From a plasmid: a stretch of DNA of 64,000 nucleotides. The stretch lies in the sequence record NZ_CP015284.1; one strand, given 5' to 3'. The notes beneath the pieces are model-generated. The model was not told where the DNA came from. It was given only the letters and a program-made list of their open reading frames with translations, and did not search any database. How positions within the stretch are numbered: position 1 is the first letter of the stretch; each line of letters opens with the position of its first letter. The translations under genes were made by a program, and so were the position numbers. Positions 1-64,000 of the stretch are shown in pieces.

Positions 1-33
1 AACACCACATTTGTCTGAAAGGAACTAACATAA

Positions 34-978
34 ATGACCTATACTCATCTTATCACAAACGAGCTTGTAATGATAGAGGCTTACTATCAAGAAGACATAA
101 AAGTTTCAGATATTGTGACTTCACTTGGCAGATCAAAACAGACAATCTACAATGTCATCAACTATCTGAAAGAGGGGCACTCTGCTTATGATTACTATAA
201 CCGATATAAAATCAATAAGAAACGCTGTGGCAGGAATAAAACCAGTCTTACGCAATCAGAAAAAGATTTTATCCAAACTCATTTAGAACAAAATTGGAGC
301 CTTGATGTCATTAAAGGAACTTATCCAGATAGGGTTGCTTGTTCTATGAGAACTCTCTATCGACTAGCAGACCATGGTATTCTAAAGAAAGAGGATCTCC
401 CTTGGAAAGGCAAAAGAAAACCAAATGGTCATAGCGAAAAACGAGGAAAACAAGCGTTGCGCAGAGATTTAAGTGAGAGAGCAGACAGTCATCCTAATTT
501 TAAGACGGGATTCGGTCATCTAGAAGGGGATACAATTGTGGGAGAAAAACACAAAAGTGCAGTCATTACCTTAGTAGAATGCTTCTCAAAAGCCATCATC
601 ACACTGAAAATCAATGGATGGAAAGCAAGTGATATTGAGGCCTCCATCAATCAATGGTTGTCTCAAGTTCCCAGTCATCTCTTTAAGTCGATAACTTTTG
701 ATTGTGGGAAAGAATTTTCTAATTGGAAATCTATTTCGAATGCACATGACATTGATATTTTCTTTGCGGATCCAGGATGTCCTGGTCAAAGAGGTCTCAA
801 TGAACATTCTAATGGCTTATTAAGACGAAATGGATTACCGAAACAGATGGTTTTTACTAATATTTCTCAAAAATATTTATCAGCTATAGCTGATAAAAGA
901 AATAGAATTTCTAGGAAATCATTGAATTATCAATCACCATACCAAGTTTTTCTGAGTTACTTGAAAAGTCTAACTTAA
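34..978 (+). CDS. IS30-family transposase (intact, 314 aa)
   Basis: N-terminal HTH followed by a DDE/rve-like domain (HLEGDTIVG...; FDCGKEF). The size and layout are typical of IS30-family transposases. Confidence 0.85.
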   Translation: MTYTHLITNELVMIEAYYQEDIKVSDIVTSLGRSKQTIYNVINYLKEGHSAYDYYNRYKINKKRCGRNKTSLTQSEKDFIQTHLEQNWSLDVIKGTYPDRVACSMRTLYRLADHGILKKEDLPWKGKRKPNGHSEKRGKQALRRDLSERADSHPNFKTGFGHLEGDTIVGEKHKSAVITLVECFSKAIITLKINGWKASDIEASINQWLSQVPSHLFKSITFDCGKEFSNWKSISNAHDIDIFFADPGCPGQRGLNEHSNGLLRRNGLPKQMVFTNISQKYLSAIADKRNRISRKSLNYQSPYQVFLSYLKSLT

Positions 979-1004
979 TTTAACAATTTAGGAATATAGG
1001 GTAT

Positions 1005-1278
1005 TATTAAGTGAAATCAATTTTTTTACAATAGATTCATACAGAGTCACTTATTCTTAAATAATGAAGGAGAACAGAAATGAAAAATATCTTATCTTTA
1101 CAACAACTTAAAGTAAAAGAAAATACTAAATTGATGGCTAAATCATCAAAAAGCATAAACTGTAAAAATAGTAGCCATGCTAGCTGGTTTGTTTGCTAGT
1201 CTCTAAAATTAAAATTACTTTTCATTTTTTATCTTAGTTTTATAGGAGGAATCAAATGAAGAAAATACTATCTTTACA
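1005..1278 (+). repeat. ~274-bp segment duplicated at 9956..10228 (~98% identity); covers the promoter/RBS region, peptide A and the start of the second peptide gene
   Basis: Direct comparison of the two stretches shows one 1-nt indel and a few substitutions. Confidence 0.85.
1080..1199 (+). CDS. small peptide A (39 aa, MKNILSLQQLKVKENTKLMAKSSKSINCKNSSHASWFVC); candidate pheromone/RiPP-type precursor
   Basis: A strong RBS (AAGGAGA) sits 6 nt upstream of the ATG. It has two paralogues that share a leader and a C-terminal Cys/Trp motif. It is below the 60-aa threshold of the ORF track. Confidence 0.4.
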   Translation: MKNILSLQQLKVKENTKLMAKSSKSINCKNSSHASWFVC

Positions 1279-1369
1279 GCAATTAAAAAAAACAGAAAGA
1301 GCTAAAACGAAATCTAGTATGAGTTTGAACTGTCAAATGAGTAGTAATAATAGCTGGTTTTTCTGCTAA
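1256..1369 (+). CDS. small peptide B (37 aa, MKKILSLQQLKKTERAKTKSSMSLNCQMSSNNSWFFC)
   Basis: RBS AGGAGGA. It is a paralogue of peptide A, sharing the MK(N/K)ILSLQQLK leader and the NCxxSSxxSWFxC tail. Confidence 0.4.
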   Translation: MKKILSLQQLKKTERAKTKSSMSLNCQMSSNNSWFFC

Positions 1370-1405
1370 AAAAGTATTTTAAATGTTTACCTAATAATAC
1401 CCTAA

Positions 1406-1432
1406 CTAGCCTTGAAAGTTTTTCAAGGCTAG
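1406..1432 (+). promoter_or_regulatory. perfect 11-bp inverted repeat (CTAGCCTTGAA-N5-TTCAAGGCTAG) between the peptide genes and the ABC transporter, with no T-tract
   Basis: Read directly from the sequence. It could be a readthrough-limiting hairpin or processing site, or an operator. Confidence 0.4.
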
Positions 1433-3175
1433 TTGCATAGTGAGAGTAATGATATGAAAAAAAATAATTATTTAGATATAGCTTATTTAAAAAAGTATCT
1501 ACCAAATAATTTTTATCTTTTCTTTTTGAGCTTACTAATACTAACTGGTACGATTGTCTCTTTAAGTATTCCAATTTTTATTATGGGAATAATTAATAAT
1601 ATGAAAAATGGGATTCATATCAGTAGTATATTAGTTGTTATTTCACTTTTCCTTATAGAATTATGCTTCACAGCAGTTTCGTATTATTTCATTAATAAAA
1701 CATCGGAAAGGATTGTAGAGCAGATACGTAACGAAATATGGATGCACATTTTAAAGTTGCCAGTCTCATATTTTGATAAAAATCGTTATGGGGCGGTTGT
1801 AACAAATATTATTCATGATACTGAAGAAATATTAGAATTTTTCAACAGTCAAATAAGCTCTTTTTTTACAAATGTTATATCTATAATTGGCTCTATTGTA
1901 ATTTTGTTCGTATTGGATTGGAAGTTAGCAATTTTATTAGGTGTGGCTGTTCCTATAGCTGTTCTGCTTACTAGTTATTTTGGTAATCAAGAATACACGA
2001 TATCAATGAGATATAGAGAAAGTATTGCGCACTTACAGAATAATCTTACATCTACTCTTTCAAAAATTAGGTTAGTAAAATCGACGACTTCGGAAGAGAC
2101 CGAGTTTCAGAAAGAGAGTGAATTATTTAATTCTTTATATAAGACTGGTGTAGAAGAAGGAAAAATATTGGGTATTCTTTCACCAATTTCTTCTATGGTA
2201 GTTATGCTACTCTTAGTTGTAACCTTTGGTTACGGTACCTACCGGGTATCAAATGGAACCCTATCGAGTGGAGCATTAGTTGCAAGTATTGTATATTTAT
2301 TTCAATTAGCTGATCCGTTTTCGCAAATTATTTCGTTTTTCACAAGCTATCAAAAATTTAGAGCCTCGGTCGTGAAGATAGGAGAATTACTTCAAGAACC
2401 GATTGAAGCTGATTTGGTTTTGGAGTTCAAACAGGCTAAATGTACAGATAGAGATGGTTTATTATTTAAAAATATCGATTTCTCTTATACAAAAGAAGAT
2501 GTCATATTTAATAACCTAGACTTTGAATTTCAATTGTACAAAACAACGGCCATTATTGGTAGGAGTGGAGTTGGAAAAACAACAATATTTTCATTGATAG
2601 AAAGATTTTATGTACCAACTCAAGGTAGTATCTTATTCCGCAATAAAGATATTGCCAGTATTCCTTTAAAAACTTGGCGGTCTAAAATTGCTTATTTATC
2701 GCAGGATATTGATTTGTCATACGGGACACTTTTAGAAAATTTAACTTACGGTATACACAATTATACGATGAACAAAGTAGATAACTTAGTTGAGGAATTT
2801 GGATTAAAATCATTTTTAGATAGTCTAGAAATGGGATATAATACTATCATTGGCGAGAAGGGAGTAACAATTTCGGGTGGTCAAAAGCAGCGAATTGCCC
2901 TTATTAGGGCAATATTGAAAGATGCTGATATTTACTTACTTGATGAGCCAACCTCAGCACTTGATGCACATACAGAAAAACTTGTTCAAATCACCTTAGA
3001 AAGATATTTGAAAGGAAAGACTGTCCTAGTTATAGCACATAGATTGAAAACAATTACCTCTGCAGATGAAATTGTTATTGTAAATAATAAGAAAATTGAA
3101 TATCACGGTACTCACAATGAATTATTAAATTCTTGTCACTTGTATAATCAGTTACTGGAGGATAGTGTACTATAA
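1433..3175 (+). CDS. ABC transporter, fused permease/ATP-binding exporter (ABCB-type half transporter); the true start is probably the ATG at 1454
   Basis: N-terminal TM region, then Walker A GRSGVGKTT, ABC signature LSGGQKQRIALIRA and Walker B IYLLDEPTSALD. There is no N-terminal C39 peptidase domain. Confidence 0.9.
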   Translation: MHSESNDMKKNNYLDIAYLKKYLPNNFYLFFLSLLILTGTIVSLSIPIFIMGIINNMKNGIHISSILVVISLFLIELCFTAVSYYFINKTSERIVEQIRNEIWMHILKLPVSYFDKNRYGAVVTNIIHDTEEILEFFNSQISSFFTNVISIIGSIVILFVLDWKLAILLGVAVPIAVLLTSYFGNQEYTISMRYRESIAHLQNNLTSTLSKIRLVKSTTSEETEFQKESELFNSLYKTGVEEGKILGILSPISSMVVMLLLVVTFGYGTYRVSNGTLSSGALVASIVYLFQLADPFSQIISFFTSYQKFRASVVKIGELLQEPIEADLVLEFKQAKCTDRDGLLFKNIDFSYTKEDVIFNNLDFEFQLYKTTAIIGRSGVGKTTIFSLIERFYVPTQGSILFRNKDIASIPLKTWRSKIAYLSQDIDLSYGTLLENLTYGIHNYTMNKVDNLVEEFGLKSFLDSLEMGYNTIIGEKGVTISGGQKQRIALIRAILKDADIYLLDEPTSALDAHTEKLVQITLERYLKGKTVLVIAHRLKTITSADEIVIVNNKKIEYHGTHNELLNSCHLYNQLLEDSVL

Positions 3176-4157
3176 GAGAAAGGAATATATATATTTACTA
3201 TTATGAACCATATAGTTCATTTAAAAGGATTTATTACTTTCTAAATTGGAATTTATATAAGGAATGCTATAAAAAATATGAAATCATTTTGTGAGTTGAG
3301 TCTTATTTTTTCAGGCTAGGAAACACCCCAATAACGAGGCGCCACAGAATTACCAAAGTCAGCTTGAGACTTGATTACGGATTTTCTCTTTATCCTAGAA
3401 TAAATGTAAGCGTCCAATAATAAAGTATCTCCCCCTTACCTAAACTCCCTACTAAACTATTACTATGGAGCATGTAACGACATTACAATAAATAAATCTG
3501 GGACAGGTCCATATCTTTTGCGGAAAAACAGGCTTAAGAAAAGGAATTGACTCCCTGGTTTTTTTGGTGAAATCACAATACGATTTAGTCCCATTTTCAA
3601 AATCTATCTTTATCTTTTGCAGTAGACGAAGTAATCGCTTCAAAGTACTTTACTGGGATGGTGAGGTGGGGTACTCTACAAGAGGTATGAAAATAGAAAA
3701 CTACCCGGCTAAGAGATGTTAACGAAGTTCGAGTTCTTACGGAAGAGGAAGTGGACTGGCTCATGAAGAGGGCTATTCACCGCAAAAAAATAGTACAAGA
3801 AGTCGTGTTCTCTATTGAGTCATGGATTTTGAACCAGTATAATAGAAAAATCAGTGTAACGTGGCTCTTTTCTACCATTTGTCAAGTATAATACGGTTTC
3901 TGATTCAACATTATTTATGAAAGTGTATGAAGGGAATTTATTGAGGAATAGTTCAAGCCGTTTTTTCTGACATTTGAGCATATAAAAACGACACCTTATC
4001 TGGTATTTTTTGAAACAAGGTGTTACAATAATACGGCATAGACAGCCTTATCGATTTTGGGTCAAAGAGTAATCGTAAAGTTTGTTATGCGTAATGAGGT
4101 AATACATTGTTCGAATGAGACGATGTATAGAGGCAATCGTATGTGGCTTAGTTGAAG

Positions 4158-5249
4158 CTATTGTCGATTGTCTTTTTCGTTTCTCATAGAAATCTGCGAT
4201 ATGGCAGGGATTGGTATGGCTAGCTGAAGCGATATTGTGAATACATTTGTACAGAATTTTTTTGCATAAGGATTCCCACGCTTAGTAATATGCTCTTGAC
4301 CTAGGAAATCTCCCGATTCATAGTGTTTGAGATCAATACCGATAAAAGCGTTGATTTGATTAGCAGACGTAAAGCGACGAATGTCTCCTAATTCACCAAT
4401 AACGCTTGTAGCCGTTGTCTCTGCGATGCCAGGAATAGAGAGAAGAATCTCATATTCAGGTAGAGGTTTAGCTAACTCTATCAACTGTTCTAAAACTTGT
4501 TCCCGACGGTTTGTCAACCTTATAAGTTCCTGTGCATTATACTTAACCTCTTCTATTATAGGAGAGGTTTTTGAAATGGCAGAATAAGATTGCTTTGCCA
4601 GTCCAACTAACTTCTCAGCCAAGTTATCTACTCTGTTCTCTGAAATGCGTTTAGAGGTTGACTGGCGAATAGTCTCTTTCAACTCAACTTCCGATAATTC
4701 CAGCACCCAATGCTTTGTTGGGAAGATGGACACGAGATTCCAATACTGCTCACCTGCAGGAGTAGATAGTAGAATCCCGATTTCTGGGAAGGCGACTTGA
4801 AGAACTTTGTGCAGCCTATTCTTCGTCCTTACGATATCCTCTGTCAGATTTTGGTAGAACCGGCTAAGATCATGCAAGTTTTGATAGACTTTTTCTTGAA
4901 CATAAGTTGGCTTACGGTTTAAAACGAATTGTGACGAAGCTAGTTTCTCTGCGTCAATTTTATCGGTTTTCCGGACTCGTAAGCTATCAAGTTGCTTTTT
5001 AGCTTCCAAAGGATTAAGACGTGTATAGTCATAGCTGTTTTCTTCTAGAAAAGCCTGAAGTCGGCGAGAGTAGACACCAGTAGCTTCGGAAATAATTTCG
5101 GGGTTACTCACGGTCTTTAGGTCCTTCAGTAGACGAGAAAATCCGATAATGTCATTAGACATAGTATAACCGTGAACCCTTTCACCATTCACAAAAATAG
5201 CAACTTCTGAGCTTGCTTTACTCACATCAATTCCAAATACTGTCCGCAT
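4158..5249 (-). CDS. IS110-family transposase (363 aa)
   Basis: N-terminal GIDVSK DEDD-type motif and a C-terminal IS116/IS110/IS902-type domain (IPGIAETTATSVIGELGDIRRF). Confidence 0.85.
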   Translation of the reverse strand: MRTVFGIDVSKASSEVAIFVNGERVHGYTMSNDIIGFSRLLKDLKTVSNPEIISEATGVYSRRLQAFLEENSYDYTRLNPLEAKKQLDSLRVRKTDKIDAEKLASSQFVLNRKPTYVQEKVYQNLHDLSRFYQNLTEDIVRTKNRLHKVLQVAFPEIGILLSTPAGEQYWNLVSIFPTKHWVLELSEVELKETIRQSTSKRISENRVDNLAEKLVGLAKQSYSAISKTSPIIEEVKYNAQELIRLTNRREQVLEQLIELAKPLPEYEILLSIPGIAETTATSVIGELGDIRRFTSANQINAFIGIDLKHYESGDFLGQEHITKRGNPYAKKFCTNVFTISLQLAIPIPAISQISMRNEKDNRQ

Positions 5250-5496
5250 TATGTTTACCTCTTTGTCTTGAACGATTCCTTATTTTAGTGATTTCATTTT
5301 CAATACTCGACGTCTAGCGTCCAACATACTTTGATAAAATTCCATCTAAAACAGGTGTCTTGCCAGTTTTTTATACGGCGTCTAGCGCCAAAAGAAGCCA
5401 CGACTTAACAAGACACCTCTACTTTAACACAAAGAAAAAGTAGTGAGTACTCACTCCCGTCGGAGATTTCTTCACTACTAATCTTAGTATGTTTTT

Positions 5497-6712
5497 TATA
5501 TTCAGAGTGATGAAAACACGCTTCCTAAAGTTAATAAAGTTTCTAAAACCGAATCCCAGACGTTTGATGTCTTTGATAAGCTTATTGGTGCCCTCCAATT
5601 TTGCATTTGAGTAATGTGTTTCTAGTGCGTTTTTGATGTATTGTTTGTGTCTAAGAAAGGTTCTAAAGACAGTTTGAAAGTAGTGATTGACCTTACTTAT
5701 ATTCTCCTCTATGAGTTCAAAAAACTCATCAATTCTTTTTTCTGAAAATAAAAAAGCAAAAACTTGTAGAGGTTATAGTCATTAGCGAGCTCTTTTGAAA
5801 AGTCCAATATCTTCACGGTGACTTCATTTGACTTAAAGTTTGACAAAAGGTCTTTGAGTGAAATGAGTTACAAGATAACTTACGGCTATCCTTTTGGAAG
5901 AGTCTCCAGTGATTTTTCAAGGCTCGGTAGGGTAGTGACTTCTTATCAAACTGATTCATAATGGCAATTCTTGTCTTCAAAAAGGCTCGACCAAGGTGTT
6001 GGATGATGTGGAAACGATCAATAATGATTTCGGCATTTGGGAAAAGTCTACGAGCTAGTGGGATATAGGCTCCTGACATATCCATTGTAATAAACTGCAC
6101 TTTTTGGCGAACCTTCAATGGATACTTCAAAAAGTGGTTTCGAATAGTGGTTTGACGGCGATTATCAAGGATGGTTATGAGTTTGTTGGTCTCATAGTTT
6201 TGTGCCACAAAAGCGAGTTCACCTTTCTTGAACCCAAACTCATCCCAAGACATAACAGCTGGGAGCTTGTCATAATGCTCCTTGAAAGTAAACTAGTCAA
6301 GCTTACGATAGACAGTGGACGTTGATACACGAAGTCTTCTGGCAATATCTGTTAGTGACACCTTTTCAGTAAGGAGCTGTGCAACTTTTTGCCGGACTAG
6401 ATTGGAGATTTGGCAGTTTTTCTCAACGATTGATGTCTTAGCTACCGTGACTCTCCTACAACTTTTACACTGGAAACGACGCTTTTTAAGACGTAATAGT
6501 GTAGGTGTTCCAGCTTGTTCAAGGAGAGAAATTTTAGAAGGCTTTTGAAAGTCATATGTGATCAACTTTCCTTGGCAGTGAGGACATGATGGTGCAGGGG
6601 AATCCAGTTTTGCATGAATTTCGATATGAGTATCAGTTTCAAAAACAAGAGAAATAATGATGTTAGGGTCTTTAATTCCGATTAATTCTGTGGTATTCTT
6701 AATAAGTCTCAT
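5497..6712 (-). pseudogene. ISL3-family transposase, frameshifted/degenerate copy; the left terminal hairpin/IR is retained to ~6833 and the right end is missing
   Basis: ORF fragments 6293..6712 and 5813..6253 are about 90% identical to the N-terminal and middle parts of the intact copy at 20592..21848. The reading frame is broken and the tail continues to ~5497 by DNA similarity. Confidence 0.8.
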
Positions 6713-6954
6713 AAGTTCTTCCTAATGATGGTTTGGTTGCTTTTCATTATAGTTCTTATGGGACTTTTTGTCTGCATTCAAAAAGCTCTATAATCTCTAC
6801 AGTGGTTTTACCCACTACAGAAATTATAGAGCCTGTTACACCTTGTTATTGAATACTTACGAATAAATAGCCAATTTTTTAAAATTATTGACAAAAAAAT
6901 ATTATTGTCTTACAATAATATCGAAGAAAGAATTATTGTAAGGCAATAATTGAG

Positions 6955-7485
6955 GTGTTTAACATGAAAAAAATATTAAAAATAACAAGTCATCTCTTGT
7001 CTCTAATGAGGTATCCTGTTTGGGGAATAAATTTCCTGTTATTTTTAGGAATAGTAGGAGTTTTATTTGGGGGACAGAGAAGTCATTGGATGTTTACATT
7101 TGACTATGGTGATTCCATTATTGATGTTCCAATAATTTTTCCATTAGTTATTCTTATATTGTTGATTATAATTTTTGTTTTTATTATCCAGTTATTAAAA
7201 ATTTGGAGTAAGTTGTTATTTGGTTTCAGTAAGGGTCAATTTTTTAGTGGTGAGAATCTTAAAAAATTAAAAAGATCGATGATATTTCTAGTTTTGGTGA
7301 CTGCTATTCAATTATTGATTAATCTAATATTCAACTATTTAAGTGTAGAAAATGTTAGTGAAGTATTTGATTTTTCGTTGAAAAATTACGTGGTACATAC
7401 TGTATTCATATTATTTAACGCTATATTGATTATCGTATTGGAAAAAGGAAAAAATATTCAAAAAGAAAATGAGGACTTTATTTAA
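6955..7485 (+). CDS. small polytopic membrane protein (DUF2975-like)
   Basis: It has four hydrophobic segments. It overlaps the downstream XRE regulator gene, which is a common two-gene module. Confidence 0.5.
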   Translation: MFNMKKILKITSHLLSLMRYPVWGINFLLFLGIVGVLFGGQRSHWMFTFDYGDSIIDVPIIFPLVILILLIIIFVFIIQLLKIWSKLLFGFSKGQFFSGENLKKLKRSMIFLVLVTAIQLLINLIFNYLSVENVSEVFDFSLKNYVVHTVFILFNAILIIVLEKGKNIQKENEDFI

Positions 7486-7714
7486 TGTAATGGATAAGAT
7501 ACAAATAAATTTAGAAAAGTTAATTAAAGAAAAGAAACTTACATCTAAAGAAGTTGCAAAAAGAATAAATATCACAGAGGCAAATCTATCAATTTTGAAA
7601 ACGGGAAAAGCAAAAGGCATACGTTTCACTACACTCTTACGAATATGTAGAGCACTTGATTGTCAACCTGGTGATATTTTAGAGTATGTTAGGAGTGAAA
7701 ACCATGAAGATTAA
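7469..7714 (+). CDS. XRE-family HTH transcriptional regulator (81 aa)
   Basis: HTH motif LTSKEVAKRINITEANLSILKTGK. It overlaps the end of the upstream membrane-protein gene (7469 < 7485). Confidence 0.7.
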   Translation: MRTLFNVMDKIQINLEKLIKEKKLTSKEVAKRINITEANLSILKTGKAKGIRFTTLLRICRALDCQPGDILEYVRSENHED

Positions 7715-8156
7715 AAAAGTAATATTATGTATGATCTTTACTCTTGCAAGCATTATGCTAGTTTCATGTAGTATAAATGAAACAGTAAAAGATGTTACAC
7801 AAGAAATAGAACAACAAATATCCAAAGATGATACAGATAATTTAGGTATAACTTATATTACGGAACAAAAAGAAGGGGAGACTCTAAAAGCATCATTTAC
7901 TGATTTTGATGGGGTTATTTATGTAATTAGTACTAAAGAGAATATTGAGTCAATAAAGAATTCAGATTTTAGTTTGGATAATAAAAATTTCGAAGATGTT
8001 AAAACTGATTCCTACGATGATTTCAATATTCGTTATAAAAATAAAACTTATTTTTCGGTTAAAAAACTTGATATAGAGTCAAATAATATTACTTCATTAA
8101 AATTTAATTCAGATTATTCAAAGAGTATTTTATTAGTTTATAGAACAAAAAACTAG
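7686..8156 (+). CDS. putative lipoprotein (signal peptide with lipobox LVSC)
   Basis: N-terminus MKIKKVILCMIFTLASIMLVSCS. It overlaps the upstream regulator gene (7686 < 7714). Confidence 0.55.
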   Translation: MLGVKTMKIKKVILCMIFTLASIMLVSCSINETVKDVTQEIEQQISKDDTDNLGITYITEQKEGETLKASFTDFDGVIYVISTKENIESIKNSDFSLDNKNFEDVKTDSYDDFNIRYKNKTYFSVKKLDIESNNITSLKFNSDYSKSILLVYRTKN

Positions 8157-10030
8157 TTTGTAGTCATAACTAGGGGGGTAGTAGTACTATGGCGAATATT
8201 TCGCTTATAGTGCTTTTGTGTACGACGTCATGTCGTACATCTGTGGTGAAATTCCCACGGTTCACTTGTTACGGGCGAAACAAATAACCCAATAGAGACT
8301 CCTAAGTTTGACGATTGTGATCTTGAGGAGAGGGGAAGTGATAGCAAAATTGTGGCTCTACAAACAAAATCAGATATAGGTAGATGAGGAAATCTAAAGT
8401 GTTCTTGCCAAAGTTTAGTTGAGCAGTCGTATGCCGAACGACATGTACGGTGGTAGTAGAGGCGCTACAAGTTGGCCTCTACTCTATTTTAGTGATTTTA
8501 GTCCGTTTTATTCCGCAGGAGAAAAAAACACTAGGTGCTAGAGGTAATTGAAAAAGTCAGTCACAGCAAATATTATTCATATAATATTTGCTGTGAAGAA
8601 AAGTACAAACATAAAATCGAATGATAGACAATTTCTGAGTTTTATAGGAAATATATCATTCGGTTTTTACTAACTGAAATGCTAATGCTTTTACAATTTT
8701 CAGTTGACTAGGCAAGTGCTGACTGGTTTATAGCCTTTTACAAGATGCACGATTGATGGGTGGTTGTTATTTTTTTCTGGAAGAGACAGGAAAAATCAAA
8801 ATCTTACTGATTTTCTCAAATTTTAACAATAAGAAATCATATGATATCAATTGACATCAATGTTTTTTAATAAAAGATTTAAAGCGATTTTGTTAATTAT
8901 GTTAATATAGATTTTTGCCCCAAAATATCATGGCCAAATTATTAATGGACGATATAAAGCAAGTATCGGTCATAATAATTTGAGATTTGTGTGAACGAAA
9001 AGGTGTTATCATACATGAAGCTAATGCTTGTTCAGATTATATTCGCATATTAGTCAGTATATCATCCAAATTAAGTGTTTTAGGTTTTATGGGCTACTTA
9101 AAAGGTAAAAGTTGATTGATGATTTTTGGCAAATGTGTGAATTTTAAATACAAATAAGGGAACAGAAAATTTTGGTGTAGTGGTTACTTATTATGGTCGC
9201 AATCAAAAAGTGATTGCAGAATATATACAAAATCAATTGCAAGATGACAGGGTAGCTGACCAACTGACCTTGCTTGAGACAGTTGATCCGTTTACAAGCG
9301 AAGCAAATAAAAAAGTAGGATAGTGGTGCGCAAGGAAGCTACTTTGGGTGAGGTTGTGTCCTAGGTCGGTAAGAGTGACCTTTCTCGATATCTTTAGAAT
9401 CTTGTCCATTTCTCAGAAACAGTCTTGGCTAAGAGATGTTTTTTGGGGTTATTTGGGCGTAATAGAACTTTTTTCAAAAATCATACCAAGGATAACTTTA
9501 TAGACATGGGGTGCCGGTGCCTTATTGAGTGGGTGACAACCACCTTATCCTTTAGTAGAATGGGCCTCTTAACGCTCTTTGAAATAGCTGTAGGCGCTTA
9601 TACTGCCCAATGTTTTTGAAAGTCGTTCTATATGGATATCCACTCTATCTGAAAGAGTTAAGTGTTTATATTTCATAGCTTCTTCTCTAGCAGAAAAGCT
9701 TCAGACTTGATACCACCACAAAACACGATTCATGTTAACTTCCGATTTTGAAGATAATGTGGAACTTAATATGAAAAATAACTCGATGAGGTAATTTTTT
9801 ATTTTACTTTCCAAATTTAAAAAAGATATGATATAATATGTAAGAAGAAAGCGCTATCACTACCCTGAAATGAGGTGAAATTACTTTCCGATATGAAAAT
9901 AATATTCAATAATTACAATATTCACTAACATATTGGGTATTCGATTTTTCTAATTTATTAAGTGAAATTAATTCTTTTACAATAGATTTATACAGAGTCA
10001 CTTATTCTTAAATAATGAAGGAGAACAGAA

Positions 10031-10150
10031 ATGAAAAATATCTTATCTTTACAACAACTTAAAGTAAAAGAAAATACTAAATTGATGGCTAAATCATCAA
10101 AAAGTATGAATTGTAAAAATAGTAGCCATGCTAGCTGGTTTGTTTGCTAG
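10031..10150 (+). CDS. small peptide A' (39 aa, a copy of peptide A with I26M)
   Basis: It lies inside the duplicated segment and keeps the same RBS. Confidence 0.4.
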   Translation: MKNILSLQQLKVKENTKLMAKSSKSMNCKNSSHASWFVC

Positions 10151-10205
10151 TCTCTAAAATTAAATTACTTTTCATTTTTTATCTTAGTTTTATAGGAGGA
10201 ATCAA

Positions 10206-10343
10206 ATGAAGAAAATACTATCTTTACAAACGTTGATTTCTACTGAAAAAGCAACGTTGTGCAATGCCTCCAATCTTAGTGTGACGTGTAAAAAACAAAG
10301 TTCAATTAGCTTGTTTTTATGTGTTAAAACTACGGATAAATAG
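10206..10343 (+). CDS. small peptide C (45 aa, MKKILSLQTLISTEKATLCNASNLSVTCKKQSSISLFLCVKTTDK)
   Basis: RBS AGGAGGA. It shares the MKKILSLQ leader, and its tail has multiple Cys and Asn/Ser residues. Confidence 0.35.
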   Translation: MKKILSLQTLISTEKATLCNASNLSVTCKKQSSISLFLCVKTTDK

Positions 10344-10392
10344 CTGATTGCAATAAGACTTTGATTTATTGTTTAAGGTTGATTTAAAACTT

Positions 10393-10437
10393 AACAACTA
10401 TAAAAATTGTAAATTAATTTTTATAGTTGTTTTTTTG
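10393..10437 (+). terminator. rho-independent terminator (16-bp perfect stem AACAACTATAAAAATT/AATTTTTATAGTTGTT followed by a T-run) after peptide C
   Basis: Read directly from the sequence. Confidence 0.7.
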
Positions 10438-10592
10438 TATTACCTCTAACCTTCGTACTAAGCTATTGCCTTCCAAATAAGAAGTGATAAGTACAATAAG
10501 AGTCCTTCCATTACTTTGGAGTCTTGGAGTGGTTTATCAACATCCCTTGAGGAAGATGACTTTTTGGAAGACAAACGTCAAGTAACCCTTGT

Positions 10593-11315
10593 TCAACCTG
10601 GAGAAACAAGTGTTAAAGCGTTTGGTATTGATATTTCCCTATCTGAAGTGAAGGTTTTAAGAGCCTCTTTTGGAAATAGCTTACAAAGTTGTTCGATGGC
10701 TGAAAACATGGATTTGGCTGTTCTGTCTGGTATCTTGAAAGCTAGGTAAAAGTGCGTTTTTCGCTCTAGAAAGGTCGCTAAACAGCCCTTGCTTTTGCCT
10801 CTGGAAGACACCACAGTATCGCTCTCCCAGTGACCAAAGGTCTCACGATTCCTGACCTCTTTAGGACGTTTGGCAATCGACGTACCAATCCTAAAGGTTC
10901 CACGTGTTTCTTTGGGTTGTCGAGTTTTTCCTTTACGACGAAGGACGCTTAAATCCAGATCAATCAAACCAGCATAGAGCCAGTTATAGATAGTTTTAAA
11001 AGCTACCATTGCCTTTTGTTCAAGCTGATAGCGGCCACAAATCTGTTCCGGCGATCAGGAGGATTTTAAACCGTCCTCAATTTCCTTTTTCAACTTTGGT
11101 GTCAAACGAGACTTCCGACCTTTTTGCTTAGCCCTGTGGTCATACTGTTCCTGTGCTAAGGCTGCGGAATAACCATTTTGGTATCGTCTTAACTCTCTTG
11201 AAATAGTAGACTTATGGACGCCAAGTTTATTTGTAATTTGGCAAGGTTTCAAACCTAATTCCAAGTAGGTTTCTATCTTTATTCGGTCGGTTATGGTAAG
11301 ATGGGAGTAGCTCAT
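10593..11315 (-). pseudogene. IS30-family transposase, degenerate (HTH fragment 11055..11315 and DDE fragment 10593..11009 in different frames)
   Basis: The N-terminal fragment has an HTH (KLGVHKSTISRELRR). The C-terminal fragment has the DDE region (HWESDTVV...). It is a different IS30 member from the one at 34..978. Confidence 0.7.
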
Positions 11316-11714
11316 AGTTTTTCCTCGGGTTCTGTTTGTGTGGTTACTTACAGTTTACACCAATGAAACGCTATGAGTTTTTTTGTTGCACTTGACTTGA
11401 CAATTAGGGATTTTTCTTTAAATTCAATACGAAGTATAATAAGAACAGTTCAAATATTTATGTAGCTATTTTAAGTGATGGAGGTAAAGAAATTAAAATC
11501 AATGAACTTGATTCAAGTGCTAAAGACGATAATTATGTTTATAATTTCACTGGTAAAGCCGAATAGAACAGAAACTTTTTACTCTTATAATGCAAAAGAA
11601 GCCCTTAGAAGAAAAACTTCCGAGAGCTTCTTTTTTAGTCTGAGATTAACCATAGGTTAGTCTTTTTATTGTTCATTGAGCAATAGTTATAATCGCAATA
11701 AAACCAATGCTACA

Positions 11715-12180
11715 TAAATACAACCTTACCAAAGATGGTGAAGTCGTCCTTTTCAGAAAGGGTATTTGGTACCTTGCTAGAATTTAGTGAGTTTAGAAGA
11801 ATGTCACCATTATCTCTATTTTGACTCACCTTCATTACGTGGTACTGACACTTTAGCTGCACGATGCAGATATCGCCTGTTCGAAGGACGGAGTCTTTCA
11901 TGACAAATATTACTTCATCATCGAAGAAACTAGGTTCCAAGGAATCACCAACAACCTTAAACGCAATATCATGTACCGGAATAGGAACAGGATAGTCAAG
12001 GCAGTCAACTGGAACCTCTGATAGTTCAAATCCATGTGCGTTGGCTCTAGCATAAATACTGACTCTTTTGGTTGGTCGTTCATCTTGTCCAACTAGTTGT
12101 TTTCTATGGTCTTTTTCTCTGATTTCTTTAGAGATATGCTGATTATCTAATCGTTTTTCCAGTATTTAAAGTGAGTTGGT
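11715..12180 (-). pseudogene. truncated duplicate of the CI-like repressor gene (C-terminal S24 peptidase part only, frameshifted)
   Basis: About 90% DNA identity to 14525..14990. ORFs 11710..11940 and 11910..12092 carry the peptidase-domain residues but lack the HTH. Confidence 0.65.
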
Positions 12181-13085
12181 TTAAGTCTAGTGTACCAGCT
12201 TACAGGCAAGATATTTGTTTAGAACAAAATAAAAACTAGGGGGGAACCCTAGTTAGCAGTAGACGTTCATACAAGAGTATTATGTAAATAAGAATGTTAG
12301 AGTGAAGTCTCTATGATAGAAGCTAATTAGAGACAAAGGGAAGATTAATTCATAGTTTGATGTATGTGTCTACTACTGAGATTATAACAGTGCGGTTAGA
12401 ATTTTTCAACAAGTTTTGTTAAAAGTCAAATTCTCAACTTAGGTAAGATAACATTTCAGATTAAGCTAAAAATTTTTTGAGACAAGTAAAATTGTAATTA
12501 GGGATGCCTCAAAGCTGTTCATATTTAGTAATTTAACAGCATTTTAGATTCTGATGATGAATTGATAATTAAATTTAAGTGGCTAAATAATTACTATGCA
12601 TATGAGAAAATAATATAATTAGATTGTATGACGATTGTCATTTAGATTATATTGTGCTATATTACTTCTTAGATAGTTTATCTATGTATCATCTCCCAAG
12701 GTAGATGGGTAAACTGTGGAATATTAATGCAGAAAAACGCAGGAGTTACTCTTGCGTGCATTAGGGAGGGATGTCGATTGTTTCTTGGTGAACAATTTTA
12801 TTGAGCAAGTTGTGAATAACAACGATACTTAAATATTTAAAATAATTTCTTGAAGGATGAAAAATAACCTAATAGAAGAATATTTTGTCATAGTTGAAAG
12901 TTTATTTGAAAATAAAAAACAGCTCTTTTCACAATGGAAGGAGCCAGACTTTTATAGATAGCTTTTATTATATGGATTTGATATACTCTTATATGTAGAA
13001 AAGTGATAGACGGTGGCTTTCAATTATTAGAGAGGAGTGATGCCTATGGGCAAACATTCAAAATCTAGTAGAGAGGAGAGCCGTT

Positions 13086-13190
13086 TTGACAGCGTTCGAG
13101 ATTGTGCAAACCATTCTAGGCTTTGGTAGTTTTACTATCGCTCTAATTGGATTATGCTACAAACTCTTTAAAGACGATGACAAAAAATAA
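13086..13190 (+). CDS. putative holin-like toxin (34 aa, (M)TAFEIVQTILGFGSFTIALIGLCYKLFKDDDKK) with a TTG start
   Basis: RBS AGGAGA 5 nt upstream. It has a single TM helix and a charged C-terminal tail, typical of the small 'holin-like toxin' family of Firmicutes. The ORF track missed it. Confidence 0.5.
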   Translation: MTAFEIVQTILGFGSFTIALIGLCYKLFKDDDKK

Positions 13191-13268
13191 TCCGTCCCCA
13201 CTTTTGGCGAAGTAAGACGGATTATTTTCGTTTAAAACTAGCCACCGTCTTTTAAACGGCTCTACATG

Positions 13269-13299
13269 GAAGTTGAGTGACTGCTCAACTTCTTTTTTT
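13269..13299 (+). terminator. rho-independent terminator (GAAGTTGAG-N6-CTCAACTTC followed by T7)
   Basis: Read directly from the sequence, downstream of the small toxin ORF. Confidence 0.6.
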
Positions 13300-13621
13300 C
13301 TACCACAATTTTATCAGAATAAACAATTTAAGTCAATTCGAAATATACAGATATTGATAAACTGACAGTACCAATGATAAATGAGTATATAGAAAAAGTA
13401 GTAGTCCATGAAGCAACAGGGGGAAGAAAAGGAAAAGATAGAAAACAACAAGTCGATGTTTACTTTAATTTTATAGGCAACTGTCAAGTGCTATGAAAAG
13501 CGAGCATAGAAAAAATGACTTAAAAATGGTAAAATATTATTAGTTAATTTAGACTAACTTGCAATTAGCTTTCATCTTTAAGGAATAATGTGAAATGCTA
13601 AAAGCGGAGAGAGTTTAAAAT

Positions 13622-14263
13622 TTGTTGTTGGGAAGAGTTTTGCTGGTGAGTGATAAGAGTAACAAAAAATTTTGGGATAAATTCGCCAAGTTGTATGCTC
13701 CTTTTATGAAGAAGGATAAAGGTGTTTATGATAAAGTTTGCGGATACATAAACCCCTATTTGAGTAAGGATATGAATGTACTTGAACTTGCTTGTGGTTC
13801 AGGTCAATTATCCTTTAACCTTTCAAAATATACGAAAAGTTGGATTGCAACTGATTTTTCTAAACAAATGATTTTTGAAGCAAGAAAACATGGAGAATAC
13901 GAGAACCTTGTCTTTGAAATAGCTGATGCTACTTCATTGATTTATACAGATGAGAAATTTGATTGTGTAGTAATAGCTAATGCACTTCATATTATGCCCG
14001 AGCCTGACAAGGCAATGAAAGAAATATATAGGGTATTAAAACCTAATGGTACTTTGTTTGCTCCCACTTTTTTATGGAAAGAGGAAAAACAAAGTAAATT
14101 CAAAAAACGGCTGATGTCTATTGTAGGGTTTAAGATGTATAAAGAATGGGATAAAAAGCAATTTGAAGAATTTATCCATGAATATGGATTTTCAGTAGCT
14201 GAAATGAAATTGGTAAATGGAGGTCTTGCACCAGTTGGTGTAATGATTGCATATAAAAAGTAA
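13622..14263 (+). CDS. class I SAM-dependent methyltransferase (small-molecule type)
   Basis: Motif I LELACGSGQLSFNL, plus acidic and motif II-like segments (VFEIADA, VIANALHIMPEP). Confidence 0.75.
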   Translation: MLLGRVLLVSDKSNKKFWDKFAKLYAPFMKKDKGVYDKVCGYINPYLSKDMNVLELACGSGQLSFNLSKYTKSWIATDFSKQMIFEARKHGEYENLVFEIADATSLIYTDEKFDCVVIANALHIMPEPDKAMKEIYRVLKPNGTLFAPTFLWKEEKQSKFKKRLMSIVGFKMYKEWDKKQFEEFIHEYGFSVAEMKLVNGGLAPVGVMIAYKK

Positions 14264-14315
14264 TATTAAATTATTATTTACAAAGTAATATGAATTTAAA
14301 AGCGGTAGTGTAAAA

Positions 14316-14391
14316 TAAGTTGTGTACACTCAAAAAGCTCTATAATCTCTACAGTGGTTTTACCCACTACAGAAATTATAGAGCCGTAAAA
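14316..14391. repeat. solo ~75-bp remnant of the ISL3 left end, including the terminal hairpin GCTCTATAATCTCTACAGTGG/CCACTACAGAAATTATAGAGC
   Basis: It is identical to the sequences at 6765..6833 and 21897..21972, which flank the ISL3 transposase genes. Confidence 0.75.
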
Positions 14392-14506
14392 TGAAGGTAC
14401 TTTCTTTTATTCCTGTAAGTTAGATACTTGCAGTTTATGGCAACTCCATTGGGGTTGCCTTTTTACTTATTGATTATGTAATCAAAATGAATCATTATGA
14501 CTAACC

Positions 14507-15301
14507 TTACATAAGTACAATCTTGCCAAAAATGCTGAAATCATCCTTTTCTGACAAGGTGATAGGTGCCTCGTTAGAATTTAACGAGTTAAGAAGAATG
14601 TCACCATTATCTATATTTTGACTTACCTTCATTACGTGGTACTTACTCTTTAGCTGCACGATGCAGATATCACCTGTTCGAAGGATGGAGTCTTTCATGA
14701 CAAACATTACTTCATCATCGAAGAAACTAGGTTCCAAGGAATCACCAACAACCTTAAACGCAATATCATGTACCGGAATAGGAACAGGGTAGTCGAGACA
14801 GTCAACTGGGACCTCTGATACTTCAAACCCTTGTGCATCTACTTTAGCATAAATACTAACTCTTTTGGTTGGTCGTTGATCTTGTTTAACTATTTGTTTT
14901 CTATGGTCATTTTCTTTGATTTCTTTAGAGATATGCTGATTATCTAATCGATTTTCTATGAAATCAACAGTCGCGTCTTGGTTTCCTTCATCAAGCTCCT
15001 TAAACATTTCCTCTACTTGCTCTTGCTTATTGTCGTTAATTGGTGGGTAAGCATACTTGCTTGGTGAGTCCGATAATCCTAGTAAGTAGTCTGACGTCAC
15101 CCCAAATAATCCAACTAACTTCACAAGATCTTTAAATGTAGGGGCATTACTTCCATTTTCCCACTTTCCAACAGTTTGTTGTGTTTTCCCTATTTTGGCA
15201 CTAAATTCCTTTTTAGTCCAACCTCTAGCTTGTCGGAGTTTAATTAATCGGTCAGTAAACATTTCCCCCATTAAATTATTACTATCCTTACACTCTTTCA
15301 T
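14507..15301 (-). CDS. CI/LexA-like repressor (N-terminal XRE HTH plus C-terminal S24 peptidase domain)
   Basis: HTH WTKKEFSAKIGKTQQTVGKWENG. The C-terminus (VVGDSLEP...GDICIV) resembles the S24 autopeptidase fold. Confidence 0.8.
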   Translation of the reverse strand: MKECKDSNNLMGEMFTDRLIKLRQARGWTKKEFSAKIGKTQQTVGKWENGSNAPTFKDLVKLVGLFGVTSDYLLGLSDSPSKYAYPPINDNKQEQVEEMFKELDEGNQDATVDFIENRLDNQHISKEIKENDHRKQIVKQDQRPTKRVSIYAKVDAQGFEVSEVPVDCLDYPVPIPVHDIAFKVVGDSLEPSFFDDEVMFVMKDSILRTGDICIVQLKSKYHVMKVSQNIDNGDILLNSLNSNEAPITLSEKDDFSIFGKIVLM

Positions 15302-15652
15302 GTATTATCCCTATAACATCTTCCTAAAAAAATTATAATTTTTTATAATCAAAATTATTATAGCAGTTTTAGAAACAATAAACAAATGTAGAAATAACAG
15401 TATTCAAAAGACTTTATAGACTGTATAAAATAGCTATATAAGACTGAGTCACACTGAATGAAAATGAAATAATTACTAATTTAACACTAAGTTATAATTA
15501 AAACAAACCCACGTTTTAGTAGAAAATCATAGCTTTTTAGTTAAAGTAATATGAGTTAGGTGTAATTTAATTATAAAATTTTCTTGATTGTTTGCCATAA
15601 AAATAGTAAAATCATTTCAGGACTATATTGATTAGGCAGGTTATATATATAC
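15302..15652. promoter_or_regulatory. divergent promoter/operator region between the CI-like and Cro-like genes; AT-rich, with AATTATAATT-type palindromes
   Basis: The palindrome AATTATAATT is at ~15333 and AATTATAAAATT at ~15567. The operator assignment is inferred. Confidence 0.3.
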
Positions 15653-15841
15653 ATGGGAAATATTATTTCAGAATTGAGACGACGAAAGAAGCTCTCAAAG
15701 AAAGCGTTAGCTCATAATCTTAATGTTGATGCAGGGACTATCGACAAATGGGAAAATGGAGCTAATATTCGTATGGAAAACGTTGTAGCCTTAGCTGAAT
15801 ACTTTGGTGTTTCTACTGACGATATTTTAGGAATAAGATAG
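15653..15841 (+). CDS. Cro-like XRE HTH regulator (62 aa)
   Basis: HTH LSKKALAHNLNVDAGTIDKWENG. It is divergent from the CI-like gene. Confidence 0.7.
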   Translation: MGNIISELRRRKKLSKKALAHNLNVDAGTIDKWENGANIRMENVVALAEYFGVSTDDILGIR

Positions 15842-15886
15842 CACTAATTACTAATCTTTGGCATCTAAAATATTACGCAGCGTTTT

Positions 15887-16615
15887 ATGATGGAAGATAA
15901 GGGAGGGACAATGACAACAGCAATCACGAACCCTAAAAAAATCACTTTAGAAGACCTAGAAGAAAAGCTAGAATCGTTCATCCAGGTATTTAATGATGAC
16001 CTATGCCGAACCATTATTGAGTATATGATTGACTCGGAAGGGCCATTTGCAATTACTCGATATAAGAAATTTGGATCACCGTGGTTTTATCAGGCAACCA
16101 GAGATATTTCTGATAAACTCTGGAGAAAACTAATCGAAGAGGGAAAATCAGAGACTGAAGCTAAAGCCATAGCTAAAGACGTGATATCAACGTACTATCA
16201 ATATATGTTATTTGATATGTTACTTGCGGGACAAAATAAGCTAGCTTCTAAAGAAGTCCAAGTCAGGATCTCCAGTTTGACAAATAACCGGCAACAAAAT
16301 GAAGTAAAAAAATTAGCCTTCATGAAAGGTTGCAGGGAATACATTCAGAATTTACCATTGAAGACACTCACTAATTACATTCCTCTAGCCGAATTGTTTA
16401 AATATGCTGGTGTCGGAGAAGTTCCAGATTTAGCTAAAATCTTCAGCTTACTTGATTCCAGTGAAGCGGGATGTTTGAAAAAAGTCGGAGAAGTTATCCA
16501 TTTTGACGATGCTGCAGTAGATGAAGTGATTGAAAAAAGATTTTTAAGGAGTTCTCAACTTCGTTTCTCTAGCGGTAAACTATTGTACAACTCAGAAAGT
16601 GTTGTGTTTAAGTAG
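15887..16615 (+). CDS. hypothetical protein (242 aa)
   Basis: A long ORF in operon position after cro. No family recognised. Confidence 0.45.
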   Translation: MMEDKGGTMTTAITNPKKITLEDLEEKLESFIQVFNDDLCRTIIEYMIDSEGPFAITRYKKFGSPWFYQATRDISDKLWRKLIEEGKSETEAKAIAKDVISTYYQYMLFDMLLAGQNKLASKEVQVRISSLTNNRQQNEVKKLAFMKGCREYIQNLPLKTLTNYIPLAELFKYAGVGEVPDLAKIFSLLDSSEAGCLKKVGEVIHFDDAAVDEVIEKRFLRSSQLRFSSGKLLYNSESVVFK

Positions 16616-16751
16616 ATTTTAGAATTAAATATAGAATGAATAAAGGGGAAAAGGATATAAAAACATATCCTTTTTTTGTGTCTTCATAAACAAGGTGGGT
16701 GTCACTGGGTTATAGAAGGTATATGAGTTTTAGTATAATGGTTCCAAAAAA

Positions 16752-18203
16752 TTGAAGAGAAGGACTAGACAAATGACAAGAATACCAGGTAATAAAAAAT
16801 GGTTACAAAATATTGCTAAGAAAATCAATCTTCCACTTTATCCGAAGAAAAAATTTAATGGGGAAGAAGTCACACTCTTGCCTGATGGGACAGTCCGATT
16901 ATCTGAAACAGGAGAAAAGCCTTCTGCTGAAGCACTGGAAGCCTATCAAGACTTCGTTAAGAAATTCAATGAAAGACTACGCCGTTTTGGGGTAAGAACA
17001 ATCGATGGAAAAGCAACATTGAATACTGTCTCTCGATTTTCGGACGACTATTATAAGAAGTATGCCTCGACACCATTACTGAAACAAGTTTACCCAAACA
17101 ATGACTTTCCTTTCCATTTGCAACTTCAAGAAGATTACATCATTCAAATCAACTATAGTCAAGAAACGGATTATGAGTTAATTAGTAAGCAACTAAACCA
17201 GTTAGATATGGATATCCTACTATTTATAGCTACTTTCCGAAATGTTCAACTACTACAAATTTCAAGGGAGTTTGGTTTACCGATTCCTAAAATCAAACCA
17301 CATCTCAAACGACTCAGAGAGTTTTACTTAGTTCAAGAGTGGGAGTTCGAACGTGAAGATACTCCAGGGGCTCTTGCGACAAGCTATTCTATTTACAGTC
17401 ATGGAACAATGTTGCTCTTACTAGCAAATAAGATCACTAGAAACTTCACTTATAAATGGAAAGATATCCTTCGGGAAGAAGATAACTACTCTCCTATTCG
17501 ATACTGGAAGGTCGTAGATGCCTATCAGAACTTCAAATTTAATCAAAACTATGCCTATTTTGTTCCTACGTCAAACCTGGAGAAGTTCACGTATACAGTG
17601 ACAAAGACACAAGAAAAGAGTGAGGGGACAAGTCCTCTTTCTGGTATGGAGAAACGAAAATCAGAATTACAATCCAAAAAGGCGAAGAAGAAAGAGCGTA
17701 CGTATACAGTCCATGTTCCTAGATATCTTTTTATCGGTCAGTTAGCTCTCAATAAAAAGGAAGATGACGGTACAAAGAATCTTTTTGATGTGTATCCTTA
17801 TATTACTAACGTTGGTGATACCAGCGATCTTGATAAATTGCTCAATGTCTTTAAACACTTTGGACGTTTCGAGGAGGGTTTAGATGAAGAAGGCAACAAA
17901 CGTTATCTACTGATTATCGTTGATAATTTTGACGACATTCAAGAAATTGAAGACAAGTATATGCTTATTGAAAATGGTGGCTATAAGAACCTTAATAACA
18001 TTATTTTCCTCAACCTAGAGCTTGCTGCTGAAGAAGGAATTGACAAGTCTCTTGTTGTTATCAGAAGTCAAAATACAACTGATGGTAGTCGCGTGGCTAA
18101 ATACATGCCTTTTAGAATGAATGAAGCGTTTAATGAGCGTCCACTAATCAAAGACTCTGAACTAGAAGAGTTAAATCAAGAAGAAGGTGATACTGATGCT
18201 TAA
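16752..18203 (+). CDS. hypothetical protein (483 aa); speculative replication/primase-like role
   Basis: A long ORF with its own RBS region. No motif recognised. Confidence 0.45.
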   Translation: MKRRTRQMTRIPGNKKWLQNIAKKINLPLYPKKKFNGEEVTLLPDGTVRLSETGEKPSAEALEAYQDFVKKFNERLRRFGVRTIDGKATLNTVSRFSDDYYKKYASTPLLKQVYPNNDFPFHLQLQEDYIIQINYSQETDYELISKQLNQLDMDILLFIATFRNVQLLQISREFGLPIPKIKPHLKRLREFYLVQEWEFEREDTPGALATSYSIYSHGTMLLLLANKITRNFTYKWKDILREEDNYSPIRYWKVVDAYQNFKFNQNYAYFVPTSNLEKFTYTVTKTQEKSEGTSPLSGMEKRKSELQSKKAKKKERTYTVHVPRYLFIGQLALNKKEDDGTKNLFDVYPYITNVGDTSDLDKLLNVFKHFGRFEEGLDEEGNKRYLLIIVDNFDDIQEIEDKYMLIENGGYKNLNNIIFLNLELAAEEGIDKSLVVIRSQNTTDGSRVAKYMPFRMNEAFNERPLIKDSELEELNQEEGDTDA

Positions 18204-19179
18204 TATCTATATTGATCCCTACGTCCTATCTCCTTTTGAAGCCTCTCCCTTTTTTCATAAGCTGACTAACTTTGCAAAATCTAAAGACCACAGAGTCGCT
18301 ATTATGGGGTTTAAGTCCCATATCTCTTGGAATGCTCTATCGTATTTAGAAGATAAAGCTAAGATTACGATTACCCACAATCAAGCAGACCTAGAGGATG
18401 AGAAAAAACATGCCGTTCTGCTAGCGGGCTATTTAAAAAAGGATATTGAGTTAGTCACGTCTCCAACAAGCCACATTACAGACATCTTTCTCTTTGATGA
18501 GCAGGCTCAGATGGATACGAATACTTTGTCTCAGCTACTCAGCAAGGTCCCTTACGTACATTACCTATCAACAGAGCATTTTTTCCATTCTCCTCACGTC
18601 AATAATTTCCCTAAGAACAGGCCATTTATTTTCAATACCCAACTTTTCCGAGACATGAGAAATATTTATTTTGCTAACAGTTTAGTAGAGGGACACGATT
18701 CTTTATTTGAGTGTTTAGCTAAAAATGATATTACCCAACAATCTTTTTTTGGTAGCAACAACTATATCTATATACCAGGTCATAATGGAAAAGAAGAAGC
18801 ACGTGCTAAGGTTATTATGAACGTCACAAAAATTGAAGATTTGACGGTTGAAAGCATAAAACCTTTAGAGCCAGTATCAGCCACTGCAGAACCTCAACAA
18901 AGTATGAAAGAGCTACGTTTAGACGAAATTGAAGAACGTCTTAAGCAGAAAATGAAAAGCTCAGATACAATTAAAAACAATGAAAATTCAAGTGAGGTCT
19001 TGAAAATTACTTCTGAAACCCTTACAATGATAAGGAAGGTAATGGATTGTATTGGGAGGATGGAAAATAGTTTAAATGCTAAGATGACTGAACAAACTGA
19101 CGACAACAATAAACTTGATTCAGATTTTGATCCATTATACGCCTTCAGGGCCCAACATGATAAAATAGGGGAAGATTAA
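18187..19179 (+). CDS. hypothetical protein (330 aa), translationally coupled to the upstream gene (17-nt overlap)
   Basis: ORF overlap. Confidence 0.45.
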   Translation: MILMLNIYIDPYVLSPFEASPFFHKLTNFAKSKDHRVAIMGFKSHISWNALSYLEDKAKITITHNQADLEDEKKHAVLLAGYLKKDIELVTSPTSHITDIFLFDEQAQMDTNTLSQLLSKVPYVHYLSTEHFFHSPHVNNFPKNRPFIFNTQLFRDMRNIYFANSLVEGHDSLFECLAKNDITQQSFFGSNNYIYIPGHNGKEEARAKVIMNVTKIEDLTVESIKPLEPVSATAEPQQSMKELRLDEIEERLKQKMKSSDTIKNNENSSEVLKITSETLTMIRKVMDCIGRMENSLNAKMTEQTDDNNKLDSDFDPLYAFRAQHDKIGED

Positions 19180-19193
19180 ACAATATTAAAGGG

Positions 19194-19412
19194 TTGAAGG
19201 AGATAAAAATGGCCGATGAAGTAATGACTAAAAAAAACATTTACTTAGTGTCAGACGTTGACAAAGCCAGGGAACTTGAGGCATACATCGTAAGTACTAA
19301 AGATGGTATGGAAGTCTTCGGACTTATTGGTTGTGATGAGCTTGAGGAATTAACAGATGCTCAACGAGATTTTGTGCAGAGCGACGAAGCGATGCAATTC
19401 AAAAGTAACTAA
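19194..19412 (+). CDS. small acidic hypothetical protein (72 aa)
   Basis: RBS GGAGA upstream. Confidence 0.4.
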   Translation: MKEIKMADEVMTKKNIYLVSDVDKARELEAYIVSTKDGMEVFGLIGCDELEELTDAQRDFVQSDEAMQFKSN

Positions 19413-19743
19413 GCAAAGACCTTTATGAAAATAAACTACAAATAGATTATTTTTCTGAAGACTATATCTGATTTGAAGAGGATTTTCAACGTTATTCAGC
19501 ATTGAATATTCCGTTAACATTTCTGATTGATGATATTTTGATAACTATGGCCATGAACCAGATAAATTATTTTTACTTTGAGATTTCAGTTATAAAATCA
19601 AGGAAGAATATTAGAATGTTTCGGTACAGAGGAGAGACGTTAAAAATTTAAAGTTCTACATATTGTGTCTTATAAGTGTTTACCAACACAATATATAGGG
19701 GCTTGACAAGTATGATATAATAAAAATAGATATTGGAGGTTGT

Positions 19744-20049
19744 ATGGAAAAAGTTCCAGAAGTGGTTTGGGAACGATTAACTGATTTTTTTGGTTTTAGT
19801 ATGCCACTAGGTGTCGTTATTATTCTCTTTATTATGGGGGTAGTTTTTTACATGAATTCTTCTTCTAGTTTAAGAAAGAGTTCTAAGGCCTTATCGGAAC
19901 ACTATAACGGATTATTTCAAAATATGACCACCAGTAACGAACAGCTACAGAAACAAAACCAACAGTTGAGTGAACAATTAGAGCAATCTCAAGCTAGAAA
20001 TGAAAAACTCGAGGATAAGATAGTAGCAATGCTTGAAAGGACAGAGTAG
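19744..20049 (+). CDS. small membrane protein with a coiled-coil tail (101 aa)
   Basis: TM segment GVVIILFIMGVVFY, then a Q/E-rich heptad region. Confidence 0.4.
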   Translation: MEKVPEVVWERLTDFFGFSMPLGVVIILFIMGVVFYMNSSSSLRKSSKALSEHYNGLFQNMTTSNEQLQKQNQQLSEQLEQSQARNEKLEDKIVAMLERTE

Positions 20050-20554
20050 GGAGGAAAATATTATGGTTATCGCTATTTTCTTTACAGTGCTATCAATCTT
20101 AACGTTTGTTTTTTTGACAGAGAAAAGAAAGAATCAGCAAACGACTTTTGAAATTTTGGGACAGCTACATGACTCATATCTAACATATTATTTAATTCAA
20201 AATAAGGAATTAGCCGACACCCATCCTACTTTTTATGGGATAGTAAAATCCTTTAAAAATATTGATTTTAGTAAGACAGAGATCCTTAAAAAATCAATGA
20301 GACGTGTCGGAGAAGATGATAGTACGATTTCTGAACTATTGAAAAATGAAATGATTGACATTGCAGAAAATGGTGATACATCAGCCAAGGCTTTGCTAGG
20401 TTGGTATGTAACAACATGCCGTACCATTGATGAAGTAATCTCTGAACCAAGTTTCGAACTTAAATTTAAAGATAATATTGGAGAAATCGTTATTCAACCG
20501 CAGAATATAAGTCGCAGTGATGTATCAGCATCTAGTAATCTTTGTGTAGCATAA
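20033..20554 (+). CDS. membrane-anchored hypothetical protein (173 aa)
   Basis: N-terminal TM segment. It overlaps the upstream ORF. Confidence 0.4.
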   Translation: MKGQSREENIMVIAIFFTVLSILTFVFLTEKRKNQQTTFEILGQLHDSYLTYYLIQNKELADTHPTFYGIVKSFKNIDFSKTEILKKSMRRVGEDDSTISELLKNEMIDIAENGDTSAKALLGWYVTTCRTIDEVISEPSFELKFKDNIGEIVIQPQNISRSDVSASSNLCVA

Positions 20555-20561
20555 TTGTGGC

Positions 20562-21972
20562 TCTTTGTCAACTGTAGTGGGTGACGAAAAGCTAACATCT
20601 AGAGAGGACCTGATAGGTCTTCTCTTTTTTTATGTTCAGAGTGATTAAGATCCGCTTCCTAAAGTTGATGAAGTTTCTAAAACCAAATCCTAGACGTTTG
20701 ATGTCTTTGATCAACTTGTTAGTCGCTTCAAGTTTTGCATTTGAATAGTCCGTTTCTAGTGCGTTTTTGATGTATTGCTTGTGTCTAAGAAAAGTCCTAA
20801 AGACAGTTTGAAAATAATGATTAACCTTGCTCCTATTTTCCTCTATCAGCTCAAAGAACTCAGCTACTCTCTTCTCCTGAAAATGAAAAAGTAAGATCTG
20901 ATAAAGTGTATAGTAGTCGGTAAGCTCTTCTGAAAAGTCTAGTGTTTTCCCAACAACTTCATGTGGACTTAAGGTTTGGTGGAATGTCTTTGAATAAAAA
21001 GAGTTGAGAGATAACTTACGGCTGTCCTTTTGGAAGAGTCGCCAATGATTTTTCAAGGCTCGATAGGGTAGTGACTTCTTATCGAACTGGTTCATAATCG
21101 CAATTCTTGTCTTTAAAAAGGCACGACCAAGGTGCTGGATAATGTGGAAACGATCAAGAACGATTTTAGCGTTTGGAAAAAGTCTTTTGGCAAGTGGAAT
21201 ATAAGCTCCAGACATATCCATCGTGATAAACTGCACCTGTTGGCGAGCTTTTAATGGATACTTTAAAAAGTAGTTTCGTATAGAGGTTTGGCGACGATTA
21301 TCAAGGATGGTTATGAGTTCGTTTGTCTCATAATTCTGCGCCACAAAAGCCAATTCCCCTTTCTTGAACCCAAACTCATCCCAGGACATAACAGCTGGAA
21401 GTTTGTCATAATGTTCTTTGAAAGTGAACTGGTCAAGCTTACGATAGACAGTGGACGTCGACACACGAAGTCTTCTGGCAATATCAGTTAGTGAGACCTT
21501 CTCAGTTAGGAGTTGTGCAACCTTTTGTCGGACTAGATTGGAGATTTGGCAGTTTTTCTCAACGATTGATGTCTCAGCTACCGTGACTCGTCTACAACTT
21601 TTACACTGAAAGCGACGTTTCTTCAGACGTAGTAGTGTTGGAGTTCCCGTTTGCTCGAGAAGAGGGATTTTAGAAGGCTTTTGAAAGTCATATTTGATCA
21701 TCTTTCCTTGGCAGTGAGGACATGATGGTGCAGGGTAATCAAGTTTTGCTTGAATCTCTATATGAGTGTCAGTTTCAAAAACAAGTGAAATCTTGATATT
21801 TTGGTCTTTAATTCCGATTAATTCTGTGGTATTCTTAATAAGTCTCATAAGTTCTTCCTAATGATGGTTTGGTCGCTTTTCATTATAGTTCTTATGGGAC
21901 TTTTTGTGTACACTTAAAAAGCTCTATAATCTCTACAGTGGTTTTACCCACTACAGAAATTATAGAGCCATA
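20562..21972 (-). mobile_element. complete ISL3-family insertion sequence (IS1193-like, ~1.41 kb)
   Basis: Terminal inverted repeats GGCTCTTTGTCAACTGTAGTGGGT (right) and GGCTCTATAATTTCTGTAGTGGGT (left) flank an intact transposase gene. Confidence 0.85.
20592..21848 (-). CDS. ISL3-family transposase (418 aa, intact)
   Basis: N-terminal zinc finger (CPHCQG...CKSCRR) and a DDE core. It is the full-length counterpart of the pseudogene at 5497..6712. Confidence 0.9.
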   Translation of the reverse strand: MRLIKNTTELIGIKDQNIKISLVFETDTHIEIQAKLDYPAPSCPHCQGKMIKYDFQKPSKIPLLEQTGTPTLLRLKKRRFQCKSCRRVTVAETSIVEKNCQISNLVRQKVAQLLTEKVSLTDIARRLRVSTSTVYRKLDQFTFKEHYDKLPAVMSWDEFGFKKGELAFVAQNYETNELITILDNRRQTSIRNYFLKYPLKARQQVQFITMDMSGAYIPLAKRLFPNAKIVLDRFHIIQHLGRAFLKTRIAIMNQFDKKSLPYRALKNHWRLFQKDSRKLSLNSFYSKTFHQTLSPHEVVGKTLDFSEELTDYYTLYQILLFHFQEKRVAEFFELIEENRSKVNHYFQTVFRTFLRHKQYIKNALETDYSNAKLEATNKLIKDIKRLGFGFRNFINFRKRILITLNIKKEKTYQVLSRC

Positions 21973-22065
21973 ATTGTCTGTTGAGCCTATTTTAACGGCT
22001 CTTTTTTTGGCTCTCAGATACATGCCTAGCTCCAGATAAACTTACAATTTAAAAAGCTGCTGACG

Positions 22066-22098
22066 TCTATTCGGAAAACAGTTATTTGTTGAATACAC
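22066..22098. promoter_or_regulatory. candidate dif (difSL-like) site immediately upstream of xerS
   Basis: TATTCGGAAAACAGTTATTTGTTGAATA resembles the streptococcal/lactococcal difSL (TTCCGAAAAA...TTTCTTGAA) in both arms. XerS-type systems have dif next to xerS. Confidence 0.35.
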
Positions 22099-22153
22099 AT
22101 GTTAGCTATGATAAACTACTACTAACAAGAAAATTGTTAGATTTGAGGCTAAT

Positions 22154-23227
22154 ATGAAACAAGAAACACTAATGAAAAATATAAACGAGTTGCTTGAGAT
22201 TATGCCTTGGTATGTTAAGGAATATTATCAAGCAAAGCTCGTTATTCCATATAGCTATAAGACACTGTATGAGTACTTAAAGGAATATAGACGATTTTTT
22301 GAATGGTTGATTAGTGATCATGAGAAATTGGGTGAAACTGTACGATATGCAGATTATGATACGATTGCCGATGTTCATATTGATGAGCTGGCCCATTTAC
22401 CAAAGTCTGTTATCGAAGCCTATTTTGTCTATCTTCGTGAAAATACTGAGCGTCGTTCAATCTCTGAAGTCAGCATTGTTCGGACTAAGGATGCTCTCTC
22501 AAGTTTGTTTAAGTATCTTACTCAAGAGACTGAGGATGACGAGGGTGAGCCTTATTTTTACCGAAATGTCATGGTTAAGGTCAAAATCAAGAAACCTAAA
22601 GATACCTTGGCAAGTCGTGCTGATAACATGAAAGAAAAACTCTTTTTAAATGATACACAGTCTTTCTTGGACTATATCGATAATGAGCATGAAAAGAAAA
22701 TCTCAAAACGTGCCCAGGTATCCTTTGTCAAAAATAAAGAGCGTGATCTTGCTGTCATAGCACTTCTACTCTCTACTGGAGTCCGGTTATCTGAATTAGT
22801 GAACCTAGATATGCAAGATGTCAATCTAGCCACAAGAACAATTACAGTCATTCGAAAAGGTGGGAAAAAGGACGTTGTAAATATCGCTCCATTTGGACTA
22901 CCTTATATCGAGCGATACTTAGAAATTAGGAAGGGACGCTACTCAGCAAGTGATTCAGATAAAGCATTCTTCTTAACAACTCAGAATAAAGTGCCTGCAA
23001 GGCTTGGAACACGTTCTGTCGAGCTATTGGTGAAGAAGTTATCTACCGCCTATGGTAAACCCACTACTCCTCACAAATTGCGACACACACTTGCGACACG
23101 TCTATATGAGCAAACAAAAGACAGCCTCCTAGTCTCCCAACAATTGGGACACAAGGGGACTGCAATGGTAGAGGTATATGCACACGTAGCTGCAGAGACA
23201 ACTAAGGAAGCTTTGAGTGATTTATAA
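22154..23227 (+). CDS. xerS: XerS-type tyrosine recombinase (chromosome dimer resolution)
   Basis: 357 aa. It has the N-terminal MPWYVKEYYQAKL signature of XerS and the C-terminal R...HxxR...Y catalytic region (LRHTLATRLY...GHKG...VEVYAHV). Confidence 0.8.
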   Translation: MKQETLMKNINELLEIMPWYVKEYYQAKLVIPYSYKTLYEYLKEYRRFFEWLISDHEKLGETVRYADYDTIADVHIDELAHLPKSVIEAYFVYLRENTERRSISEVSIVRTKDALSSLFKYLTQETEDDEGEPYFYRNVMVKVKIKKPKDTLASRADNMKEKLFLNDTQSFLDYIDNEHEKKISKRAQVSFVKNKERDLAVIALLLSTGVRLSELVNLDMQDVNLATRTITVIRKGGKKDVVNIAPFGLPYIERYLEIRKGRYSASDSDKAFFLTTQNKVPARLGTRSVELLVKKLSTAYGKPTTPHKLRHTLATRLYEQTKDSLLVSQQLGHKGTAMVEVYAHVAAETTKEALSDL

Positions 23228-23337
23228 ATCATTTAATGGTTAATACATTATACACGATATATAGTTAATAGATAAACTATGTATATGGTAATGAAGACTA
23301 TAAATTGTTAACACGGTTTATGATAAGTTAGAAAAAA

Positions 23338-23377
23338 CGAGGAATCTTCTTAAATAAGAGTAGATTCCTCGTTTTTC
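23338..23377 (+). terminator. rho-independent terminator after xerS (CGAGGAATCT...AGATTCCTCG followed by T5), flanked by an A-run (bidirectional)
   Basis: Read directly from the sequence. Confidence 0.65.
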
Positions 23378-23449
23378 GTTATTATTTAAAATTTAAAGAC
23401 GACTGTTTCAATGGTCTCGTTCTTTAAGTTTGCCTCTAGTCATTGTTTA

Positions 23450-24835
23450 TTATGAACGTCTGTGACGCCCTTTATAAACGAAGCTTGTCAAACCAAGTCC
23501 TACCAAAACCATACCTAGCATACCAACTTTAGAGTTTGTATCTCCTGTTTTTGGTAAATCGTGACTTGTCAATTTTCCATCAGCTTCCGATTTAATTCCT
23601 GCATTACGTGTTTGTGTAAATGGAGAAGTGACAGAATTCATGGAATGAATGTTTTTTGAAGGCACTAGACTTGTAGCAGGTGTTGTGCTGACCGCAGGTG
23701 CTTCACTTGTAGCAGGTGTTGTGCTAACTGCAGGTGCTTCACTTGTAGCAGGTGTTGTGCTAACTGCAGGTGCTTCACTAGTAGCAGGTGTTGTGCTAAC
23801 CGCAGGTGCTTCACTTGTAGCAGGTGTTGTGCTGACCGCAGGTGCTTCACTTGTAGCAGGTGTTGTGCTAACTGCAGGTGCTTCACTTGTAGCAGGTGTT
23901 GTGCTAACTGCAGGTGCTTCACTAGTAGCAGGTGTTGTGCTAACTGCAGGTGCTTCACTAGTAGCAGGCGTTGTGCTGACTGCAGGTGCTTCACTTACTG
24001 AATTAGGGTTAGTTCTATAATAACGATAATATAGGGCATCATCCTCATAGTTGGCATGGCCAAATAACCCTGGTTCTTCCGTTGTGATAATATCTCCAAC
24101 CGAATACTTCTTACCATTAGATCCAGTAATTGTGTAGTATGGGTACCCTTCCAGCTCGTCACCTGGCATTACAGTATATCCTTTAGGGGTAACTACGTTA
24201 CCAGTGAGCCAGCTGATTGTAGGGTCATCTGATGCTGAATAATTAAGGTATAACATGCGATTAAGACTAGGATCGTTATCAGATATTGGATTTTCACTAG
24301 TAGCCGGCGTTGTGCTAACCGCAGGCGCCTCACTAGTAGCCGGCGTTGTGCTGTTCGCAGGTGCTTCACTTGTATTATCAGAGTTTAGAGGATAATAGTA
24401 GTAATATAGTCTATTATCTTCCTCGTTCTTGTGATTTACTAAAGGATCATTGACAGTTATAATATCGCCGACATTGTAATGTTTGCCGGTGTCATCGAAT
24501 ACGTCATAATGACTATATGTTCCAGGGTTACGAAAGTTCTCATCTACAACGTATGGTTCGCTAGGTTTAATAACCCGACCTGACATACTACCACTATCAG
24601 GTTTATCGGGATAATCTGCCGAATAAACATAGAACATACGCCAATCATTATAGTTAGCATCACTAGCTGTTTCTTCAGCATATACCTTTGTAGATGACTG
24701 ACCGAATTGAGTTTGCACAGCAGTTGCAAGAGTAATTGCTGCAACTAAAACAATTCCATATTTAGAAAACTTATTAATAGACAAAATAAACCTCCAGGGC
24801 AACATTATATAATTTTTAGAAATATAAATTATCAC
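23450..24835 (-). CDS. LPXTG cell-wall-anchored surface protein with a 12-aa tandem repeat region (SEAPAVSTTPAT x ~10)
   Basis: It has a signal peptide. The C-terminus has LPKTG, then a hydrophobic stretch and a KGRHRRS tail. Confidence 0.85.
   Translation of the reverse strand: MIIYISKNYIMLPWRFILSINKFSKYGIVLVAAITLATAVQTQFGQSSTKVYAEETASDANYNDWRMFYVYSADYPDKPDSGSMSGRVIKPSEPYVVDENFRNPGTYSHYDVFDDTGKHYNVGDIITVNDPLVNHKNEEDNRLYYYYYPLNSDNTSEAPANSTTPATSEAPAVSTTPATSENPISDNDPSLNRMLYLNYSASDDPTISWLTGNVVTPKGYTVMPGDELEGYPYYTITGSNGKKYSVGDIITTEEPGLFGHANYEDDALYYRYYRTNPNSVSEAPAVSTTPATSEAPAVSTTPATSEAPAVSTTPATSEAPAVSTTPATSEAPAVSTTPATSEAPAVSTTPATSEAPAVSTTPATSEAPAVSTTPATSEAPAVSTTPATSLVPSKNIHSMNSVTSPFTQTRNAGIKSEADGKLTSHDLPKTGDTNSKVGMLGMVLVGLGLTSFVYKGRHRRS
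23665..24000. repeat. 36-bp tandem repeat array (~9-10 copies) inside the LPXTG gene; 2 further copies at ~24290-24360
   Basis: The unit GCAGGTGTTGTGCTAACTGCAGGTGCTTCACTTGTA repeats near-perfectly on the plus strand. Confidence 0.9.
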
Positions 24836-24919
24836 ACTTAATATATCAGAAAAATAAATAAAGTCAATGTTTTTTTAAAAAAACTTTGACTTTTTACTCA
24901 TTCTCAGTAAATTATTTTT

Positions 24920-25273
24920 CTAACTTCTTAGAGTTGGTGCAATTTGAAGGATATTATCGAGTTGAACTAATCTATACCCTTCACTAGTCTTTATTGATAT
25001 TTCCTTACGAGACAGTTCTCTCACTTCACCAAATAAAGTAATTTTATTATCACGATGTTTGATAGTGAATTGCCCTTTAAGTTGGTTGGCATAGAGTTGA
25101 GAAAGTAATAAGAGTTTTTGAGGTTTACTTAAGTCTGTTGTGAAGTCAACACGATATTTAGCAGCATGTAATGATGAGGTATGCTCGGACAGAAAGAATC
25201 CCATCCACTTTTGCATCCCTGGATCCTGGTATTCTCTTGCTGCTTGAAATGGTAAATAAGAACGATCAATCAT
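24920..25273 (-). CDS. YolD-like protein (UmuD-like accessory partner of Y-family polymerases in Firmicutes)
   Basis: 117 aa. It sits immediately downstream of the UmuC-like gene and overlaps it by 4 bp, the typical uvrX/yolD arrangement. Confidence 0.55.
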   Translation of the reverse strand: MIDRSYLPFQAAREYQDPGMQKWMGFFLSEHTSSLHAAKYRVDFTTDLSKPQKLLLLSQLYANQLKGQFTIKHRDNKITLFGEVRELSRKEISIKTSEGYRLVQLDNILQIAPTLRS

Positions 25274-26685
25274 TTTAAACCATCCAATCCTCCAGCAGAA
25301 TGTCCTCCGATGAGCCTACTTCTGGCAATACTTCTTGATGCCCCGTCAAGTGCATTAGCTTTTAGCAGAGAGGTAAAGCCAAATTGGTCTCTGATAGAAT
25401 CTATTGCTGTCTGGAGCCTTTCTTCTTTTTCAATTTGTTCGACATCATCGAATAGTGAGATTAATCCAAAAGATTCATCTACAAACCCAGAATAATTAAC
25501 CGCTACACTTCGGATTGCCCCTGAAGTGTATTTATTATGGAATAATTTCAACACATAGTTTGTCAGCATGTCGGTGTTATTCGTTGGTTCAATTTTCATT
25601 TGGGTATTGATAGAACGCTTGTTCTCATGCTTAGAGTAGCCAAGGTGTATTGAAACAACAGTCGCTTTCTTGCCTATCTTTCTCAGTCGGATAGCAACTT
25701 GTTCGGCCATCTCTCTAAGGACAATTTCAATATCTCGTTGTCTAAAATAGTCTCTAGGGAGAACCTGGGAGTTGCCTAGACCTTTTGATTTTGGTTTATA
25801 GGGTTTATGAACGTTACTTTCATCAATACCATTAGCATGAAACCATAAACGAAGGCCCGCTTCTCCTAGTTCTTTCTTCAAGATATCTGGGTTAGCATTT
25901 GCCAAGTCTTTGATTGAGTGGATATCTAACGTGTTGAAGCGTTTCTCCATTCTTTTACCTATACCCCAGAAATCAGTCATCTTAGGAATAGACCAGACCT
26001 TATTCTCCACATCCTCATAGGACCAGTTAGCTCTCATGGTTGAAGTTTTCTTTGCTTCATTATCAAGTGCTAGTTTAGCTAGTAAAGGGTTAGCATTGGA
26101 CATACCAACGGTTGAATAGATGCCAGTTTGTCTCCAGATGTCCCTTTGGATCCTCGCAGAAATAAGGTCGAGCTTTTGCTTTCGAGATAACTGCTTATCT
26201 GGAACGAAGTAATTAAGAGAACTAGACAGGTCGATAAAACCCTCGTCTATAGAATAAGGGTAAATATCATTTGGGCTACCATAGTTTTGAAAAATGCCTT
26301 GGATTTCCATATTAACTGAGATATATTCGTCCATTCTAGGAGGAACGATGAAAGTCACTTTTGCCCAATCTTCAATGAATCTCACGTATTCTGGATCTGT
26401 TCTCAGTCCTTGTCTCTTGGCATTGTAATACGAGAACCTTCTTGTTTGAACATCAAAAGGGAGATCGTATGCTCTTCCAACATTTGATTTTCCAAACACT
26501 TTCTTAAATATCGGTGAAGAAGCAAGGATAAGACCTGCAGAGTTATCAGCTCTACTCATAACACATAAAGAAGTCTTTAAAGGATGTAGTCCTCTCTCAA
26601 CACATTCGACGCTAGCGTAAAACGACTTCATATCGATAAAAGCGATATCGCTTCTTGGTTCTCTTGAATAATCAAAATATCCCAT
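25270..26685 (-). CDS. Y-family DNA polymerase (UmuC/ImpB/UvrX-like translesion polymerase)
   Basis: The N-terminus has IAFIDMKSFYASVE...SRADNSAGLILASSPIFKK (UmuC motifs) and a little-finger C-terminal domain. Confidence 0.85.
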   Translation of the reverse strand: MGYFDYSREPRSDIAFIDMKSFYASVECVERGLHPLKTSLCVMSRADNSAGLILASSPIFKKVFGKSNVGRAYDLPFDVQTRRFSYYNAKRQGLRTDPEYVRFIEDWAKVTFIVPPRMDEYISVNMEIQGIFQNYGSPNDIYPYSIDEGFIDLSSSLNYFVPDKQLSRKQKLDLISARIQRDIWRQTGIYSTVGMSNANPLLAKLALDNEAKKTSTMRANWSYEDVENKVWSIPKMTDFWGIGKRMEKRFNTLDIHSIKDLANANPDILKKELGEAGLRLWFHANGIDESNVHKPYKPKSKGLGNSQVLPRDYFRQRDIEIVLREMAEQVAIRLRKIGKKATVVSIHLGYSKHENKRSINTQMKIEPTNNTDMLTNYVLKLFHNKYTSGAIRSVAVNYSGFVDESFGLISLFDDVEQIEKEERLQTAIDSIRDQFGFTSLLKANALDGASRSIARSRLIGGHSAGGLDGLK

Positions 26686-26864
26686 GTGCCACCTCTTTTG
26701 TTAGTTTATAAGCTAACAAAAAGTATAGACTATTTTGGTGAGGTTTTCAAGTGTTACAACGTTGCCAATAGTCTTTGAGAGTAAAAAAACACCAATAACT
26801 ATGTAATTGGCGTTTTCAGTGGTCTTCTGATTCTTTTTAAAAAGAGTATAGTGTTATAAGGAAC

Positions 26865-28055
26865 TTATTCAGAACTTCCTGTTGATGATGATGGCTCGGT
26901 AGTAGCATGATAGTTATTTGCCTCGTCAACCATATCTTGCATATAAACACCCAAGAGTCTGTTATAACCATTTTCATCAAAATTACTATGAAATTCAGGA
27001 TTTACACTTGTTTCTTTTGATGATTCGGGAACTCCAGCATCTTGTTGTTGAGCAGGTGTTGTTGGGGCACTTCCGGCTACCGTATTGGTGTTACTCTGAG
27101 CTGATTCACTAACTGTTGTTTGAGTAGAGCTTGAACTAGACGATGATGATGGTTGCGTAGAGGATGAGGTTTCCGTTTTTGAGGAGTTTTTGCTTGTGCT
27201 ATCATCTTTAATCTCAATTAACTTCTCATATATCTTTTGCGTCAAAGCATTTTGTTGAGAGGCCGTTAATGATGCTGCGACACGAATAACAACCGTTCCA
27301 TAAACATAGTGTGAACCAGGGTTAATGACAGTTGGAAGGCCATCGAAAGCACTTAAATAGTCATTTCGTTTTTTGGCATCTTCTACCGTTTTATAAACCT
27401 CTACGCATCCCCCTGCATCCGTACCTTTTGCTACTAAATCAGCACCAGCAACTGGATTAGTCACTTCATTGTCAGAGAAATAAACTGCTGCCGTATAACT
27501 TCCTTGTTTGTTTAAGCCTTGGTTTGGATCATTATCTTCTGTAGCTGACTGAACATCTGAAATCGTATCAATTTCCTTAAGACGACTTTCCACAAATGTA
27601 TTGGAAGGATTTGTAATTTGTTTTAACTGCTTAACACTTGTTGAATACTTCTGGTTTTTATCTTGAAGTTCTTTTATCTCTGTTGTGTAGTTAATTGGTT
27701 TTTTTAGTGATTTAACTTGTTTATTGATGTCGCTTGTTTTCTTTTTAATTTTAGGAATTACTTGTTTCTTCTTTTCAGCAGTTGAGACTTCGTTTTTTAA
27801 CTCAACCGTCAGCTTTTCGTCTAAGGGTTTATCTTTACTACTAAGTAGTTTCTTAGATACTTTGATTGTTTCCTCTAAGCTACGGTTTTCTTTTTGAATT
27901 TTGGCTGTTACTTCATTAAATGACTGTACCGCTCTTTGATGTGGTGAAATTGCAAGTACATAGTACCCTATACCGAAACAAAATAGTGCGATAAGAGAAA
28001 TTATGGCACTTTTCTTTGTACTAATTCTTTTCATAAAATCAAATTTCATTTTCAA
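26865..28055 (-). CDS. membrane-anchored (N-terminal TM) extracellular protein with a Ser-rich C-terminal region
   Basis: TM segment AIISLIALFCFGIGYYVLAI. No catalytic motif recognised. Confidence 0.45.
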   Translation of the reverse strand: MKMKFDFMKRISTKKSAIISLIALFCFGIGYYVLAISPHQRAVQSFNEVTAKIQKENRSLEETIKVSKKLLSSKDKPLDEKLTVELKNEVSTAEKKKQVIPKIKKKTSDINKQVKSLKKPINYTTEIKELQDKNQKYSTSVKQLKQITNPSNTFVESRLKEIDTISDVQSATEDNDPNQGLNKQGSYTAAVYFSDNEVTNPVAGADLVAKGTDAGGCVEVYKTVEDAKKRNDYLSAFDGLPTVINPGSHYVYGTVVIRVAASLTASQQNALTQKIYEKLIEIKDDSTSKNSSKTETSSSTQPSSSSSSSSTQTTVSESAQSNTNTVAGSAPTTPAQQQDAGVPESSKETSVNPEFHSNFDENGYNRLLGVYMQDMVDEANNYHATTEPSSSTGSSE

Positions 28056-28465
28056 TCTCCAAAAATCAAGTCTTCAGTATCCCAGATAGTTAACAGGGAC
28101 TTCCTATTAAGTATTCTGTTTTTATTATACTTAAATATTCTCATATTTTAAAGTAGTCTTTTGATTATTATTCAAGAAAATTACTAGAGTTGTGAAGTGA
28201 AGTGTTGCGCGTGGTATATGATTCAATACAAAAAGGATAGCATATAGTGATGCTATCCTCAGAATGATGAATTGTACCGTTTCCATCAACCTGTGGGGAA
28301 ACAATATACTTATGGTAAAGGGATGAAACAGTTATCCGAAGTAGAACAGTTACGTTTGCAGGTAGAATTACTAAAAAAGTATCAGAGCTTGGTAAGAGAA
28401 TCTAAAAAGTAAGTCTTATAATCTCGTCGTTCTACAACCCTTATGCTTTGACCCTAATCAATTGA

Positions 28466-31210
28466 TTAGTTTTTCTTACGTTTGCGACCAGCAAATCCAA
28501 GAAGGCCAAGAAGACCAATACCTGCAACACTTGCAATAATACCGCCATTATCACCTGTTTCTGGAAGTGTGTGACCATGTCCGGCTTTAACAGCTACTGC
28601 GGTAGCTTCTGCTACAGTGTTGACTGTTTGTTCTTGTGTCTTGTTGAATTTAGATACTGATACTGGTGCTGCTTCGACTTGACTGCTTACCACTTTCGGT
28701 GCCACAACATCGTCATATTTAGCTTTTGCACCTTGATTTGGTTTTACAACGTCAGTTTCTGGCTTAGTATTGTCAGTTTTACCAGATTCAGGTTTAGTAT
28801 CAGGTGTCACAATATTACCTTTTTTAGCGTCATCTAACGCTTTTTGAACTTCATATTTAGTCAACACGGTTTCATATTCTGATTTAGCTGATGCATATTT
28901 GCTACGAGCGTCTGTAAGTTTAGCTTGTTCAGCGGCAAGTTTAGCTTGAGCGTTGACAAGTTTAACTTGAGCGGCTGCAAGTTTAACTTGAGCGGCTGCA
29001 AGTTTAGCTTGTGCATTTTCCAACTCAGATTTATGAGCTTTAGCAGCTTCTACTGCAGATTTTGCGTTGTTAAGAGCTTTTTGAGCAGCAACAACATCAT
29101 TGTTTGCTTTTTCAGCCGATGATTTAAGATCTGCTAATTTAGCTTGTTCAGTTGCAAGTGCAACCATTGCATCATCAGCTTTTTCTTTTGCAACTTTAGC
29201 ATCTTCTTTTGCTTGTGCAAGCGCTTGGGCTTTAGTTGCTTCTTCAGCTGTTACGGATGCAAGCACAACTTTAGCCACTGCAAGTTTACCTTCAGCTTCT
29301 GTTAACTTAGCTTGAGCAGCTCTCAATTCAGCTTCTGCTTTTGGTGTTTGACGTTCACGTGATTCAAGCTCTGCTACTTTTGCTTTGGCGTCATCGACAG
29401 CCTTTTGAGCCGTTGTGACTGCTGTTTTGGCTACGGTAACATCTTCTTGAGCAGCTTTCAACGCAACACCTGCAGTTGTTTGTTTCAATACTACTTTATT
29501 GTATGCATCTACACTTGGCTCAAAGTTTGCTCGACCGGCTGACAATACATCATATACATGACCACCCCAAATGTCTTGTGCAAATTTAGCTTCATGCAAG
29601 CTTGAAGTTGTAGTTACAACATTGAATTCTGCTGGAACTTCAATAAACGAATTACTGTTGTCTTGTAGGTACATTGAAATACCTTGTTGGTCGTAGTCCG
29701 TCAAACTAGCTGTATGACTATAATAATTTGTCCCATCATCCACTGTGAATAAAAATACAGCTTCACGAACACCCTCTAGAATTTCGCTTAATGTTGCATA
29801 ATGAGATCGTTTGTATGCCAAATCACCTGAAAACGGTTTGAAGTGACGTTGATTTGTTAAGTTTTCTCTAACATACAAGTGCTCCAATTCGGGTTTTTTT
29901 GTTGAAAGCTCAATTGAGTAGTCAGATCCCGTTTCATCAGTGTTATCACGTAATGCGTTGTATTTCACCGCACGTGCTTTTGCAAGATCCATCATTAAAG
30001 TGTTTACTGTTGCATCTGGTAAACCTAGTGCACGACGAAAGGCATTAACTTGGTCTACAAAATATTGGTTTACAATATTGTTCACGTTTTCCGGGAGATT
30101 TTCGACATCATATTGAGTATTATCAGCTACTGTGATTGTGTCTGGATAAAAGTAATTACAAATCCCATTATCGTTTGCGTCGTAATGGATATCACCATCA
30201 TAAACATGTACGATTTTATTATATTGGTTAATGATGTTGAAATCTGTTTTGATTGGAAGCGCGTTATAAATTGCAAGAGCTTCATCAGCTGCTTTCACAC
30301 GGTCTTCACCTTTAGCATTCACCCATTTCTTCAATGCATTCAAGTATTCTTCTGGAATATTGACTTTTGATTCCCATGTCGCTAATGGCTTGACAGCGTC
30401 TGCAGCCGCTTTTGCTTGGTCAAAGGCTGTTTGTGCTTGACTTACGACAGTTTCTTTAGCTGTTACAGTTTGTTTTGCATCTTTAACACCTTGTTCAGCT
30501 GTTGATACGGAACCGTTTGCATCTGAAATTGCTTGGTCAAGTTTTGAATCTGCCTTTTTAGCTGTTTCAAGGTTTGTTTCAGCTGTTTTCACATCTGATT
30601 TAGCTCGTACTACAGTTGCTTCTGCCACTGTTACATTATCTTGAGCTGTTGATACATCTGTTGATTCTTTTGCAAGAGCATCTACTTTTGCTTGAGCAGC
30701 GTCACTTTTAGCTTGTGCCTTATCTGCAGCCGCTTGAGCGTCTGATACAACAGCTTTTTGGTTTGTCACAGTCGTTTGAGCGTTTGTAGCGGTAGCTTGT
30801 GCGTCAGTTACTGCCTTTTCTGCAACAGGTACGTGACTGTCAGCTGTTGTGATCGCATTAGTAGCTTGAGCAATGGCTTCAGGTGTCGCTTGTGCTGCTG
30901 TTGCTTGTGCGTCAGTCACTTGACTTTGAGCAGCATTCACTTGATTTTGAGCGTCATTTACTTGATTTTGAGCCAAACCAGTTGCTGATTCTTGAATAAC
31001 AGCGGCTGTTTCAGCTTTTTCCATATTTTGTTTCGCATCTGATACTTGTTGTTCAGTAACGGTTGATTGAGCTTGTGTTTCAGATACAGCATTTGTGTCT
31101 GGTGTAGTTACTGTTACTTCATCAGCATTTACAACACCTGTTGCACAAGCCGCAGCTACAATTGCAGCAGTACCAGCGATAAATTTCATTTTGTTGTTTG
31201 TTTCTTTCAT
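28466..31210 (-). CDS. LPXTG-anchored, Ala-rich coiled-coil surface protein (PrgA/Sec10 surface-exclusion-like layout, 914 aa)
   Basis: Signal peptide and a C-terminal LPETG sorting signal. The AQAKLAAAQVKLAAAQVKL heptad repeats come from 21-bp DNA repeats at ~28960-29030. A central globular domain is flanked by coiled coils. Confidence 0.6.
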   Translation of the reverse strand: MKETNNKMKFIAGTAAIVAAACATGVVNADEVTVTTPDTNAVSETQAQSTVTEQQVSDAKQNMEKAETAAVIQESATGLAQNQVNDAQNQVNAAQSQVTDAQATAAQATPEAIAQATNAITTADSHVPVAEKAVTDAQATATNAQTTVTNQKAVVSDAQAAADKAQAKSDAAQAKVDALAKESTDVSTAQDNVTVAEATVVRAKSDVKTAETNLETAKKADSKLDQAISDANGSVSTAEQGVKDAKQTVTAKETVVSQAQTAFDQAKAAADAVKPLATWESKVNIPEEYLNALKKWVNAKGEDRVKAADEALAIYNALPIKTDFNIINQYNKIVHVYDGDIHYDANDNGICNYFYPDTITVADNTQYDVENLPENVNNIVNQYFVDQVNAFRRALGLPDATVNTLMMDLAKARAVKYNALRDNTDETGSDYSIELSTKKPELEHLYVRENLTNQRHFKPFSGDLAYKRSHYATLSEILEGVREAVFLFTVDDGTNYYSHTASLTDYDQQGISMYLQDNSNSFIEVPAEFNVVTTTSSLHEAKFAQDIWGGHVYDVLSAGRANFEPSVDAYNKVVLKQTTAGVALKAAQEDVTVAKTAVTTAQKAVDDAKAKVAELESRERQTPKAEAELRAAQAKLTEAEGKLAVAKVVLASVTAEEATKAQALAQAKEDAKVAKEKADDAMVALATEQAKLADLKSSAEKANNDVVAAQKALNNAKSAVEAAKAHKSELENAQAKLAAAQVKLAAAQVKLVNAQAKLAAEQAKLTDARSKYASAKSEYETVLTKYEVQKALDDAKKGNIVTPDTKPESGKTDNTKPETDVVKPNQGAKAKYDDVVAPKVVSSQVEAAPVSVSKFNKTQEQTVNTVAEATAVAVKAGHGHTLPETGDNGGIIASVAGIGLLGLLGFAGRKRKKN

Positions 31211-31240
31211 AAGTGTTATCCCTCAATAAAATAATTTGTT

Positions 31241-31275
31241 TTCAAAAATAATAAGGGGTTCCGAGGTTTAACCCC
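31241..31275 (-). terminator. terminator-like GC hairpin plus U-run inside the ~125-nt 5' leader of the PrgA-like gene (candidate attenuator)
   Basis: In the minus-strand RNA, GGGGUUAAACCUCGGAACCCC is followed by UUAUUAUUUUU. It lies ~35 nt upstream of the start codon. Confidence 0.4.
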
Positions 31276-31341
31276 GTATTCGCGCCCGCATAGGCTGGCG
31301 TGAAATTAACCCTGGATGAATAATTATTTACAACTATTAGA

Positions 31342-31370
31342 ATTTTACTCCCGAAATTTAAGGGTGTCAA
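31342..31370 (-). promoter_or_regulatory. sigma-70-type promoter on the minus strand (-35 TTGACA, 17-nt spacer, -10 TAAAAT) driving the PrgA-like gene
   Basis: Read on the reverse complement of 31342..31370. Confidence 0.5.
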
Positions 31371-32188
31371 GTATTTTTTGAAAATTTAAACCATTATTTC
31401 GAGTTAATAAATTCTTTTAAAATAAGGTTTTTCAATATATTCTAGAATTATTATTATCATTTAATTATTATTAAGATTAGATTGATAATTAAAAAATTAC
31501 TGTTTTTACACAATTTAAAAAAAGCGTAAAACCATTACAATTGCAGTGAAAATGCTAATATATGCTCGTTTTATTTTCCTTTAATTTTTTGAGGATGCAG
31601 AAAGCTAAACCTTCACATATTCATCAAGATTTCTAATTTATTTTTTCTTAAAAGCATCCAAATAATTCTACTCTTTAAAAATAAAATTTTTATAAATAAC
31701 GGTATATTTTTCCCTAAATATTGAAAAATACTCCCCATAAAAGAAATTATCAATACAATTTATTTCACAATACATAAATACGACACACAAACTCAATATC
31801 ATTTTATAAAGTAACTCCAAACTTTTAGAAAAGAAGCTCATAATATTCACACAAAATACTTAAACTCATCAAAAAAAGCCGGACCTCAGTCCAGCTCAGA
31901 ATGAAGAAAAACATCAAAAACGATGTTTGTCTTTTTTTTATAGTCACACTTAATTCTCCCATAATCCAATAATATTGAGGTATTATGTGAAGCCCATCAA
32001 GCGTATAGAAACCTAATTGACGACGATTATATTCAAGATTATCTTTGTGAAACATAGGAGTACCTCATCAAATACTTTTTTTATTATACTCCTTCGAAGC
32101 AAGAAAACTCCCCAGATAACTTCTGAGGACTTTATCTTCATTCTGAGGATAGCATCACTATATATGCTATCCTTAGCTAGTCCTATGA

Positions 32189-32758
32189 TTATTGTGCAGG
32201 TCTCAAGGTTGCTGCTACTGTTCTGATAGAACTTTGTGTAAGTTCATCATGTCGTTCTTCATCTGTGATTACACGAGGTTTTGGAAAGTTCTCGATAGGC
32301 TTTTCATGTTCTTGGGCTTGCTTTTTAGCTTGTTCAAGTCGTTGGTGTTGAGCTTCTGGTCCCCAGTCTTTTTCTGCAGCAATCTCAGAGACCATAAAGG
32401 CACTATATCGATATGCCTCTGGAACAATCTTCTGGATTTGTTCTTTCGTGAAGCGGTCTCCCTCACTATAATCAACGACATCCCAAATTAGTCCGCCATT
32501 GCCATCTTCTTGTGCTGCAAGGAAATGTTCACATCCAATAGGATTTGATAGGTTGATCATAAAGAGTTCTTCAGACCATTCTCCAGTCATTACAGCATCA
32601 ATAAATGTTTTATATTCATCGTCCGAGGCAAAATTTAGACGCCCGTTCTTTTCAGCTTTTTGAGCTTCACATAATACCTCAAAGCGTTCTTGGTATAGAG
32701 AGAAATTGTACTGTTTCAAAAAACTTGCTTGTTCCGTTGTTAAAATATTTTTCTTCAT
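32189..32758 (-). CDS. hypothetical cytoplasmic protein (189 aa)
   Basis: ORF followed by a terminator-like hairpin at ~31868-31900. No family recognised. Confidence 0.45.
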   Translation of the reverse strand: MKKNILTTEQASFLKQYNFSLYQERFEVLCEAQKAEKNGRLNFASDDEYKTFIDAVMTGEWSEELFMINLSNPIGCEHFLAAQEDGNGGLIWDVVDYSEGDRFTKEQIQKIVPEAYRYSAFMVSEIAAEKDWGPEAQHQRLEQAKKQAQEHEKPIENFPKPRVITDEERHDELTQSSIRTVAATLRPAQ

Positions 32759-32770
32759 CGTGATTACCTC

Positions 32771-33424
32771 TTATTCTAAGTTAAATGTCAGTGTTACTTT
32801 AGTTAATGGGATATGTTTAAACCCAAGAAATCCGGATTTTAGCAAGACCTTGAACATTCCAGCTACATTACCCTTTGTGTCTTGCCTAAATTTTTCATCT
32901 CTGATTTCCATAAGTCCTTTAAATTCAGGAGTAATGCTACTAGTTATAGATGAACGCATAGAATCCTTTATATTTTCTACAGAATCAAATCGTCCTCTGA
33001 TATTTGCATTGTGTCTATCGTCAAAAATGATTTTATTGATTTGACCTTTGCTGAAGTTTCTTAAGGCAATAGCTACAACATAAGGAAGTGCAATCCCCAG
33101 TGTAACTAGAGGGTGTGTTAGAATATCAAACACAATACCTTTTAGAGTGGTGATCAGGACGATATATGCCAATGCTCCTATCAATTTAAAGTAATTAACT
33201 GACATCGTAAATTTATTTTTTCGATTAGCTAATAACAAACCAATACATACATAAACTACCAGTAATACCAGGGCGATAATATGAATCGTCTTTGTTGAAA
33301 CATTGAGAATATTGTTTGCTAATAACAGAACTGAAGTGGCTGTTATAAATATGATTTCAAGGAAATAAATACTTTCAGCAAACCATTTCATCAGCAACAT
33401 GAACATTAATTTATTATTTTTCAA
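32771..33424 (-). CDS. hypothetical membrane protein (4 predicted TM helices plus a cytoplasmic tail, 217 aa)
   Basis: Hydrophobic N-terminal half. It is 12 nt upstream of the 189-aa gene. Confidence 0.45.
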   Translation of the reverse strand: MKNNKLMFMLLMKWFAESIYFLEIIFITATSVLLLANNILNVSTKTIHIIALVLLVVYVCIGLLLANRKNKFTMSVNYFKLIGALAYIVLITTLKGIVFDILTHPLVTLGIALPYVVAIALRNFSKGQINKIIFDDRHNANIRGRFDSVENIKDSMRSSITSSITPEFKGLMEIRDEKFRQDTKGNVAGMFKVLLKSGFLGFKHIPLTKVTLTFNLE

Positions 33425-33678
33425 ATAGATACCTTCTTTCTACCTATATGGTCTTGATTTCATAAGTCCATAATTATATAAATTATCAGTTCTCATATAA
33501 GCAACAAATTCCTTCCTAGTTTGTTTTAAAGTACTTCTTTATTATAGGAAAACAAATATCTATTTGTAACCCAGTGACACCTCTTAAAAAACACAACTCT
33601 TGTGAGCTGTGCTTTTAGTGAATTATGAATTTAGAATTTTGAATAGGGAAAAGGATTTTTTAAGAAGTGGGTGGTATC

Positions 33679-36219
33679 TTAGCATTCTTTACTACGTTTT
33701 GAGAAACCAAGCATACCTAGTGCAGTAGTTAGAACAACTGTACCTACTGCAGCAATAGCTGAAGTTGATTTTTCACCAGTATTAGGAAGAACCTTAATAG
33801 CTTGTTGTTGGACAGGCACTTCTTCTACTGGAGTTACTGGGGTAGAAGTAGGTCCGCCAGACTCTCCTACTGGTGCTGCTGGTGGTGTATCGAATGAAAC
33901 AAGATTTGATTTATAGGCATTACCAAAATCAATCTGATAGAAATCATTTTCTACAGTAGTACCTGCAGGGACTTTCAATGTAGCAGGGAGATTAACTGTT
34001 ACATTATTGTTTTTAAGAATGTAGTCTTGGTAATAATCAACTGGATTTTTGGCTACCCAAAGATAGAATTCACCAGTTGGGTTAAGACCAGATTTTTCTA
34101 GGATCTTGTTGATGGCATCAGTACGTCCTTCATCCGAAAGTACGTGATACATATCAAATAGGTCTTTGACATCTTTGTTATTGCTATCGCGAATAGTAAT
34201 AGCATCTTCATCTACTGTATAAGCACCATCTTGCACGTCATCAAGGAGCGCAAATTCAAGTGCTTTCTTAGATGCAGCCATATCTTTGTATGGACTATAA
34301 TCAGTTGTCAAATGGAAGGTTACTTTGTCATCGTCAGTAGTTTTTCCATCGATGTCATTTCCTTTTGAATCAGTAACAGACTTATGTGGTTTAGGAGCTG
34401 TTGGCGTCTTGTTAGTGACAGTATCAGAGAAGGTTTCGTAACCGTTACGATCAGCTTTATAAGTATTATCGTAGAAACCGTTATCGTCCGTTGCTACGAA
34501 CTTGATTGTAGGTGCTTCGAGAGCTTTACCATCGTATTTGGCAGTAAATGTGTAGGTCTTAGAAGCCTCATCATAATCAACGTTCCAACCTTTAGCCTCA
34601 TTTTCAGCCTTGTTGGCTTCGATATTTGGAACTTCACCGAATTCAAGTGGATCACGAGTTGTCACAGTATCGCCAACCTTTGCATTGGCAAAGATATTTC
34701 CGTTATTCAAAACATAGGTATGTTCATCATTTTTAGGAATCATCTTACCATTAACATTTTCACCGTCGCTGTTGAGGACAGTCTTAGTTACAGTTGGTTG
34801 ATAATTCATACTGTAGTCATGATAACTTGCTGATGGAATTTCTGGTTTAACAGGTTCATTAACCTTTTTAACTGTAGCTGATGGAACAGTGTTTGGATTA
34901 GTGAAATCGAGACTTAGCTGACCATGAGTATTGATAATCCAATTATCATCGATGTTAAGAATTGGGATAATACCAGTAGTTTCGCCTGGTTTCAAGACAT
35001 AGGACTTGTTAAGTGCAATACTACGATTGATATCTTCCGCAAAGCTTGAGTTACCATCATGGTTTACTGAGTAAATTTCTTCACCATCAGTATAAACGTG
35101 GTAGTTAAGATTTTGGTTAACACCAGTGTTGGGACGGTTACTTGTGTAGGCATAGTTCCACAAATCGAGACTATTAAGTGTTACGGTTGTCGAACCGTCT
35201 CCGTTAGCTGCAGACGTGAAATTAACCTTACCATTAAGGGTACCTGTACCCAAAACACCCAAGCTATCATTAGCTGAGTCATTCATATCGTGCGTGAATG
35301 AGAAGGTCCCATCCGGATTAACGCTACCATTTTGAACCGAGTTTCCATAAGTCAACTGGTCAACATTTTGTGTTGTTACTCGTCCGTCAACATTAACGTT
35401 AGCATTATCCTTCATAGCAGCATAGTCTTTGTTAAATTTGTCGATGGTTTCTTTGTTCGAAGCAATCTGCTTATTAACCTGATCAGTATAGGTGTTGTAA
35501 TCACCTACATTTTTACCATCCCCACTTGAGATTTCAGTAGCTTCAGCTTTAATAAGTCCATTACTATCTTTAACAGCTTTGTCTACTTGAGTTTCAAGGG
35601 TGTCGTGAGCTTTATCAGCTGCATCATAGGCTGATTGACGTCCAGATGCATCCTGGGTGGCTTGTTTGATTGAAGCTACTTGTTCATTTTGGTCAGCCTT
35701 GATTTCAGCTTGCTTTGTTGCAAGTTCTTCACTCGTAGTTGGTGTCCCTTTATCTTGGGTAGCATCTTGCGACACTTTAACACCACTGTCTTTGGCAGTA
35801 GCAACTGCATCCGTGACAGCTGAGTTGTCGATAGCAACTTTTTCAGCTTCCGTTGATGTATTAGCTTTTTCTGCGTAAGCATTATTATCATTAGTGCTTA
35901 CTGGTTGTGTAGTAGCTACTTCTGCTACTTTTTCAGTAGGTTGTGAATCAGAAGTGTTTGTTGCAGTCGCTGAGGTTGTCGGAGTAGAGACATCTGATGT
36001 TGCAACAGCTGTAGCTTGTGACATCAGACTGTCTGCGTTTGCTTGAGAGGTAGCAACTGGCTCTGAATTTACAGGTGCTTCAGTTACTTCATCTGCGGAT
36101 GCTTGAGAAGCTCCCCCAACAATTGCTGCAGCACCGAGAGCAAGTACACCGACAGCTCCATAGACATTGTTTTTACGAATAGAGCCATGTCCTTTCGTGT
36201 TATTTGAGTCTTTAAACAT
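33679..36219 (-). CDS. YSIRK-signal/LPXTG-anchored large surface adhesin (846 aa)
   Basis: N-terminal GSIRKNNVYGAVGVL (YSIRK-G/S-type signal) and C-terminal LPNTG plus TM plus KRSKEC. Confidence 0.75.
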   Translation of the reverse strand: MFKDSNNTKGHGSIRKNNVYGAVGVLALGAAAIVGGASQASADEVTEAPVNSEPVATSQANADSLMSQATAVATSDVSTPTTSATATNTSDSQPTEKVAEVATTQPVSTNDNNAYAEKANTSTEAEKVAIDNSAVTDAVATAKDSGVKVSQDATQDKGTPTTSEELATKQAEIKADQNEQVASIKQATQDASGRQSAYDAADKAHDTLETQVDKAVKDSNGLIKAEATEISSGDGKNVGDYNTYTDQVNKQIASNKETIDKFNKDYAAMKDNANVNVDGRVTTQNVDQLTYGNSVQNGSVNPDGTFSFTHDMNDSANDSLGVLGTGTLNGKVNFTSAANGDGSTTVTLNSLDLWNYAYTSNRPNTGVNQNLNYHVYTDGEEIYSVNHDGNSSFAEDINRSIALNKSYVLKPGETTGIIPILNIDDNWIINTHGQLSLDFTNPNTVPSATVKKVNEPVKPEIPSASYHDYSMNYQPTVTKTVLNSDGENVNGKMIPKNDEHTYVLNNGNIFANAKVGDTVTTRDPLEFGEVPNIEANKAENEAKGWNVDYDEASKTYTFTAKYDGKALEAPTIKFVATDDNGFYDNTYKADRNGYETFSDTVTNKTPTAPKPHKSVTDSKGNDIDGKTTDDDKVTFHLTTDYSPYKDMAASKKALEFALLDDVQDGAYTVDEDAITIRDSNNKDVKDLFDMYHVLSDEGRTDAINKILEKSGLNPTGEFYLWVAKNPVDYYQDYILKNNNVTVNLPATLKVPAGTTVENDFYQIDFGNAYKSNLVSFDTPPAAPVGESGGPTSTPVTPVEEVPVQQQAIKVLPNTGEKSTSAIAAVGTVVLTTALGMLGFSKRSKEC

Positions 36220-36236
36220 TTAAATAATAACCTTTC

Positions 36237-37616
36237 TTAGTTTGAATACCACTTTTCTTGTTTCACAGCTGTACGTTGAAGACCAAGTGCTGCCAAAATC
36301 AAGAATCCAAAGGTAACGAGTTTTGTTCCAGTTTCCCCTGTTTCAGGAAGTGTTACCATTTCTCCTGCCTCGGTCTTAACAGAGACAGTTCCATCCTCAT
36401 TCACTGCTCCTCCTGCCTGTGAAGCTGGAACTGAGGCTACAGAACCATCGAAGTTTTGTACGACAAGATCACTATTGTTTGTTGAGACAACTTTATAACC
36501 AGTATTTGTAACGACTGGTTGACTAGGAGTCACATTAAGTACAACTTGTTTTGTTGAAGGAGAAACGTCCCCTGGTTTAGGTGTTTCTTGAACATTCGTG
36601 TCGCTAACTTTAGGAGCTTCTTCAGTTTTAGGAGACTCAACTACCTTGTTTGAAGTTGCTGCTGAAGTTGAAGCTACTTCTGTACGACTGTCTGATTTAT
36701 GTTCAGATGGCGTAGAGACACCAGTTCCATTGGTTCCGTCAAGAATATGAGGAGTGTTTGTAGCAGTTTCAGACAGTTCTGGAGAAGTTGATGATTTCTC
36801 AGAAGATGTTGTTCCTTCGCTACTTGGCAAACTTACACCTGTTCCAGAAGTTCCATCAGACACTTTTGGTGTTTCTGAACTTGTTGAAGAAGATTCAGCT
36901 GAAGTTGATGAGCCACTAGGTGCTTCAGAACTTGAAGCGTTATTCCCTTCAGTTGGTGCTGGAGTTGGTGTGGCAACCGTTGACCCTTTATCATTAACAG
37001 TATTTGTTGAACTTTCACTGCTACTGCTAGTGTTATTTTCACTATTGTGGTTAGCATTAGCAGTATCCGTAGCGTTAGGCTTAGTAGGAGTTTCAGTTAC
37101 TGTGTGCTCTGAAGGGGTAGGAGTTTCTGATGCAGTTGAAGTTGTATCAGAAGTAGAGTTTCCTTCACTTCCTTCAGAGGTAGCTGTAGACGTTTCAGCA
37201 GTTGTACTTGCATTTTCAGAAGTCGTAGGTGTAGCCTCAGAATTTTCTGAAGTCTTCCCTTCGTCATGATTTGGCGTAGTAACGCTTGGTGTTGTAGGTG
37301 TAGCTACGCCAGTACTAGTAGAACCGTCAGTTACTTTAGGTGTTTCAGTTGTTACACCTTCATTTTTAGGAGTATCAACTTTAGGTGCTTCAACAGTTGG
37401 GACATCTGTGGTATTGGTACCGGGTGTCGCTGGTGTTGATGAAGCGGGAGGGAGAAGTGTATCGGAGTGTCCAGTCGCAACAGTAGCATTATCTGTTGGT
37501 CCAGTTGGTGTGGCAGTTTCGTCTGCTGATACCCCATTATTAACCAAACCTGCTGCTACAAGAGCTGTTAAAAAAGCTCCACATTTAAAGATCATTGAAC
37601 TTTTGTTTTTGTCCAT
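36237..37616 (-). CDS. LPXTG-anchored Ser/Thr/Pro-rich surface protein (PrgC-like composition, 459 aa)
   Basis: Signal peptide, a very S/T-rich low-complexity body, and C-terminal LPETG plus TM. Confidence 0.75.
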   Translation of the reverse strand: MDKNKSSMIFKCGAFLTALVAAGLVNNGVSADETATPTGPTDNATVATGHSDTLLPPASSTPATPGTNTTDVPTVEAPKVDTPKNEGVTTETPKVTDGSTSTGVATPTTPSVTTPNHDEGKTSENSEATPTTSENASTTAETSTATSEGSEGNSTSDTTSTASETPTPSEHTVTETPTKPNATDTANANHNSENNTSSSSESSTNTVNDKGSTVATPTPAPTEGNNASSSEAPSGSSTSAESSSTSSETPKVSDGTSGTGVSLPSSEGTTSSEKSSTSPELSETATNTPHILDGTNGTGVSTPSEHKSDSRTEVASTSAATSNKVVESPKTEEAPKVSDTNVQETPKPGDVSPSTKQVVLNVTPSQPVVTNTGYKVVSTNNSDLVVQNFDGSVASVPASQAGGAVNEDGTVSVKTEAGEMVTLPETGETGTKLVTFGFLILAALGLQRTAVKQEKWYSN

Positions 37617-37763
37617 AAATAAGCAATTTCCTTTCTTAAAAAATTACAATTAGATGATAGCAAAAGTCATCCCTGACTCAAACCCAGTGACACCCTTTAA
37701 ATACACAAAAAAAAGAGCGTACTGCTCTTTTATAATCTATTATGCAAGTCCTTGAAAAGCATA

Positions 37764-38294
37764 TTAATTGAATGCCCGTCTACGCATTGAAATGCCAACT
37801 TCTTGCCAAGATATCTCCATATCATCAGAGGGCGTGTTTCCTAATAGAAAAACAGACTTATTATGGAATAGAGTATCAAATCCAATGTCTTCATAAAAGA
37901 GTTCTTCGTCATCATATTGATAGCCAGAATCAATATCGAATTCATTCTCAAATATAGCACGGCAGATAAAGTAAGCCCCTAGACCATAGTAAGTAATAGG
38001 TTCGTTGGAACCTTTAGGTGTGGCTTCAAATCGATAGTACTTTTCTACTTCAATGGAGTCTTGAGCATTGACTTCAATAGGCTTAAGGTAACAGAACCCA
38101 CGACTAGCGAGAGCTTCATCTAATTGCTGACGTAGAGGACTTTTTTTATGAGCAATAAGACCAGGGATGGAATCTGCATTACTTTCGATAAAGTCACACG
38201 CATTCAGAAGAATCAAACCTTTTTGAAAAAAGTTTGGGCTAGTCTGTCTGTCTAGCCATTCACCTAAAAATCGGTTAATACGAGGTGTATTCAT
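37764..38294 (-). CDS. hypothetical protein (176 aa)
   Basis: ORF only. There is no convincing match to ArdA-type anti-restriction proteins. Confidence 0.4.
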   Translation of the reverse strand: MNTPRINRFLGEWLDRQTSPNFFQKGLILLNACDFIESNADSIPGLIAHKKSPLRQQLDEALASRGFCYLKPIEVNAQDSIEVEKYYRFEATPKGSNEPITYYGLGAYFICRAIFENEFDIDSGYQYDDEELFYEDIGFDTLFHNKSVFLLGNTPSDDMEISWQEVGISMRRRAFN

Positions 38295-38415
38295 ATTTTT
38301 CTCCTTTCTTAGATATTTGTATCGTCTCTTCTTAAACTAAGATTAGTGTAGCACAGAGGAAATTACAAGAGCAAGCGCAGAGAGCACAAAATTTTTAAAA
38401 GACATTTAAAATGAA

Positions 38416-40812
38416 CTATTTTTTAGATGTTGCTTTATCAACTTCAAGGTTTACTTGATAAATTCCTTTTTCTTCGTTGAAAGAAAGATAAACGTAAGCA
38501 TCGAATGGGCCATATTTGCCTTCGATGTTCTTGATAAGGTTTGTTCGTCCTTTATCAGATAAAAGGTCACTGATTTGTTTCTTGGTGAGTGTTTTTTTCT
38601 TGTCTTTAATAAAACCTACAGTGATCCAGAAGTTAAAGCTACAAACAGGTGTTGCACCTGTTTCTCTTTCTTCTTTTGATAAGATATTATCTTCGCACTG
38701 AGCTACTTTTGATTTTCCTAAGACTTTGACGGCCTTTCCACATAAAGGACAGTTACCAAGCTTGCCATCAGCTTTTGCTACTGCTTGCTCGATAAAGTCT
38801 TGGAAAGGGACATAATCAGTTCTATCTACAGCTTTAATCAGATTTTCGATGAGGTTGTTGTGAGGATTCTCGATACCGAGATACCTATAGATGTTTTTTA
38901 GGAACTTTTCTTGTGTATTTGTCCCTTCAGCAATTTTACTGAGCGATTGCTCCCATATTGCTGTTGTTTCTGGTTGAGATAAGACACGTTCATCTTTAAG
39001 TGTCTCACAGATCAACCAACCAAGTTCAGATAAATAGATTTTTCCTTGCTTGACTATCACCCACTTATTAACGACGATTTCATCCAGTATTGCTCCTCTA
39101 GTTGCTGCAGTACCTAAACCTTTGATTTGTTTCATGATAGCGATAAGCTCTTCATCATCTAGGTCCCGGCCAGCAGTTCTCATTGCTCGAAGCCAGGTAC
39201 TATTCGTGTGGCGAGGCGGTTTTTTAACATGTCTTTCCACTGGCACTAGGTGAGAAGTGACAGTATCGTTGGTTTGGACTTTAATAAGCTCCCTCGCCTC
39301 ACTTTCTTCTATCACTCTATCAAGCAGGCTCGCACTATCTTGGAATAAAACTTGCCAACCAGGGTTTTTAGGGACTTGTCCTGCCGTTCTAAACCTTCCA
39401 GCTCCTACCTGAGTAATGATTGTCGTCTGTTCATACTGGTATTTCGGGAAAAACATAGTTAGTGTTCTTCTGATAACTGCTTTGTAGACAATCTTCAGTG
39501 CATCAGGAAGGGATTCTACTTCTTCTTCAGTGGGTATTAAGGTAGTTGGAACTACTGCTGAGTGGTTTGCAGCTTTCTTGTCATTTACAAAAAAGCCATC
39601 TGGACGCTCTGGGAATACCAAATCCTCTTCACTGAAACCAACTAATCGAGCTAACGCTGGTGCTTGTTGCTTTAAAGTCTCATAACGTTCCCTAGAAATA
39701 TAAAAAGACAAAGATCTTGGGTACGTGATTAGTTTTCTCACCTCATATAATTCTTGGCAAGGGCCTTCTAGAACTTCTTTTGCTGTCAATCCTAAGAGTT
39801 TCCCTAATTCTTCTTGTATCGAGTCAAGGCAATAAAGCCTTGGTGGTCGTTTTTCTTTTAGTTCAACTTCATGTTCAACGATAACACCTTTGTTACTATC
39901 TCCAATAATTTTTGGATTCTGAATAAGCTTTTCCCAATCTTCTCTAGTAGGACAGTCGCCTTCCCAAGGTTCACCCTTCTTGTCACCTTTAGAGTACGGA
40001 ATATCAAGAGGAACATAATTACCCTTGTAGATGCCATTAGGATGTTCAAAGGTGGCTTCTAATTCCCAATAAGTTGTTGGAACAAAATCTCGGATGGCTA
40101 ATTCTCTTAAATAGATCAAAAATAGAGCTACGGTTTTGATTCTACCAACTGCAATCTTACCGTCCTTACCAGACCTATCCAGTTTCAATCCTATCTTATC
40201 TTCTAATAGGAGACTTAAAGCACGGGAAGCATTCATTCCAAGAAGCCAGTCAGCAATAGCTCGCGTTTGGGCTTCAATCGCTTGTAAGACACGATAGTCT
40301 ATCTCACGTAGTTTTTTCACTCCTTCTTGAATCTTTGTTGGTGTTAATTCATCAACCCAAAGGGACTTGATCATTTTCTTTGGACCTTTCTGGTCTAAAA
40401 TACCAGTCATAAGGCTAATACTATAGGCAATATGACTACCTTCACGGTCTATATCAGTGGCCCAAACAATCATCCTAGATTTCTCAAAGAAATCCTTAAC
40501 CTTCTTGAACTGCCATTCCTTCTGTGTCATAACCTTATATTCAAATTTTTCAGGAATAATAGGTAAGGTGTCCAAACGCCACTCTTTCCAATCAGCTTTA
40601 TAGTCTTCTGGTTCTTTTAACTCTAGCATATGTCCTTGAGCCCAGATAATCGTGATCAATTCTCCATTGTGGTAAGCAGCATTTTTAAATTGAATATAAC
40701 CTTGTTTTTTATATTTTTCATCTAGTTGAGTTGCAGAAAGTGTATTATCTGCAGCAAGGGCCATATAGTAGGCTATTCCTTGGTCTCTTTTTTCTGCTAA
40801 ATATGTAATCAT
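38416..40812 (-). CDS. topB: DNA topoisomerase III (type IA), the conjugative-element type
   Basis: TOPRIM region (IIWAQGHMLELKEPEDY...WRLDTLPIIPEKF...IVWATDIDREGSHIA) and a C-terminal zinc ribbon (CPLCGK...CE). Confidence 0.85.
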   Translation of the reverse strand: MITYLAEKRDQGIAYYMALAADNTLSATQLDEKYKKQGYIQFKNAAYHNGELITIIWAQGHMLELKEPEDYKADWKEWRLDTLPIIPEKFEYKVMTQKEWQFKKVKDFFEKSRMIVWATDIDREGSHIAYSISLMTGILDQKGPKKMIKSLWVDELTPTKIQEGVKKLREIDYRVLQAIEAQTRAIADWLLGMNASRALSLLLEDKIGLKLDRSGKDGKIAVGRIKTVALFLIYLRELAIRDFVPTTYWELEATFEHPNGIYKGNYVPLDIPYSKGDKKGEPWEGDCPTREDWEKLIQNPKIIGDSNKGVIVEHEVELKEKRPPRLYCLDSIQEELGKLLGLTAKEVLEGPCQELYEVRKLITYPRSLSFYISRERYETLKQQAPALARLVGFSEEDLVFPERPDGFFVNDKKAANHSAVVPTTLIPTEEEVESLPDALKIVYKAVIRRTLTMFFPKYQYEQTTIITQVGAGRFRTAGQVPKNPGWQVLFQDSASLLDRVIEESEARELIKVQTNDTVTSHLVPVERHVKKPPRHTNSTWLRAMRTAGRDLDDEELIAIMKQIKGLGTAATRGAILDEIVVNKWVIVKQGKIYLSELGWLICETLKDERVLSQPETTAIWEQSLSKIAEGTNTQEKFLKNIYRYLGIENPHNNLIENLIKAVDRTDYVPFQDFIEQAVAKADGKLGNCPLCGKAVKVLGKSKVAQCEDNILSKEERETGATPVCSFNFWITVGFIKDKKKTLTKKQISDLLSDKGRTNLIKNIEGKYGPFDAYVYLSFNEEKGIYQVNLEVDKATSKK

Positions 40813-40912
40813 AAGCGAATTCTAACATAAAGAAATTCCCTTTTATAACCCAGTGACATGGGGTGATTTCGTGAAAAGACATTAAAAAAAGCCAAAGCTT
40901 AAGCTTCAGCTT

Positions 40913-41485
40913 TTATAGTCTCAAATCATCTGTTAACACGACACTGATAGGATCTTCAGTATATTTACGATATCTCTTCAGACATACTAGTGAAACAACT
41001 ACCGAAAGTAATATCAAAAAGACACCACAGACAACCATTGCAAAGACCTGTTCAGGACGAGTGCCATAGTTCTCAGTATAGTTCAATAGTGATGCACTAC
41101 TTTCCATTTTTTGGATAACATTGGGAACAAAGTTCCAGGAGACAATTGTAAAGACTGCTAAAAAGAGCAACATTCCAAACGCCCAACTTAGAACGTAACG
41201 TTGCTGACGAGTCATAAAGTCACGCTGGTTGTATTCTTCAACACATAGTCCCTTATATTGTCCATCCTTAGAAAAGAAACGTGGTTCTTCTCCATTTTTG
41301 ATACGTTGAATATCACTTAAAATTTCAGCACTTAAGTGTCTAGCCGGTAACTCTTGAGCTAATTTATTTTGTTCTTCAATATTTAGTCCAGAAACCTCAT
41401 CAGTATATTTTAAAAGATGTTCTTTAGTCTGACCGTCAAACAACCTAACTAATTTTCTTAAAAGACGCTTTGTTTCTTTTTCCAT
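40913..41485 (-). CDS. hypothetical membrane protein (2 TM helices at the C-terminal half)
   Basis: Hydrophobic segments read from the translation. Confidence 0.4.
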   Translation of the reverse strand: MEKETKRLLRKLVRLFDGQTKEHLLKYTDEVSGLNIEEQNKLAQELPARHLSAEILSDIQRIKNGEEPRFFSKDGQYKGLCVEEYNQRDFMTRQQRYVLSWAFGMLLFLAVFTIVSWNFVPNVIQKMESSASLLNYTENYGTRPEQVFAMVVCGVFLILLSVVVSLVCLKRYRKYTEDPISVVLTDDLRL

Positions 41486-41688
41486 GATCCCTCATCTCCA
41501 ATCGTTCTTTAATCATATTCTCTTATTATCACTAATTCTTTAATCCTTGTGCTATGGCACTATTATATCAAGGATTAAGAAGATATGCACTTACACAGGG
41601 ACAAAAATTCTATTTGAGTTAAATATATAAAGAAAAGCTCCATCTCATGATGAAGCTAAACAAGATATGTAAGACGCATTGACTACTT

Positions 41689-42279
41689 CTAGTCATGGCC
41701 ATGTTCAGCATGGTCAGCTTCAGCTACTCCATGAACTGATGTTACTTCTATTTGAGTTGTTCCCATAACGTAATTCCCACAGAAATAAAGTTTTGCTCCG
41801 TCTGGGTTAGCAACCTCAAGGACAAACTGACGAACATTGTCCGCTTTAGCTTTAAATACTTGCGTTTTAGCATCAGAGTACTTATAACCTAGCATAAATT
41901 TCGCTACAAGCTCATACTGCATCTTGGTTCCAGTAATCGTTAAGTGATTTTGATAATCTGGCTTAACATCGGTTACGTTCTGAACAGTCTCAACATAAGA
42001 ACACATTTCTTTCAGTGCATTCTTTACAGTTTGCGTATCAGCATCATCTGCAGGTGTTTGTGTTTCTAAGGTCGCAAGTGCCTCTTTACGCCATCTCTCA
42101 TACTTATCTTCTTTTGGAATGTCTTCCGAGGATGAATCTTCAATCACCTGTTCGGTGCTAGGCGGTGTTGCTTTTTTCTTAGGTTCATTCTTCTTCATTA
42201 ACGCAGAGACCAAAAACATGACTCCAAGAGCGAGGAAAATGACCACCAAAATAATAATGTATTTATAATCTTTTTTCAT
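41689..42279 (-). CDS. membrane-anchored extracellular protein with a His-rich C-terminus (196 aa)
   Basis: N-terminal TM/signal anchor and an AEADHAEHGHD tail. Confidence 0.4.
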   Translation of the reverse strand: MKKDYKYIIILVVIFLALGVMFLVSALMKKNEPKKKATPPSTEQVIEDSSSEDIPKEDKYERWRKEALATLETQTPADDADTQTVKNALKEMCSYVETVQNVTDVKPDYQNHLTITGTKMQYELVAKFMLGYKYSDAKTQVFKAKADNVRQFVLEVANPDGAKLYFCGNYVMGTTQIEVTSVHGVAEADHAEHGHD

Positions 42280-42450
42280 GGATTTAGTATAGCACCTTTC
42301 TATGTATTAAAAAAGAGACTTAGGGGGTGTCACATCCCCCAAGTTATATCTAGTCACTTGACAGTTGGTTAATAGAGTTAATACCCACTAAAATACAGTA
42401 GAAATATATGGTATAATGACACCGAGTCTATTTAGAAAGAATTAGTAGTA

Positions 42451-45231
42451 ATGAACACTAGAGAACAGAAAAAGCAAGCCAAGGCTTTTATTAAGCGTTG
42501 GGAAAACCGTGGTAGCGAAAGACAAGATAGCCAATCTTTCTGGCTAGACCTACTGCAATCTGTTTATGGGATTGAAAACCCAACAGAATATATTAGTTTT
42601 GAAAATAAAGTAGCGTTGGATCACACTAGCTTCATTGATGGTTTCATCGACAAAACAAAGGTTATGATTGAACAAAAAGGGGCAAACAAAGACCTCAATA
42701 AAGCTATTAGACAGTCTGATGGTACTTATCTTACACCTTTCCAACAAGCGAAACGTTATTCAGCTAACGTCCCCTACTCTAGACGTCCTAGATGGATTAT
42801 TACTTGTAATTTCAAAGAGTTCTATATCTATGATATGGAGCAGCCTAATGGCGAACCTAAAGTTGTTCAATTAGCAGACCTTGATAAAGAAGCCTATCGA
42901 CTAGAATTTCTCGTAGATAAGACCAACGAACACCTAGAACGTGAAATGAAAGTCTCAATGGAGGCTGGGGAAATCGTAGGCGAAATCTATGACGGATTGC
43001 TAAAACAATATGTCAATCCAGACAATCCAGATAGTCTACATGCGATTAACCAACTTGTCGTACGCCTTGTATTTTGTTTGTATGCAGAGGATGCTGGTAT
43101 CTTTGGACACAAAATGATGTTCCATGACTACCTAGCTCGTTTTGGAAGTCGTGACTTTCGTCGTGGGTTAATGGACCTTTTCTCTGTCCTTGACACACCA
43201 ATCGACACGCGCGACCCCTACCTTGATAGCGAACTAAACGCCTTCCCTTATGTAAACGGTGGGATGTTTGCAGAGAATAATCTAGAAATACCTAATTTCA
43301 CCGATGAACTCCGAGAGCTTATACTTGAACACGCTTCTTCTGGCTTTGACTGGTCAGAAATCAGTCCAACTATCTTTGGTGCAGTGTTTGAATCAACTCT
43401 TAACCCAGAAACACGTCGAAGTGGTGGGATGCATTATACTTCGATTGAAAACATCCATAAAGTTATTGATCCGTTATTCTTGGACGAGCTAAAAGAAGAG
43501 TTAAATGAAATACGTCAATTTAAGCAACCTAAAACGGTTGAACAAAAAGCAAAACAGTTTCAATCAAAACTAGCGAGTCTTCTTTTCTTCGACCCAGCTT
43601 GTGGTTCTGGAAATTTCTTAACTGAAACATACGTCTCTCTTAGACGCTTAGAAAATGAAGCTATTAAGCTATATATGGGTGATACCGTTGCTTTGGATCT
43701 CGGTCAAGATTTAGTCAAAGTAAAGCTGAAGCAATTCTATGGTATTGAGATTAATGACTTTGCAGTTTCTGTAGCCAAAACAGCTCTCTGGATTGCAGAA
43801 AGCCAAATGCTTGAAGAGACTAAAGATATTGTATTTGCAAATATCGACTTCCTTCCACTTAAGTCATATACCAATATCGTTGAAGGAAATGCTTTAGAGC
43901 TGGATTGGGAAAGTGTAGTTCCCAAAGAAAAGCTAAACTATATCATTGGGAATCCACCGTTTGTCGGAGCTAATGGTGTCAGTAAATCCCAGAAACAAGA
44001 ATTAATAAACTTGTTTGGCGAAAAGAGTAATGCAGGAATTTTAGATTACGTAGGAGGATGGTATGCTAAATCCGCAATATTAATTAACGATACAAATATT
44101 AGGTGTGCATTTGTATCAACTAATTCCATTTCTCAAGGTGAGCAAGTTTCTGTTTTATGGGACTTCCTATTAAAGAAAAATATTTCTATAGATTTTGCGT
44201 ATAAAACTTTTGTATGGAATAGTGAGGCAAAAGAGAAAGCAAAAGTCCACTGTATTATTATTGGATTTAGCTCAGTGAAACAGAGTAAGTTAATCCTTTT
44301 TGATAAGGACAACAAAGAAATTGTCGAAGCAATTAGTCCATATCTAATTGAAGGAAAAATGATCTATGTAAGGAGAAGAAACAAGCCTATATCCCAAAAG
44401 TTACAAATGTCTAGAGGTAATCAACCAACTGATGGCGGGAATTTAATAATTAAAGCTGAAGAGTATGATAGTTTTATCAAATCTGAACCAACAGCAAAAA
44501 AATATATAAAAAAATTAATCGGTTCTAGGGAGTTCATTAACAGTTTAGATAGATATTGTTTATGGCTTGTAGGAGTTTCCCCAAAAGAGTTACGTTCTAT
44601 GCCTAAAGTCTTAGAACGTGTAAATTTGGTTAAAGAAATGAGACTAAACAGTTCGGCTTTGGGGACTAGAAAATTAGCGGAGAGGTCTCATGAATTTAGA
44701 GAAACTAAAAATCCAAATACATATCTAATTATTCCAAGAGTTTCATCAGAGAGTAGACGGTACATTCCAATTGGTTTTTTAGACTCTGATACTATTCCTA
44801 CAGATTCAGTAACAATTATTGAAGATGCTTCTCTTTACGACTTCGGTATTTTAACTTCAAATGTACATATGGCATGGATGCGTACAGTTGCTGGACGCCT
44901 TAAATCAGATTATCGCTACTCTGCCAAAATCGTATACAATAACTTCCCTTGGCCTGAAGTAACAGATGCCCAAAAAGAGAAAATATCAAAAACTGCTCAA
45001 GCAATTCTTGATGCGCGTGCACTTTATCCAGACAGTTCATTAGCTGATCTCTATGATGAGCTAACCATGCCTAAAGAACTTCGTCGAGCCCACCAAGCTA
45101 ATGATAAAGCAGTTATGGAAGCATATGGATTAACCAAAATAGTCGATGGCAAAAAAACTTGGCTAACTGAGAGTGAGACAGTCGCAAGACTATTTGAGTT
45201 ATATGAGCAGATTACAAACAGCAAATCATAG
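42451..45231 (+). CDS. MmeI-family type IIL restriction-modification enzyme (fused PD-(D/E)xK nuclease, gamma-class N6-adenine methyltransferase and target-recognition domain)
   Basis: 926 aa. The N-terminus has D-x-FID...EQK (a PD-ExK-like motif). The middle has FFDPACGSGNFL (SAM motif I) and IIGNPPFVGA (NPPF motif IV). The size and domain order match MmeI-like enzymes. Confidence 0.75.
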   Translation: MNTREQKKQAKAFIKRWENRGSERQDSQSFWLDLLQSVYGIENPTEYISFENKVALDHTSFIDGFIDKTKVMIEQKGANKDLNKAIRQSDGTYLTPFQQAKRYSANVPYSRRPRWIITCNFKEFYIYDMEQPNGEPKVVQLADLDKEAYRLEFLVDKTNEHLEREMKVSMEAGEIVGEIYDGLLKQYVNPDNPDSLHAINQLVVRLVFCLYAEDAGIFGHKMMFHDYLARFGSRDFRRGLMDLFSVLDTPIDTRDPYLDSELNAFPYVNGGMFAENNLEIPNFTDELRELILEHASSGFDWSEISPTIFGAVFESTLNPETRRSGGMHYTSIENIHKVIDPLFLDELKEELNEIRQFKQPKTVEQKAKQFQSKLASLLFFDPACGSGNFLTETYVSLRRLENEAIKLYMGDTVALDLGQDLVKVKLKQFYGIEINDFAVSVAKTALWIAESQMLEETKDIVFANIDFLPLKSYTNIVEGNALELDWESVVPKEKLNYIIGNPPFVGANGVSKSQKQELINLFGEKSNAGILDYVGGWYAKSAILINDTNIRCAFVSTNSISQGEQVSVLWDFLLKKNISIDFAYKTFVWNSEAKEKAKVHCIIIGFSSVKQSKLILFDKDNKEIVEAISPYLIEGKMIYVRRRNKPISQKLQMSRGNQPTDGGNLIIKAEEYDSFIKSEPTAKKYIKKLIGSREFINSLDRYCLWLVGVSPKELRSMPKVLERVNLVKEMRLNSSALGTRKLAERSHEFRETKNPNTYLIIPRVSSESRRYIPIGFLDSDTIPTDSVTIIEDASLYDFGILTSNVHMAWMRTVAGRLKSDYRYSAKIVYNNFPWPEVTDAQKEKISKTAQAILDARALYPDSSLADLYDELTMPKELRRAHQANDKAVMEAYGLTKIVDGKKTWLTESETVARLFELYEQITNSKS

Positions 45232-45254
45232 AGTAAGAGACATCTCGTTATAAA

Positions 45255-45281
45255 ATAAAAAAGACTGCTAGTCTTTTTTAT
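45255..45281. terminator. bidirectional rho-independent terminator (A-run, AAGAC-TGCTA-GTCTT, T-run) between the convergent genes
   Basis: Read directly from the sequence. Confidence 0.7.
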
Positions 45282-45282
45282 T

Positions 45283-46065
45283 TTATATCTTTGACTCTCT
45301 GTACAAAATGGCAGCAAATGATTCTGTGACAATTTGTGGGAAATTTTTGTAAAATTCAAGATGCCCCAGGACAGCAAGGTCATAGGTTGTATGCTCATCA
45401 ATAACATCTTGAGCCATGCCTCTAAAAATACTGGTCTTTCTGATCCACTCCTCGCCTCTCTTGGTCTTCACAATTAATATATACCGTTTCCCCTTCTTGG
45501 TTTCTCGCTCTTCAACTGATAACCTTACCTTACCATAAAAAAGGAACATATTGTCTTCATCTGCTTTATCAAACCACCCATTCATAGATTTTCTTCGGAT
45601 TGCTCTTCGGTTAGGCTGATGGTTTCTTGCTCCTATATCTATTACGAATGGAGTCTGTTGTTCAGCATTTACTGCATTTTCATCGTCTCCTATATCCCTA
45701 GGCAACAAGCTATTTAACATTGCTTCAAGTCTATCACGTACTTGTTCATCTGTTAATGTTGCTACAAATTGCTTAACTGCCCTATTTGAAGCTAGGTCAT
45801 AATTATATGAACAACCTTCTTCATGGTTTGAAGTTGGAAGGGTTGACAAAAATGCCCTTCTTTCTGATGTTTTATGTGTAAAACGTAAATTTGCTATCTG
45901 ACATTCTGGACACAACATTTTATCTCGGTATTTTGAAATATCTCCCTTTTTCTGTTCATATTCTTTTTGAACTTCATATACACTATGGAGCTGTTGATCC
46001 TCAACATAAAAAAAATCTTCGTAACTATGATTTGGCATATCTAAGTTCCTCCTTATTGAAATCAA
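45283..46065 (-). CDS. hypothetical protein with a CxxC...C zinc-ribbon-like motif (260 aa), convergent partner of the MmeI-like gene
   Basis: ORF with CPECQ...C. No family recognised. Confidence 0.45.
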   Translation of the reverse strand: MISIRRNLDMPNHSYEDFFYVEDQQLHSVYEVQKEYEQKKGDISKYRDKMLCPECQIANLRFTHKTSERRAFLSTLPTSNHEEGCSYNYDLASNRAVKQFVATLTDEQVRDRLEAMLNSLLPRDIGDDENAVNAEQQTPFVIDIGARNHQPNRRAIRRKSMNGWFDKADEDNMFLFYGKVRLSVEERETKKGKRYILIVKTKRGEEWIRKTSIFRGMAQDVIDEHTTYDLAVLGHLEFYKNFPQIVTESFAAILYRESKI

Positions 46066-46229
46066 TTATGCACTTTTTCAAATTCTATTATAACTTTTCT
46101 CATAGAAATTAACAAAGAGACCTAGTTTTAGTAAAACTTTTTCTCGTGACCGAAATTTAAAAAATCAAGCAAATAAAAAGGAGTCAAAAGATGACTCCTT
46201 TTTTGTATTTACATAATTATGTTTATGTA

Positions 46230-47030
46230 TTATTTTGCCTTATTTTCACTAACAGTTAGGTCAATTAGGGGTAGATAGCTTGGAGAAAACCTACCATTGA
46301 TTCCAAATGGATGGAAGTTAAAATGAAGATGGTATAGCGTATCTTTCGTTTCAAACGTATGTTTGATATTCCCTGGAGCAGTTCCCTCTCTATAATAACG
46401 AGGAGAAATTACTTTCTCACATTCCATATTAGTAACCTCAACAATCGACCTATACTCCGGCTTAATAGCATTCTTATTGATTATTGTCATTTGAGCATTA
46501 GTGTCATAGCCTGTCAATTCAATATCATTAATAAGTGAATGTTCATTATATAAGCTGGTTTCAGTAGATTTCTTCAAACCAAGATAATCCACATCCATAA
46601 CATTCTTGAATAGATAACGTTTAAATAAGCTAGAACTTAGTTTCGTTCCCAAATAATAAAGGGCAAGACTAACTAACAATAGCTCAAAAATCAATGTCAT
46701 GCTTGCATCCGTAACCCGGATTGGTTTCATCAAAAGAATACATAAACCAAACATTTCCATTATACTTACAAGGGAGGTAAATACCCACCAGTCACTACCA
46801 CTCTTATATTTAAAAACAGCCCTTAGCGTAAAGAGACCGAGGTAAACTCCTTGAAAGATATAAAGGAAGACCGTTACTTGATTTATAGGCAGTGTATTAA
46901 TAAAAACATTAAGGAAAATCGTTACCATAATTATAACGAACCATAAGAAAGCTTTTCTCAAACACCAGTCTAGGCCTTGCACAGCCAATAATGACATGCT
47001 TTTCGGATTAATTTTTGATTGTTTACTCAT
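46230..47030 (-). CDS. polytopic membrane protein (266 aa), conjugation-associated by context
   Basis: Several hydrophobic helices. It lies immediately downstream of the hydrolase gene. Confidence 0.45.
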   Translation of the reverse strand: MSKQSKINPKSMSLLAVQGLDWCLRKAFLWFVIIMVTIFLNVFINTLPINQVTVFLYIFQGVYLGLFTLRAVFKYKSGSDWWVFTSLVSIMEMFGLCILLMKPIRVTDASMTLIFELLLVSLALYYLGTKLSSSLFKRYLFKNVMDVDYLGLKKSTETSLYNEHSLINDIELTGYDTNAQMTIINKNAIKPEYRSIVEVTNMECEKVISPRYYREGTAPGNIKHTFETKDTLYHLHFNFHPFGINGRFSPSYLPLIDLTVSENKAK

Positions 47031-47055
47031 TTATTCTCTTTTTCTCCTTTTTGAT

Positions 47056-49107
47056 TTATTCTTTAGATGGTGCTCCACCTTTTTGTGTCTTAGGATCAAT
47101 CACCATACCAACTTGTGGTTGGGTATCTCCTAAAATAATTGATGCTGGACTCAAGAAATCACCATACTGGAAGACTTTCGTTTTCCGACGTTCAAAGTGA
47201 ATGTGTGGTCCAGTAGCTGCACCTGTTTGTCCAACATATCCGATAAGTTGGCCTTTTTTGACCTTATCCCCTTTCTTAACAAGAGGAACATCACGCATAT
47301 GTCCATAATAAATAATAGTGCCATCTGGAAGAGTGTGCATCACGTGGTTACCGTCGATATTCATCGCCTCTTCATTGACCTCTACTACTTCACCGTCTGT
47401 TACGGCATAAATTGGAGAGCCTTCTGGTGCTGCAAGGTCCATTCCTGTGTGTCCTGAACCCGCATTTGGTCCACCTGCATTAGCTGCTGCACCGAAAAGT
47501 TGGGTAATGGTATAAGGAACATCGAGTGGCTGACCAGTATCAGTGCTGAGATTACTACTATCGCTGTCGCCACACGTATCTGCATCTACTTCCTCCTTGT
47601 CATCATCCTTATCCTTCTTGTCTTTCGGACGATAGACATAGACTTTTCCGTAGTCCATAGTAATACGGTCTCGATATTGGCCATAATTATTCTCAGCAAT
47701 CCCGTCGGTTGATGGAGAACATTGGATAATATTCTCCTTATCCTCAACTAGCATGGTCTGTCCTTTATCGCCAGAGCTACTACCTTTCGTACCCCAGATA
47801 ATGACATCTCCTTTTTCACGGTTTTGAACATCATCTTTAGATGACCAGGCACCCTCATACACCAATTCATAACCATTGTCTTTCAACCAGTCGTGTTCTG
47901 AATCGGTATCTACTGGAGATCCAGATTCTTTAGCACCACCGTCAACAAGGGCATAATAGAGAGCAGATGAATGGTCATAGCTATCTGGCCCAGTACGAGC
48001 ATCACGAGAATACTTGACCTTCCCTAGCTTATCCTTATACCACTTGATAGCTTTGTCAGTATCAATAGTCTTTTTATCCTTATCGCTGTCTTTTTTGCTA
48101 GCCTTGTTGCTAGAGTCACTTGATGAACTGCTTGAACTGCTATCATTATCATCGTCTTCGTTGTCGCTATCTTCTTCATCGTCGTCACCGTCATCATCAT
48201 CTGAACTTTGACTACTTGACGAGGAGTTATTGGAAGAAGCACCGCCACCACCAAACGCCTTTTGGAACTTGGCATCATCGTACTTATATTTACTTGCTTC
48301 GAAGACTTCCGCAAACTTCCTTGCATCCGCCTTCTTCTGGTCTGGTTTGACATAAGCCATATTACCTCGTTCGTAGGCATTCCATGACATAGCAGTTTCA
48401 TCGATATTGGTTTGTTTCGCAAACTCCTGGAATGACCAGTTATGGCCAGATTCGTCATAAGCTGGGTTCCAGTCACCTTTTGAGATGGCATCGATAACAA
48501 AGGCAACCATCTTATCAGCATCTTCCCAATCAGGACTATTAAGAGGTGCATATTTCGTGTAGGGGTCAAACTGGAAGATTCCACCACCACCAAGTGTGTT
48601 AGATGTCCCACCTGTCGTTGGAACAGCTCCCTTAGAAATGGAGTCATTGATACCACCACCATAATGCCCTTGGGCACGTCCAATGATGTCATAGCTCCCT
48701 TCAGAGTTTGCCCAACCAACAGCACCTGCAGCAGATTCCCCAGACAATCCAGCATTCACAAAAGCCATAAAGACTTTGTGGGCATTTTCATAGGCTTTTG
48801 TCCCCTTCGTAAAGGGATCAGAGTCGCCAGCAGATGCTGAGTCAGTTTTAGTAGAAGTCGATTGAGGCTTAGAGCCATCATCGTCTTCTTCATCATCGTC
48901 TTCTTCATCGCCATCTTTTTGGTAGGTTACACATTGGGCGTTAGTCTTGCTACCTTTCCCACCGGAAGTACTAATTGTCCCCATTAAACCAGTGATAATT
49001 GCAATTAAGATAACCGCAAAAGTTAAAATAGTTCCTATAATAATGGTTGTCTTCACTCCAAAAATCGTTAGAAGAACACGAGCAGCCTTATCACCTATTC
49101 GTTTCAA
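47056..49107 (-). CDS. conjugation cell-wall hydrolase (VirB1-like role): N-terminal TM, acidic low-complexity linkers, a central putative glycosidase-like domain and a C-terminal M23 peptidase domain
   Basis: M23/LytM motifs HTGMDLAA...GPHIHFE. The D/E/S-rich tracts are obvious. The central-domain assignment is inferred. Confidence 0.75.
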   Translation of the reverse strand: MKRIGDKAARVLLTIFGVKTTIIIGTILTFAVILIAIITGLMGTISTSGGKGSKTNAQCVTYQKDGDEEDDDEEDDDGSKPQSTSTKTDSASAGDSDPFTKGTKAYENAHKVFMAFVNAGLSGESAAGAVGWANSEGSYDIIGRAQGHYGGGINDSISKGAVPTTGGTSNTLGGGGIFQFDPYTKYAPLNSPDWEDADKMVAFVIDAISKGDWNPAYDESGHNWSFQEFAKQTNIDETAMSWNAYERGNMAYVKPDQKKADARKFAEVFEASKYKYDDAKFQKAFGGGGASSNNSSSSSQSSDDDDGDDDEEDSDNEDDDNDSSSSSSSSDSSNKASKKDSDKDKKTIDTDKAIKWYKDKLGKVKYSRDARTGPDSYDHSSALYYALVDGGAKESGSPVDTDSEHDWLKDNGYELVYEGAWSSKDDVQNREKGDVIIWGTKGSSSGDKGQTMLVEDKENIIQCSPSTDGIAENNYGQYRDRITMDYGKVYVYRPKDKKDKDDDKEEVDADTCGDSDSSNLSTDTGQPLDVPYTITQLFGAAANAGGPNAGSGHTGMDLAAPEGSPIYAVTDGEVVEVNEEAMNIDGNHVMHTLPDGTIIYYGHMRDVPLVKKGDKVKKGQLIGYVGQTGAATGPHIHFERRKTKVFQYGDFLSPASIILGDTQPQVGMVIDPKTQKGGAPSKE

Positions 49108-49124
49108 ATATCTTAGTCACCCCC

Positions 49125-49547
49125 TTAATGAAGTAGTGCGGTTAGCCAATACCAACCAAATACAAGTAAAAGTCCTAGGGCAAGAAAGATACTTTGTTTA
49201 ATGAATTTTCGATTTCGTTTTTGTTGTTGCTTTCGCATCCAAAATGAATCTTCATCTGAGTAATAGTCTTTGTGACGTTCCACTTGCAAATTATAATAGT
49301 CTGTCACATCCTCCTTGACACTGGATAACCTTTCTTTCCCACGCGCAATGAGACCTTGTTTTTTCTCTTGTTCACGTGCGATACTATCCTCACCAAAACC
49401 GTCATAGTAGGTATCGTAAAACGCTGAATAATCTACTTGCTCTTCGAGGCTTTCCGGATAGACTTGGTCTTGATGCTCATCAAGAGGATCTAGCTCTAGT
49501 TCACGCTGAATATACTGACCATCTCGTTTAAAACGATAAGATACCAT
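49125..49547 (-). CDS. small protein with a C-terminal TM anchor (140 aa)
   Basis: ORF in the T4SS operon. Confidence 0.4.
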   Translation of the reverse strand: MVSYRFKRDGQYIQRELELDPLDEHQDQVYPESLEEQVDYSAFYDTYYDGFGEDSIAREQEKKQGLIARGKERLSSVKEDVTDYYNLQVERHKDYYSDEDSFWMRKQQQKRNRKFIKQSIFLALGLLLVFGWYWLTALLH

Positions 49548-49550
49548 ATA

Positions 49551-50249
49551 TTAAAACCTCCTTAAGCCAATAATAGGCATTTTTTGTGGAGCAATATAGA
49601 GTTTATCTGTTACTGTTACCTTAGAAAAAGGTACACCTTTGATTTTGAAAGTACGGTGTAACTCCTTAACAACGAGACCAACTTTATAATCTTTTTCCGT
49701 CACTTCTTCCTTAAAGAGTTCTTCATAAGCTGACACCTGAATCAAGTCTAGGAGACGATAAGCAGATTGATAAGCATAATAGTTACTTCGATTGGCTAAT
49801 CTCTTTTCAAAAAGAGGTGAATATTCCTTTGAGAAGAATGATACGATCTTAACAGCTCGTTTTCTATGGTTATATTCTAGTTTAGCCATAACCCATGCAA
49901 GCCCCCAAGTCACTAACGTGATAAAGCCCCAGGTGTTCATCAAACAAATAGGAAGAAGACTAAACATAAGGATACGCTTTGCTTTCTTGATACGTTCACG
50001 TCTCTTACCAGCAAGTAGCTGATAAAGGGCTACAATCAAGGCACAAAACACATATGATGTATAGGCAATAGCCATAAAATGAACACCGTAGGCGAATAAA
50101 AGTGTCTGATAGAGCATGAGATAGCTATAGAAACCAACCAAACCAAGAACTAAACTGATAATAAAGGAGACTATCCTAAAAAAACGTAGTGTCTTAATGT
50201 CATAAGCAATATTGTTAACCCATAGTGACATTTGCATTAGTGTGGTCAT
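49551..50249 (-). CDS. polytopic membrane protein (232 aa)
   Basis: 4-5 hydrophobic helices. Confidence 0.45.
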   Translation of the reverse strand: MTTLMQMSLWVNNIAYDIKTLRFFRIVSFIISLVLGLVGFYSYLMLYQTLLFAYGVHFMAIAYTSYVFCALIVALYQLLAGKRRERIKKAKRILMFSLLPICLMNTWGFITLVTWGLAWVMAKLEYNHRKRAVKIVSFFSKEYSPLFEKRLANRSNYYAYQSAYRLLDLIQVSAYEELFKEEVTEKDYKVGLVVKELHRTFKIKGVPFSKVTVTDKLYIAPQKMPIIGLRRF

Positions 50250-50252
50250 TAT

Positions 50253-50579
50253 TTAATTTTCCTCCTCTGGTTCTTCTTCTGATTCAAATATTCTCGACTC
50301 AAATCGAGCAGGTTCTTGGTAGATAATCATGGCTGAGTACTCATCCACTTGCTGACTTCCAAATAAGCCACATAAACTACTTAAAAGATGTGTTTTTCGC
50401 ATCTGATAAGTAATATCAACAACACGACAGGTCTTTTTGTAAGCCAAGATCTCTAAGTAATCATTTACAATTCTTTCCAAATCATGCGGATTATCCTTTG
50501 TCAGAATTTTAGTTTGCAGTTGGAATGCCTCACCAGAATATGGTTGTTGTAGGTTCATTGTATTTCCCCCTTTCACCAT
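50253..50579 (-). CDS. small acidic cytoplasmic protein (108 aa)
   Basis: ORF tightly packed in the operon. Confidence 0.4.
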   Translation of the reverse strand: MVKGGNTMNLQQPYSGEAFQLQTKILTKDNPHDLERIVNDYLEILAYKKTCRVVDITYQMRKTHLLSSLCGLFGSQQVDEYSAMIIYQEPARFESRIFESEEEPEEEN

Positions 50580-50581
50580 TT

Positions 50582-52543
50582 CTAAGGTAAGAATGCATAG
50601 CGAACATGTTCATCATACGGATACTTACCATAAGACCTATTATCCGCTAGTTGATGGTTGAAGACTAAGTTCTTGACAGAAGCAATATTTAGGAAGAAAT
50701 CACCATCTCTTAAATATTTAAGTGAGGAAAGCTCACTCTCGGTCATTTCCCCTTGTAAAGCATCCGCTAGACGAGGGATAGTCAAATCACCTAATTGAGA
50801 AAAGACACGATACGTCATCATAGAGAAAATCGCACGTGTCGCTAAAACGTAGTCCACTGCGTCCGTAGAGTTTGCATTCAAGAGGATGTTATCTAACGAA
50901 CTCATTTCCATAATAAATGCGGAATAGTTACTACTTACATTCTCAATCAAATCCTTTAGAAAGTTAAGAGACTCTGAATAACGATAATTGAAGAGCTTAT
51001 GTGCTCCGTTAATGGTAATAATGCTATGAGGTCGCTGGCTCTTATCTCCCCCGATAATCCCTCTACGGAAATACTCAGATACCCTTCTACCATTTGCTAC
51101 AGCGTATGATGAAATGATAGATAACACTTGGTAAAGCTGAATATTAAGAAGTTCAGTATCTTGAATCCCAGAGAGGTCAAAGGTTACAACTTGTTCATTT
51201 GAGAAATCTTCAAACTGTGAGGTCGCATTTAAGAAGCGATAATCCCCCAAGAGACCAGAGAAAGCATTATAGAGACGGTCATAACTTGCAGCATCAATTT
51301 CATTCCCCTCTGCGATTTTGTCCTCTTTAAGCTTGTTTAAGCGTTCTACCCAATGAGATAGAGTCGGATAATCTTCTGGAATAACATTCGTAATCGTTAA
51401 GTCTTCTTGGTCCATGACTTCTGCATTACGGTTCCACAGACTACGGTCTTCATAAAAGTCGTTTAAAGCAGACGACAAATTATTGAGGTCAGAATTCTTT
51501 AACCCTGGATCAAGAATTTGAGCCAAAGCACGTAGTTTATTACGGTGGGCATAGAAAGATTGAACCTGGTCCGTTGTTTCTCCATCTGCAGAGGAAGCCG
51601 TCGCAATAATTTGCATGAGGTTAATATGATTTCGATTATTAGTACCAGACATCTTAACATATCGACCACCTTGAAGTTCCGTAAGTTCTTTTAAGTTACC
51701 AGTAAGGTCAATGTTAAAAATGGTATGGCCTTTAGCAAAATAGGTATCAATCAAATTACCTAACAGTTTCATTTTCCCGTTTCCTGCTCCGGCAATCAGC
51801 ATTGATGGAATTTTACGTTCCCTATCTTCATGCAAAAGGTCAAAGTTAACCACACCACCAGTACGTGTTTCTCCCAAGTAAACACCATAGGTATCCATTA
51901 AGTTCGTATGATTAAAAGGATAGCCAGCACCTAAATCCCAGACGGATGCTGCTTGCCCTTTTCGACGTAGTGGGGTGTCTTCCAAACGAGAAGCGGGGAT
52001 AAAGGCTGTATGATATTCGACATCTTGCATGCCATCTGAAGAAGAGATAGAATACTGATTCAACTGTTGCTTGAGGTCAGCTTCTCGTTCTACCAGTTGC
52101 TCCAATGTGTTTGCAGCTAATAAAAAGCGGGTGTGAATTTTTTTAGAAGGAACATTATTACCAAGTTTTTCGCGATAGTCTAACAAAGAACTAATACGCA
52201 TCTTATCATCTGCATCTTGTGCAGCCTTTGTGTTTTGCGTTGCTAACATATTAGAGATAGCTTTTGAGGCTAATTCTGACATTTCGCTATTTGAAGCATG
52301 TTCTAAAGACATAAAGCTGATAACATTATCAACAAGCATTAAATCGCTCATCCAGAAGTCAGGTAAACCGTGTTCTGGGTATCGGTCATATGGAACATGA
52401 GCAATCTTATAATAACCGTTTGCTTGTCTCCAATATCTATCATCATATTTAAAATCTGGAATATCACTTTGAATCCTACTAATAAGATTGAGGTCATAAC
52501 CCTCTCGAATATATTTCTTGATTTTTCGTGAACTTAAATCCAT
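50582..52543 (-). CDS. VirB4-like conjugation protein with degenerate ATPase motifs (653 aa)
   Basis: The P-loop-like segment is LIAGAGNGKM, with Met after Lys instead of Ser/Thr. The position expected for Walker B (hhhDEaH) reads IITINGAHKLF. The assignment rests on architecture and operon context. Confidence 0.4.
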   Translation of the reverse strand: MDLSSRKIKKYIREGYDLNLISRIQSDIPDFKYDDRYWRQANGYYKIAHVPYDRYPEHGLPDFWMSDLMLVDNVISFMSLEHASNSEMSELASKAISNMLATQNTKAAQDADDKMRISSLLDYREKLGNNVPSKKIHTRFLLAANTLEQLVEREADLKQQLNQYSISSSDGMQDVEYHTAFIPASRLEDTPLRRKGQAASVWDLGAGYPFNHTNLMDTYGVYLGETRTGGVVNFDLLHEDRERKIPSMLIAGAGNGKMKLLGNLIDTYFAKGHTIFNIDLTGNLKELTELQGGRYVKMSGTNNRNHINLMQIIATASSADGETTDQVQSFYAHRNKLRALAQILDPGLKNSDLNNLSSALNDFYEDRSLWNRNAEVMDQEDLTITNVIPEDYPTLSHWVERLNKLKEDKIAEGNEIDAASYDRLYNAFSGLLGDYRFLNATSQFEDFSNEQVVTFDLSGIQDTELLNIQLYQVLSIISSYAVANGRRVSEYFRRGIIGGDKSQRPHSIITINGAHKLFNYRYSESLNFLKDLIENVSSNYSAFIMEMSSLDNILLNANSTDAVDYVLATRAIFSMMTYRVFSQLGDLTIPRLADALQGEMTESELSSLKYLRDGDFFLNIASVKNLVFNHQLADNRSYGKYPYDEHVRYAFLP

Positions 52544-52554
52544 GTAAACTCCTT

Positions 52555-53463
52555 CTAATACTGGTTAGGCGAAACATTCAGTGAATCATTAAAGTTGTAA
52601 TATTGAGTCAACAACTCTTCCTTCTTTTCGACAGATACAACTTTAGGGGCAAATCCGTGGCTCGAAGCAATCGTTAGTGTGGTACGTGTATTGGAATCAA
52701 TTTCAGCCAAAGTATCTCCAAACACCCAAATAAAGAACTCGATATTTTGTTGATTGATTGCAATGACTTGTTGGACGAGATATTTTGTTTTCAAAATATC
52801 TTCTCTTTGTCTAAGTTGATAAACAAGTCTCTCTTTACGTGAAATGGTATCAATGTCATCACCATCATTGATGATCAATTCTGGAGCGTTCTGTTCTTGT
52901 TTGACTTCATCTAGCAGACGTAGCAATTCGTTCGATTGACTTGAGACATCTGTTGGCAATTTTGTTGTCTGGATCATCATGTCAAAGGCAGTCCCAGACA
53001 GAAAAAGAGTGAATCCTACTTTAATTGCTGCCTGTTCTTCGTTAGACATCGCTTGAATATCTTGCCCAAACACCTCAAAAATCTGCACATATCCTGAATA
53101 GCCATTAGCTAATCGTATCGGTTGATTAGGATAGCCATATAGGATAGACTTCACATCAGTTATCGCAACAGTGTCTAAAAATTCTTTACGTTTCTTCTTA
53201 TTAAGTGGAACATACACAAATTCCTCTCCGGCACGTTCACCAAGGTCTATACTTTCATATTGTGTTTGTTTTTCCTTCTTCTTAGCTTGTTTACTTTTAC
53301 GTGCCTCTTCTTTTTTTTGTTTCTTAAGTTCTTTATTTCGTTTTCTAAGTTCTTTTTTTGTCAATACTGGTTCTTCAATTAAACCTGGCATATCATTTCC
53401 TCCATAAACATTATTCTTCCCTATTCTACAAAACACTATAGGGTGTTCGTAACCCAGTGACAC
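52555..53463 (-). CDS. hypothetical protein with a Lys/Glu-rich N-terminal region (302 aa)
   Basis: ORF only. Confidence 0.4.
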   Translation of the reverse strand: MSLGYEHPIVFCRIGKNNVYGGNDMPGLIEEPVLTKKELRKRNKELKKQKKEEARKSKQAKKKEKQTQYESIDLGERAGEEFVYVPLNKKKRKEFLDTVAITDVKSILYGYPNQPIRLANGYSGYVQIFEVFGQDIQAMSNEEQAAIKVGFTLFLSGTAFDMMIQTTKLPTDVSSQSNELLRLLDEVKQEQNAPELIINDGDDIDTISRKERLVYQLRQREDILKTKYLVQQVIAINQQNIEFFIWVFGDTLAEIDSNTRTTLTIASSHGFAPKVVSVEKKEELLTQYYNFNDSLNVSPNQY

Positions 53464-53599
53464 CTATTAGCTACTCATACTTCTCCATGATTTTGACTAT
53501 TTACTTCTATTTAGGGCTCTCTGTCCTTGTCTAGCTACTTAAAAACTGTTACAATCAAATAAATACAAACGCAATAATCTTTTTTAGGAGGGTTTTAGG

Positions 53600-53962
53600 A
53601 TGCTAGACTTTTTACAAGATTTTTATTTTTCACTTTATATAAGCACTTGGACCTCGTTTAAATGGTTACTTTTTTCAGTACTGATTGGTATCGCTTGCTT
53701 CTTGCTTACGCTTCTTTTTTCTACGATAAGTGAGGCGGCAGAAACGATTTGGTTTAAATTTTCTTTGTCTCTAACTGGAATATTTGCTCTGTTTTGTTTA
53801 TTCATGACACTTCATGGCATCATCCACTCAATAGGAATCCTAGTAGGTGCTGTTTCTAGTTTCTTTTTCCCAGTATTTGGCTTAATCATTATCTGTGGAA
53901 TTATCCTATTCATCATCAGTCTTTTTAATCCATTCTTCCTCTTCTTCTTAGTTAAGAAATAA
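53600..53962 (+). CDS. small polytopic membrane protein (120 aa), opposite orientation within the operon
   Basis: Three hydrophobic helices. The ORF is followed by a hairpin plus T-run at ~53966-53995. Confidence 0.35.
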   Translation: MLDFLQDFYFSLYISTWTSFKWLLFSVLIGIACFLLTLLFSTISEAAETIWFKFSLSLTGIFALFCLFMTLHGIIHSIGILVGAVSSFFFPVFGLIIICGIILFIISLFNPFFLFFLVKK

Positions 53963-54003
53963 AAAACAAGCCTTTAATATGGCTTGTTTTTTTTAGACTA
54001 TTA

Positions 54004-56235
54004 TCACAACTCTCCGTCTTCTCCAGCATCAAATTTCTGGAATCGACTATCACTATCTAAGCTATTTTTCTTTGGTAAGCTTTGAGTCGGAGGAGTAATG
54101 TTTGAAGTATCCCCCTTTGGAGTAATTCTTCCTGCTCCACCAGTACTATTTAAGATTTTATCTCTAACATTATCTCTAGAGCTTGTGTAGCCTTTTCCGA
54201 AACTGCTTGAGAAGTCTTTCTTAACGGATTGACCAGCATTCCTGAATTCATTTCCAACAACTTCTTTACCAGATTTAACAGTCTCTTTGAATCTTCTAGA
54301 CACATTGCGTCCAGTTGCACTCACTGACTGACCAACAATCTCTCTATACTTAAGACCATGAGCTCTTCTATCTGCCATTGCATTCCAAGTACCTGCTACA
54401 GTACCAGCAGTAGCACCAGCAGCAGTTAAGGCACCTCGTCTGATATTGTTTGCAGTTGCTCCTACTGCACCTCCAGCATCCCTAAGACCGTTGATACCAC
54501 TACCAACGCTATTCTTGAGGTGATTAAAGCCACTTTGATTTCGTCTGCCAGTAGTTGGATTATACCTACCTACAGCGAAGTTTCTAGCACCACCACCCAT
54601 TTTTCTAGCAGCCACTGCACCAACAGCCATTGTAGCGACTCCAGCCTTAGTTCCACTTGAAAGATTAGTATCAATACCTAGCCAGCGTTCCAAAACTTTT
54701 GAGCCTTGAGAAACCGCAAGATAAACACCAAGGTAAACCGCAATCGTCGCAATGGCATGTTGGAATGGATCCAATCCGTCATAGAAACTTCCCCCTAGAG
54801 TTTTCTTAGCAGCAGCAGACGCTCCTGAACCTAGATTGAGTTTCACTTCGCTATAAGTAATTAAGAACCATTGAGCTACTTTGACGAATAATAGTTGGAA
54901 CCAGATGGCAGCAATTCCTGTCATAACTTCCTGCCAAACTTCCAAGATTCTCATACTATTTCCAACTGCTGCATAAGAAACAAGTGGTGAGATAATTACT
55001 GTTATAAGCGTTTTGAAAATCACTCGTACAGTAGTCACTAGTAATCCAATGAGTAGAAGTAAAATGATGATTTGCTGAGTTATCAGTGCTATCCAGTCAA
55101 CCTTATAGCGAGCGTAAGTCGGCAAAAAGGCTGTATTATCAAAACCAAGGAAATAACCTGATTTTGACGTAGTGACTCGTGCATAAGCTATCTTACCATC
55201 TGCATAACGAATGGTGTTGAGCGTAGATCTCATTACATCAGAGAATCCATTGTAGGGTGAATTTGCCTGGTCCTCCTTCAAGTCTTTTTCCTCTTTCCAA
55301 CCAGTAAAGAACAGTTTACTGGTTTGAAGAAGGGCTGTTACTGGGTTAGACATCGCAACACCATTTTTAACCTGTTGCCCCCAATCAACCGAACCGTCTT
55401 CTCGTATTCCTAACATCTTAGGTAGCGACGATACTCGTCCTTCACGTCCAGAGTAATACTGCAACATGGCTTTATTGGTTGGGCCATAAGTTTCAGTAAA
55501 ATTGGTGAACCAAATATTACCATCTGAAATGGTATTCCAGTTTTTATCACCCGCTATAAAATGAGTATCTTCATTATAGCCTAACTTATCTGTATCAAAA
55601 TCCATTGCATACAGCATTTCGAGGTCAACCGTATTGTTCCGAAATGGGGTTACAGAAAGCGAAACACTCTGACCACTGCCAGTTATGTCATAATAGGCTA
55701 GTCCTACGGTATCCTTCGCTATGGCACTACCAAATTTTGAAGCAAACACTGGAAGTGAAGCAACAGAGAAAGTTACCAGAATAATGTGATTGAAGAATTC
55801 TCGATACCTGAAAGGTGCTCCTGCAATTGCCATTATAAGTCGAATGAGCGTTACCAGAACAAATAATGAAATCCCAACGATTTGAAGCCACTTATAAACT
55901 TGACCAACAAAGCTATCGGATTGACTAATATAGTCAAACATCCCGAATAACTTAAACATGTTGAGGTAGGCTTTCTCAATCGCATAACTAAAACTATAGA
56001 TACCTTTTGAAAGCATCTCGGGAATAAAGCCAAAAGCTATAAATACCCCAGTTGTTGGGTGGAGGTATTGGTCCCACTGTGCATAAAAGGATGCCAATAA
56101 GAGCTCTTTATCTTTGTCACCTCCCCAACCTTTAGAACCAACTTCATTAGGCCAATCTTTCGATTGAGAGATCATATCTGATAGGGATGGCCAGACCTTC
56201 CCTTGTTCAATCTCAATTGTTGCTTCTGCACCCAT
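54004..56235 (-). CDS. VirB6-like large polytopic membrane protein with a Gly-rich C-terminal extension (743 aa)
   Basis: Multiple TM helices throughout, plus a GxGxG-rich tail. The size and topology match Tn916 Orf15 / TcpH-class proteins. Confidence 0.55.
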   Translation of the reverse strand: MGAEATIEIEQGKVWPSLSDMISQSKDWPNEVGSKGWGGDKDKELLLASFYAQWDQYLHPTTGVFIAFGFIPEMLSKGIYSFSYAIEKAYLNMFKLFGMFDYISQSDSFVGQVYKWLQIVGISLFVLVTLIRLIMAIAGAPFRYREFFNHIILVTFSVASLPVFASKFGSAIAKDTVGLAYYDITGSGQSVSLSVTPFRNNTVDLEMLYAMDFDTDKLGYNEDTHFIAGDKNWNTISDGNIWFTNFTETYGPTNKAMLQYYSGREGRVSSLPKMLGIREDGSVDWGQQVKNGVAMSNPVTALLQTSKLFFTGWKEEKDLKEDQANSPYNGFSDVMRSTLNTIRYADGKIAYARVTTSKSGYFLGFDNTAFLPTYARYKVDWIALITQQIIILLLLIGLLVTTVRVIFKTLITVIISPLVSYAAVGNSMRILEVWQEVMTGIAAIWFQLLFVKVAQWFLITYSEVKLNLGSGASAAAKKTLGGSFYDGLDPFQHAIATIAVYLGVYLAVSQGSKVLERWLGIDTNLSSGTKAGVATMAVGAVAARKMGGGARNFAVGRYNPTTGRRNQSGFNHLKNSVGSGINGLRDAGGAVGATANNIRRGALTAAGATAGTVAGTWNAMADRRAHGLKYREIVGQSVSATGRNVSRRFKETVKSGKEVVGNEFRNAGQSVKKDFSSSFGKGYTSSRDNVRDKILNSTGGAGRITPKGDTSNITPPTQSLPKKNSLDSDSRFQKFDAGEDGEL

Positions 56236-56238
56236 AGG

Positions 56239-57453
56239 TTATCCCTCCTTGTTTTCAGTTTTTTCAGCTGAAGTTTCAGTAGAAGGAGATGTTGGAGTTG
56301 CAAATGCTGTTGTTGTCGGTTCAGATGTAACTACCCAACCTTGAGTAGCTGATGGTTTTTTCTTAACATTGAAAGTAACACGACGAACTGTCGTTTTTTG
56401 AGCCTCATCCGTTGTACCAACAACGTATGTAACCTCATAGGTATCTTTCTCATTCTTAACGAGTTCAACTTTCTCCAACATTGTGCTAGAAACAGTCGCT
56501 ACCTCTGGGTTAGTAAATTTAGCGTCGTTATTATCCAAGTAAGCTTTAAGCTTATCCTTGTCTCCTGAATAATAGTATGACAAGAAATAACGAGCCATGA
56601 CATCAATCTCATGTTCATGATCTTGTATCATTGTAAGACGCTCAACTTTATCTGTTGTGGCCACAAGTTCTTTCTTCACGCGCGTGAAATTACTATTATA
56701 GACCATTAGCATCAACAATAAGAACACCGACAAGGTACAAGAGCCAATAGCCAAAATCAATGGCAACTTACTTGGTGGTCCTACTTCTTCATCTTCATAC
56801 ACTCTGCCTGTCTTCTCCTTCCGTTTCTTGGCTCCAGCAACTGATTGTTTATGCTTATCCTTATTCGACATAAGACGATTTGGAAGTTCTCCTTCAATCG
56901 TTCCAGGTTTTGGATAAGGTGGCATATCAACAAGAGACAAGCCTAGACTTTCAGCATAACATGGAAGTAACCCCATAGGCCCACTGAAAAAGTTCGAGAT
57001 GCCTTCATATGTTGTTTTCTCAAACCGTTTATCACGGTGTGCTTCTTCGATAAGTGGGGTAACGAGTTCCTTATAATCTTTCGTAATAACAAAAGGGGTA
57101 ATCTGAGGTTGTCCTTCAATACTAGGGACTCCCGTAGTTGGTCGTGTCACACGACCATTTTGTTCCATCGGTTGACTAGCAAGAGCAATTCCTTTTAAGG
57201 TAAATTCAGAATAACGCTTTTTGATTTCTCGAAAAAGTAATTCTGCTTGTTTAAAAGTTAGGAATGGTAGACTTTGAGCAATACTTTCCTTTTTATTACT
57301 AGGGAAATATTCAGTATCTAAGTCATCAATGATATCTGCTAACTCTTCATCCTTTTTAGGATTTGCATTTCCTTTCCACTCGATATAAAGAAACAAGGCA
57401 TCGGGAAACAATACCTTGCGATTCCCCTTTATGGTAAGTAATTCTTTTTCCAT
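56239..57453 (-). CDS. bitopic membrane protein (central TM helix, 404 aa), conjugation-associated
   Basis: TM segment LILAIGSCTLSVFLLLMLMVY. Confidence 0.4.
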   Translation of the reverse strand: MEKELLTIKGNRKVLFPDALFLYIEWKGNANPKKDEELADIIDDLDTEYFPSNKKESIAQSLPFLTFKQAELLFREIKKRYSEFTLKGIALASQPMEQNGRVTRPTTGVPSIEGQPQITPFVITKDYKELVTPLIEEAHRDKRFEKTTYEGISNFFSGPMGLLPCYAESLGLSLVDMPPYPKPGTIEGELPNRLMSNKDKHKQSVAGAKKRKEKTGRVYEDEEVGPPSKLPLILAIGSCTLSVFLLLMLMVYNSNFTRVKKELVATTDKVERLTMIQDHEHEIDVMARYFLSYYYSGDKDKLKAYLDNNDAKFTNPEVATVSSTMLEKVELVKNEKDTYEVTYVVGTTDEAQKTTVRRVTFNVKKKPSATQGWVVTSEPTTTAFATPTSPSTETSAEKTENKEG

Positions 57454-57473
57454 AAAGTAAACCTCTTAACTAC

Positions 57474-57821
57474 TTATTTGGGTTGCCATAGATAAGTGAC
57501 GATTGTAGTTATCGCTGAACCAACACATAGTGCGATTGCAATCCACATTAGCCAATCAAGTGCTACTGTTCGTTTCTTATCTCCCATCATTAACAAAGCT
57601 GAAGCAACTAAACCGAATACTACTGCAGCTCCTGGGAATATAATACGCAACATACCTGCAACGTCATTAAGCGTATTTGTTGCTTCATTAGCTGGATTAG
57701 CAGCATTTCCTCCAGTTTGCTCCGCAAAAGCAAGGGATACAGAGTTTAACGTCAACAAAGCAGTCATTCCTAGTGTTGATGCCTTTGTCTTCACGTTGTT
57801 CAAAAATGTGTTTTCTTTCAA
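57474..57821 (-). CDS. small secreted/membrane protein with a signal peptide plus two TM helices (VirB2/TrbC pilin-like, 115 aa)
   Basis: Signal sequence ...SLAFA|EQT, then two hydrophobic helices. Confidence 0.35.
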   Translation of the reverse strand: MKENTFLNNVKTKASTLGMTALLTLNSVSLAFAEQTGGNAANPANEATNTLNDVAGMLRIIFPGAAVVFGLVASALLMMGDKKRTVALDWLMWIAIALCVGSAITTIVTYLWQPK

Positions 57822-57894
57822 AACAGCCTCCTTAAAAATTTAATATCTGTAGTCTACAATATTCCATCTACGAGTCACAACCTAGTGACACCCC

Positions 57895-59838
57895 TTAAGA
57901 AGTAAGCAAATAGTTACCATACTCCTCTGGAGGTATCCGTTTGACACTAATATGCGTCTGACGCCTATCTTGAACTGTCTTTCTACCTGAGTTACCATAC
58001 GCAAACGTTCCTGGTGCATGTCCAGATAAAGACACATCAACCATAAAGTAATCTTGTGGCTTTCGCCCAAGGAAATACAATTGCTCAAAGATTTCATCAG
58101 TTAACACTTCATCAATAGTTCTCTCTAAAGGCCTTGCTCCATCTTCTGGACTAACACCGACACTACTAAGATATTCATAGAAGTATTTTTTGCCATCGAT
58201 AGTTTGGTCACCATCCATAACATCCTCATAATTAATAAGGATATGATGCTCTTTAAACCAACTGCTCTCATGTACAGCCATTTTTGAATAGACAATCTTA
58301 TCAATGGTTTGTTTCGTCAAGATATTAGTCACTTCAATTTTCCAACGGTTGATAAATTCAGGACGTTTAAAGATCTTGATTAACTCGTCTCTCATGTCCT
58401 TCATGAACTCTTTATAGTCAGTCTTGTTCATTTCTGTAAAGGTCTGACCAGAGGTGATATATTTATCTTTGATTCGCTTATGCCCCACGTTTGATGTTGC
58501 AATGATAAACGTATTCTTAAAATTGATTTTTCGTCCACGTCCGTCAGTTAAATGCCCGTCATCAAGCATTTGCAAATATAAAGCCCATACATCTGGATGA
58601 GCCTTTTCTAACTCGTCCAATAGTACTAACGAGTAGGGATTCTTCTTAATTTTTTCCGTTAAGTCACCTTTTCGCTCGTCATTTCCTATAAGACGAACAA
58701 CAGCATTATCAGTCATGTATTCTGACATATCCAGCCGAATCATCGCTTCTTCACTACCAAACAGTTGTTTTGCTGCTTGTTTCGCCAATTCAGTTTTACC
58801 TGTACCTGTTGTTCCAAGTAGAAGAAGAGTTCCTAGAGGTCTTCGCTTGTTCTGCCCACCCTGGATACCTTTATACATAAGGCGTGCTATAGTTCGAATC
58901 ACATGGTCTTGCCCCTTAACAACAGCACGCATACCTTCTGCAAAATCCACTGGTGTTGAGGACGTGCGTAGAAGACTTTCCATAGGAATACCTTTTTTAC
59001 GGTGAATGACACTCGCAATATCTTTTAAGGTAATCTCTGATTTCCCATCGATATTTGCAGTCGCTGAAGCTTCATCAATAATATCAATAGCTTTATCCGG
59101 AAGCATTTTATCCGTGACATAACGAATAGATAATTCTACTGCTGCCTTAATGGCATCAGTAGGAATCTCAATATCAAGTTCTCGTTTATACTTGGGACGA
59201 CGTTTTTTCAAGACCAAAATAGATGCCTCTTTGTCCAGTTCATCAACGTAAACTGGTTGCAGACGTCGTTCCATCGCTGGGTCTCGTTCGATAATCATAA
59301 ACTCATCAGCTGTAGTGGCTGAAATAAGATAGATTTCCCCACGAGATAAGGCTGGTTTCAAGCTATTAGCGACGTCAAGAGCACTTCCCTCAACACCTGT
59401 TCCCATAATGGTATGCACTTCATCAATAAAGAGGATAAACTCATCTTTGTGAGCCATAAACTCTTTAATCAATCCGTCCATTTTGGCAATGATGTTCACC
59501 TCTTTACCTGTATGGTCAAATTCTTTCCCTTGGATAGCAGATAATTCTAGTTGCTTAACCTGCTTACCTTGGAAACGTGTTGGGACGTGGGCTTTCTTGT
59601 TAAGAATATCCGCACAAATTCCTTCTACAATAGCTGTTTTACCTACACCAGCTTCACCAATTAGTACAGGAGAGTTTTTTTCTAATCGATTCAGTGAGAT
59701 AAAGACTTGTCTGATTTCATCTTGTCTACCCCAAGCCACAAAATCTTGACGCTTGGGTCTGATTTTCTCAGTAAGGTCTGTTGTGTATTTGTCAATATAA
59801 GGAGTCTTACTAAGATTATGGTTAGTCCTCTCCTTCAT
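57895..59838 (-). CDS. ClpA/ClpB-type AAA+ ATPase with two nucleotide-binding domains, lacking the N-domain (647 aa)
   Basis: NBD1 Walker A LIGEAGVGKTAIVEG with Walker B ILFIDEVHT. NBD2 Walker A LLLGTTGTGKTELAK with Walker B LVLLDELEKAH. Confidence 0.8.
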   Translation of the reverse strand: MKERTNHNLSKTPYIDKYTTDLTEKIRPKRQDFVAWGRQDEIRQVFISLNRLEKNSPVLIGEAGVGKTAIVEGICADILNKKAHVPTRFQGKQVKQLELSAIQGKEFDHTGKEVNIIAKMDGLIKEFMAHKDEFILFIDEVHTIMGTGVEGSALDVANSLKPALSRGEIYLISATTADEFMIIERDPAMERRLQPVYVDELDKEASILVLKKRRPKYKRELDIEIPTDAIKAAVELSIRYVTDKMLPDKAIDIIDEASATANIDGKSEITLKDIASVIHRKKGIPMESLLRTSSTPVDFAEGMRAVVKGQDHVIRTIARLMYKGIQGGQNKRRPLGTLLLLGTTGTGKTELAKQAAKQLFGSEEAMIRLDMSEYMTDNAVVRLIGNDERKGDLTEKIKKNPYSLVLLDELEKAHPDVWALYLQMLDDGHLTDGRGRKINFKNTFIIATSNVGHKRIKDKYITSGQTFTEMNKTDYKEFMKDMRDELIKIFKRPEFINRWKIEVTNILTKQTIDKIVYSKMAVHESSWFKEHHILINYEDVMDGDQTIDGKKYFYEYLSSVGVSPEDGARPLERTIDEVLTDEIFEQLYFLGRKPQDYFMVDVSLSGHAPGTFAYGNSGRKTVQDRRQTHISVKRIPPEEYGNYLLTS

Positions 59839-60261
59839 CTATTTATACTTCCTTCCTAAACGTTCTGCAGCCTTATCCATTAAGTAGCGACGGTTTTTCG
59901 AGCCATCATCTCTCAACTCTGGGTAACAGTTCTTATCAATTGGATAATAACGTTTCTTTGTCCGACGGTGTGCATGAATAAATTCCCAGAACTTATTTCC
60001 ACCAGACGAAGAAGGGATCATCCAATAAATCGTTAAAGTCATTGTACAGAGTAAATTGATTAGGAACTTCAACTCTTGCCCTCTAGGGAAAAATATATCC
60101 CTGAATTGTAGTGGAAAAACAAAACTCCCTACTATAATGAAGGCTTTCATTACCGGAACACCGTAGTACTTTACCTGCGTGTAAAGACCACGAGGCAGTC
60201 CCCAGTTCCCCTCTTGTTGTTGATTTTCTTCTTGATTCATCCAGTACCTCCTAGAAGTCAA
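59839..60261 (-). CDS. small membrane protein (VirB3-like candidate, 140 aa)
   Basis: Hydrophobic helices. It sits at the start of the ATPase/membrane gene block. Confidence 0.35.
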   Translation of the reverse strand: MTSRRYWMNQEENQQQEGNWGLPRGLYTQVKYYGVPVMKAFIIVGSFVFPLQFRDIFFPRGQELKFLINLLCTMTLTIYWMIPSSSGGNKFWEFIHAHRRTKKRYYPIDKNCYPELRDDGSKNRRYLMDKAAERLGRKYK

Positions 60262-60649
60262 TATCCATCATTGGTTGAATATTACTTTCAAAATAAAGGA
60301 AATAACGGAATTTCTCAGTCAAAAGCTCCACTTGATCCCTCTGAATACAAATAGAACCTTTCTCTCCAAAATCAATATCCAAAAGGTCCGTACATTCAAT
60401 ACGGCATTGGTTTAAGTGTGTCTTAACTACCTCAATGGATGTTTCAGAGTCATGATGTACGTTACTTGAGACAAAACTACGAAAGTTCTTCCAACCAACT
60501 TCTTTATCAATGATTTGATGTAGGCGTTCTAAACCGTCTGCCCATTTCCCTCTAAAAATTTGAAGGGGTTCATTCATAGCGTTACCTCGCTGATATTTCA
60601 TCAATAGGCAGTCCTGGTTAAGTAAATAGCGTTGTTCGTCAATTGTCAT
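60251..60649 (-). CDS. hypothetical cytoplasmic protein (132 aa)
   Basis: ORF overlapping its neighbours. Confidence 0.4.
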   Translation of the reverse strand: MTIDEQRYLLNQDCLLMKYQRGNAMNEPLQIFRGKWADGLERLHQIIDKEVGWKNFRSFVSSNVHHDSETSIEVVKTHLNQCRIECTDLLDIDFGEKGSICIQRDQVELLTEKFRYFLYFESNIQPMMDIDF

Positions 60650-60684
60650 AATCGTTAATAAAGTCCTTTCTTTCCTTTTTATAT

Positions 60685-61818
60685 TTATTCCCCAATATCT
60701 TGTTTTACTGAGCGCACTGGTGAATTAAACTTGTAGGTACCATTCTTAACTGCTTTGATATTCTTTTCAATCTGTTCAATGATTGTCTGAACATAAGCAG
60801 CATTTTCACGCGCTTTCGCTCCGTCCTTCTCTTTAGAGTCCATACTTTTCTCGATAGCTTCCATATCACTCTGCTTATCGGTTAACTCGTTACCGACCAA
60901 GTATTCTGACTCACGCTTCAACTGCTCCAATGTCTTAGTATCTTCCTTGACACTGTCATCAAGTGTTTTTGCAGAAGCCAAGAGTTCTTTTCGTTGACCT
61001 TTTTGATATTTCAACTCCTCTTCAAAAATATTGAGGGCAAACTTCTCACGAGACAAATTCTTGACATATTTGTTTTTGAGAAGTTCATTTTGAGGAGTTA
61101 CAAAGAAATCAACGTAGTTCTTATTCCCTTCCTTATCTTTTTGTTTATTCTGCTTAGAAACTGAAGCGTCATTAGAACTTGATGATAAGTAGTCATTGTA
61201 TTCTTGAACGTCAATCTTGAGACTGTTTGAGTTCGGTGTCTTATTTGTCGCACGAATAACCATGAGCGTATAATCTGAAGGCACATTACGCATGACCAGA
61301 TACACCTTATCTCCGGTTAACGGAATGACTTCTAAGGTCACTGCTTCAGGATTCTTAACACTACTTGGCAAGAAAACCTGCCAATCAAGATTTTCAGTAT
61401 TAATCCCTTTTTTAATAGCACTAGTAGCATCTGATGTTGTTAACTCCATAACGACCAACCCATTTGAAGAAGAGTAAGTCATAGAGGTTGCTGTGATGCT
61501 TCCAAGGCCATTACCAAATGATTGTGCTGCCTGCAGTTGTGACTCTAAGTAAGTAACTCGGGTTGGAGAGAAATAAGCAGTTGTAGCTGTCCAGACCATA
61601 GTTCCCAGTAATGCATAGCTAATGATTAACGTTCGTTTTAACCGATGTCGCCTCAAGTAAGAAAGAACTCTGTTACTCTCCCAGAAGGACTTGATCCTAT
61701 TTGCTGCTCTAATCGGAAAATACCGCCAACCTTCCAGCTCTTCGAGCCCCTGTGTATTTTCATAATCTTTAAATTCTACCATGAAGCCATGATAGGCTAT
61801 TTTATATAGGTGTCGCAA
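60685..61818 (-). CDS. bitopic membrane protein (N-terminal TM plus a large extracellular domain, 377 aa); VirB8/TcpC-like candidate
   Basis: TM segment TLIISYALLGTMVWTATTAYF, then a soluble domain. Confidence 0.4.
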   Translation of the reverse strand: MRHLYKIAYHGFMVEFKDYENTQGLEELEGWRYFPIRAANRIKSFWESNRVLSYLRRHRLKRTLIISYALLGTMVWTATTAYFSPTRVTYLESQLQAAQSFGNGLGSITATSMTYSSSNGLVVMELTTSDATSAIKKGINTENLDWQVFLPSSVKNPEAVTLEVIPLTGDKVYLVMRNVPSDYTLMVIRATNKTPNSNSLKIDVQEYNDYLSSSSNDASVSKQNKQKDKEGNKNYVDFFVTPQNELLKNKYVKNLSREKFALNIFEEELKYQKGQRKELLASAKTLDDSVKEDTKTLEQLKRESEYLVGNELTDKQSDMEAIEKSMDSKEKDGAKARENAAYVQTIIEQIEKNIKAVKNGTYKFNSPVRSVKQDIGE

Positions 61819-62493
61819 CCTAGTGACATAGGTTGACTTTCGAGCTTATTCTGGTTTCCTAGCATTGAAATAACCCCTTTAATAAGCTATACTAAAAATG
61901 TGTTTAGGAGTATTCCTAAACACAGTCATTGTTTTCCCCTTCGGGGAATTTTATGGAGAGGTTGCTTTTCTCCTTCTTCTCCATTTCTTCTTTTTCATAA
62001 AACGTCATTGTTTTTTGAAAATATTGTTGTTGTGACCATTGGAACTTCCTGTTGTTCCGATGGTTTTTTCTTGTCTAAATGAGGTCCTTTGACAACAAAA
62101 AAGAGGCAGCCCTCAATGGACTACCTCTCTTCCCAAGAGAAATTTCTCTGGAGAAGAAAAACAATGACTATTTTTAGTTTAACAGCGAGGGGAGAAACCT
62201 CATAACACTAAAAACAGAAAGGATAGTTATGCTTTGGGGGAGGTCCCTGATTCATAACTAATAGAAGTTAATAGATTATGTTAGATACGAGAGGAGAAAT
62301 CTCGTCTAACCTTACAACAATGGTTGGGTTAAGGAGAGGGGAGAAACCTCATTCCTGAACCTTGATATAAGTATATCATAATAGGTCTTGTATTCGAAGC
62401 TCAGAGGACCCTTTATTTCACTTTTTTATATTTTTTTAACCTCCTATAATCACGCTATTATTAACTGACATCATTCTAAAAAAATAATTCAGG

Positions 62494-62676
62494 CTATTCT
62501 CCAGATGCTGATGAAACTAGTAGGTTTTGTCTTTCATTACATGGGATATTTACTTTCACCCCTAAAGCTTCAACTTGTCCACCTTTATAAATAAAGCAAT
62601 ATCCTAATCCTGCAAACAGAAAGATACATAGTCTTCCACTAGATGTATTTAAAAAATTATAAAAGTCTTTATCCAT
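62494..62676 (-). CDS. small membrane protein (60 aa) with a strong RBS
   Basis: AAGGAGA lies 6 nt upstream of the ATG. Hydrophobic stretch LCIFLFAGLGYCFIY. Confidence 0.45.
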   Translation of the reverse strand: MDKDFYNFLNTSSGRLCIFLFAGLGYCFIYKGGQVEALGVKVNIPCNERQNLLVSSASGE

Positions 62677-62690
62677 ATTAATCTCCTTAT

Positions 62691-63356
62691 CTATGTTAGT
62701 TTATTACTAATTTTACCTATTACAAATCCTACTGATAGAAGACAACCTCCCCAAATAATCTTTTGAAAGATTTTTGATTCCTCTTGATTATTGTTCTGCT
62801 CTTCAACCTGCTCCTCTGGCGTTTTTTGTTCTATAACTAATGTGTTTAGATTGGTTTCAAAACCTGTCTTTCCTTTATTGAGTTGTCCCAAATTATCAAT
62901 AAAACAAACCATGATTTTCTTTCCTTTACAGGAATATAATTTGTTCAATTTATAAGCATCGACACTCAAATTTTTATCATTCGTTATTAGTAACTGTGAA
63001 TGCTTTGACTTATCTTTGGTAATTCTAGATAACAATTCTGAGTCAGCAAAAGCCGAACTAACCTCTGACTGTTTTAAATCCTTATCTTCAAATATAAATA
63101 AATTACTGTAGTTCTTGAAAAGCAGAATCACAGATTTCGCTTTCTCTTGTTTTTCAATATTCTTTGAACTCAAATGCCTAACAATTTCTAAACATACTTC
63201 TCGGGTAACAATTATTTTCTTATTTAGAGCCTCAAAAATATCTTGATATTGCACTAAAAACCTGCCCAATTCTGTATCATTCATTAGCGATGAGGTATCA
63301 ATATATATCTTCTCATTAAGAGCCAACAAATCTTCTACATATTCTCTATTTGTCAT
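62691..63356 (-). CDS. hypothetical protein with a C-terminal TM anchor (221 aa)
   Basis: ORF followed by a terminator-like hairpin at ~63418-63445 upstream. No family recognised. Confidence 0.45.
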   Translation of the reverse strand: MTNREYVEDLLALNEKIYIDTSSLMNDTELGRFLVQYQDIFEALNKKIIVTREVCLEIVRHLSSKNIEKQEKAKSVILLFKNYSNLFIFEDKDLKQSEVSSAFADSELLSRITKDKSKHSQLLITNDKNLSVDAYKLNKLYSCKGKKIMVCFIDNLGQLNKGKTGFETNLNTLVIEQKTPEEQVEEQNNNQEESKIFQKIIWGGCLLSVGFVIGKISNKLT

Positions 63357-63444
63357 TTAGAAAACCTCCTATTACTTATATCTAAATTCTAAACTAAGCG
63401 GAATGTTATTGAAAATAAAAACGGGACTTTTTAGTCCCGTTTTA

Positions 63445-63891
63445 TTAAATAAAGTCTTCGATACTCAAATCTCTTAGGTTTGGATGTTTCAACTTTAGGC
63501 GACATATTTCTTCTAAATTATCTATACCCAACTCAAAAGCTAATTTTAGTTCAGATTCGTCAATATTCACTGTCTTGTTTTTATATTTTACTATGGCTTC
63601 ATTTTTAGTTGGTTCAAACCAAGTCCTTTCATGATAGCCTAAAAAAGTGCCTATCGGTAACCCATCATCTAAACCATACTTTTCAGCAAATGGGTCATAT
63701 CCTTTATATACTTTCCATTTTTTAGTTTTTACTACACAACCAAATTCGTTTGATACATTGTAATATTCATATATACGCCATTGATCTTCTCCAGAAAAAT
63801 AATCATCATAGGAACGAATAAATTGCTTTTTATCAATTAAGCTATTTTTCAAATTATCTAAATAATTCTTCATGGATTTAAATTCCTGCAA
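63445..63891 (-). CDS. hypothetical protein (148 aa)
   Basis: ORF only. Confidence 0.4.
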   Translation of the reverse strand: MQEFKSMKNYLDNLKNSLIDKKQFIRSYDDYFSGEDQWRIYEYYNVSNEFGCVVKTKKWKVYKGYDPFAEKYGLDDGLPIGTFLGYHERTWFEPTKNEAIVKYKNKTVNIDESELKLAFELGIDNLEEICRLKLKHPNLRDLSIEDFI

Positions 63892-64000
63892 ATAGAACCA
63901 TTCAACATCACTATCCCACTGTTTACTTTTACAGTAGTTCTTTAGTTCTTCTAAAGTGGTTAACCTTGGATAATCTCTTTCTTCTTTCTTTTTATTTCGA

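Follow-up and report, generated by a model that had tools for sequence, protein, structure and literature searches.

The tandem small open reading frames near the left end of the window, the 64,000-nucleotide stretch of plasmid DNA analysed here, are very probably the structural lanA genes of a Streptococcus salivarius class III lanthipeptide biosynthetic cluster, as judged from profile matches, substitution rates and synteny. The peptide family is already known and annotated, and the S. salivarius product is an uncharacterised member of it; the relatively new points, of mild novelty, are a co-located S1-family protease and a duplicated lanA1 cassette. The complete cluster runs in the order S1 protease, LanKC synthetase, (IS30), lanA1, lanA2, ABC exporter, (IS110/ISL3), DUF2975 protein, HTH protein, lipoprotein, lanA1' and lanA3.

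Precursor peptide genes

The four precursor genes are located as follows:
1080..1199, plus strand: lanA1, class III lanthipeptide precursor of 39 aa, MKNILSLQQLKVKENTKLMAKSSKSINCKNSSHASWFVC (NF038159, dN/dS, RefSeq)
1256..1369, plus strand: lanA2, class III lanthipeptide precursor of 37 aa, MKKILSLQQLKKTERAKTKSSMSLNCQMSSNNSWFFC (NF038159, dN/dS, RefSeq)
9955..10150, plus strand: repeat of the region 5' of lanA1, together with lanA1' (10031..10150) (DNA repeat, ORF, RefSeq)
10206..10343, plus strand: lanA3, class III lanthipeptide precursor of 45 aa (NF038159, Pfam RamS, dN/dS, RefSeq)

The sequence-only reading had proposed two tandem frames of 39 and 37 aa with strong ribosome-binding sites, and a 45-aa paralogue in a duplicated copy of the locus. 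The tandem genes are real, with HMM E-values, dN/dS and synteny well beyond chance, and the Shine-Dalgarno sites GAAGGAG (lanA1) and AGGAGG (lanA2) are read 6-7 nt 5' of the ATGs. The paralogue is lanA3, which follows lanA1' in a partial duplication of the locus (1004-1229 versus 9955-10180, 94% DNA match); the peptides of lanA1' and lanA1 differ by a single substitution, I26M.

Each precursor comprises a leader and a core with two ring motifs. The lanA1 peptide has the leader element ILSLQ at residues 4-8, followed by S22-x2-S25-x2-C28 and S32-x2-S35-x3-C39 in the core; lanA2 has S20-x2-S23-x2-C26 and S30-x2-S33-x3-C37, and lanA3 repeats the positions of lanA1 (S22-x2-S25-x2-C28 and S32-x2-S35-x3-C39) before a tail of VKTTDK. 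Alignment of A1, A2 and A3 gives the invariant columns I4 L5 S6 L7 Q8, S22/S25/C28 and S32/S35/C39. The leader recognition motif (I/L/V)(L/F)xLQ is present as ILSLQ in A1, A2 and A3, and as (I/V)L(S/A)LQ across all homologues. The common tail of lanA1 and lanA2 reads N-C-x2-S-S-x2-S-W-F-x-C; the C-terminal motif described earlier thus exists, with the spacing S-S-x2-S and not S-S-x3-S. The precursor alignment contains no GG leader site in any peptide, as had been stated.

Homologues were searched with a 7-sequence peptide alignment as the query, and the resulting set includes S. salivarius, an S. vestibularis-like genome, S. sanguinis, S. pantholopis and S. suis. Both SxxSxxC and SxxSxxxC occur in every homologue, with invariant Ser and Cys columns in at least six streptococcal lineages. 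The dN/dS ratios between species are 0.01-0.18 at a dS of 0.7-1.6 (lanA1 0.01-0.03, lanA2 ~0.1, lanA3 0.18), which indicates strong purifying selection and lies far from the value of ~1 that the sequence-only reading had associated with unconserved frames.

Profile search assigned lanA1, lanA2 and lanA3 to NF038159 "class III lanthipeptide" (lanthi_III_b) with 55.6, 42.6 and 50.2 bits and E-values of 3.8e-15, 4.6e-11 and 1.9e-13, respectively, against a curated cut-off of 30 bits, the match covering profile positions 1-38 of 38. Weaker matches to the RamS/SapB-type models PF19402 and NF033212 range from sub-threshold to threshold, with only A3 above the Pfam RamS cut-off (24.8 bits). RefSeq already applies the name "class III lanthipeptide" to identical S. 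salivarius sequences of all four peptides (lanA1, WP_198166469.1; lanA1', WP_198166467.1; lanA2, WP_198166468.1; lanA3, WP_198166470.1). The peptides had been taken for an undescribed family, which they are not, and for unannotated frames, which holds for the raw window and not for RefSeq. The 39-aa peptide has no match among PDB sequences, and a literature search found no characterised class III lanthipeptide from S. salivarius, S. sanguinis or S. suis.

LanKC synthetase and S1-family protease

The left end of the window is occupied by a mobile element:
1..995, plus strand: IS30-family element with terminal inverted repeats; transposase ORF 34..978, 314 aa, rve domain

Because the window begins ~55 nt inside this element, the genes that precede it in the cluster fall just outside the left edge. 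They are visible in metagenome contig L007, which is 99.97% identical to window positions 1-11199 (11.2 kb) and carries, upstream of lanA1, a trypsin-like protease gene, a gene for an 854-aa LanKC and then the IS30 element. Through this contig, both genes are predicted to be present in the genome studied here; within the window itself, tblastn and blastn found no lanKC fragment or protease gene. LanKC ends ~35 nt 5' of the left end of IS30 in L007, which confirms the earlier suggestion that IS30 had separated a modifying enzyme from the peptides. The 31-nt terminal inverted repeats of the element lie at 3937-3967 and 4965-4995 of L007, the right one corresponding to window positions 968-998 (~968-995 when read on the window itself). 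S. sanguinis and an S. vestibularis-like genome (L009) possess the same cluster without the insertion: the lanKC-lanA1 spacer is uninterrupted in the two S. sanguinis loci (L010 and L011) and in L009, and LanKC directly adjoins lanA.

The synthetase, WP_084871559.1 in RefSeq, has the domains RamC_N, Pkinase and LANC_like. It reaches 781 bits with NF038151 "class III lanthionine synthetase LanKC", for which 575 is the cut-off, whereas the class IV model gives 291 bits and would require 650. A motif check showed that the CHG and WCxG Zn-ligand motifs are absent from its cyclase. Its closest solved relatives, aligned over the full length, are TherKC (9wj0, 540 bits) and ThurKC (8sao, 527 bits).

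The protease, WP_084871558.1 in RefSeq, has 226 residues with a trypsin/chymotrypsin (S1) fold and no signal peptide. On the single ground of its conserved adjacency, it is most plausibly the leader peptidase. The peptidase families listed for class III leaders are S8, S9, M1 and M16, and S1 is not among them (PMC10885120). A literature search of partial coverage, which gives weak evidence of absence, returned no S1 or trypsin-like protease in lanthipeptide maturation.

Insertion elements and putative expression signals

The following elements surround the two groups of precursor genes:
996..1079, plus strand: native lanA1 upstream region (six such regions, taken from three species, were aligned)
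1403..1435, plus strand: 15-bp stem-loop in the lanA2-exporter gap (fold -20.5 kcal/mol, z = -3.7, no U-tract)
10393..10438, plus strand: AT-rich 17-bp hairpin with U-run (fold -25 kcal/mol, z = -4.9)
10593..11315, minus strand: broken IS30-family transposase in pieces of 138 aa and 86 aa (ORFs; rve and HTH_38 matches in identical contigs)

The region upstream of lanA1 contains the block …AAGTGAAATCAAT…TTTTTACAATAGAT…, which is kept in both copies and in all species aligned, together with a -10-like TACAAT (1027-1032) and the Shine-Dalgarno site; it is a putative lanA promoter/operator. Consensus scans for promoters and terminators showed no enrichment over shuffles in this AT-rich DNA, and hairpins were therefore sought by folding. 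The stem-loop at 1403..1435, at whose position S. sanguinis also has an inverted repeat, probably stabilises the transcript or causes partial termination, and the hairpin at 10393..10438 is a probable intrinsic terminator after lanA3. The broken IS30 transposase bounds the second lanA copy. As the elements split the cluster, IS30 between lanKC and lanA1 and IS110/ISL3 between the exporter and the DUF2975 gene may disturb expression or stoichiometry in this strain.

A related reading goes further: the lanA genes are true, but the cluster is in decay and yields no product in this strain. On this view, IS30 uncouples lanA1/A2 from lanKC, IS110/ISL3 split the cluster, and IS debris bounds the second copy. 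The cluster contains three IS insertions or remnants in all. Among relatives, strain L005 carries a frameshift in lanA1' (28 aa) and has its lipoprotein gene in pieces, and the S. pantholopis lanA genes lack an adjacent LanKC and are followed by a truncated exporter. However, all cluster ORFs from the protease through A3 are intact in the window and L007. The insertion point of IS30 is 84 nt 5' of lanA1, and the conserved upstream block is kept whole. The element runs in the same direction as the operon, and the most promoter-like site of this region pairs a TTAACA contributed by its right end with a TATTAT 16 nt further on. Moreover, the IS-bearing layout is found in all eight of the S. salivarius contigs listed. 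On balance, we consider a silent relic unlikely, though well short of negligible. Such a relic would be compatible with the lanA identification, and the question bears on activity alone.

Exporter and accessory genes

The remaining genes of the cluster lie between the two groups of precursors:
1454..3175, plus strand: fused ABC exporter (TMD and NBD), 573 aa (Pfam ABC_membrane and ABC_tran only)
6955..7485, plus strand: DUF2975 membrane protein (Pfam PF11188; synteny in L009, L010, L012 and L016/17)
7469..7714, plus strand: Cro/C1-type HTH_26 regulator, 81 aa (Pfam PF13443, 83.7 bits; synteny)
7704..8156, plus strand: small lipoprotein with lipobox LVSC, ~130 aa when mature, conserved neighbour (sequence and synteny)

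The exporter lacks a C39 peptidase domain, since ABC_membrane and ABC_tran are its only domains and the membrane domain starts at residue 23. It keeps its position after lanA2 in all related clusters, and is probably a LanT-type exporter for modified peptides. The IS110 and ISL3 elements at 4158..6712 part it from the DUF2975 gene. The HTH_26 gene, a conserved cluster neighbour, is a candidate regulator. The lipoprotein found no family match in profile searches, and its AF2 model is a generic beta-sandwich that matches none of the known LanI immunity proteins; it might nonetheless serve in immunity.

Synteny is conserved in no fewer than five further streptococcal genomes or contigs. Four of the five lineages carry LanKC, the only exception being the degenerate S. 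pantholopis locus. A 3' fragment of lanKC is retained at the second copy in S. sanguinis and lost in S. salivarius, and species differ in whether the "promoter + lanA1" cassette is inverted or direct.

For this locus, the sequence-only reading had offered precursor peptides with a dedicated exporter, of RiPP or of quorum-sensing type. That layout stands, and the RiPP option is upheld by the NF038159 matches and the nearby LanKC in L007. Unmodified or lightly processed pheromones of the SHP, XIP or Phr-like kind, exported by the ABC protein and sensed by a cytoplasmic regulator, would agree with the small size, the hydrophobic Trp/Phe/Cys C-terminus, the neighbouring exporter and the conserved XRE-type HTH gene. 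Nevertheless, the clusters of S. salivarius, S. sanguinis, L009, L012 and S. suis contain no Rgg/ComR-type (TPR) regulator, no PlcR-type receptor is adjacent in S. salivarius, conservation falls on the Ser and Cys ring positions instead of a short C-terminal pheromone, and the peptides pass a curated lanthipeptide HMM with LanKC linkage in four lineages, so that this option is highly improbable. A modified lanthipeptide could still serve as a signal, which is a separate model. Least credible of all is a precursor of another class (a radical-SAM sactipeptide/ranthipeptide, a class I/II lantibiotic or an unmodified class II bacteriocin): despite the Cys/Ser-rich core and the three Cys of the 45-aa A3, the extra Cys19 is not conserved (Ser in S. 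pantholopis, His in S. suis), the double-glycine leader and C39 domain are missing, and all the related loci are devoid of radical SAM, LanB/LanC and LanM genes, the modifying enzyme being LanKC and not the radical SAM enzyme once suggested.

Comparison with known class III systems

The class III assignment places the cluster beside several characterised systems, to which LanKC was compared by bit scores and motif checks in the case of ThurKC and TherKC. ThurKC (III-a, 8SAO) and TherKC (III-c, 9WJ0; PMC13504147) share with it the three LanKC domains, lyase, kinase and zinc-free cyclase, and their systems likewise have a hydrophobic xLxLQ-type leader, multiple near-identical precursor genes and an ABC exporter. 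The first core motif here, SSKSINCK, resembles the conserved labionin-forming STxSNxC / STVSNNCK of these systems, whereas the second is SxxSxxxC without a Thr-rich TITTT stretch. In addition, the transporter is a single fused half-transporter, not a heterodimer, and the protease is of the S1 family, not M16. The LanKC scores to TherKC and ThurKC are nearly equal. One of the four III-c motifs (PMC13504147) is exact, with LIPGDIRQ for LIxGDIRQ; LMTGLSGIGL against LRSGLAGIGL and GLFDGWSGAV against GLIDGWSGVS agree at 7 of 10 positions each, and the C-terminal motif GILxxNPLYWLP is absent, while the dimerisation hotspot Arg685 aligns to Lys. By these sequence measures, the enzyme matches neither III-a nor III-c cleanly.

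PneA/PneKC of S. pneumoniae and SalKC (III-b; 8W7A, 9UGQ; PMC11330476) are streptococcal class III systems as well. The Pne-type likeness comprises a short helical leader, two tandem Ser/Ser/Cys motifs and a second precursor copy, one residue different, elsewhere in the cluster. LanKC matches PneKC with 255 bits, mainly in the lyase and kinase halves (residues 27-436), and none of the three III-b cyclase motifs FPVHYYG, QxxQxxRxLPY and GxxxAGDxG (PMC11330476) was found in it, loosened forms included. The Pne cluster also differs in its S9 peptidase and heterodimeric ABC transporter. The pneumococcal lcpAMT locus, considered as a SapB-like class III relative, was dropped because its paper shows a class II locus (LanM and a C39 transporter).

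More distant is SapB/AmfS (RamS/RamC) of Streptomyces, whose precursors of ~40 aa with two ring motifs are matched here, as is RamC_N in the synthetase; it belongs to another phylum, and the cluster here has no developmental context and one exporter protein, not RamAB. The amylopeptins (AmyP, S8) and the paenithopeptins/bacinapeptins (M16, PttP1/P2) (PMC10885120) come from Firmicute or gut-associated class III clusters that also have a possible leader-removing protease, which is of S8 or M16 type in contrast to the S1 fold here.

Proposed biosynthesis and role

Characterised LanKC systems bind a leader helix, phosphorylate Ser with subsequent elimination, and act on SxxSxx(x)C ring motifs (PMC11330476, PMC13504147). 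By analogy with ThurKC, TherKC and PneKC, the kinase domain would phosphorylate the Ser residues of the SxxSxxC and SxxSxxxC core motifs, and the lyase domain would eliminate the phosphate to give dehydroalanines. The zinc-free cyclase would then join a Cys thiol to a dehydroalanine as lanthionine, or form labionin if the enolate attacks a second dehydroalanine, with two rings per peptide expected in both cases. Leader removal would follow, with the cytoplasmic trypsin-fold protease of the cluster as the most plausible enzyme, and the ABC exporter would secrete the modified product. Candidate cleavage sites are those after K21 in A1 and K19 in A2, or else after Glu14, a residue common to the three S. 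salivarius precursors and not conserved in S. sanguinis A2.

Conservation of the lipoprotein, DUF2975 and HTH genes points to regulation or self-protection, and for this reason a bacteriocin-like or surface-active role in oral/gut community competition appears most likely, as the least certain step of the proposal. Many class III lanthipeptides have no antibiotic activity. The duplication and variable orientation of the cassette hint at a multi-component or switchable product set. Tentatively, the streptococcal clade may represent a class III sub-type, with an S1 leader peptidase, a III-a/III-c-intermediate LanKC that modifies three two-ring precursors, and a cassette that pairs an identical A1 with A2 or A3.

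Altogether, peptides that seemed unknown belong to an annotated RiPP precursor family; the window edge and an inserted IS had kept their enzyme out of sight. S. salivarius, a dominant commensal of the mouth and upper gut, is also a probiotic prized for its class I and II lantibiotics. Characterisation of the product would give the ThurKC/TherKC side of the LanKC tree a streptococcal member, and the cluster offers a test of an S1 protease as a class III leader peptidase, a step that is a practical bottleneck in RiPP production. Study of the product would also reveal the part that a two-ring class III peptide plays within a mucosal community.

Precursor peptides of the lanA genes

Two tandem small genes, lanA1 and lanA2, lie upstream of an ABC exporter gene, each with a good Shine-Dalgarno sequence 6-7 nt 5' of its start. 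The segment 1004-1229 is repeated at 9955-10180 with 94% DNA identity, and this second copy carries lanA1' and a third precursor gene, lanA3.

1080..1199, plus strand: lanA1, 39 aa, MKNILSLQQLKVKENTKLMAKSSKSINCKNSSHASWFVC
1256..1369, plus strand: lanA2, 37 aa, MKKILSLQQLKKTERAKTKSSMSLNCQMSSNNSWFFC
1403-1435: predicted hairpin after lanA2, 15 bp, -20.5 kcal/mol, z = -3.7
1454..3175: ABC exporter gene, 573 aa, next after the hairpin
10031..10150: lanA1', inside the second repeat copy, its product differing from that of lanA1 by I26M alone
10206..10343: lanA3, 45-aa paralogue in the second copy
10393-10438: probable terminator 3' of lanA3, AT-rich hairpin and U-run

The ABC protein is composed of ABC_membrane and ABC_tran domains only, and the membrane domain begins at residue 23, leaving no C39 peptidase. 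The sequence-only reading of this locus (tandem small ORFs, an exporter without C39 and a duplicated copy) was accurate in layout; the shared tail motif that it described is present, with the spacing N-C-x2-S-S-x2-S-W-F-x-C, namely x2 rather than x3.

All three peptides match the NCBIfam model NF038159 "class III lanthipeptide" across its whole 38 positions, with scores of 55.6, 42.6 and 50.2 bits for A1, A2 and A3, respectively (E-values 4e-15 to 5e-11; curated cut-off 30 bits), and match SapB/AmfS and Pfam RamS more weakly. Exact-sequence look-up in RefSeq revealed that all four peptides (WP_198166469.1, WP_198166467.1, WP_198166468.1 and WP_198166470.1) are already named "class III lanthipeptide [Streptococcus salivarius]". 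The family is thus a described one, contrary to the earlier suggestion. The proposed RiPP-type precursor and exporter system is upheld by the NF038159 match and by a neighboring lanthionine synthetase, whereas the quorum-sensing pheromone option was not borne out. The locus is an experimentally uncharacterised lanthipeptide system of known type, already correctly annotated in RefSeq.

Alignment of the three peptides with their orthologues revealed invariant columns at M1, K2, I4, L5, S6, L7, Q8, S22, S25, C28, S32, S35, F37 and C39, which by sequence correspond to the leader motif of class III precursors and, after it, two predicted ring-forming motifs, SxxSxxC and SxxSxxxC. The same anatomy was found in every homologue recovered, from S. 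salivarius, an S. vestibularis-like genome, S. sanguinis, S. pantholopis, S. suis and one more streptococcal lineage. In comparisons of S. salivarius with S. sanguinis or the S. vestibularis-like genome, dS is high (0.7-1.6), and dN/dS is 0.01-0.03 for A1, ~0.1 for A2 and 0.18 for A3. These values indicate that the lanA ORFs are real genes under purifying selection; they are not pieces of a larger gene.

The LanKC synthetase, the S1 protease and the IS30 insertion

An identical lanA1 is present on eight metagenome contigs. One of them, L007, shares 99.97% identity with positions 1-11199 of the window and reaches 4 kb further left. The gene that directly precedes the IS30 transposase gene (window 34..978) on this contig specifies an 854-aa protein that scores 781 bits against NF038151 "class III lanthionine synthetase LanKC" (cut-off 575 bits), possesses RamC_N, Pkinase and LANC_like domains, and scores under the threshold of the class IV synthetase model. 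Immediately upstream of LanKC sits a protease gene.

L007:647-1327, just left of window position 1: trypsin-fold (S1) protease gene, 226 aa

The protease matches Pfam Trypsin with 25.8 bits (cut-off 20.6), with its catalytic His (TAAHC), Asp (YDIA) and Ser (GMSGGP) motifs intact and no signal peptide in the 226-aa sequence. Orthologues are encoded in the S. vestibularis-like genome (L009:9302-9979), S. sanguinis (L010:9291-9998) and a further streptococcal contig (L012:2220-2915), so that a gene for a cytoplasmic S1 protease of 226-231 aa immediately precedes LanKC in four streptococcal lineages.

The IS30 element is bounded by 31-nt terminal inverted repeats (L007 3937-3967 and 4965-4995); the window starts ~55 nt inside it, and the element ends at ~995, leaving 84 nt to the lanA1 ATG. 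No insertion breaks the lanKC-lanA1 spacer in S. sanguinis (L010, L011) or L009; the insertion point maps between TATAAT and ATAGGG. IS30 did part the modifying enzyme from its precursors, as had been supposed. Between the insertion point and lanA1, a block with a -10-like TA(C/T)AAT is kept in both copies in all three species; its retention after insertion suggests that the likely lanA promoter region survives. IS30 is co-directional with the operon, and its right end supplies TTAACA 16 nt before TATTAT, the region's best promoter-like match in a scan in which matches of this kind were no more enriched than in shuffled sequences.

Comparison with known class III systems

The S. salivarius LanKC aligns full-length with TherKC (9wj0, subclass III-c; 540 bits) and about equally with ThurKC (8sao, III-a; 527 bits), compared to just 255 bits for PneKC and SalKC (III-b), where the best stretch of PneKC covers only the lyase-kinase half (residues 27-436). 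None of the three III-b signature motifs is found in LanKC; of the III-c set of four, it has one motif exactly and two in part and lacks the remaining one, and the TherKC-type III-c dimerisation Arg is replaced by Lys at the aligned position. By sequence, LanKC lies on the III-a/III-c side of the family, with no clean fit to either published subclass. SSKSINCK, the first core motif of the precursors, is similar to the STxSNxC / STVSNNCK motif of III-a/III-c systems, whereas the second, SxxSxxxC, is closer in type to III-b and III-d substrates. The pneumococcal lcpAMT locus, considered as a similar system, is class II and not relevant. Class III leader peptidases are known from families S8, S9, M1 and M16 (PMC10885120); our literature searches found no report of an S1-family member.

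Organization and variation of the cluster in streptococci

Searches by tblastn combined with genomic context look-ups revealed a conserved order: S1 protease, LanKC, lanA1, lanA2, ABC exporter, DUF2975 membrane protein, HTH_26 regulator, small lipoprotein, and a second lanA1 with lanA3. The latter pair has a direct orientation in S. salivarius and L012/L013; S. sanguinis, L009 and S. pantholopis carry it in inverted orientation. The S. sanguinis inverted repeat spans 492 nt at 99.8% identity and takes in the last ~160 nt of lanKC.

L010:12401-12892 versus L010:17240-16749: S. sanguinis inverted repeat, with counterparts in L011, L009 and L017 (S. pantholopis)

These repeats flank the exporter-to-lipoprotein segment and could invert it, swapping A2 and A3 after the full-length lanKC; no such polymorphism was seen between the two S. 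pantholopis strains compared.

In S. salivarius, two insertion elements (4158..6712) part the exporter from the DUF2975 gene.

4158..5249, minus strand: IS110-family transposase, intact
5813..6712, minus strand: ISL3 transposase, split, 83-85% DNA identity to the intact copy at 20592..21848

Remnants of IS200-like and IS30 elements lie around the second lanA copy, with N-terminal fragments of both before it (8987-9676). Despite these insertions, every cluster ORF is intact in the window and L007. L005, from a diverged S. salivarius-like strain, carries a frameshift in lanA1' (28 aa, L005:19144-19230) and has its lipoprotein gene broken into three (L005:16755-17212), lesions that indicate cluster decay in some strains. 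In S. pantholopis (L016 and L017, around 10001-14227), lanA1, lanA2 and lanA3 lie between Fic and rpsB together with a truncated ABC gene; neither LanKC nor the S1 protease adjoins them, and they are apparently orphan precursors.

Genomic setting of the cluster

The region ~15600-62000 looks like an integrative conjugative element. The following genes were identified in and beside it.

14507..15301: S24/XRE repressor
22154..23227: tyrosine integrase
25270..26685: ImpB/MucB
28466..31210: LPXTG protein
33679..36219: antigen I/II-family adhesin
38416..40812: topoisomerase
42451..45231: MmeI-family type IIL restriction-modification enzyme, a complete single polypeptide (5/5 MmeI domains, 75-291 bits)
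47056..49107: peptidoglycan hydrolase
50582..52543: TraG-like ATPase

A 300-nt repeat links 11696-11995 with 14493-14792 (89% identical); its first copy duplicates, in truncated form, the C-terminal (S24 peptidase) portion of the repressor gene. A 461-aa ORF (23450..24835, minus strand), with no Pfam match, contains at least nine tandem 36-nt (12-aa) repeats of 92-96% identity at 23588-24032. In related contigs, a 1,832-aa SNF2 helicase is encoded left of the lanthipeptide cluster, which may thus be island cargo.

Proposed maturation and role

By analogy with characterised LanKC enzymes (PMC11330476, PMC13504147), the Ser residues of both motifs would be phosphorylated, followed by phosphate elimination to dehydroalanine. 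The zinc-free cyclase domain would then join each Cys to form lanthionine, or labionin upon a second Michael addition, yielding a two-ring peptide. We infer that the leader is subsequently cut off, possibly with a part played by the S1 protease, and that the peptide is exported by the ABC protein.

A role in immunity or regulation, and with it a bacteriocin-like function, is hinted at by the conserved genes for the lipoprotein, DUF2975 and HTH proteins; the lipoprotein model (pLDDT 67), however, matched generic beta-sandwiches only and gave no LanI hit. What is new in this system is the conservation of an S1 protease, a LanKC of intermediate subtype, and a lanA1 cassette duplicated with two different partner peptides.

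Follow-up and report, generated by a model that had tools for sequence, protein, structure and literature searches.

The segment 9930-10437 of the window (64,000 nt of sequence record NZ_CP015284.1) is very probably the second precursor transcription unit (A' and C) of a Streptococcus salivarius class III lanthipeptide cluster, a unit that goes back to an old duplication, has since been gene-converted and was joined by insertion sequences (IS) only later. It comprises one promoter, the intact precursor genes A' (39 aa) and C (45 aa) and, as terminator, a hairpin with a T7 tract, and its opening ~285 nt are ~98% identical to positions 994-1278 (98% over the promoter-to-leader segment). The cassette belongs to a streptococcal class III cluster already annotated in RefSeq, of which it is an old component under selection. 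The kind is known, and this member of it ordinary. An attractive but wrong story, in which IS elements made the second cassette, can be corrected; of wider, if modest, interest is the evolutionary side, the gene conversion between the two units.

Table 1. Features of the window discussed in the text (positions in nt from the start of the window).
Feature	Position	Strand	Description
IS30-family insertion sequence	1..993	+	transposase ORF 34-978 (intact, 314 aa, NF033563 230 bits); right inverted repeat 967-993
Repeat copy 1	994..1278	+	promoter region, ribosome-binding site, precursor A, spacer, opening 23 nt of precursor B
Precursor A, 39 aa	1080..1199	+	NF038159 55.6 bits (cutoff 30); RefSeq WP_198166467 'class III lanthipeptide [S. 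salivarius]'
Precursor B, 37 aa	1256..1369	+	NF038159 42.6 bits; WP_198166468
Hairpin, 15 bp, no T-run	1403..1435	+	between B and exporter gene; -20.5 kcal/mol, z = -4.0
ABC exporter, 573 aa	1454..3175	+	ABC_membrane and ABC_tran, without peptidase domain; NCBI ARI60670
IS110 transposase	4158-5249	-	between exporter and DUF2975 gene
Split ISL3 transposase	5813-6253, 6293-6712	-	between exporter and DUF2975 gene
DUF2975 membrane protein	6964-7485	+	Pfam
HTH_26 regulator	7469-7714	+	Pfam
Lipoprotein, 150 aa	7704-8156	+	lipobox LVSC; signal sequence read off translation
Non-coding spacer of IS debris, 1.77 kb	8157..9929	.	IS200 remnant and questionable lanKC vestige
IS200 Y1-transposase remnant	~8935-9320	+	Y1_Tnp E 3e-12, stop-masked frame
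Repeat copy 2	9930..10228	+	promoter region (14-nt insertion 9942-9955), ribosome-binding site, A', spacer, opening 23 nt of C
Precursor A', 39 aa	10031..10150	+	NF038159 53.5 bits; WP_198166469
Precursor C, 45 aa	10206..10343	+	NF038159 50.2 bits; WP_198166470
Intrinsic-terminator-like hairpin, 17 bp, loop 5, and T7	10393..10436	+	fold energy versus shuffles
Remnant of a different IS30-family element	10593..11315	-	frameshifted into 138-aa and 86-aa ORFs, 3' third of transposase missing; NF033563 profile positions 1-199 of 267

Organization of the cluster

The cluster of S. salivarius runs from a trypsin-like protease through LanKC, IS30, A, B, the ABC exporter, IS110 and ISL3, DUF2975, the HTH regulator, the lipoprotein and a stretch of IS debris to A', C and the terminator. 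The protease and LanKC synthetase genes adjoin the left side of the window; no match to LanKC was obtained with tblastn inside it, the enzyme lying just beyond the edge. In metagenome contig L014, an intact LanKC (854 aa; WP_084871559; NF038151 784 bits, cutoff 575) is located directly left of the window start, its gene ending 91 nt before position 1, and the protein displays the RamC_N, Pkinase and LANC_like domains of a lyase-kinase-cyclase. Because the gene falls beyond the window, near-identical contigs of this sort (99.96% identity between L014 and window positions 1-13175) are the grounds for assigning it to this genome. The three genes at 6964..8156 keep their order in all relatives, and in the IS-free relatives IS110 and ISL3 are absent from the interval between the exporter and DUF2975 genes. 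A search of positions 1-14000 against Rfam returned no family at gathering score except three unrelated sRNAs, and no structured family in 8157-8443. No copy of the cluster turned up in the GTDB species representative of S. salivarius, which makes it accessory; a LanKC scan of genome contigs yielded three loci only, S. salivarius itself not among them.

Precursor peptides

On sequence criteria, namely family, leader, core motifs and LanKC-cluster context, A, B, A' and C are class III lanthipeptide precursors (LanA). The class III leader is defined by a motif of the (I/L)(L/F)xLQ type. Such a conserved hydrophobic motif (PMC11330476) is represented by ILSLQ, which occupies residues 4-8 in all four peptides and in all orthologues. 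The four sequences score above the cutoff of the curated NCBIfam model NF038159 ('lanthi_III_b'), whose 'III_b' label designates a precursor family and should not be confused with the enzyme subclass called 'class III-b' in PMC11330476, and RefSeq already names all four small ORFs class III lanthipeptides, for S. salivarius. A and A' are distinguished by a single amino-acid difference, I26M. The core of A contains two ring motifs of the Ser-x-x-Ser-x(2-3)-Cys type, S22xxS25xxC28 and S32xxS35xxxC39, which are found in register in B and C and are kept in four other genomes. C is a paralogue of B: the two have the leader and both motifs in common, to which C adds a 6-residue tail. Orthologues from the four other genomes are 84-86% identical for B and 73-82% identical (aa) for C, and the ring-forming Ser and Cys residues are conserved across all orthologues of the latter. 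The initial annotation regarded C as a different, Cys-rich peptide; different it is, but 'Cys-rich' overstates a content of 3 Cys among its 45 amino acids. With A, B and C, three conserved core peptides are defined from common oral and gut streptococci.

The repeat and its two copies

The reported duplication of 274 bp (promoter, ribosome-binding site and peptide A) is borne out by alignment: 1004-1278 matches 9955-10228 as a direct repeat (226 nt at 94% ungapped and 73 nt at 97%, with one 1-nt indel), and homology covers 994-1278 versus 9930-10228 once the 14-nt insertion in the second copy is allowed for. The repeat takes in the promoter region, the ribosome-binding site, the whole of peptide A, the intergenic spacer and the initial ~8 codons of the second gene. 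Beyond these codons identity between B and C collapses, in keeping with the earlier observation that the copies diverge inside the second peptide gene. The probability that the repeat is an assembly artefact, a caveat attached to the original claim, is negligible. Nothing beyond the general risk posed by repeats speaks for it, and both copies are present in the window's arrangement in 14 retrieved metagenome loci (L005-L012, L014-L017, L019 and one further); moreover, the copies differ at 5 positions and by an indel, and A and A' have separate RefSeq accessions.

An old duplication homogenised by gene conversion

The same A'-C cassette is carried by S. sanguinis BCC16R and SK115R, by Streptococcus sp. 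MGYG-HGUT-00580 (a vestibularis-like MAG; MGYG hereafter) and by S. pantholopis, all without IS in the cluster; the duplication is therefore old and was not made by IS30, contrary to the IS-mediated origin proposed initially. In these four genomes the cassette is convergent to the main operon. In L020, L021, L022 and L001 (S. pantholopis) alike, the series A, B, ABC, DUF2975, HTH, p150 is followed by C and A', both encoded on the other strand, and by a lanKC remnant that spans aa 768-854, with no IS inside the cluster; L002 and L004 display the convergent arrangement too. The protease and LanKC genes are retained in L020-L022. The lanKC 3' remnant before the cassette is evident in the four genomes (65-69% aa identity, E 1e-28 to 1e-31); compared with the intact lanKC 3' end it is 100% identical in S. 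sanguinis, 69% in MGYG and nearly erased in S. salivarius, where blastn gives weak 71-nt and 58-nt matches to the lanKC 3' end at ~9795-9863, upstream of A' (E 3.5e-4 and 7e-3, in small search spaces). The unit evidently originated through an ancient segmental duplication of a lanKC-3'/promoter/A/second-precursor segment, before S. salivarius, S. sanguinis and S. pantholopis split. The second genes evidently diverged into B and C, both held by purifying selection (dN/dS: A 0.01-0.03, B 0.02-0.11, C 0.07-0.18), and the IS elements arrived after the duplication. The data do not show the diversification of the peptide repertoire that had been envisaged: A, B and C are conserved as a set and are under purifying selection.

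Within genomes, the shared segment is 98% identical in S. salivarius and 88% in MGYG, and it reaches 100% in the two S. sanguinis strains (a perfect inverted repeat of 587 nt) and in S. pantholopis (over 201 nt); these values of 88-100% compare with 65-80% between species. Likewise, the synonymous divergence of A amounts to 0.7-1.6 between species, versus near-identity of A and A' within a genome, and the K24R replacement (an A-to-G change) is present in both copies of S. sanguinis SK115R and in neither copy of BCC16R. Because identity within genomes exceeds identity between species although the duplication predates speciation, gene conversion between the units has evidently homogenised the promoter, A and the opening ~8 codons of the second gene repeatedly. 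All genomes examined agree on where the shared stretch stops, namely around codon 8 of the second gene. This represents a clean case in which conversion homogenises a promoter, a first precursor and a leader, leaving two divergent cores untouched.

Taken alone, the perfect repeats of 587 nt in S. sanguinis and 201 nt in S. pantholopis look young. That the repeats are young duplications, rather than one old duplication with conversion, is nevertheless highly unlikely: C is orthologous across species (73-82% aa) and always directly follows A' at a constant position within the cluster; all genomes share one codon of the second gene as the 3' limit of the repeat, whereas its 5' limit differs among them; and the range of the lanKC remnant, from identical to nearly erased, fits one old duplication with patchy conversion. 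In addition, to copy one locus onto the other amounts by definition to gene conversion. A more functional reading holds that 'promoter plus A' stands before B and C by design, either because A+B and A+C form two-component lanthipeptides or because the leader-coding module serves as a recombination handle; we consider it quite unlikely. Under the recombination-handle reading, a natural fusion of A' and C through deletion, present in one metagenome contig (L013), would exemplify the swapping or fusing of cores.

Insertion sequences around the cassette

The initial annotation placed one copy beside an intact IS30 (34..978) and the other beside a degenerate one (10593..11315), with which the NF033563 profile agrees. 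The left element lies between lanKC and A, with its left end and left inverted repeat ~55 nt outside the window start. Its two inverted repeats agree at 22/27 positions, with 'AT' at 994-995 as the 2-bp target duplication; the insertion point is TATATAAT^ATAGGG, as deduced from the IS-free intergenic region of L020/L021, which corresponds to the empty site. With inverted repeats and a target duplication of its own, the left IS30 is a simple later insertion. The two transposases share 25-32% aa identity and are thus different members of the family that cannot form a composite transposon or a recombination pair.

That an IS30-mediated duplication or composite-transposon shuffling created the second cassette in this genome is extremely unlikely. 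The model draws on the IS30-family transposase gene adjoining each copy, on the density of other IS elements in the region (IS110, ISL3, IS200) and on an orientation of the cassette unlike that in other species. Against these points, four other genomes whose clusters are free of IS contain the duplication, C and the lanKC 3' remnant included, and the intact empty site argues against a secondary loss of IS from the IS-free arrangements. The right-hand element is a truncated remnant on the opposite strand, and the left one has its own simple insertion site. The hallmarks of a composite transposon are lacking: the IS on the two sides are not the same, the duplication is not absent from IS-less relatives, and no target duplication surrounds the unit. 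Inverted repeats and target duplications, which had been suggested as a check, were found at the left IS30, but none bracket the cassette, at whose borders a search for inverted or direct repeats retrieved only 20-29-mers at chance level.

The proposal of IS-driven shuffling stands weakly, in one respect: the cassette, convergent in the four other genomes, is directly oriented in S. salivarius, with 1.8 kb of IS debris between it and the operon, and this flip looks like an IS-associated event. The positions of the integrase and ISL3 relative to L002 require more than one event on the path from the convergent to the direct arrangement.

Expression signals

The promoter hexamers are weak (-10 TACAAT, poor -35). 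A consensus promoter scan returned 50 sites against 41 ± 8 in shuffled sequence, that is, no excess, so that it is conservation which identifies the promoter. The promoters share a conserved block, GTATT-N-AAG-GAAATCAAT. No regulator site was identified at the promoters; co-regulation of both units via the duplicated promoter is plausible. A possible role for the hairpin that separates B from the exporter gene is attenuation or control of mRNA stability.

The second unit had been credited with a strong terminator. The hairpin is indeed present (stem 10393-10409/10415-10431, T7 at 10430-10436, 50 nt past the stop codon of C), and the 106-nt fold reaches -24.6 kcal/mol (z = -4.6), with 0/200 shuffles folding as well. 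'Strong' is generous, however, for an AT-rich stem with only 2 G-C pairs, and a consensus terminator scanner did not list the hairpin, 2 pairs being below its minimum of 3. Homology with the C/p150 intergenic region of the relatives was not detectable, and each species carries its own hairpin.

Proposed function and possible decay

A' and C would be transcribed from the duplicated promoter up to the hairpin and T7 tract. The ILSLQ leader shared by the precursors may be recognised in trans by the single LanKC, which, following the logic of the cluster, would dehydrate Ser and close two rings per peptide. After cleavage of the leader, for which the trypsin-like protein may be responsible, the peptides would leave via the single ABC exporter. 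No transporter gene follows C, as the initial annotation had remarked; lacking its own exporter, the second unit must rely on the main operon, in line with the idea of one shared exporter.

The S. salivarius cluster is riddled with IS (IS30; IS110 and ISL3) and might be silent or affected by polarity. Clusters of this type do decay, given that in S. pantholopis no intact LanKC was found within 10 kb and the exporter is frameshifted. It is conceivable, though unlikely, that the S. salivarius cassette, perhaps the whole cluster, is a silent, decaying relic in which intact ORFs reflect recency and not function. Three IS insertions within the cluster, 1.8 kb of debris beside the cassette, the accessory status of the cluster, the visible decay in S. 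pantholopis, the L013 fusion and a contig (L018) without the DUF2975-to-C part are compatible with such a fate. Conversely, every ORF of the cluster is intact, LanKC (854 aa) included, and identical copies are widespread among contigs (126 with C, 336 with A' and 102 with LanKC); the IS insertions are all intergenic; both units retain the promoter block, ribosome-binding sites and terminator; and purifying selection is seen between species.

Comparison with known systems

A search of the literature on LanKC in S. salivarius and on class III lanthipeptides in S. sanguinis found no description of the cluster, its products or their activities. In multi-precursor lanthipeptide clusters such as that of labyrinthopeptin (labA1/labA2), one synthetase serves several precursors with a conserved leader and different cores. 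The S. salivarius precursors differ from this type in being distributed over two promoter-bearing units that are gene-converted up to the leader of the second gene.

Closer in taxonomy is PneKC/PneA of Streptococcus pneumoniae ('class III-b'), for which a second precursor, one amino acid different, is located apart from the synthetase (PMC11330476), a situation that parallels A and A' (I26M). Nevertheless, PneKC is distant from the S. salivarius enzyme (255 bits, the best-scoring match lying over the N-terminal half), the accessory genes of the pneumoniae cluster are different (S9 peptidase, heterodimeric ABC transporter, permease), and no third, divergent core has been reported for it.

The whole length of the S. 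salivarius LanKC can be aligned with ThurKC of Bacillus thuringiensis ('class III-a', PDB 8SAO) and TherKC of Thermoactinomyces sp. ('class III-c', PDB 9WJ0; PMC13504147), at 527 and 540 bits, respectively, a comparison that leaves its subclass as III-a or III-c. The three enzymes have the lyase-kinase-cyclase architecture in common. Their substrates are also alike, as the S. salivarius precursors share the hydrophobic leader motif with ThurA and TherA and their first ring motif, S-x-x-S-x-x-C, resembles the STxSNxC of III-a and III-c substrates. The TherKC cluster combines two nearly identical precursor genes with an ABC transporter (PMC13504147). In contrast to these systems from other genera, S. 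salivarius possesses three distinct cores (A, B and C), with A present twice, an exporter made of a single polypeptide and not a heterodimer, a protease that is trypsin-like and not an M16 metalloprotease, and a second precursor unit that is a separate transcription unit.

Organization of the cluster

All four small open reading frames (A, B, A′ and C) score above the curated cutoff of NCBIfam NF038159, the class III lanthipeptide precursor family. Exact-sequence look-ups showed that RefSeq already holds their products as 'class III lanthipeptide [Streptococcus salivarius]' (WP_198166467 to WP_198166470), the adjoining exporter, the IS30 and a LanKC synthetase being ARI60670, ARI60669 and ARI60668, respectively. 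In metagenome contig L014, which is 99.96% identical to positions 1-13175, the window opens 91 nt downstream of the lanKC stop codon; that LanKC (854 aa; NF038151, 784 bits) is intact and is itself preceded by a 226-aa trypsin-like protein with TAAHC and GMSGGP motifs. The gene order is protease, LanKC, (IS30), A, B, ABC exporter, (IS110, split ISL3), DUF2975 membrane protein, HTH_26 regulator, 150-aa lipoprotein (lipobox LVSC), 1.8 kb of debris that includes an IS200 remnant, A′, C, terminator and IS30-family remnant.

Features of the two precursor units and the IS30-family elements beside them
Feature	Position	Location and remarks
IS30 transposase, intact	34-978	beside copy 1
Upstream block (~85 nt) and ribosome-binding site		start of each repeat copy
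Precursor A, 39 aa	1080-1199	copy 1
Spacer with second ribosome-binding site, then first ~8 codons of second ORF		end of each repeat copy
Precursor B, 37 aa	1256-1369	copy 1, past divergence point
ABC exporter gene	1454-3175	copy 1, after B and hairpin
Precursor A′, 39 aa	10031-10150	copy 2; single difference from A, I26M
Precursor C, 45 aa	10206-10343	copy 2, past divergence point
Hairpin, 17-bp stem, running into T7	10393-10436	3′ of C
IS30-family remnant, frameshifted, 3′-truncated	10593-11315	minus strand, beside copy 2

Alignment of 1004-1278 with 9955-10228, ~8.95 kb apart, confirmed the direct repeat reported in the initial annotation (226 nt at 94% ungapped and 73 nt at 97%, with one 1-nt indel); homology starts at 994 and 9930 once a 14-nt insertion at 9942-9955 is allowed for, and the copies are 98% identical over the segment that runs from the promoter into the second gene's leader. 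The divergence point does lie inside that gene, B and C differing beyond the shared codons. C, described as a different Cys-rich peptide, indeed differs from B in sequence, but its leader (ILSLQ) is that of A and B and both Ser-x-x-Ser-x(2-3)-Cys motifs are in register with theirs; it adds a six-residue tail and one Cys, the latter not conserved in S. pantholopis. Judged by these shared features, C is a relative of A and B and not an unrelated peptide. The strong terminator assigned to the 3′ side of C was found as a hairpin (-24.6 kcal/mol for a 106-nt fold, z = -4.6); however, its stem is AT-rich, with only 2 G-C pairs by count, and it was absent from the list of a consensus terminator scanner. 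A second hairpin (15 bp, 1403-1435, z = -4.0), which lacks a T-run, separates B from the exporter start codon and resembles attenuator or stability hairpins found after lanA genes.

The promoter block common to both units combines a conserved TA(T/C)AAT with a weak -35, a pattern suggestive of activator dependence, and the two units are probably co-regulated through it. Without an enzyme or exporter of their own, A′ and C must rely on those of the main operon, and we infer that they use its LanKC and ABC exporter, along with a protease; the sharing of one exporter by two units with the same promoter, as first proposed, is supported. At 980-1007, a -35-like TTAACA in the right inverted repeat of IS30, spaced by 16 nt from a flanking TATTAT (10/12 consensus match), makes a candidate outward hybrid promoter that could drive A-B-ABC. 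The IS load of the S. salivarius cluster makes a silent cluster a realistic, though rather unlikely, reading.

Origin of the second unit

The second copy had been attributed to IS-mediated duplication. An IS30-family element does lie beside each copy, and the left one is a simple insertion: it has 27-nt inverted repeats (22/27 matching; right repeat, 967-993), 2 bp ('AT') are duplicated, and relatives show the unoccupied site TATATAAT^ATAGGG. The two transposases share only 25-32% identity, and are therefore different elements that could not have operated as a pair.

Loci in S. pantholopis and metagenome contigs were reached through homologues of C. Scanning species-representative genomes with LanKC added two chromosomes of S. 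sanguinis (strains BCC16R and SK115R) and a Streptococcus metagenome-assembled genome (MAG), one A-type peptide of which carries an S. vestibularis name in NCBI. In the MAG and both S. sanguinis strains, the protease, LanKC, A, B, ABC, DUF2975, HTH and lipoprotein genes occupy one strand, while C and A′, followed by a lanKC remnant, lie convergently on the other, and no IS elements are present inside the cluster. The remnant comprises the last 83-87 codons (65-69% amino acid identity, E 1e-28 to 1e-31), which shows that the second unit is an inverted segmental duplication of the lanKC 3′ end, promoter, A and second precursor. S. pantholopis has the same layout from A to the lanKC remnant but lacks an intact LanKC within 10 kb. 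The same duplicated unit thus occurs in IS-free clusters, ruling out IS-mediated duplication; on this comparison, the duplication long predates the arrival of IS elements in S. salivarius.

The S. salivarius cassette is direct, in contrast to the convergent one of its relatives, and lies 1.77 kb of debris away from the lipoprotein gene; its lanKC remnant is nearly erased, giving weak matches only. We read this arrangement as a derived, IS-era rearrangement; no repeats were found at the borders of the A′-C cassette. The spacer upstream of A′ holds an IS200-type Y1 transposase pseudogene with multiple stops and frameshifts (8935-9320).

Concerted evolution of A and A′

Within genomes, the shared segment is 98% identical in S. 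salivarius, 88% in the vestibularis-like MAG, 100% over 201 nt in S. pantholopis and 100% in both S. sanguinis strains, in which the perfect inverted repeat measures 587 nt, 254 nt of them from lanKC; between species, identity is 65-80%. Between species, A has a synonymous divergence of 0.7-1.6, against next to none for the A-A′ pair (dN/dS: A, 0.01-0.03; B, 0.02-0.11; C, 0.07-0.18). Since C is orthologous and always directly follows A′, the duplication is old, and the near-identity of A and A′ is therefore due to recurrent gene conversion. K24R (A-to-G) is found in both copies of S. sanguinis SK115R and in neither copy of BCC16R. On its 3′ side the shared stretch stops near codon 8 of the second gene in all the genomes; on its 5′ side the limit varies. 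The leader sequences are able to recombine, as seen in a single metagenome contig (L013, 1050-1330) encoding a 45-aa A′/C chimera (P0001, MKNILSLQ + TLISTEK...): a ~150-175-nt deletion between shared leader-coding sequences joined window position 10054 to ~10229, fusing the A′ start to the C core with loss of the A′ core.

The S. sanguinis repeat (12306-12892 versus 16749-17335, 0 mismatches, identical coordinates in both strains' loci, L021 and L022) covers the lanKC 3′ end, promoter, A and the beginning of the second gene. A crossover between its two arms would invert the ~3.9-kb B-to-C segment; both strains have the same isomer. The S. pantholopis locus (CP014699.1, 1912234-1932374) is a decaying version, in which the exporter is frameshifted and the A of the main operon has been stripped of its promoter and ribosome-binding-site block; it nonetheless keeps all four precursor genes, the lanKC 3′ remnant and identical A and A′.

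Strain variation and surroundings

An index look-up placed the exact C sequence in 140 assembly-collection blocks, and cross-strain comparison recovered both copies in the window arrangement in 14 retrieved metagenome loci (L005-L012, L014-L017, L019 and one further), on which ground an assembly artefact was rejected. The S. salivarius locus is structurally polymorphic: an Abi_2/IS110/IS3 block lies, by strain, downstream of the C-side IS30-family remnant or upstream of the protease-LanKC genes (L005, L006, L009 and L012 versus L014-L017), and L018 lacks the entire DUF2975-to-C part.

The gap separating the ISL3 remnant from the DUF2975 gene holds a match to the Streptococcus sRNA Srn266 of Rfam (6724-6833, 91.6 bits) that overlaps a 20-bp terminator-like hairpin (6785-6832, minus strand). 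Right after the lipoprotein gene, a repeated element of 287 nt (8157-8443) is 94.8% identical to Streptococcus sp. FDAARGOS_192 (NZ_CP020429.2), with no annotated feature at that match and no Rfam family match. Rfam matches to rli28 (12972-13155, plus) and RatA antitoxin RNA (13220-13311, minus), beside a methyltransferase gene, suggest a type I toxin-antitoxin locus. A phage-type integrase gene (22066-23223) is 94% identical in DNA to L002:3-1160 and L003:5504-6661, two vestibularis-like contigs in which it lies a few kb from the A′-C cassette; the lanthipeptide genes there are only 77-79% identical, suggesting that a mobile element close to the cluster is shared. The 23000-62000 region resembles an integrative conjugative element or a variable island, encoding a UmuC-like polymerase, topoisomerase, TraG-like ATPase, peptidoglycan hydrolase (Amidase_5 + M23), ClpB-like AAA protein, MmeI-type restriction-modification enzyme, antigen I/II-family adhesin and LPXTG protein.

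Comparison with known systems

A literature search found no description of this S. salivarius cluster. It is an already auto-annotated class III lanthipeptide cluster, boundary-limited gene conversion being its sole mildly unusual aspect. Full-length alignments of its LanKC score 540 bits against TherKC (PDB 9WJ0, 'class III-c') and 527 bits against ThurKC (PDB 8SAO, 'class III-a'), whereas the alignment with PneKC of S. pneumoniae ('class III-b') is far poorer, at 255 bits. Near-identical pairs of precursor genes have been described in published clusters (PMC13504147, PMC11330476), and the pne cluster has a second precursor copy in a separate region, with one residue different (PMC11330476); a split, near-duplicate precursor is thus a known feature of such clusters.

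Follow-up and report, generated by a model that had tools for sequence, protein, structure and literature searches.

A candidate leaky terminator in the leader of a prgA-like gene on a Streptococcus salivarius-type megaplasmid

Surface-exclusion genes of conjugative-type plasmids can be preceded by leaders in which transcription is attenuated. Does the leader of a prgA-like gene on a streptococcal megaplasmid contain such a terminator, and does it behave as a switch? The question arises from 64,000 nt of plasmid DNA (NZ_CP015284.1; hereafter the window), in which an original prediction had placed a consensus promoter and a terminator-like hairpin before a PrgA-like gene and likened them to the antisense-RNA control of pheromone plasmids. 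The window is ~95% identical to megaplasmids of Streptococcus salivarius, such as pSAL813. The gene and the structure that follows it are:

28466–31210, minus strand: SEC10/PrgA-type gene encoding 914 aa, with a signal peptide, a surface-exclusion domain and an LPXTG anchor
28260–28233, minus strand: 11-bp hairpin 3′ of the prgA-like gene, which is also one arm of a module-bounding inverted repeat

The predicted identity of the gene proved genuine. The protein belongs to the SEC10/PrgA family according to TIGR04320 (141 bits, 5e-41; cutoff 70), and it also scored over the cutoffs of TIGR01167 and PF00746 (Gram_pos_anchor). The annotation of pSAL813 gives the same SEC10/PrgA-type identity to its copy. 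The prgA-like gene is the distal member of a T4SS-like array. The other members, upstream on the same strand (33.7–57.5 kb), encode a TcpC-like protein, a TraG/VirB4-type P-loop ATPase, a cell-wall hydrolase, a topoisomerase and an SspB/PrgB-like adhesin. MOB typing found no relaxase, and related megaplasmids are called non-mobilizable. The hairpin at 28260–28233 is the probable 3′ end of a monocistronic prgA-like transcript. As the T4SS-like genes lie upstream and the prgA-like gene has its own promoter, described below, and its own 3′ hairpin, the leader serves the prgA-like gene only. A joint gating of surface and transfer genes by the leader, as had been suggested, is at odds with this arrangement, in which the T4SS-like and PrgB-like genes precede it.

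An MmeI-type restriction-modification fusion gene on the plus strand (42451–45231) interrupts the minus-strand T4SS-like array, of which the part at 47056–57453 (minus strand) encodes the hydrolase, the TraG/VirB4-type P-loop ATPase and the TcpC-like protein. An inverted repeat of ~40 nt, at 28233–28270 and 32135–32174, brackets the spacer, promoter, leader and prgA-like gene. Its arms are each a hairpin, GGATAGCAT...ATGCTATCC plus CTCAGAATGA, and one arm pair of 29 nt is 97% complementary. Similarity to other S. salivarius megaplasmids ends close to the upstream arm, and the same slot carries other cargo elsewhere: a DUF5677 gene with a gene for a hypothetical protein in pSsal-NU10, and a gene for a SIR2-family protein in strain ICDC2. 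The flanking hairpins look like the boundaries of an exchangeable cassette. Another variable slot lies at 23450–24835 (minus strand), where the window has a gene for an LPXTG-type surface protein (461 aa, about ten TSEAPAVSTTPA repeats in tandem) and pSAL813 has an 879-bp gene for a helix-turn-helix regulator adjoining xerS.

Transcription of the prgA-like gene appears to start from a site of its own. The elements found upstream of the gene are:

31370–31342, minus strand: candidate sigma-70-type promoter, with a −35 box TTGACA (31370–31365), a 17-nt spacer and a −10 box TAAAAT (31347–31342)
31338–31322, minus strand: imperfect palindrome AATAGTTGTAAATAATT, spanning the presumed +1
31897–31876, minus strand: strong intrinsic-terminator-like hairpin of 9 bp with a 4-nt loop and U7; the surrounding 60 nt fold with −16.5 kcal/mol

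The near-perfect promoter and the ~125-nt leader were thus located on the minus strand as originally described. The promoter matches the consensus at 11/12 positions and is the top promoter-like site in 28–34 kb; its hexamers have a spacing within 17 ± 1 nt and stand 125 nt 5′ of the ATG. Immediately 5′ of the −35 box, on the minus strand, is the A/T-rich tract AAATTTTCAAAAAATAC. Matches of at least 11/12 occur three times in the window, as compared with 3.95 ± 1.9 times in composition-preserving shuffles, so the hexamer match by itself is not beyond chance. What makes the promoter credible is its position before the gene and the retention of TTGACA in a homologue of 70% identity (locus L002). 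We infer a transcription start near A31335, which would give a leader of ~125 nt to the ATG at 31210. In three metagenomic copies (L014, L015 and L019), the −10 box reads TAAACT rather than TAAAAT, and the spacer of L019 is 18 nt long; natural alleles probably differ in promoter strength.

The palindrome over the presumed start could form a 5′-terminal stem-loop in the mRNA or act as an operator. One of its pairs occurs as G·U, G–C and A–U among the natural copies, and in variant L023 an A·A mismatch is mended to U–A. No second site of this kind was found elsewhere in the window, and a regulon search with the palindrome and promoter returned no further sites above chance.

The DNA 5′ of the promoter had been described as ~900 bp of AT-rich sequence with little coding capacity. 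In agreement with this, 818 bp (31371–32188) are non-coding, with a GC content of 13–38%, and this spacer varies at an approximately neutral rate. The terminator-like hairpin at 31897–31876 would insulate the prgA-like promoter from upstream transcription. Compared with pSAL813, the window contains an additional ~200 bp at ~31950–32146 (minus strand). This segment is flanked by an inverted CTCAGAATGAAGA motif (31895–31911 / 32131–32147) and includes a terminator-like hairpin (32129–32109) as well as the 5′ end of a 76-aa ORF crossing the terminator at 31897.

Between the promoter and the ATG, the leader combines a GC-rich island, a U-run and a Shine–Dalgarno (SD) region. Its parts are:

31312–31255, minus strand: GC-rich island, ~60% GC within DNA of 13–27% GC
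31312–31308 (GGGUU) with 31260–31256 (AACCC), minus strand: P1 of a predicted three-way junction
31304–31279, minus strand: P2 of the predicted junction
31276–31262, minus strand: P3 of the predicted junction (CGGGGU-UAA-ACCUCG)
31275–31270 (GGGGTT) with 31260–31255 (AACCCC), minus strand: hairpin of the original prediction, 6 bp with four G–C pairs and a 9-nt loop
31254–31244, minus strand: U-run UUAUUAUUUUU (DNA TTATTATTTTT), 9 T of 11, directly 3′ of the helix
31225–31220, minus strand: SD region UGAGGG (core GAGGG, 31224–31220), complementary to the C-run CCCUUA (31257–31252)

A GC hairpin and a U-run had been expected ~35 nt before the start codon. Both are present, and the U-run ends 33 nt from the ATG. 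The part of that proposal that stands is the helix next to the U-run; the part that does not is the named hairpin as the favoured fold. On its own, the GGGGUU/AACCCC hairpin has a stability of −7.1 kcal/mol, and it is mutually exclusive with both P1 and P3. It is predicted with a probability of 0.03 for the window copy and 0.00 for the common variants, and the highest value, 0.17, is that of L008. P1 reaches a predicted probability of 0.63–0.79 in transcripts that end at the U-run. This helix has three G–C pairs at its base, the last of them one nucleotide before the U-run, and contributes ~−4.5 kcal/mol. According to these predictions, the three-way junction is favoured and the hairpin is a minor conformer.

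The stability of the island depends on the allele. The window allele, which carries two weakening changes, folds with −23.1 kcal/mol (z = −1.5), and the common pSAL813-type island with −31.8 kcal/mol (z = −3.2), a value matched by only 1 of 200 shuffles. The fold of the whole leader is no better than that of shuffled sequences (z = −1.4). Within the island, AACCCC has three mutually exclusive predicted partners: P1, the original hairpin and the SD. The TTATT repeat that flanks the island is unremarkable for this DNA.

The island resembles no described RNA family in the searches performed. A search of the whole window with Rfam at gathering thresholds returned nothing at the leader locus; with Rfam 15 at permissive thresholds, the interval 30800–32600 gave only snoRNA and plastid models (20–28 bits vs gathering scores of 61–78; E ≥ 2). 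A tRNA-like or T-arm reading of CGGGGTTAAACCCCG was rejected as no tRNA was called. Neither a second copy nor a trans-encoded complement of the island was found in the window or in any of the compared loci, using a mismatch search and a covariance model. An origin as a dispersed repeat or MITE was rejected: the island is single-copy, and exact-pattern scans found 0 matches in 185,579 species-representative genomes and in viral contigs.

Elsewhere in the window, four Rfam matches exceeded the gathering score. The Streptococcus sRNA Srn266 is present in two copies on the plus strand (6724–6833 and 21860–21969), and rli28 (plus strand) adjoins RatA (minus strand) at 12972–13155 and 13220–13311. 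The rli28/RatA pair suggests a type I toxin-antitoxin-like locus.

The juxtaposition of helix and U-run is unusual in this DNA. Runs of 9 T in 11 occupy only 0.2–0.4% of minus-strand positions, the AT-rich spacer included. A perfect GC-rich 6-bp stem followed by at least 8 T in 11 was matched 11 times in the 128 kb of both strands, which corresponds to ~7 distinct sites, and about five of these are at gene ends, some of them bidirectional. The arrangement in the leader is strand-specific, as the plus strand has no T-run after the helix. By the usual description of an intrinsic terminator (stem of at least 5 bp, loop of 3–8 nt, U-tract), the leader has the stem and the U-tract, the loop is 9 nt, and the favoured fold provides a 5-bp junction-closing helix. 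The terminator scanner accepts loops of up to 8 nt and therefore did not report the site. The gene-end terminators of the window are simple stems of 8–12 bp, with 60-nt regions of −12 to −20 kcal/mol and an unbroken run of ~5–8 U; the stability of the leader helix is well below theirs, and its U-tract is interrupted. Since the combination of helix and U-run is rare and otherwise found at gene ends, a weak, leaky leader terminator is the best reading of it. If functional at all, such a terminator should be leaky. More broadly, the succession of a promoter, a structured leader and a helix with a U-run before a SEC10/PrgA gene makes a leader terminator or attenuator a reasonable hypothesis.

The C-run that ends the island could also act at the level of translation. 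In full-length leaders, its predicted probability of pairing with the SD is 0.79–0.97 in four of six variants; the value for the window copy is 0.32 and that for L008 is 0.08. In those four variants, the SD is unpaired with a probability of at most 0.2; for the final two SD bases of the window copy and L008, the probability of being unpaired is ~0.5–0.9. The masking fold also appears in the predicted minimum free energy structure of the leader. The pairing itself comprises 6 bp, including one G·U, and spans a 26-nt loop.

We then considered natural copies of the leader. Of the 24 copies in the set, 17 were retrieved by scanning metagenomes with the ribosome-binding site and start codon as anchor; the others are those of the window, of pSAL813 (L001) and of five more contigs. 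The 24 copies represent 11 distinct leaders with a mean column identity of 91%. The leader of pSAL813, the megaplasmid of S. salivarius LAB813, is 98% identical to that of the window. Among related megaplasmids, only two of eight have the leader, and close relatives of the prgA-like protein are absent from the species-representative genomes. GGGUU, GGGGUU, AACCCC, the U-run and the SD region are invariant across the 24 copies, and neighbouring positions vary. Within P3, both G–C and G·U occur, and one pair in P2 is seen as G–C, A·C or A–U. The common allele GGAGCG disrupts P2, an 8-nt duplication extends the P2–P3 junction in five loci, and one allele has a 5-nt duplication of TTATT inside the U-run. 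Covariation was not significant, the observed score being reached by 154 of 500 shuffles of the 11 sequences with their 91% mean column identity; there is one compensatory change, from G–C to A–U in P2, beside several disruptive P2 alleles. The only protein relative at 30–70% identity was P0009, too few for a proper covariation test. Substitutions affect 7 of 58 columns of the island; for comparison, the variable fraction is 0.07 at second and 0.21 at third codon positions of the gene and 0.16–0.20 in the AT-rich spacer. As the variability of the island falls between that of second and third codon positions, any constraint on it is mild at most.

The nearest homologue does without the island. 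P0009 (70% identity, locus L002) is preceded by a TTGACA/TATAAT promoter and a ~45-nt leader, with no GC island and no structure. A prgA-like gene therefore does not need the island, which, from these comparisons, we regard as specific to one narrow lineage of megaplasmids by gain (or loss). At L002 39–71 (Logan contig SRR10692657_545), TTGACA and TATAAT are 21 nt apart and the spacer contains a run of 12 G. This spacing is too long for an active promoter, so that slippage in the G-tract could give phase-variable expression; the tract was seen in a single contig, where an assembly or homopolymer artefact is possible.

Among distant prgA-like genes (≤30% identity), the leader architecture is not conserved. 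In relatives from the Mitis group (L025/L027 3530–4000), a divergent HTH_3 (XRE-type) gene lies 106–132 nt upstream. In Streptococcus suis (L026 3919–3975), the control region has the palindrome GCCTGCTATAC-TAG-TATAGCAGGGC over the −10 box and then, within the leader, a GC hairpin. These loci suggest that control by a repressor is the commoner solution among prgA-like genes.

We tentatively propose, as the most likely function of the leader, that a weak constitutive terminator or pause site damps a strong promoter, with possible added masking of the ribosome-binding site. In this model, a strong housekeeping-type promoter would drive a probably monocistronic mRNA for the PrgA/Sec10-type surface protein. 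The nascent island would fold as P2 and P3 closed by P1 or, less often, as the GGGGUU/AACCCC hairpin, and either fold would put a helix directly before UUAUUAUUUUU. Helix and U-run would together act as a weak, leaky terminator or pause, ending some transcripts at about +90 and lowering expression. In transcripts that read through, the C-run could re-pair with the SD and reduce translation further. The analysis shows the features, their predicted folds, their retention in the natural copies and the rarity of the helix–U-run arrangement; the transcription start, and termination or pausing with its efficiency, we infer. The geometry of promoter and leader, the U-run after the helix, the z of −3.2 for the common allele, the invariant helix segments and the terminator upstream all speak for this proposal. 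The weak helix, the branched and non-canonical structure, the non-significant covariation, the weakened window allele and the island-less 70% homologue speak against it. We favour a constitutive damper rather than a switch because there is no sign of a sensor, be it an antisense RNA, a peptide, a ligand or a protein.

Two other explanations compete with a leader terminator. The island may have no regulatory role, being a neutral lineage-specific insertion or remnant in which helix and U-run coincide because GC-rich DNA happens to sit within AT-rich DNA. We consider this rather unlikely. The near-neutral diversity, the tolerated indels of 8 and 5 nt, the frequent disruptive P2 alleles and the lack of an Rfam family and of an island in the nearest homologue are as a neutral insertion would have them, and so is the narrow spread: two of eight related megaplasmids have the leader, and neither species-representative genomes nor viral contigs yielded a match. 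Harder to reconcile with neutrality are the fold of the common allele (z = −3.2), the placement of a 9-in-11 U-run after the helix, with a positional probability of ~0.2–0.4%, and the invariance of the helix-forming segments and U-run in 24 of 24 copies. The other explanation, which is unlikely in our judgement, confines the leader to translational masking or mRNA stability: the C-run would pair with the SD, possibly as a temperature- or factor-sensitive throttle, the 5′ palindrome would be a protective stem-loop, and no termination would occur. The high pairing probabilities in four of six variants, the agreement of the masking fold with the minimum free energy structure and the G·U, G–C and A–U states of the palindrome pair are consistent with it. 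Yet the pairing is short, includes a G·U and bridges 26 nt, the whole-leader z is only −1.4, the window copy pairs with a probability of just 0.32, and the pairing segments lack the variation by which they might be compared. Masking also leaves the position of the U-run, directly after a helix, unexplained.

In a third explanation, a regulated attenuator or switch, a trans-acting RNA, protein or ligand would move the C-run between terminator and read-through folds and couple expression of the PrgA-like protein to a signal, as IRS1/Anti-Q does in pCF10. The mutually exclusive pairings of AACCCC, the compact three-way junction and the pCF10 precedent (PMC8265641) speak for the idea, but we hold it to be improbable. 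No partner came to light. The best plus-strand promoter-like sites near the leader, at 31206–31235 and 31429–31457, match at only 9/12 positions, which is the chance level (29 such matches found vs 19.4 ± 4.4 expected), so that no antisense promoter rises above chance. The only ATG ORF of the leader, of seven codons (ATG CGG GCG CGA ATA CGG GGT TAA), was rejected as a leader peptide as it has no SD; it exists only in the window allele, CTATG being CTACG in most copies. A 42-aa TTG ORF (31242–31370) was rejected since its start lies inside the −35 box. Within 31371–32188, the search for small peptide genes yielded only unsupported, non-conserved ORFs, one of them crossing the terminator, and for peptide ORFs and antisense promoters alike nothing convincing emerged from 31370–32189. 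Pfam and further domain searches of the neighbouring proteins found no HTH or other regulator domain and no PrgU-like domain. With chance-level antisense matches, no conserved small ORF and no adjacent regulator, control of the IRS1/Anti-Q type, as originally envisaged, finds no support here; nor does the window hold a complementary copy of the island. A small riboswitch, the other suggestion made for this leader, fares no better, given the lack of an Rfam match and of significant covariation and the natural duplications of 8 and 5 nt; the common 8-nt duplication at the junction in particular argues against a precise ligand-binding aptamer. An element acting in DNA, with the +1 or GC palindromes, or both, serving as an operator, a recombination site or an oriT-like site, seems to us highly improbable. 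A palindrome does cover the presumed +1, palindromes at the −10 or +1 recur in L002 and in S. suis L026, and distant relatives have divergent HTH_3 genes 106–132 nt upstream; against this, the window offers no adjacent regulator, no second operator copy and, by MOB typing, no relaxase, and the G·U-type changes seen in P3 and in the 5′ palindrome are in keeping with an RNA on the minus strand.

The megaplasmids of S. salivarius carry the bacteriocin loci of probiotic strains, and their transfer between strains has been reported (PMC3681767). Their transfer and surface genes are essentially unstudied, and we found no description in the literature of how their transfer is regulated. If the leader damps or gates the prgA-like gene, it would give a starting point for understanding how these plasmids set the amount of a protein by which redundant mating is limited. 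A strong promoter combined with a leaky terminator would, if that reading is correct, also be a compact natural part for streptococcal expression work. There is a slim chance that the 60-nt three-way junction represents a cis-regulatory RNA that is new and narrow in distribution, in which a plasmid- or host-encoded partner drives a switch between the U-run helix and the SD mask; it would then tie the output of the surface-exclusion protein to the transfer state of the megaplasmids. The general significance is modest, since only one allele of a single cassette gene carries this 5′ UTR element. Overall, the leader is plausibly an ordinary cis element of a familiar kind, as yet unproven.

Comparison with known systems places the leader near three of them. 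It shares with SD-sequestering 5′ UTRs, such as translational attenuators, a pyrimidine-rich segment, CCCUUA, that complements the SD (UGAGGG) and, by prediction, pairs with it in the full-length mRNA. It differs from these and from RNA thermometers in that the long-range pairing is short and without comparative support, and no thermometer motif or Rfam match was found. In common with generic Rho-independent or leaky leader terminators, it has a G–C-based helix directly before a U-rich tract, strand-specific and within a 5′ UTR; unlike them, it has a stem of 5–6 bp, a 9-nt loop or junction-closing helix, and an interrupted U-tract. In the third system, the prgQ leader of pCF10 from Enterococcus faecalis, prgA and the T4SS genes are preceded by two terminators of little strength, IRS1 and IRS2 (PMC8265641). 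There, the countertranscript Anti-Q promotes formation of IRS1, the promoter is under the control of PrgX and of peptides, and PrgU has the leader RNA as its target; the terminators yield short RNAs as well as read-through (PMC8265641). The pCF10 leader heads the whole prgQ operon, with its regulators, adhesins and T4SS, whereas the 125-nt leader described here precedes the prgA-like gene only. The pCF10 leader also has an inhibitor peptide gene, a convergent prgX/Anti-Q unit and control by PrgX, of which no equivalents were found here, and in a plasmid search the leader matched no enterococcal plasmid. The likeness, judged from described features, is one of arrangement: in both, a terminator-like structure lies in an untranslated leader, behind a strong promoter and before a prgA/sec10-type gene, on a Gram-positive plasmid of conjugative type.

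What the first reader, a model, noticed from the sequence alone, without database searches (positions are those of the whole stretch)
61819..62493. Structured 675-bp intergenic region: palindrome, tetraloop hairpin and three covarying stem-loops with a conserved GGAGAAA loop
The region contains a 22-bp perfect palindrome (TGTTTAGGA-GTAT-TCCTAAACA at 61901..61922) and a CCCC-TTCG-GGGG hairpin at 61936..61946. It also has three repeats: 62186..62203, 62288..62306 and 62334..62352. In these the stem sequence changes (GAGG/CCTC versus CGAGA/TCTCG) while the loop GGAGAAA is kept, which is a covariation pattern typical of functional RNA or protein-binding hairpins. On the minus-strand transcript the loops read UUUCUCC, an anti-Shine-Dalgarno sequence. 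The position upstream of the T4SS operon fits an oriT or relaxosome site, a regulatory sRNA, or iterons.
Basis: seen in the sequence. Interest (0 to 1): 0.6.

Follow-up and report, generated by a model that had tools for sequence, protein, structure and literature searches.

The report
Two convergent small RNAs beside T4SS
The "structured intergenic region" is most likely two small non-coding RNA genes that face each other next to the promoter of the DNA-transfer (type IV secretion) genes of a Streptococcus salivarius megaplasmid. One of them carries three near-identical hairpins whose loops mimic the ribosome's anti-Shine-Dalgarno sequence, so it probably silences translation of target genes, but nobody has tested this.

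Summary
They do not form a single element. The window matches S. salivarius-group megaplasmids, and the region lies between variable cargo and a Gram-positive T4SS gene cluster.

It resolves into three parts:
- **T4SS promoter.** TTGCGA-18-TATCAT sits 6 nt before the ATG of the first T4SS gene, a leaderless arrangement that recurs in relatives down to 36% protein identity.
- **Plus-strand RNA, about 170 nt (61900-62072).** It contains the "palindrome" as a 5' hairpin, the UUCG hairpin, a hairpin that sequesters an AUG, and a terminator.
- **Minus-strand RNA, about 270 nt (62363 to 62095).** It has an extended -10 promoter inside a palindrome, seven hairpins including the three G/A[UUUCUCC]C/U hairpins, an invariant single-stranded GUCAUUGUUUUUCUUCU, and a strong terminator.

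G·U pairs, fold energies and both terminators assign each RNA to its strand. There is no Rfam match, and the ORFs inside the minus-strand RNA gene do not hold up. A 15-21 aa ORF in the plus-strand RNA stays open.

The most likely mechanism is a trans-acting anti-SD sRNA linked to T4SS control. This is inferred, and no target was found. The main rival is a cis-acting leader or antiterminator RNA. oriT and iterons are not supported.

This is a new, narrowly distributed member of a known kind, of moderate interest.

The parts
61780..61818 (-). Putative T4SS-operon promoter. The -35 TTGCGA is at 61818-61813, followed by an 18-nt spacer and the -10 TATCAT at 61794-61789. Six nt later comes the ATG of the first T4SS gene (61782-61780), a leaderless arrangement. 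A CAACCTA-N6-TAGGTTG inverted repeat overlaps the -35.
   Evidence: Promoter scan. Both hexamers are invariant while the spacer varies at fixed length (A1). There is no SD before the ATG. The same -10-N6-ATG geometry is seen in L200 (TTACGA-18-TATGAT-6-ATG) and in L202 and L203 (TATAAT-6-ATG).
61865..61893 (+). Promoter of the plus-strand RNA: TTGAAA-17-TATACT.
   Evidence: 10 of 12 matches. It is conserved in the window clade (A1 and A4). The -10 and start region TATACTAAAAA are also conserved in L200.
61899..62072 (+). Plus-strand small RNA, about 170 nt. In order it has:
- a 5' hairpin at 61899-61924 (the 'palindrome');
- a GUCAUUGUUUU box at 61925-61935;
- the UUCG hairpin at 61934-61949;
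- a hairpin that sequesters an AUG (AUGGAGAGG 61953-61961 pairing with CUUCUCCAU 61976-61984) with UUUCUCC (61967-61973) in its loop;
- a second GUCAUUGUUUUU box at 62004-62015;
- the terminator T+, hairpin 62034-62065 plus U-tract to about 62072.
   Evidence: The RNA folds better than its reverse complement in all 9 homologues, for example -59.8 versus -47.6 kcal/mol. T+ is -18.1 kcal/mol on the plus strand versus -12.5 on the minus strand. U·G pairs are valid only in the plus orientation. The stem of the AUG hairpin covaries in MAG01WH (A-U to G-C, G·U to A-U). The 5' hairpin stem is entirely different in L200 but is still followed by CAUUGUU.
61953..62000 (+). Candidate 15-codon ORF MERLLFSFFSISSFS inside the plus-strand RNA. 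GGGGAA lies 4 nt upstream. Coding status is unresolved.
   Evidence: The peptide is identical in 4 long-form homologues and differs by one residue in DB-B5. MAG01WH encodes MEELSFSFSSITSFLKTSLLL. In ICDC2, TCA TAA changes to TCT TGA, which is silent. The ORF lies in an ~80-nt segment that is missing in 3 of 9 homologues (A4).
62095..62363 (-). Minus-strand small RNA, about 270 nt. From 5' to 3' it has:
- H3 (62362-62326; loop UUUCUCC = plus strand 62340-62346);
- a small hairpin;
- H2 (62310-62280; loop 62293-62299);
- a middle hairpin (about 62260-62225) with CCUCCCCC in the loop;
- extended H1 (62217-62168; loop 62191-62197);
- an invariant single-stranded AUAGUCAUUGUUUUUCUUCU (62171-62152);
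- a hairpin just before the terminator (62157-62128);
- the terminator T-.
   Evidence: - MFE -86.9 kcal/mol, z = -4.8.
- Consensus structure from 12 homologues.
- 99.3% of cells pair, against 42-53% when the partners are slid by 1-3 columns.
- Minus-orientation consensus energy -67.0 versus -55.8 kcal/mol for plus.
- 14 anti-SD core tetramers against a window mean of 2.3 (sd 2.1); reached by 0.08% of windows, almost all at this locus.
- Present and co-oriented with the first T4SS gene in all 12 homologous loci retrieved with a full-length copy.
62094..62128 (-). Intrinsic terminator T- of the minus-strand RNA: AGAGGUAGUCC-AUUGA-GGGCUGCCUCU followed by UUUUUGUUGU.
   Evidence: The hairpin is -21.1 kcal/mol (z = -5.6) on the minus strand versus -10.2 on the plus strand. 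Two G·U pairs exist only in the minus orientation. The basal pair changes A-U to C-G in the divergent clade. Weak Rfam alignments place terminator stems on it, on the minus strand. A homologous terminator is present in L200.
62363..62398 (-). Promoter P- of the minus-strand RNA. The -35 TTCGAA is at 62398-62393, followed by a 17-nt spacer, the TRTG motif TATG at 62380-62377, and the -10 TATACT at 62375-62370. The start is about 62363. The -10 and +1 lie inside the palindrome TGATATAAGTATATCA (62363-62378), a candidate operator.
   Evidence: Read from the sequence. The palindrome is unique in the window. There are no indels, and the -10 and TG are invariant across 12 homologues. CATGATATACTTATNTCAAGGTT and an upstream AAAGGGTCCT box are also conserved in L200, while the -35 is not. 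The scan tool did not report this promoter because the -35 matches only 3 of 6.
62399..62447 (-). Conserved A/T-rich stretch upstream of P- that includes an AAAGGGTCCT box. It is the outer edge of the conserved block; sequence beyond 62447 differs between plasmids.
   Evidence: Alignments A1, A2 and A5. Neighbouring genes differ between plasmids.

Best explanation
**Shown in silico.** The region holds two independent, convergently transcribed small non-coding RNA genes. They sit between variable cargo and the T4SS operon's own promoter, which is arranged for a leaderless mRNA. The setting is a family of S. salivarius-group megaplasmids.

- The three repeated hairpins belong to a minus-strand RNA of about 270 nt.
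- It starts at an extended -10 promoter embedded in a palindrome, which is probably a repressor operator.
- It ends at a strong intrinsic terminator about 20-25 nt from the terminator of the opposing plus-strand RNA of about 170 nt.
- The plus-strand RNA contains the 'palindrome' and the UUCG hairpin.

**Inferred.** The minus-strand RNA acts in trans as a base-pairing regulator.

- It displays three 7-nt UUUCUCC loops and further CU-rich stretches (CCUCCCCC, CCUUUCU).
- It also has an invariant single-stranded GUCAUUGUUUUUCUUCU, the exact antisense of an SD-spacer-AUG region.
- All of these mimic the 3' end of 16S rRNA.
- It would therefore pair with ribosome-binding sites of target mRNAs, block translation or trigger decay, and so tune expression linked to the T4SS module.
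- The plus-strand RNA shares the UUUCUCC loop and the GUCAUUGUU box in the same sense. It probably addresses the same partner, either an RNA or an RNA-binding protein.

No target was identified.
For: **Context**
- The window matches 7 Streptococcus megaplasmids at 85-95% identity.
- The downstream genes form a Gram-positive T4SS cluster: a VirB2-like pilin, a TcpC-like protein, a TraG/VirB4 P-loop ATPase and a cell-wall hydrolase.
- The RNA lies upstream of, and co-oriented with, the first T4SS gene in all 12 homologous loci retrieved with a full-length copy.

**Strand assignment**
- T- is -21.1 kcal/mol on the minus strand versus -10.2 on the plus strand. T+ is -18.1 on the plus strand versus -12.5 on the minus strand.
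- Helices contain 67 G·U cells against 1 A·C cell.
- The consensus MFE is -67.0 on the minus strand versus -55.8 on the plus strand, and 10 of 12 single sequences fold better on the minus strand.
- The plus-strand RNA folds better than its reverse complement in 9 of 9 homologues.

**Structure**
- Minus-strand RNA fold z = -4.8.
- 99.3% of cells pair, with 3 compensated pairs.
- In L200 the hairpin stems are replaced but the loop and box motifs are kept.

**Promoters**
- P- has its -10 and TG invariant, also in L200.
- The T4SS operon has its own promoter, with conserved hexamers, a variable spacer and a -10-N6-ATG geometry in four lineages. This argues that the RNAs are separate transcription units.

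**Non-coding status**
- The small ORFs in the minus-strand RNA gene are broken by 1-2 nt indels, a lost start codon or shifting stop codons.

**Anti-SD character**
- 14 CUCC/CCUC/UCCU tetramers, the highest density in the window.
Against: - No expression data were available. Promoters, ends and strands are all predictions.
- No convincing target was found. The best local duplexes with the plus-strand RNA (-26.3 kcal/mol, against -20.7 ± 2.4 for shuffled targets) and with the 5' region of the T4SS operon (-19.2, against -20.8 ± 2.9) are unremarkable. Only generic AGGAGAAA SDs match the loops, before genes 46230-47030 and 37764-38294.
- Phylogenetic depth is shallow. All three compensated pairs in A3 stem from one clade split, and the count of covarying pairs does not exceed shuffles (109 of 500).
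- The comparison with L200 rests on one distant sequence, and only its 5' part aligns automatically.
- The -35 of P- is weak and is not conserved in L200.
- A structured RNA followed by a terminator upstream of a conjugation operon is also the layout of cis-acting attenuators and antiterminators.
Confidence: 0.5

Rival explanations
1. Cis-acting leader. P- is the regulated conjugation promoter. The ~270-nt structured RNA is then either an attenuator or a processive-antitermination element, of the kind described for pLS20 cATT and conAn2 or for Tn916 canT. T- is a conditional terminator or insulator that is read through into the T4SS operon. The plus-strand RNA would act as a countertranscript against the read-through RNA, in the manner of Anti-Q on pCF10.
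For: - The layout fits: promoter with operator, then a long conserved structured RNA, then a terminator, upstream of and co-oriented with a T4SS cluster of more than 15 kb.
- Such leaders are described as common on Gram-positive conjugative plasmids (PMC13401043, PMC8191782, PMC11658703).
- Before the 3' arm of T- is transcribed, the window-clade RNA can pair UUGUUUUUCUUCUC with GGGAAGAGAGGUAGU. That is 15 bp including 6 G·U, and it captures the 5' arm of the terminator.
- Terminator-like hairpins lie inside the T4SS cluster at 53961-53992 and 46175-46203.
Against: - The first T4SS gene has its own conserved promoter placed for a leaderless mRNA, and no SD that a read-through transcript could use.
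- T- lies more than 300 nt from the first gene. An opposing transcription unit sits between them: the plus-strand RNA and, in three loci, a GNAT gene as well.
- The alternative pairing is not conserved in the divergent clade.
- With T- formed the RNA is about 15 kcal/mol more stable.
- No ConAn1 (PF17362) domain was found in the first genes, even at E = 10.
- L200 keeps only one hairpin, the box and the terminator.
Confidence: 0.2
2. Type I toxin-antitoxin-like or peptide-gene module. The plus-strand RNA is an mRNA for a small peptide (MERLLFSFFSISSFS). Its start codon is masked by structure and further repressed by the convergent minus-strand RNA, whose CU-rich sequences pair with its GGGGAA...AUGGAGAGG initiation region.
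For: - The two RNAs are convergent with adjacent terminators, as in par/Fst-type loci. That resemblance comes from my own knowledge.
- The small ORF has an SD-like GGGGAA and is retained in 6 long-form homologues with similar peptides. One change is a silent stop-to-stop switch.
- The best inter-RNA duplex covers exactly this initiation region (-26.3 kcal/mol, about 2.3 sd below shuffles).
- A RatA/rli28-type locus exists elsewhere in the window.
Against: - The ORF-bearing ~80 nt are deleted in 3 of 9 homologues while the minus-strand RNA is kept intact.
- The peptide is 15-21 aa, serine-rich and not a typical membrane toxin.
- The predicted duplex is not conserved in the divergent clade (compared by eye).
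- The stem of the same segment covaries as RNA structure.
Confidence: 0.08
3. A DNA-level transfer element: an oriT or relaxosome site, or a single-strand origin or ssDNA promoter, whose hairpins form in the transferred strand.
For: - It lies at the edge of the T4SS module.
- It has several inverted repeats.
- Compensatory changes are equally compatible with DNA hairpins.
Against: - No relaxase gene is adjacent, and all 7 plasmids are typed non-mobilizable (annotations).
- The hairpins are framed by promoter and terminator signals on the strand where they fold best.
- Three short hairpins with identical loops are not the usual oriT anatomy of one inverted repeat next to a nick site. That comparison is from my own knowledge.
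- No ssoA CS-6 (TAGCGT) motif was seen in the sequence.
Confidence: 0.07
4. Plus-strand function of the hairpin region. The GGAGAAA loops would be GGA-type protein-binding sites of a CsrB/RsmZ-like sponge, or SD-like sites in a plus-strand transcript that also encodes the 13-aa ORF MTIFSLTARGETS. That ORF has an SD (GGAGAAG) 8 nt upstream of its ATG.
For: - The GGA motif sits in the hairpin loops on the plus strand.
- A well-placed SD and ATG lie at 62150-62168.
- The plus-strand fold has z = -3.4.
Against: - No conserved plus-strand promoter exists. The TTGACA at 62090 is lost in the divergent clade.
- The plus-strand consensus fold is about 11 kcal/mol worse than the minus-strand one and loses helices.
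- G·U pairs on the minus strand become A·C mismatches on the plus strand.
- The stop codon of the ORF moves, giving 9 to 15 aa, and the substitutions change the amino acid.
- That streptococci lack CsrA is my own recollection and was not tested.
Confidence: 0.05
5. Iterons or other repeated binding sites for a replication or partition protein.
For: There are three 17-bp direct repeats, and three copies of GTCATTGTTTT within 250 bp.
Against: - Spacing is irregular (102 and 47 bp).
- No rep or par gene is adjacent.
- The flank beyond 62447 is variable cargo.
- The L200 homologue has a single hairpin.
- The repeats are themselves hairpins with strand-specific G·U pairs.
Confidence: 0.03

Closest known systems
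Firmicute sRNAs that expose C/U-rich anti-SD motifs in hairpin loops (S. aureus RNAIII 3' domain, RsaE/RoxS, streptococcal csRNAs). The comparison is from my own knowledge.
   Same: - A stand-alone gene with its own promoter and intrinsic terminator.
- Several hairpins whose loops or linkers carry pyrimidine-rich motifs complementary to Shine-Dalgarno sequences, plus an anti-AUG (CAU) element.
- Predicted to act by masking ribosome-binding sites.
   Different: - No sequence or covariance-model match to any Rfam family.
- The loop motif is UUUCUCC rather than UCCC or CCCC.
- It is plasmid-borne, fixed next to a T4SS operon and paired with a convergent second RNA that shares its motifs.
- Targets are unknown.
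pCF10 prgQ (Qs/QL) and Anti-Q, and the pAD1 iad/mD system: convergent RNA control of enterococcal conjugation. pCF10 is cited in PMC13401043; the details are from my own knowledge.
   Same: - Two convergent promoters upstream of a conjugation operon.
- A terminator-ended RNA co-oriented with the operon and a small opposing RNA.
- A candidate small peptide ORF is present.
   Different: - Here the two RNAs do not overlap. Their 3' ends lie about 20-25 nt apart, so they are not antisense to each other unless a terminator is read through.
- The motifs they share are in the same sense, not complementary.
- The T4SS operon has its own promoter.
- No PrgX- or PrgR/TraE1-type gene was detected.
Cis-acting leader RNAs of Gram-positive conjugation operons: the pLS20 zipper-type attenuator cATT (PMC13401043), conAn2 (PMC8191782) and Tn916 canT (PMC11658703).
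   Same: - A long, conserved, structured RNA with a terminator.
- It lies downstream of a regulated promoter and upstream of, and co-oriented with, a long T4SS gene cluster.
   Different: - There is no ConAn1 protein gene.
- The terminator is not immediately before the first gene.
- An opposing transcription unit and a separate leaderless-type promoter lie in between.
- The alternative antiterminator pairing is not conserved.
- There is no sequence similarity that would allow the element to be assigned to these families.
par (Fst/RNA I-RNA II)-type type I toxin-antitoxin loci. The comparison is from my own knowledge.
   Same: - Two small convergent RNAs with adjacent terminators.
- One carries a short ORF whose start codon is structurally masked.
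   Different: - The peptide is 15-21 aa and serine-rich.
- The ORF segment is absent in a third of homologues.
- The shared repeats are inverted at the DNA level, so they are not complementary between the two RNAs.

Membership tests
Any Rfam 15 family | A covariance-model score at or above the family's gathering threshold | tested here: not met
   No hit in 61600-62750. The best E-value was 0.38 at 22 bits against a gathering score of 51, and that alignment covers only terminator stems. The homologous loci L200, L202-L205 and L006 also gave no hit.
Trans-acting anti-SD sRNA (RNAIII, RsaE or csRNA type) | A discrete transcription unit with its own promoter and intrinsic terminator and no conserved ORF | tested here: met
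   In silico only. P- has TRTG plus TATACT, invariant across homologues. T- is -21.1 kcal/mol with a U-tract. The ORFs are broken by indels or have shifting stop codons. No expression data were available.
Trans-acting anti-SD sRNA (RNAIII, RsaE or csRNA type) | Pyrimidine-rich anti-SD motifs exposed in loops or single-stranded linkers | tested here: met
   There are three UUUCUCC loops, a CCUCCCCC loop, and CCUUUCU and GUCAUUGUUUUUCUUCU linkers in the consensus fold. The density of anti-SD tetramers is 14, against a window mean of 2.3.
Trans-acting anti-SD sRNA (RNAIII, RsaE or csRNA type) | Demonstrable pairing with the ribosome-binding site of a target mRNA | tested here: inconclusive
   No duplex stood out above shuffled controls. 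Only generic AGGAGAAA SDs were found, before genes 46230-47030 and 37764-38294. The rest of the plasmid and the chromosome could not be searched.
pCF10-type convergent sense/antisense switch (Qs and Anti-Q) | A countertranscript complementary to the leader upstream of its terminator, produced by overlapping convergent transcription | tested here: not met
   The predicted 3' ends are about 62072 (plus) and about 62095 (minus), so the RNAs do not overlap. The shared 20-nt and 10-nt segments are inverted repeats in the DNA, so they read in the same sense in the two RNAs (I1, I4 and I12).
conAn bipartite antitermination system | A ConAn1 protein (Pfam PF17362, also annotated PrgR or TraE1) as the first gene of the operon, with the conAn2 RNA region downstream of it | tested here: not met
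   No PF17362 hit for the 365-, 132- or 140-aa proteins, even at E = 10. The RNA lies upstream of the first gene, not downstream. The family definition is taken from PMC8191782.
Zipper-type attenuator (cATT of pLS20) | An intrinsic terminator just upstream of the first gene's SD, and a conserved alternative pairing of its 5' arm that extends a long stem-loop | tested here: inconclusive
   A 15-bp alternative pairing, rich in G·U, exists in the window clade but not convincingly in the divergent clade. The terminator lies more than 300 nt from the first gene, with an opposing unit and a separate promoter in between. Criteria are taken from PMC13401043.
oriT | A nick site next to an inverted repeat, recognised by a cognate relaxase that is usually encoded nearby; confers mobilisation in cis | not testable with these tools
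   No relaxase is annotated nearby, and all 7 plasmids are typed non-mobilizable. No nick-site consensus could be assigned. A mobilisation assay is needed.
Iterons of a replication origin | Regularly phased direct repeats next to a rep gene | tested here: not met
   Spacing is 102 and 47 bp. The adjacent genes are T4SS genes on one side and variable cargo on the other. L200 has a single copy.
CsrB/RsmZ-type protein sponge | Multiple GGA motifs in the hairpin loops of the transcribed strand, and a CsrA-family partner | tested here: not met
   GGA is in the loops only on the plus strand. Terminator, promoter, G·U and energy evidence all point to the minus strand. Whether a CsrA partner exists was not tested.

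The most novel reading that the evidence does not exclude
The two convergent RNAs could form a dedicated switch for the T4SS genes of S. salivarius megaplasmids, which are currently typed as non-mobilisable. In this reading the YUUCUCC loops and the GUCAYUGU box, kept in both RNAs and across clades while the stems change, are recognition elements for one common partner. That partner might be a plasmid RNA-binding protein, or the SD regions of mRNAs that use an SD. The multi-loop RNA would then work as a mimic of the 16S rRNA 3' end, damping translation that depends on an SD. The leaderless first T4SS gene would escape this. That would be a new way of gating conjugation.
Probability: 0.1. Interest if true: 0.65.

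Novelty: new member of a known kind. Interest (0 to 1): 0.4.

Why it matters
S. salivarius megaplasmids, including those of probiotic bacteriocin producers and related giant oral elements, carry a T4SS. How they are regulated and whether they can transfer are essentially uncharacterised, and typing tools call them non-mobilisable.

This analysis gives concrete handles for testing whether and when these plasmids switch on transfer: a conserved, unannotated pair of sRNA genes at the edge of the T4SS module, a palindromic operator at one sRNA promoter, and a leaderless-type promoter for the first T4SS gene.

It also adds two candidate RNA families that are absent from Rfam. The expected biology, sRNA control of a conjugation module, is of a familiar kind, so the find is useful rather than surprising.

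Tried and rejected
- **Rfam.** Gathering and permissive thresholds on the window, and gathering on six related loci, gave no family.
- **BLASTN for wider homologues.** The RNA region matched no phage records. In plasmids it matched only the same 7 megaplasmids, even at E = 1.
- **Genome scan with the first T4SS protein.** It returned only 3 close loci.
- **Degenerate two-hairpin pattern.** The scan of metagenome and viral contigs was too unspecific, giving about 190 loci. Filtering by BLAST and by hairpin context left only 4 more close homologues.
- **Coding explanations.**
  - The 45-aa and 60-aa plus-strand ORFs and the 10-aa MLWGRSLIHN ORF are frameshifted in homologues.
  - The 13-aa MTIFSL... 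ORF has a shifting stop codon.
  - The minus-strand MRFLPS... ORFs lose their ATG in the divergent clade.
- **Target search.** Whole-length duplexfold output was meaningless. Windowed duplexes did not beat shuffled controls. The complement of the GTCATTGTTTTT box does not sit at any start codon in the window.
- **ComX (cin-box) reading of TTCGAATA at P-.** Dropped because the motif is not conserved in L200.
- **ConAn1 in the first T4SS genes.** Absent.
- **Conserved antiterminator.** Only a clade-specific alternative pairing was found.
- **More distant T4SS modules (36-49% identity in the first gene).**
  - In L202 and L203 the intergenic space upstream of the first gene is short.
  - In L204-L206 the contigs end within about 430 nt upstream.
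  - No recognisable homologue of either RNA was seen in any of them.
Full report
**Observation**

- The inverted repeat at 61901-61922 extends to perfect 11-bp arms, 61899-61909 and 61914-61924, around a non-palindromic GTAT (I10). It folds at -14.7 kcal/mol, z = -6.5.
- CCCC-TTCG-GGGG lies at 61936-61947.
- The three 17-nt repeats lie at 62187-62203, 62289-62305 and 62336-62352 (D1).
- The repeat occurs 4 times in the window with up to 3 mismatches, against 0.17 expected; 0 of 100 shuffles reached that.
- Hairpins with an exact TTTCTCC loop occur only here in the 64 kb.
- In register the three copies differ by one compensated pair, the loop-closing G-C versus A-T, plus different outer stems. 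The covariation between copies is therefore real but thin.

**Context**

The region matches only seven Streptococcus megaplasmids of 138-237 kb: five S. salivarius, one S. equinus and one Streptococcus sp., at 85-95% identity. All are typed non-mobilizable. No phage record matches.

The minus-strand genes downstream form a Gram-positive T4SS cluster. It includes a Clp-type ATPase, a VirB2-like pilin, a TcpC-like protein, a TraG/VirB4 P-loop ATPase and a cell-wall hydrolase.

Alignment of homologous loci shows a conserved block from the first T4SS gene out to window position about 62447. Beyond that point the plasmids carry unrelated cargo. I recovered 12 further loci from plasmids, genomes and metagenomes. 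In every one the hairpin region lies upstream of, and co-oriented with, the first T4SS gene.

**Anatomy**

The region resolves into three units.

*(a) A promoter for the T4SS operon.*
- TTGCGA-18-TATCAT at 61818-61789 ends 6 nt before the ATG at 61782, and that ATG has no SD.
- The hexamers are invariant while the 18-nt spacer varies at fixed length.
- A relative with 66% identity in the first gene has TTACGA-18-TATGAT-6-ATG with an unrelated spacer.
- Relatives at 41% and 36% identity have TATAAT-6-ATG.
- This is the geometry of a leaderless mRNA. It argues that the operon does not depend on transcription arriving from further upstream.

*(b) A plus-strand unit.*
- The promoter TTGAAA-17-TATACT is at 61865-61893.
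- It is followed in order by the 'palindrome' as a 5' hairpin, a GUCAUUGUUUU box and the UUCG hairpin.
- Next comes a hairpin pairing AUGGAGAGG with CUUCUCCAU, with UUUUCUCC in its loop.
- A second GUCAUUGUUUUU box follows, then a strong terminator: 12 bp plus a U-tract, -18.1 kcal/mol on the plus strand versus -12.5 on the minus strand.
- It folds better than its reverse complement in 9 of 9 homologues.
- U·G pairs in the 5' hairpin, the UUCG hairpin and the terminator are valid only on the plus strand.
- Three of the nine homologues lack about 80 nt between the two direct GTCATTGTTTT repeats, including the UUCG hairpin and a 15-codon ORF. That segment is therefore dispensable.

*(c) A minus-strand unit.*
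- The promoter is TTCGAA-17-TATACT with an upstream TATG (TRTG) motif. Its -10 and start site lie inside the unique palindrome TGATATAAGTATATCA at 62363-62378.
- The RNA of about 270 nt follows, and then the terminator AGAGGUAGUCC-AUUGA-GGGCUGCCUCU-UUUUU. That hairpin is -21.1 kcal/mol, z = -5.6, against -10.2 for the plus-strand reading.

**Strand and structure of the hairpin-bearing RNA**

- The minus-strand sequence folds at -86.9 kcal/mol, z = -4.8. The plus-strand reading has z = -3.4.
- RNAalifold on 12 homologues predicts seven local hairpins plus the terminator.
- For that structure 99.3% of cells pair, against 42-53% when the partners are slid by 1-3 columns. Three pairs show compensatory double changes.
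- These include H1 GAGG/CCUC changing to UAGG/CCUA. The basal pair of the terminator also changes from A-U to C-G.
- The helices hold 67 G·U cells and 1 A·C cell.
- Because that structure was predicted on the minus strand, I also folded the reverse-complemented alignment independently. The result was -55.8 versus -67.0 kcal/mol, with helices lost, and 10 of 12 single sequences favour the minus strand.
- Depth is a caveat. All the double changes come from one clade split, and the number of covarying pairs does not exceed the shuffle control (109 of 500).

**A more distant homologue**

The 66%-identity relative (L200) adds independent support.
- It keeps CATGATATACTTATNTCAAGGTT, which is the -10, start site and 5' end of the minus-strand RNA.
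- It has one hairpin with a CUUCUCC loop on a different stem (UAGGA/UCCUA).
- It has a single-stranded GUCACUGUGUUUCUGCUCUU and a related terminator.
- Opposite that, it has a plus-strand RNA whose 10-bp 5' hairpin has an unrelated stem sequence, yet is again followed by CAUUGUU and ends in a terminator.
- So the convergent pair, the loop motif and the box are conserved while the stems drift. The three hairpins in the window look like an expansion of a one-hairpin core.

**Coding potential**

- Indels of 1-2 nt break the 10-aa ORF and the 45- and 60-aa plus-strand ORFs.
- The 13-aa plus-strand ORF that starts inside the box has a stop codon that moves, giving 9 to 15 aa, and its substitutions change the amino acid.
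- The short minus-strand ORFs lose their ATG in the divergent clade.
- Only the 15-aa ORF in the plus-strand RNA stays open. Its peptides are similar across six homologues and one change is a silent stop switch. However, it lies in the dispensable segment, and the same bases covary as a stem.

**Mechanism**

The minus-strand RNA has the highest density of anti-SD core tetramers in the window: 14, against a mean of 2.3 (sd 2.1). Only 0.08% of windows reach that count, and almost all of those overlap this locus.

Its loops read UUUCUCC, and another loop reads CCUCCCCC. A linker reads CCUUUCU. The invariant single-stranded AUAGUCAUUGUUUUUCUUCU is the antisense of GGAGAAG-N8-AUG. That these resemble the 3' end of 16S rRNA is my own knowledge.

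I therefore favour a trans-acting sRNA that masks ribosome-binding sites and is functionally tied to the T4SS module it always accompanies. The plus-strand RNA shares UUUCUCC and the box in the same sense, not as complements (I1, I4 and I12), so it would address the same partner.

This step is inferred. I found no specific target. Windowed duplexes with the plus-strand RNA and with the T4SS 5' region were no better than shuffled controls. The complement of the box does not fall at any start codon in the window. Only generic AGGAGAAA SDs match the loops, before genes 46230-47030 and 37764-38294.

**Rivals**

The strongest rival is a cis-acting leader.
- Gram-positive conjugation operons often begin with long structured RNAs and terminators. 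Examples are the pLS20 zipper attenuator (PMC13401043), conAn2 (PMC8191782), Tn916 canT (PMC11658703) and pCF10 prgQ/Anti-Q.
- In its favour are the layout, a clade-specific 15-bp alternative pairing that captures the terminator's 5' arm, and terminator-like hairpins inside the cluster.
- Against it are the separate leaderless-type promoter and the opposing unit between T- and the first gene. In three loci that unit also includes a GNAT gene.
- Also against it: the alternative pairing is not conserved, ConAn1 is absent, and L200 has only a minimal form of the RNA.

A type I toxin-antitoxin-like reading, a DNA-level oriT or sso reading, a plus-strand GGA-loop sponge and iterons are each less likely, for the reasons given in their entries.

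**Verdict**

It is wrong in treating the region as one element and in the oriT and iteron suggestions.

This is an unannotated, narrowly distributed pair of candidate sRNA genes. It is a new member of a known kind, with moderate interest.

Noticed in passing
window 6724-6833 (+), 21860-21969 (+), 12972-13155 (+), 13220-13311 (-): Rfam gathering-level hits elsewhere in the window: two copies of Srn266, and an rli28-like RNA convergent with a RatA antitoxin RNA. The last two probably form a type I toxin-antitoxin locus.
   Followed up: no
window 61780-61818; L200 3955-4003; L202 about 3985-4003; L203 about 3985-4003: The first T4SS gene is preceded by a -10 hexamer exactly 6 nt before its ATG and has no SD. 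This holds in four lineages from 100% down to 36% protein identity, which suggests a conserved leaderless mRNA for the first gene of the T4SS cluster.
   Followed up: partly
window 61925-62015; alignment A4: About 80 nt between two direct GTCATTGTTTT repeats are present in 6 homologues and absent in 3 (S. equinus FDAARGOS_251, FDAARGOS_192 and AMBR024). The pattern fits deletion by recombination between the repeats.
   Followed up: partly
L002 6349-6846; L006 3203-3700; L007 (equivalent position): In the divergent clade a GNAT acetyltransferase gene, oriented against the T4SS genes, sits between the T4SS promoter and the plus-strand RNA. In those loci the plus-strand RNA may be the 3' UTR of that gene.
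   Followed up: partly
window 42451-45231 (+); 46175-46203; 53961-53992: An MmeI-family restriction-modification gene lies on the opposite strand at the edge of the minus-strand T4SS gene cluster. Two bidirectional terminator-like hairpins split the cluster.
   Followed up: no
window 47048-47030 and 38305-38294 (minus strand): Two minus-strand genes, 46230-47030 and 37764-38294, have the SD AGGAGAAA. That is the exact complement of the H2 loop plus its closing U, so they are weak candidate targets.
   Followed up: partly
window 62399-62447; L200 3490-3505: An AAAGGGTCCT box about 45 nt upstream of the minus-strand RNA start is conserved even in the 66%-identity relative, whereas the -35 hexamer is not. 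It could be a regulator-binding site.
   Followed up: no
L200 3250-3480: A GC-richer intergenic stretch that looks structured lies upstream of the sRNA pair in the distant relative. It has no Rfam match.
   Followed up: no
L202 about 3840-3965; L204 about 155-285: T4SS modules with 41-49% identity in the first gene carry a short unit of TATAAT promoter, hairpins and terminator, co-oriented and directly upstream of the first gene. It has no evident sequence similarity to either RNA described here.
   Followed up: no
L006 620-1219 and 1605-2147: In the divergent clade two XRE-type HTH proteins are encoded directly upstream of, and co-oriented with, the minus-strand RNA promoter. They are candidate regulators of its palindromic operator. 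The window carries unrelated genes at that position.
   Followed up: no
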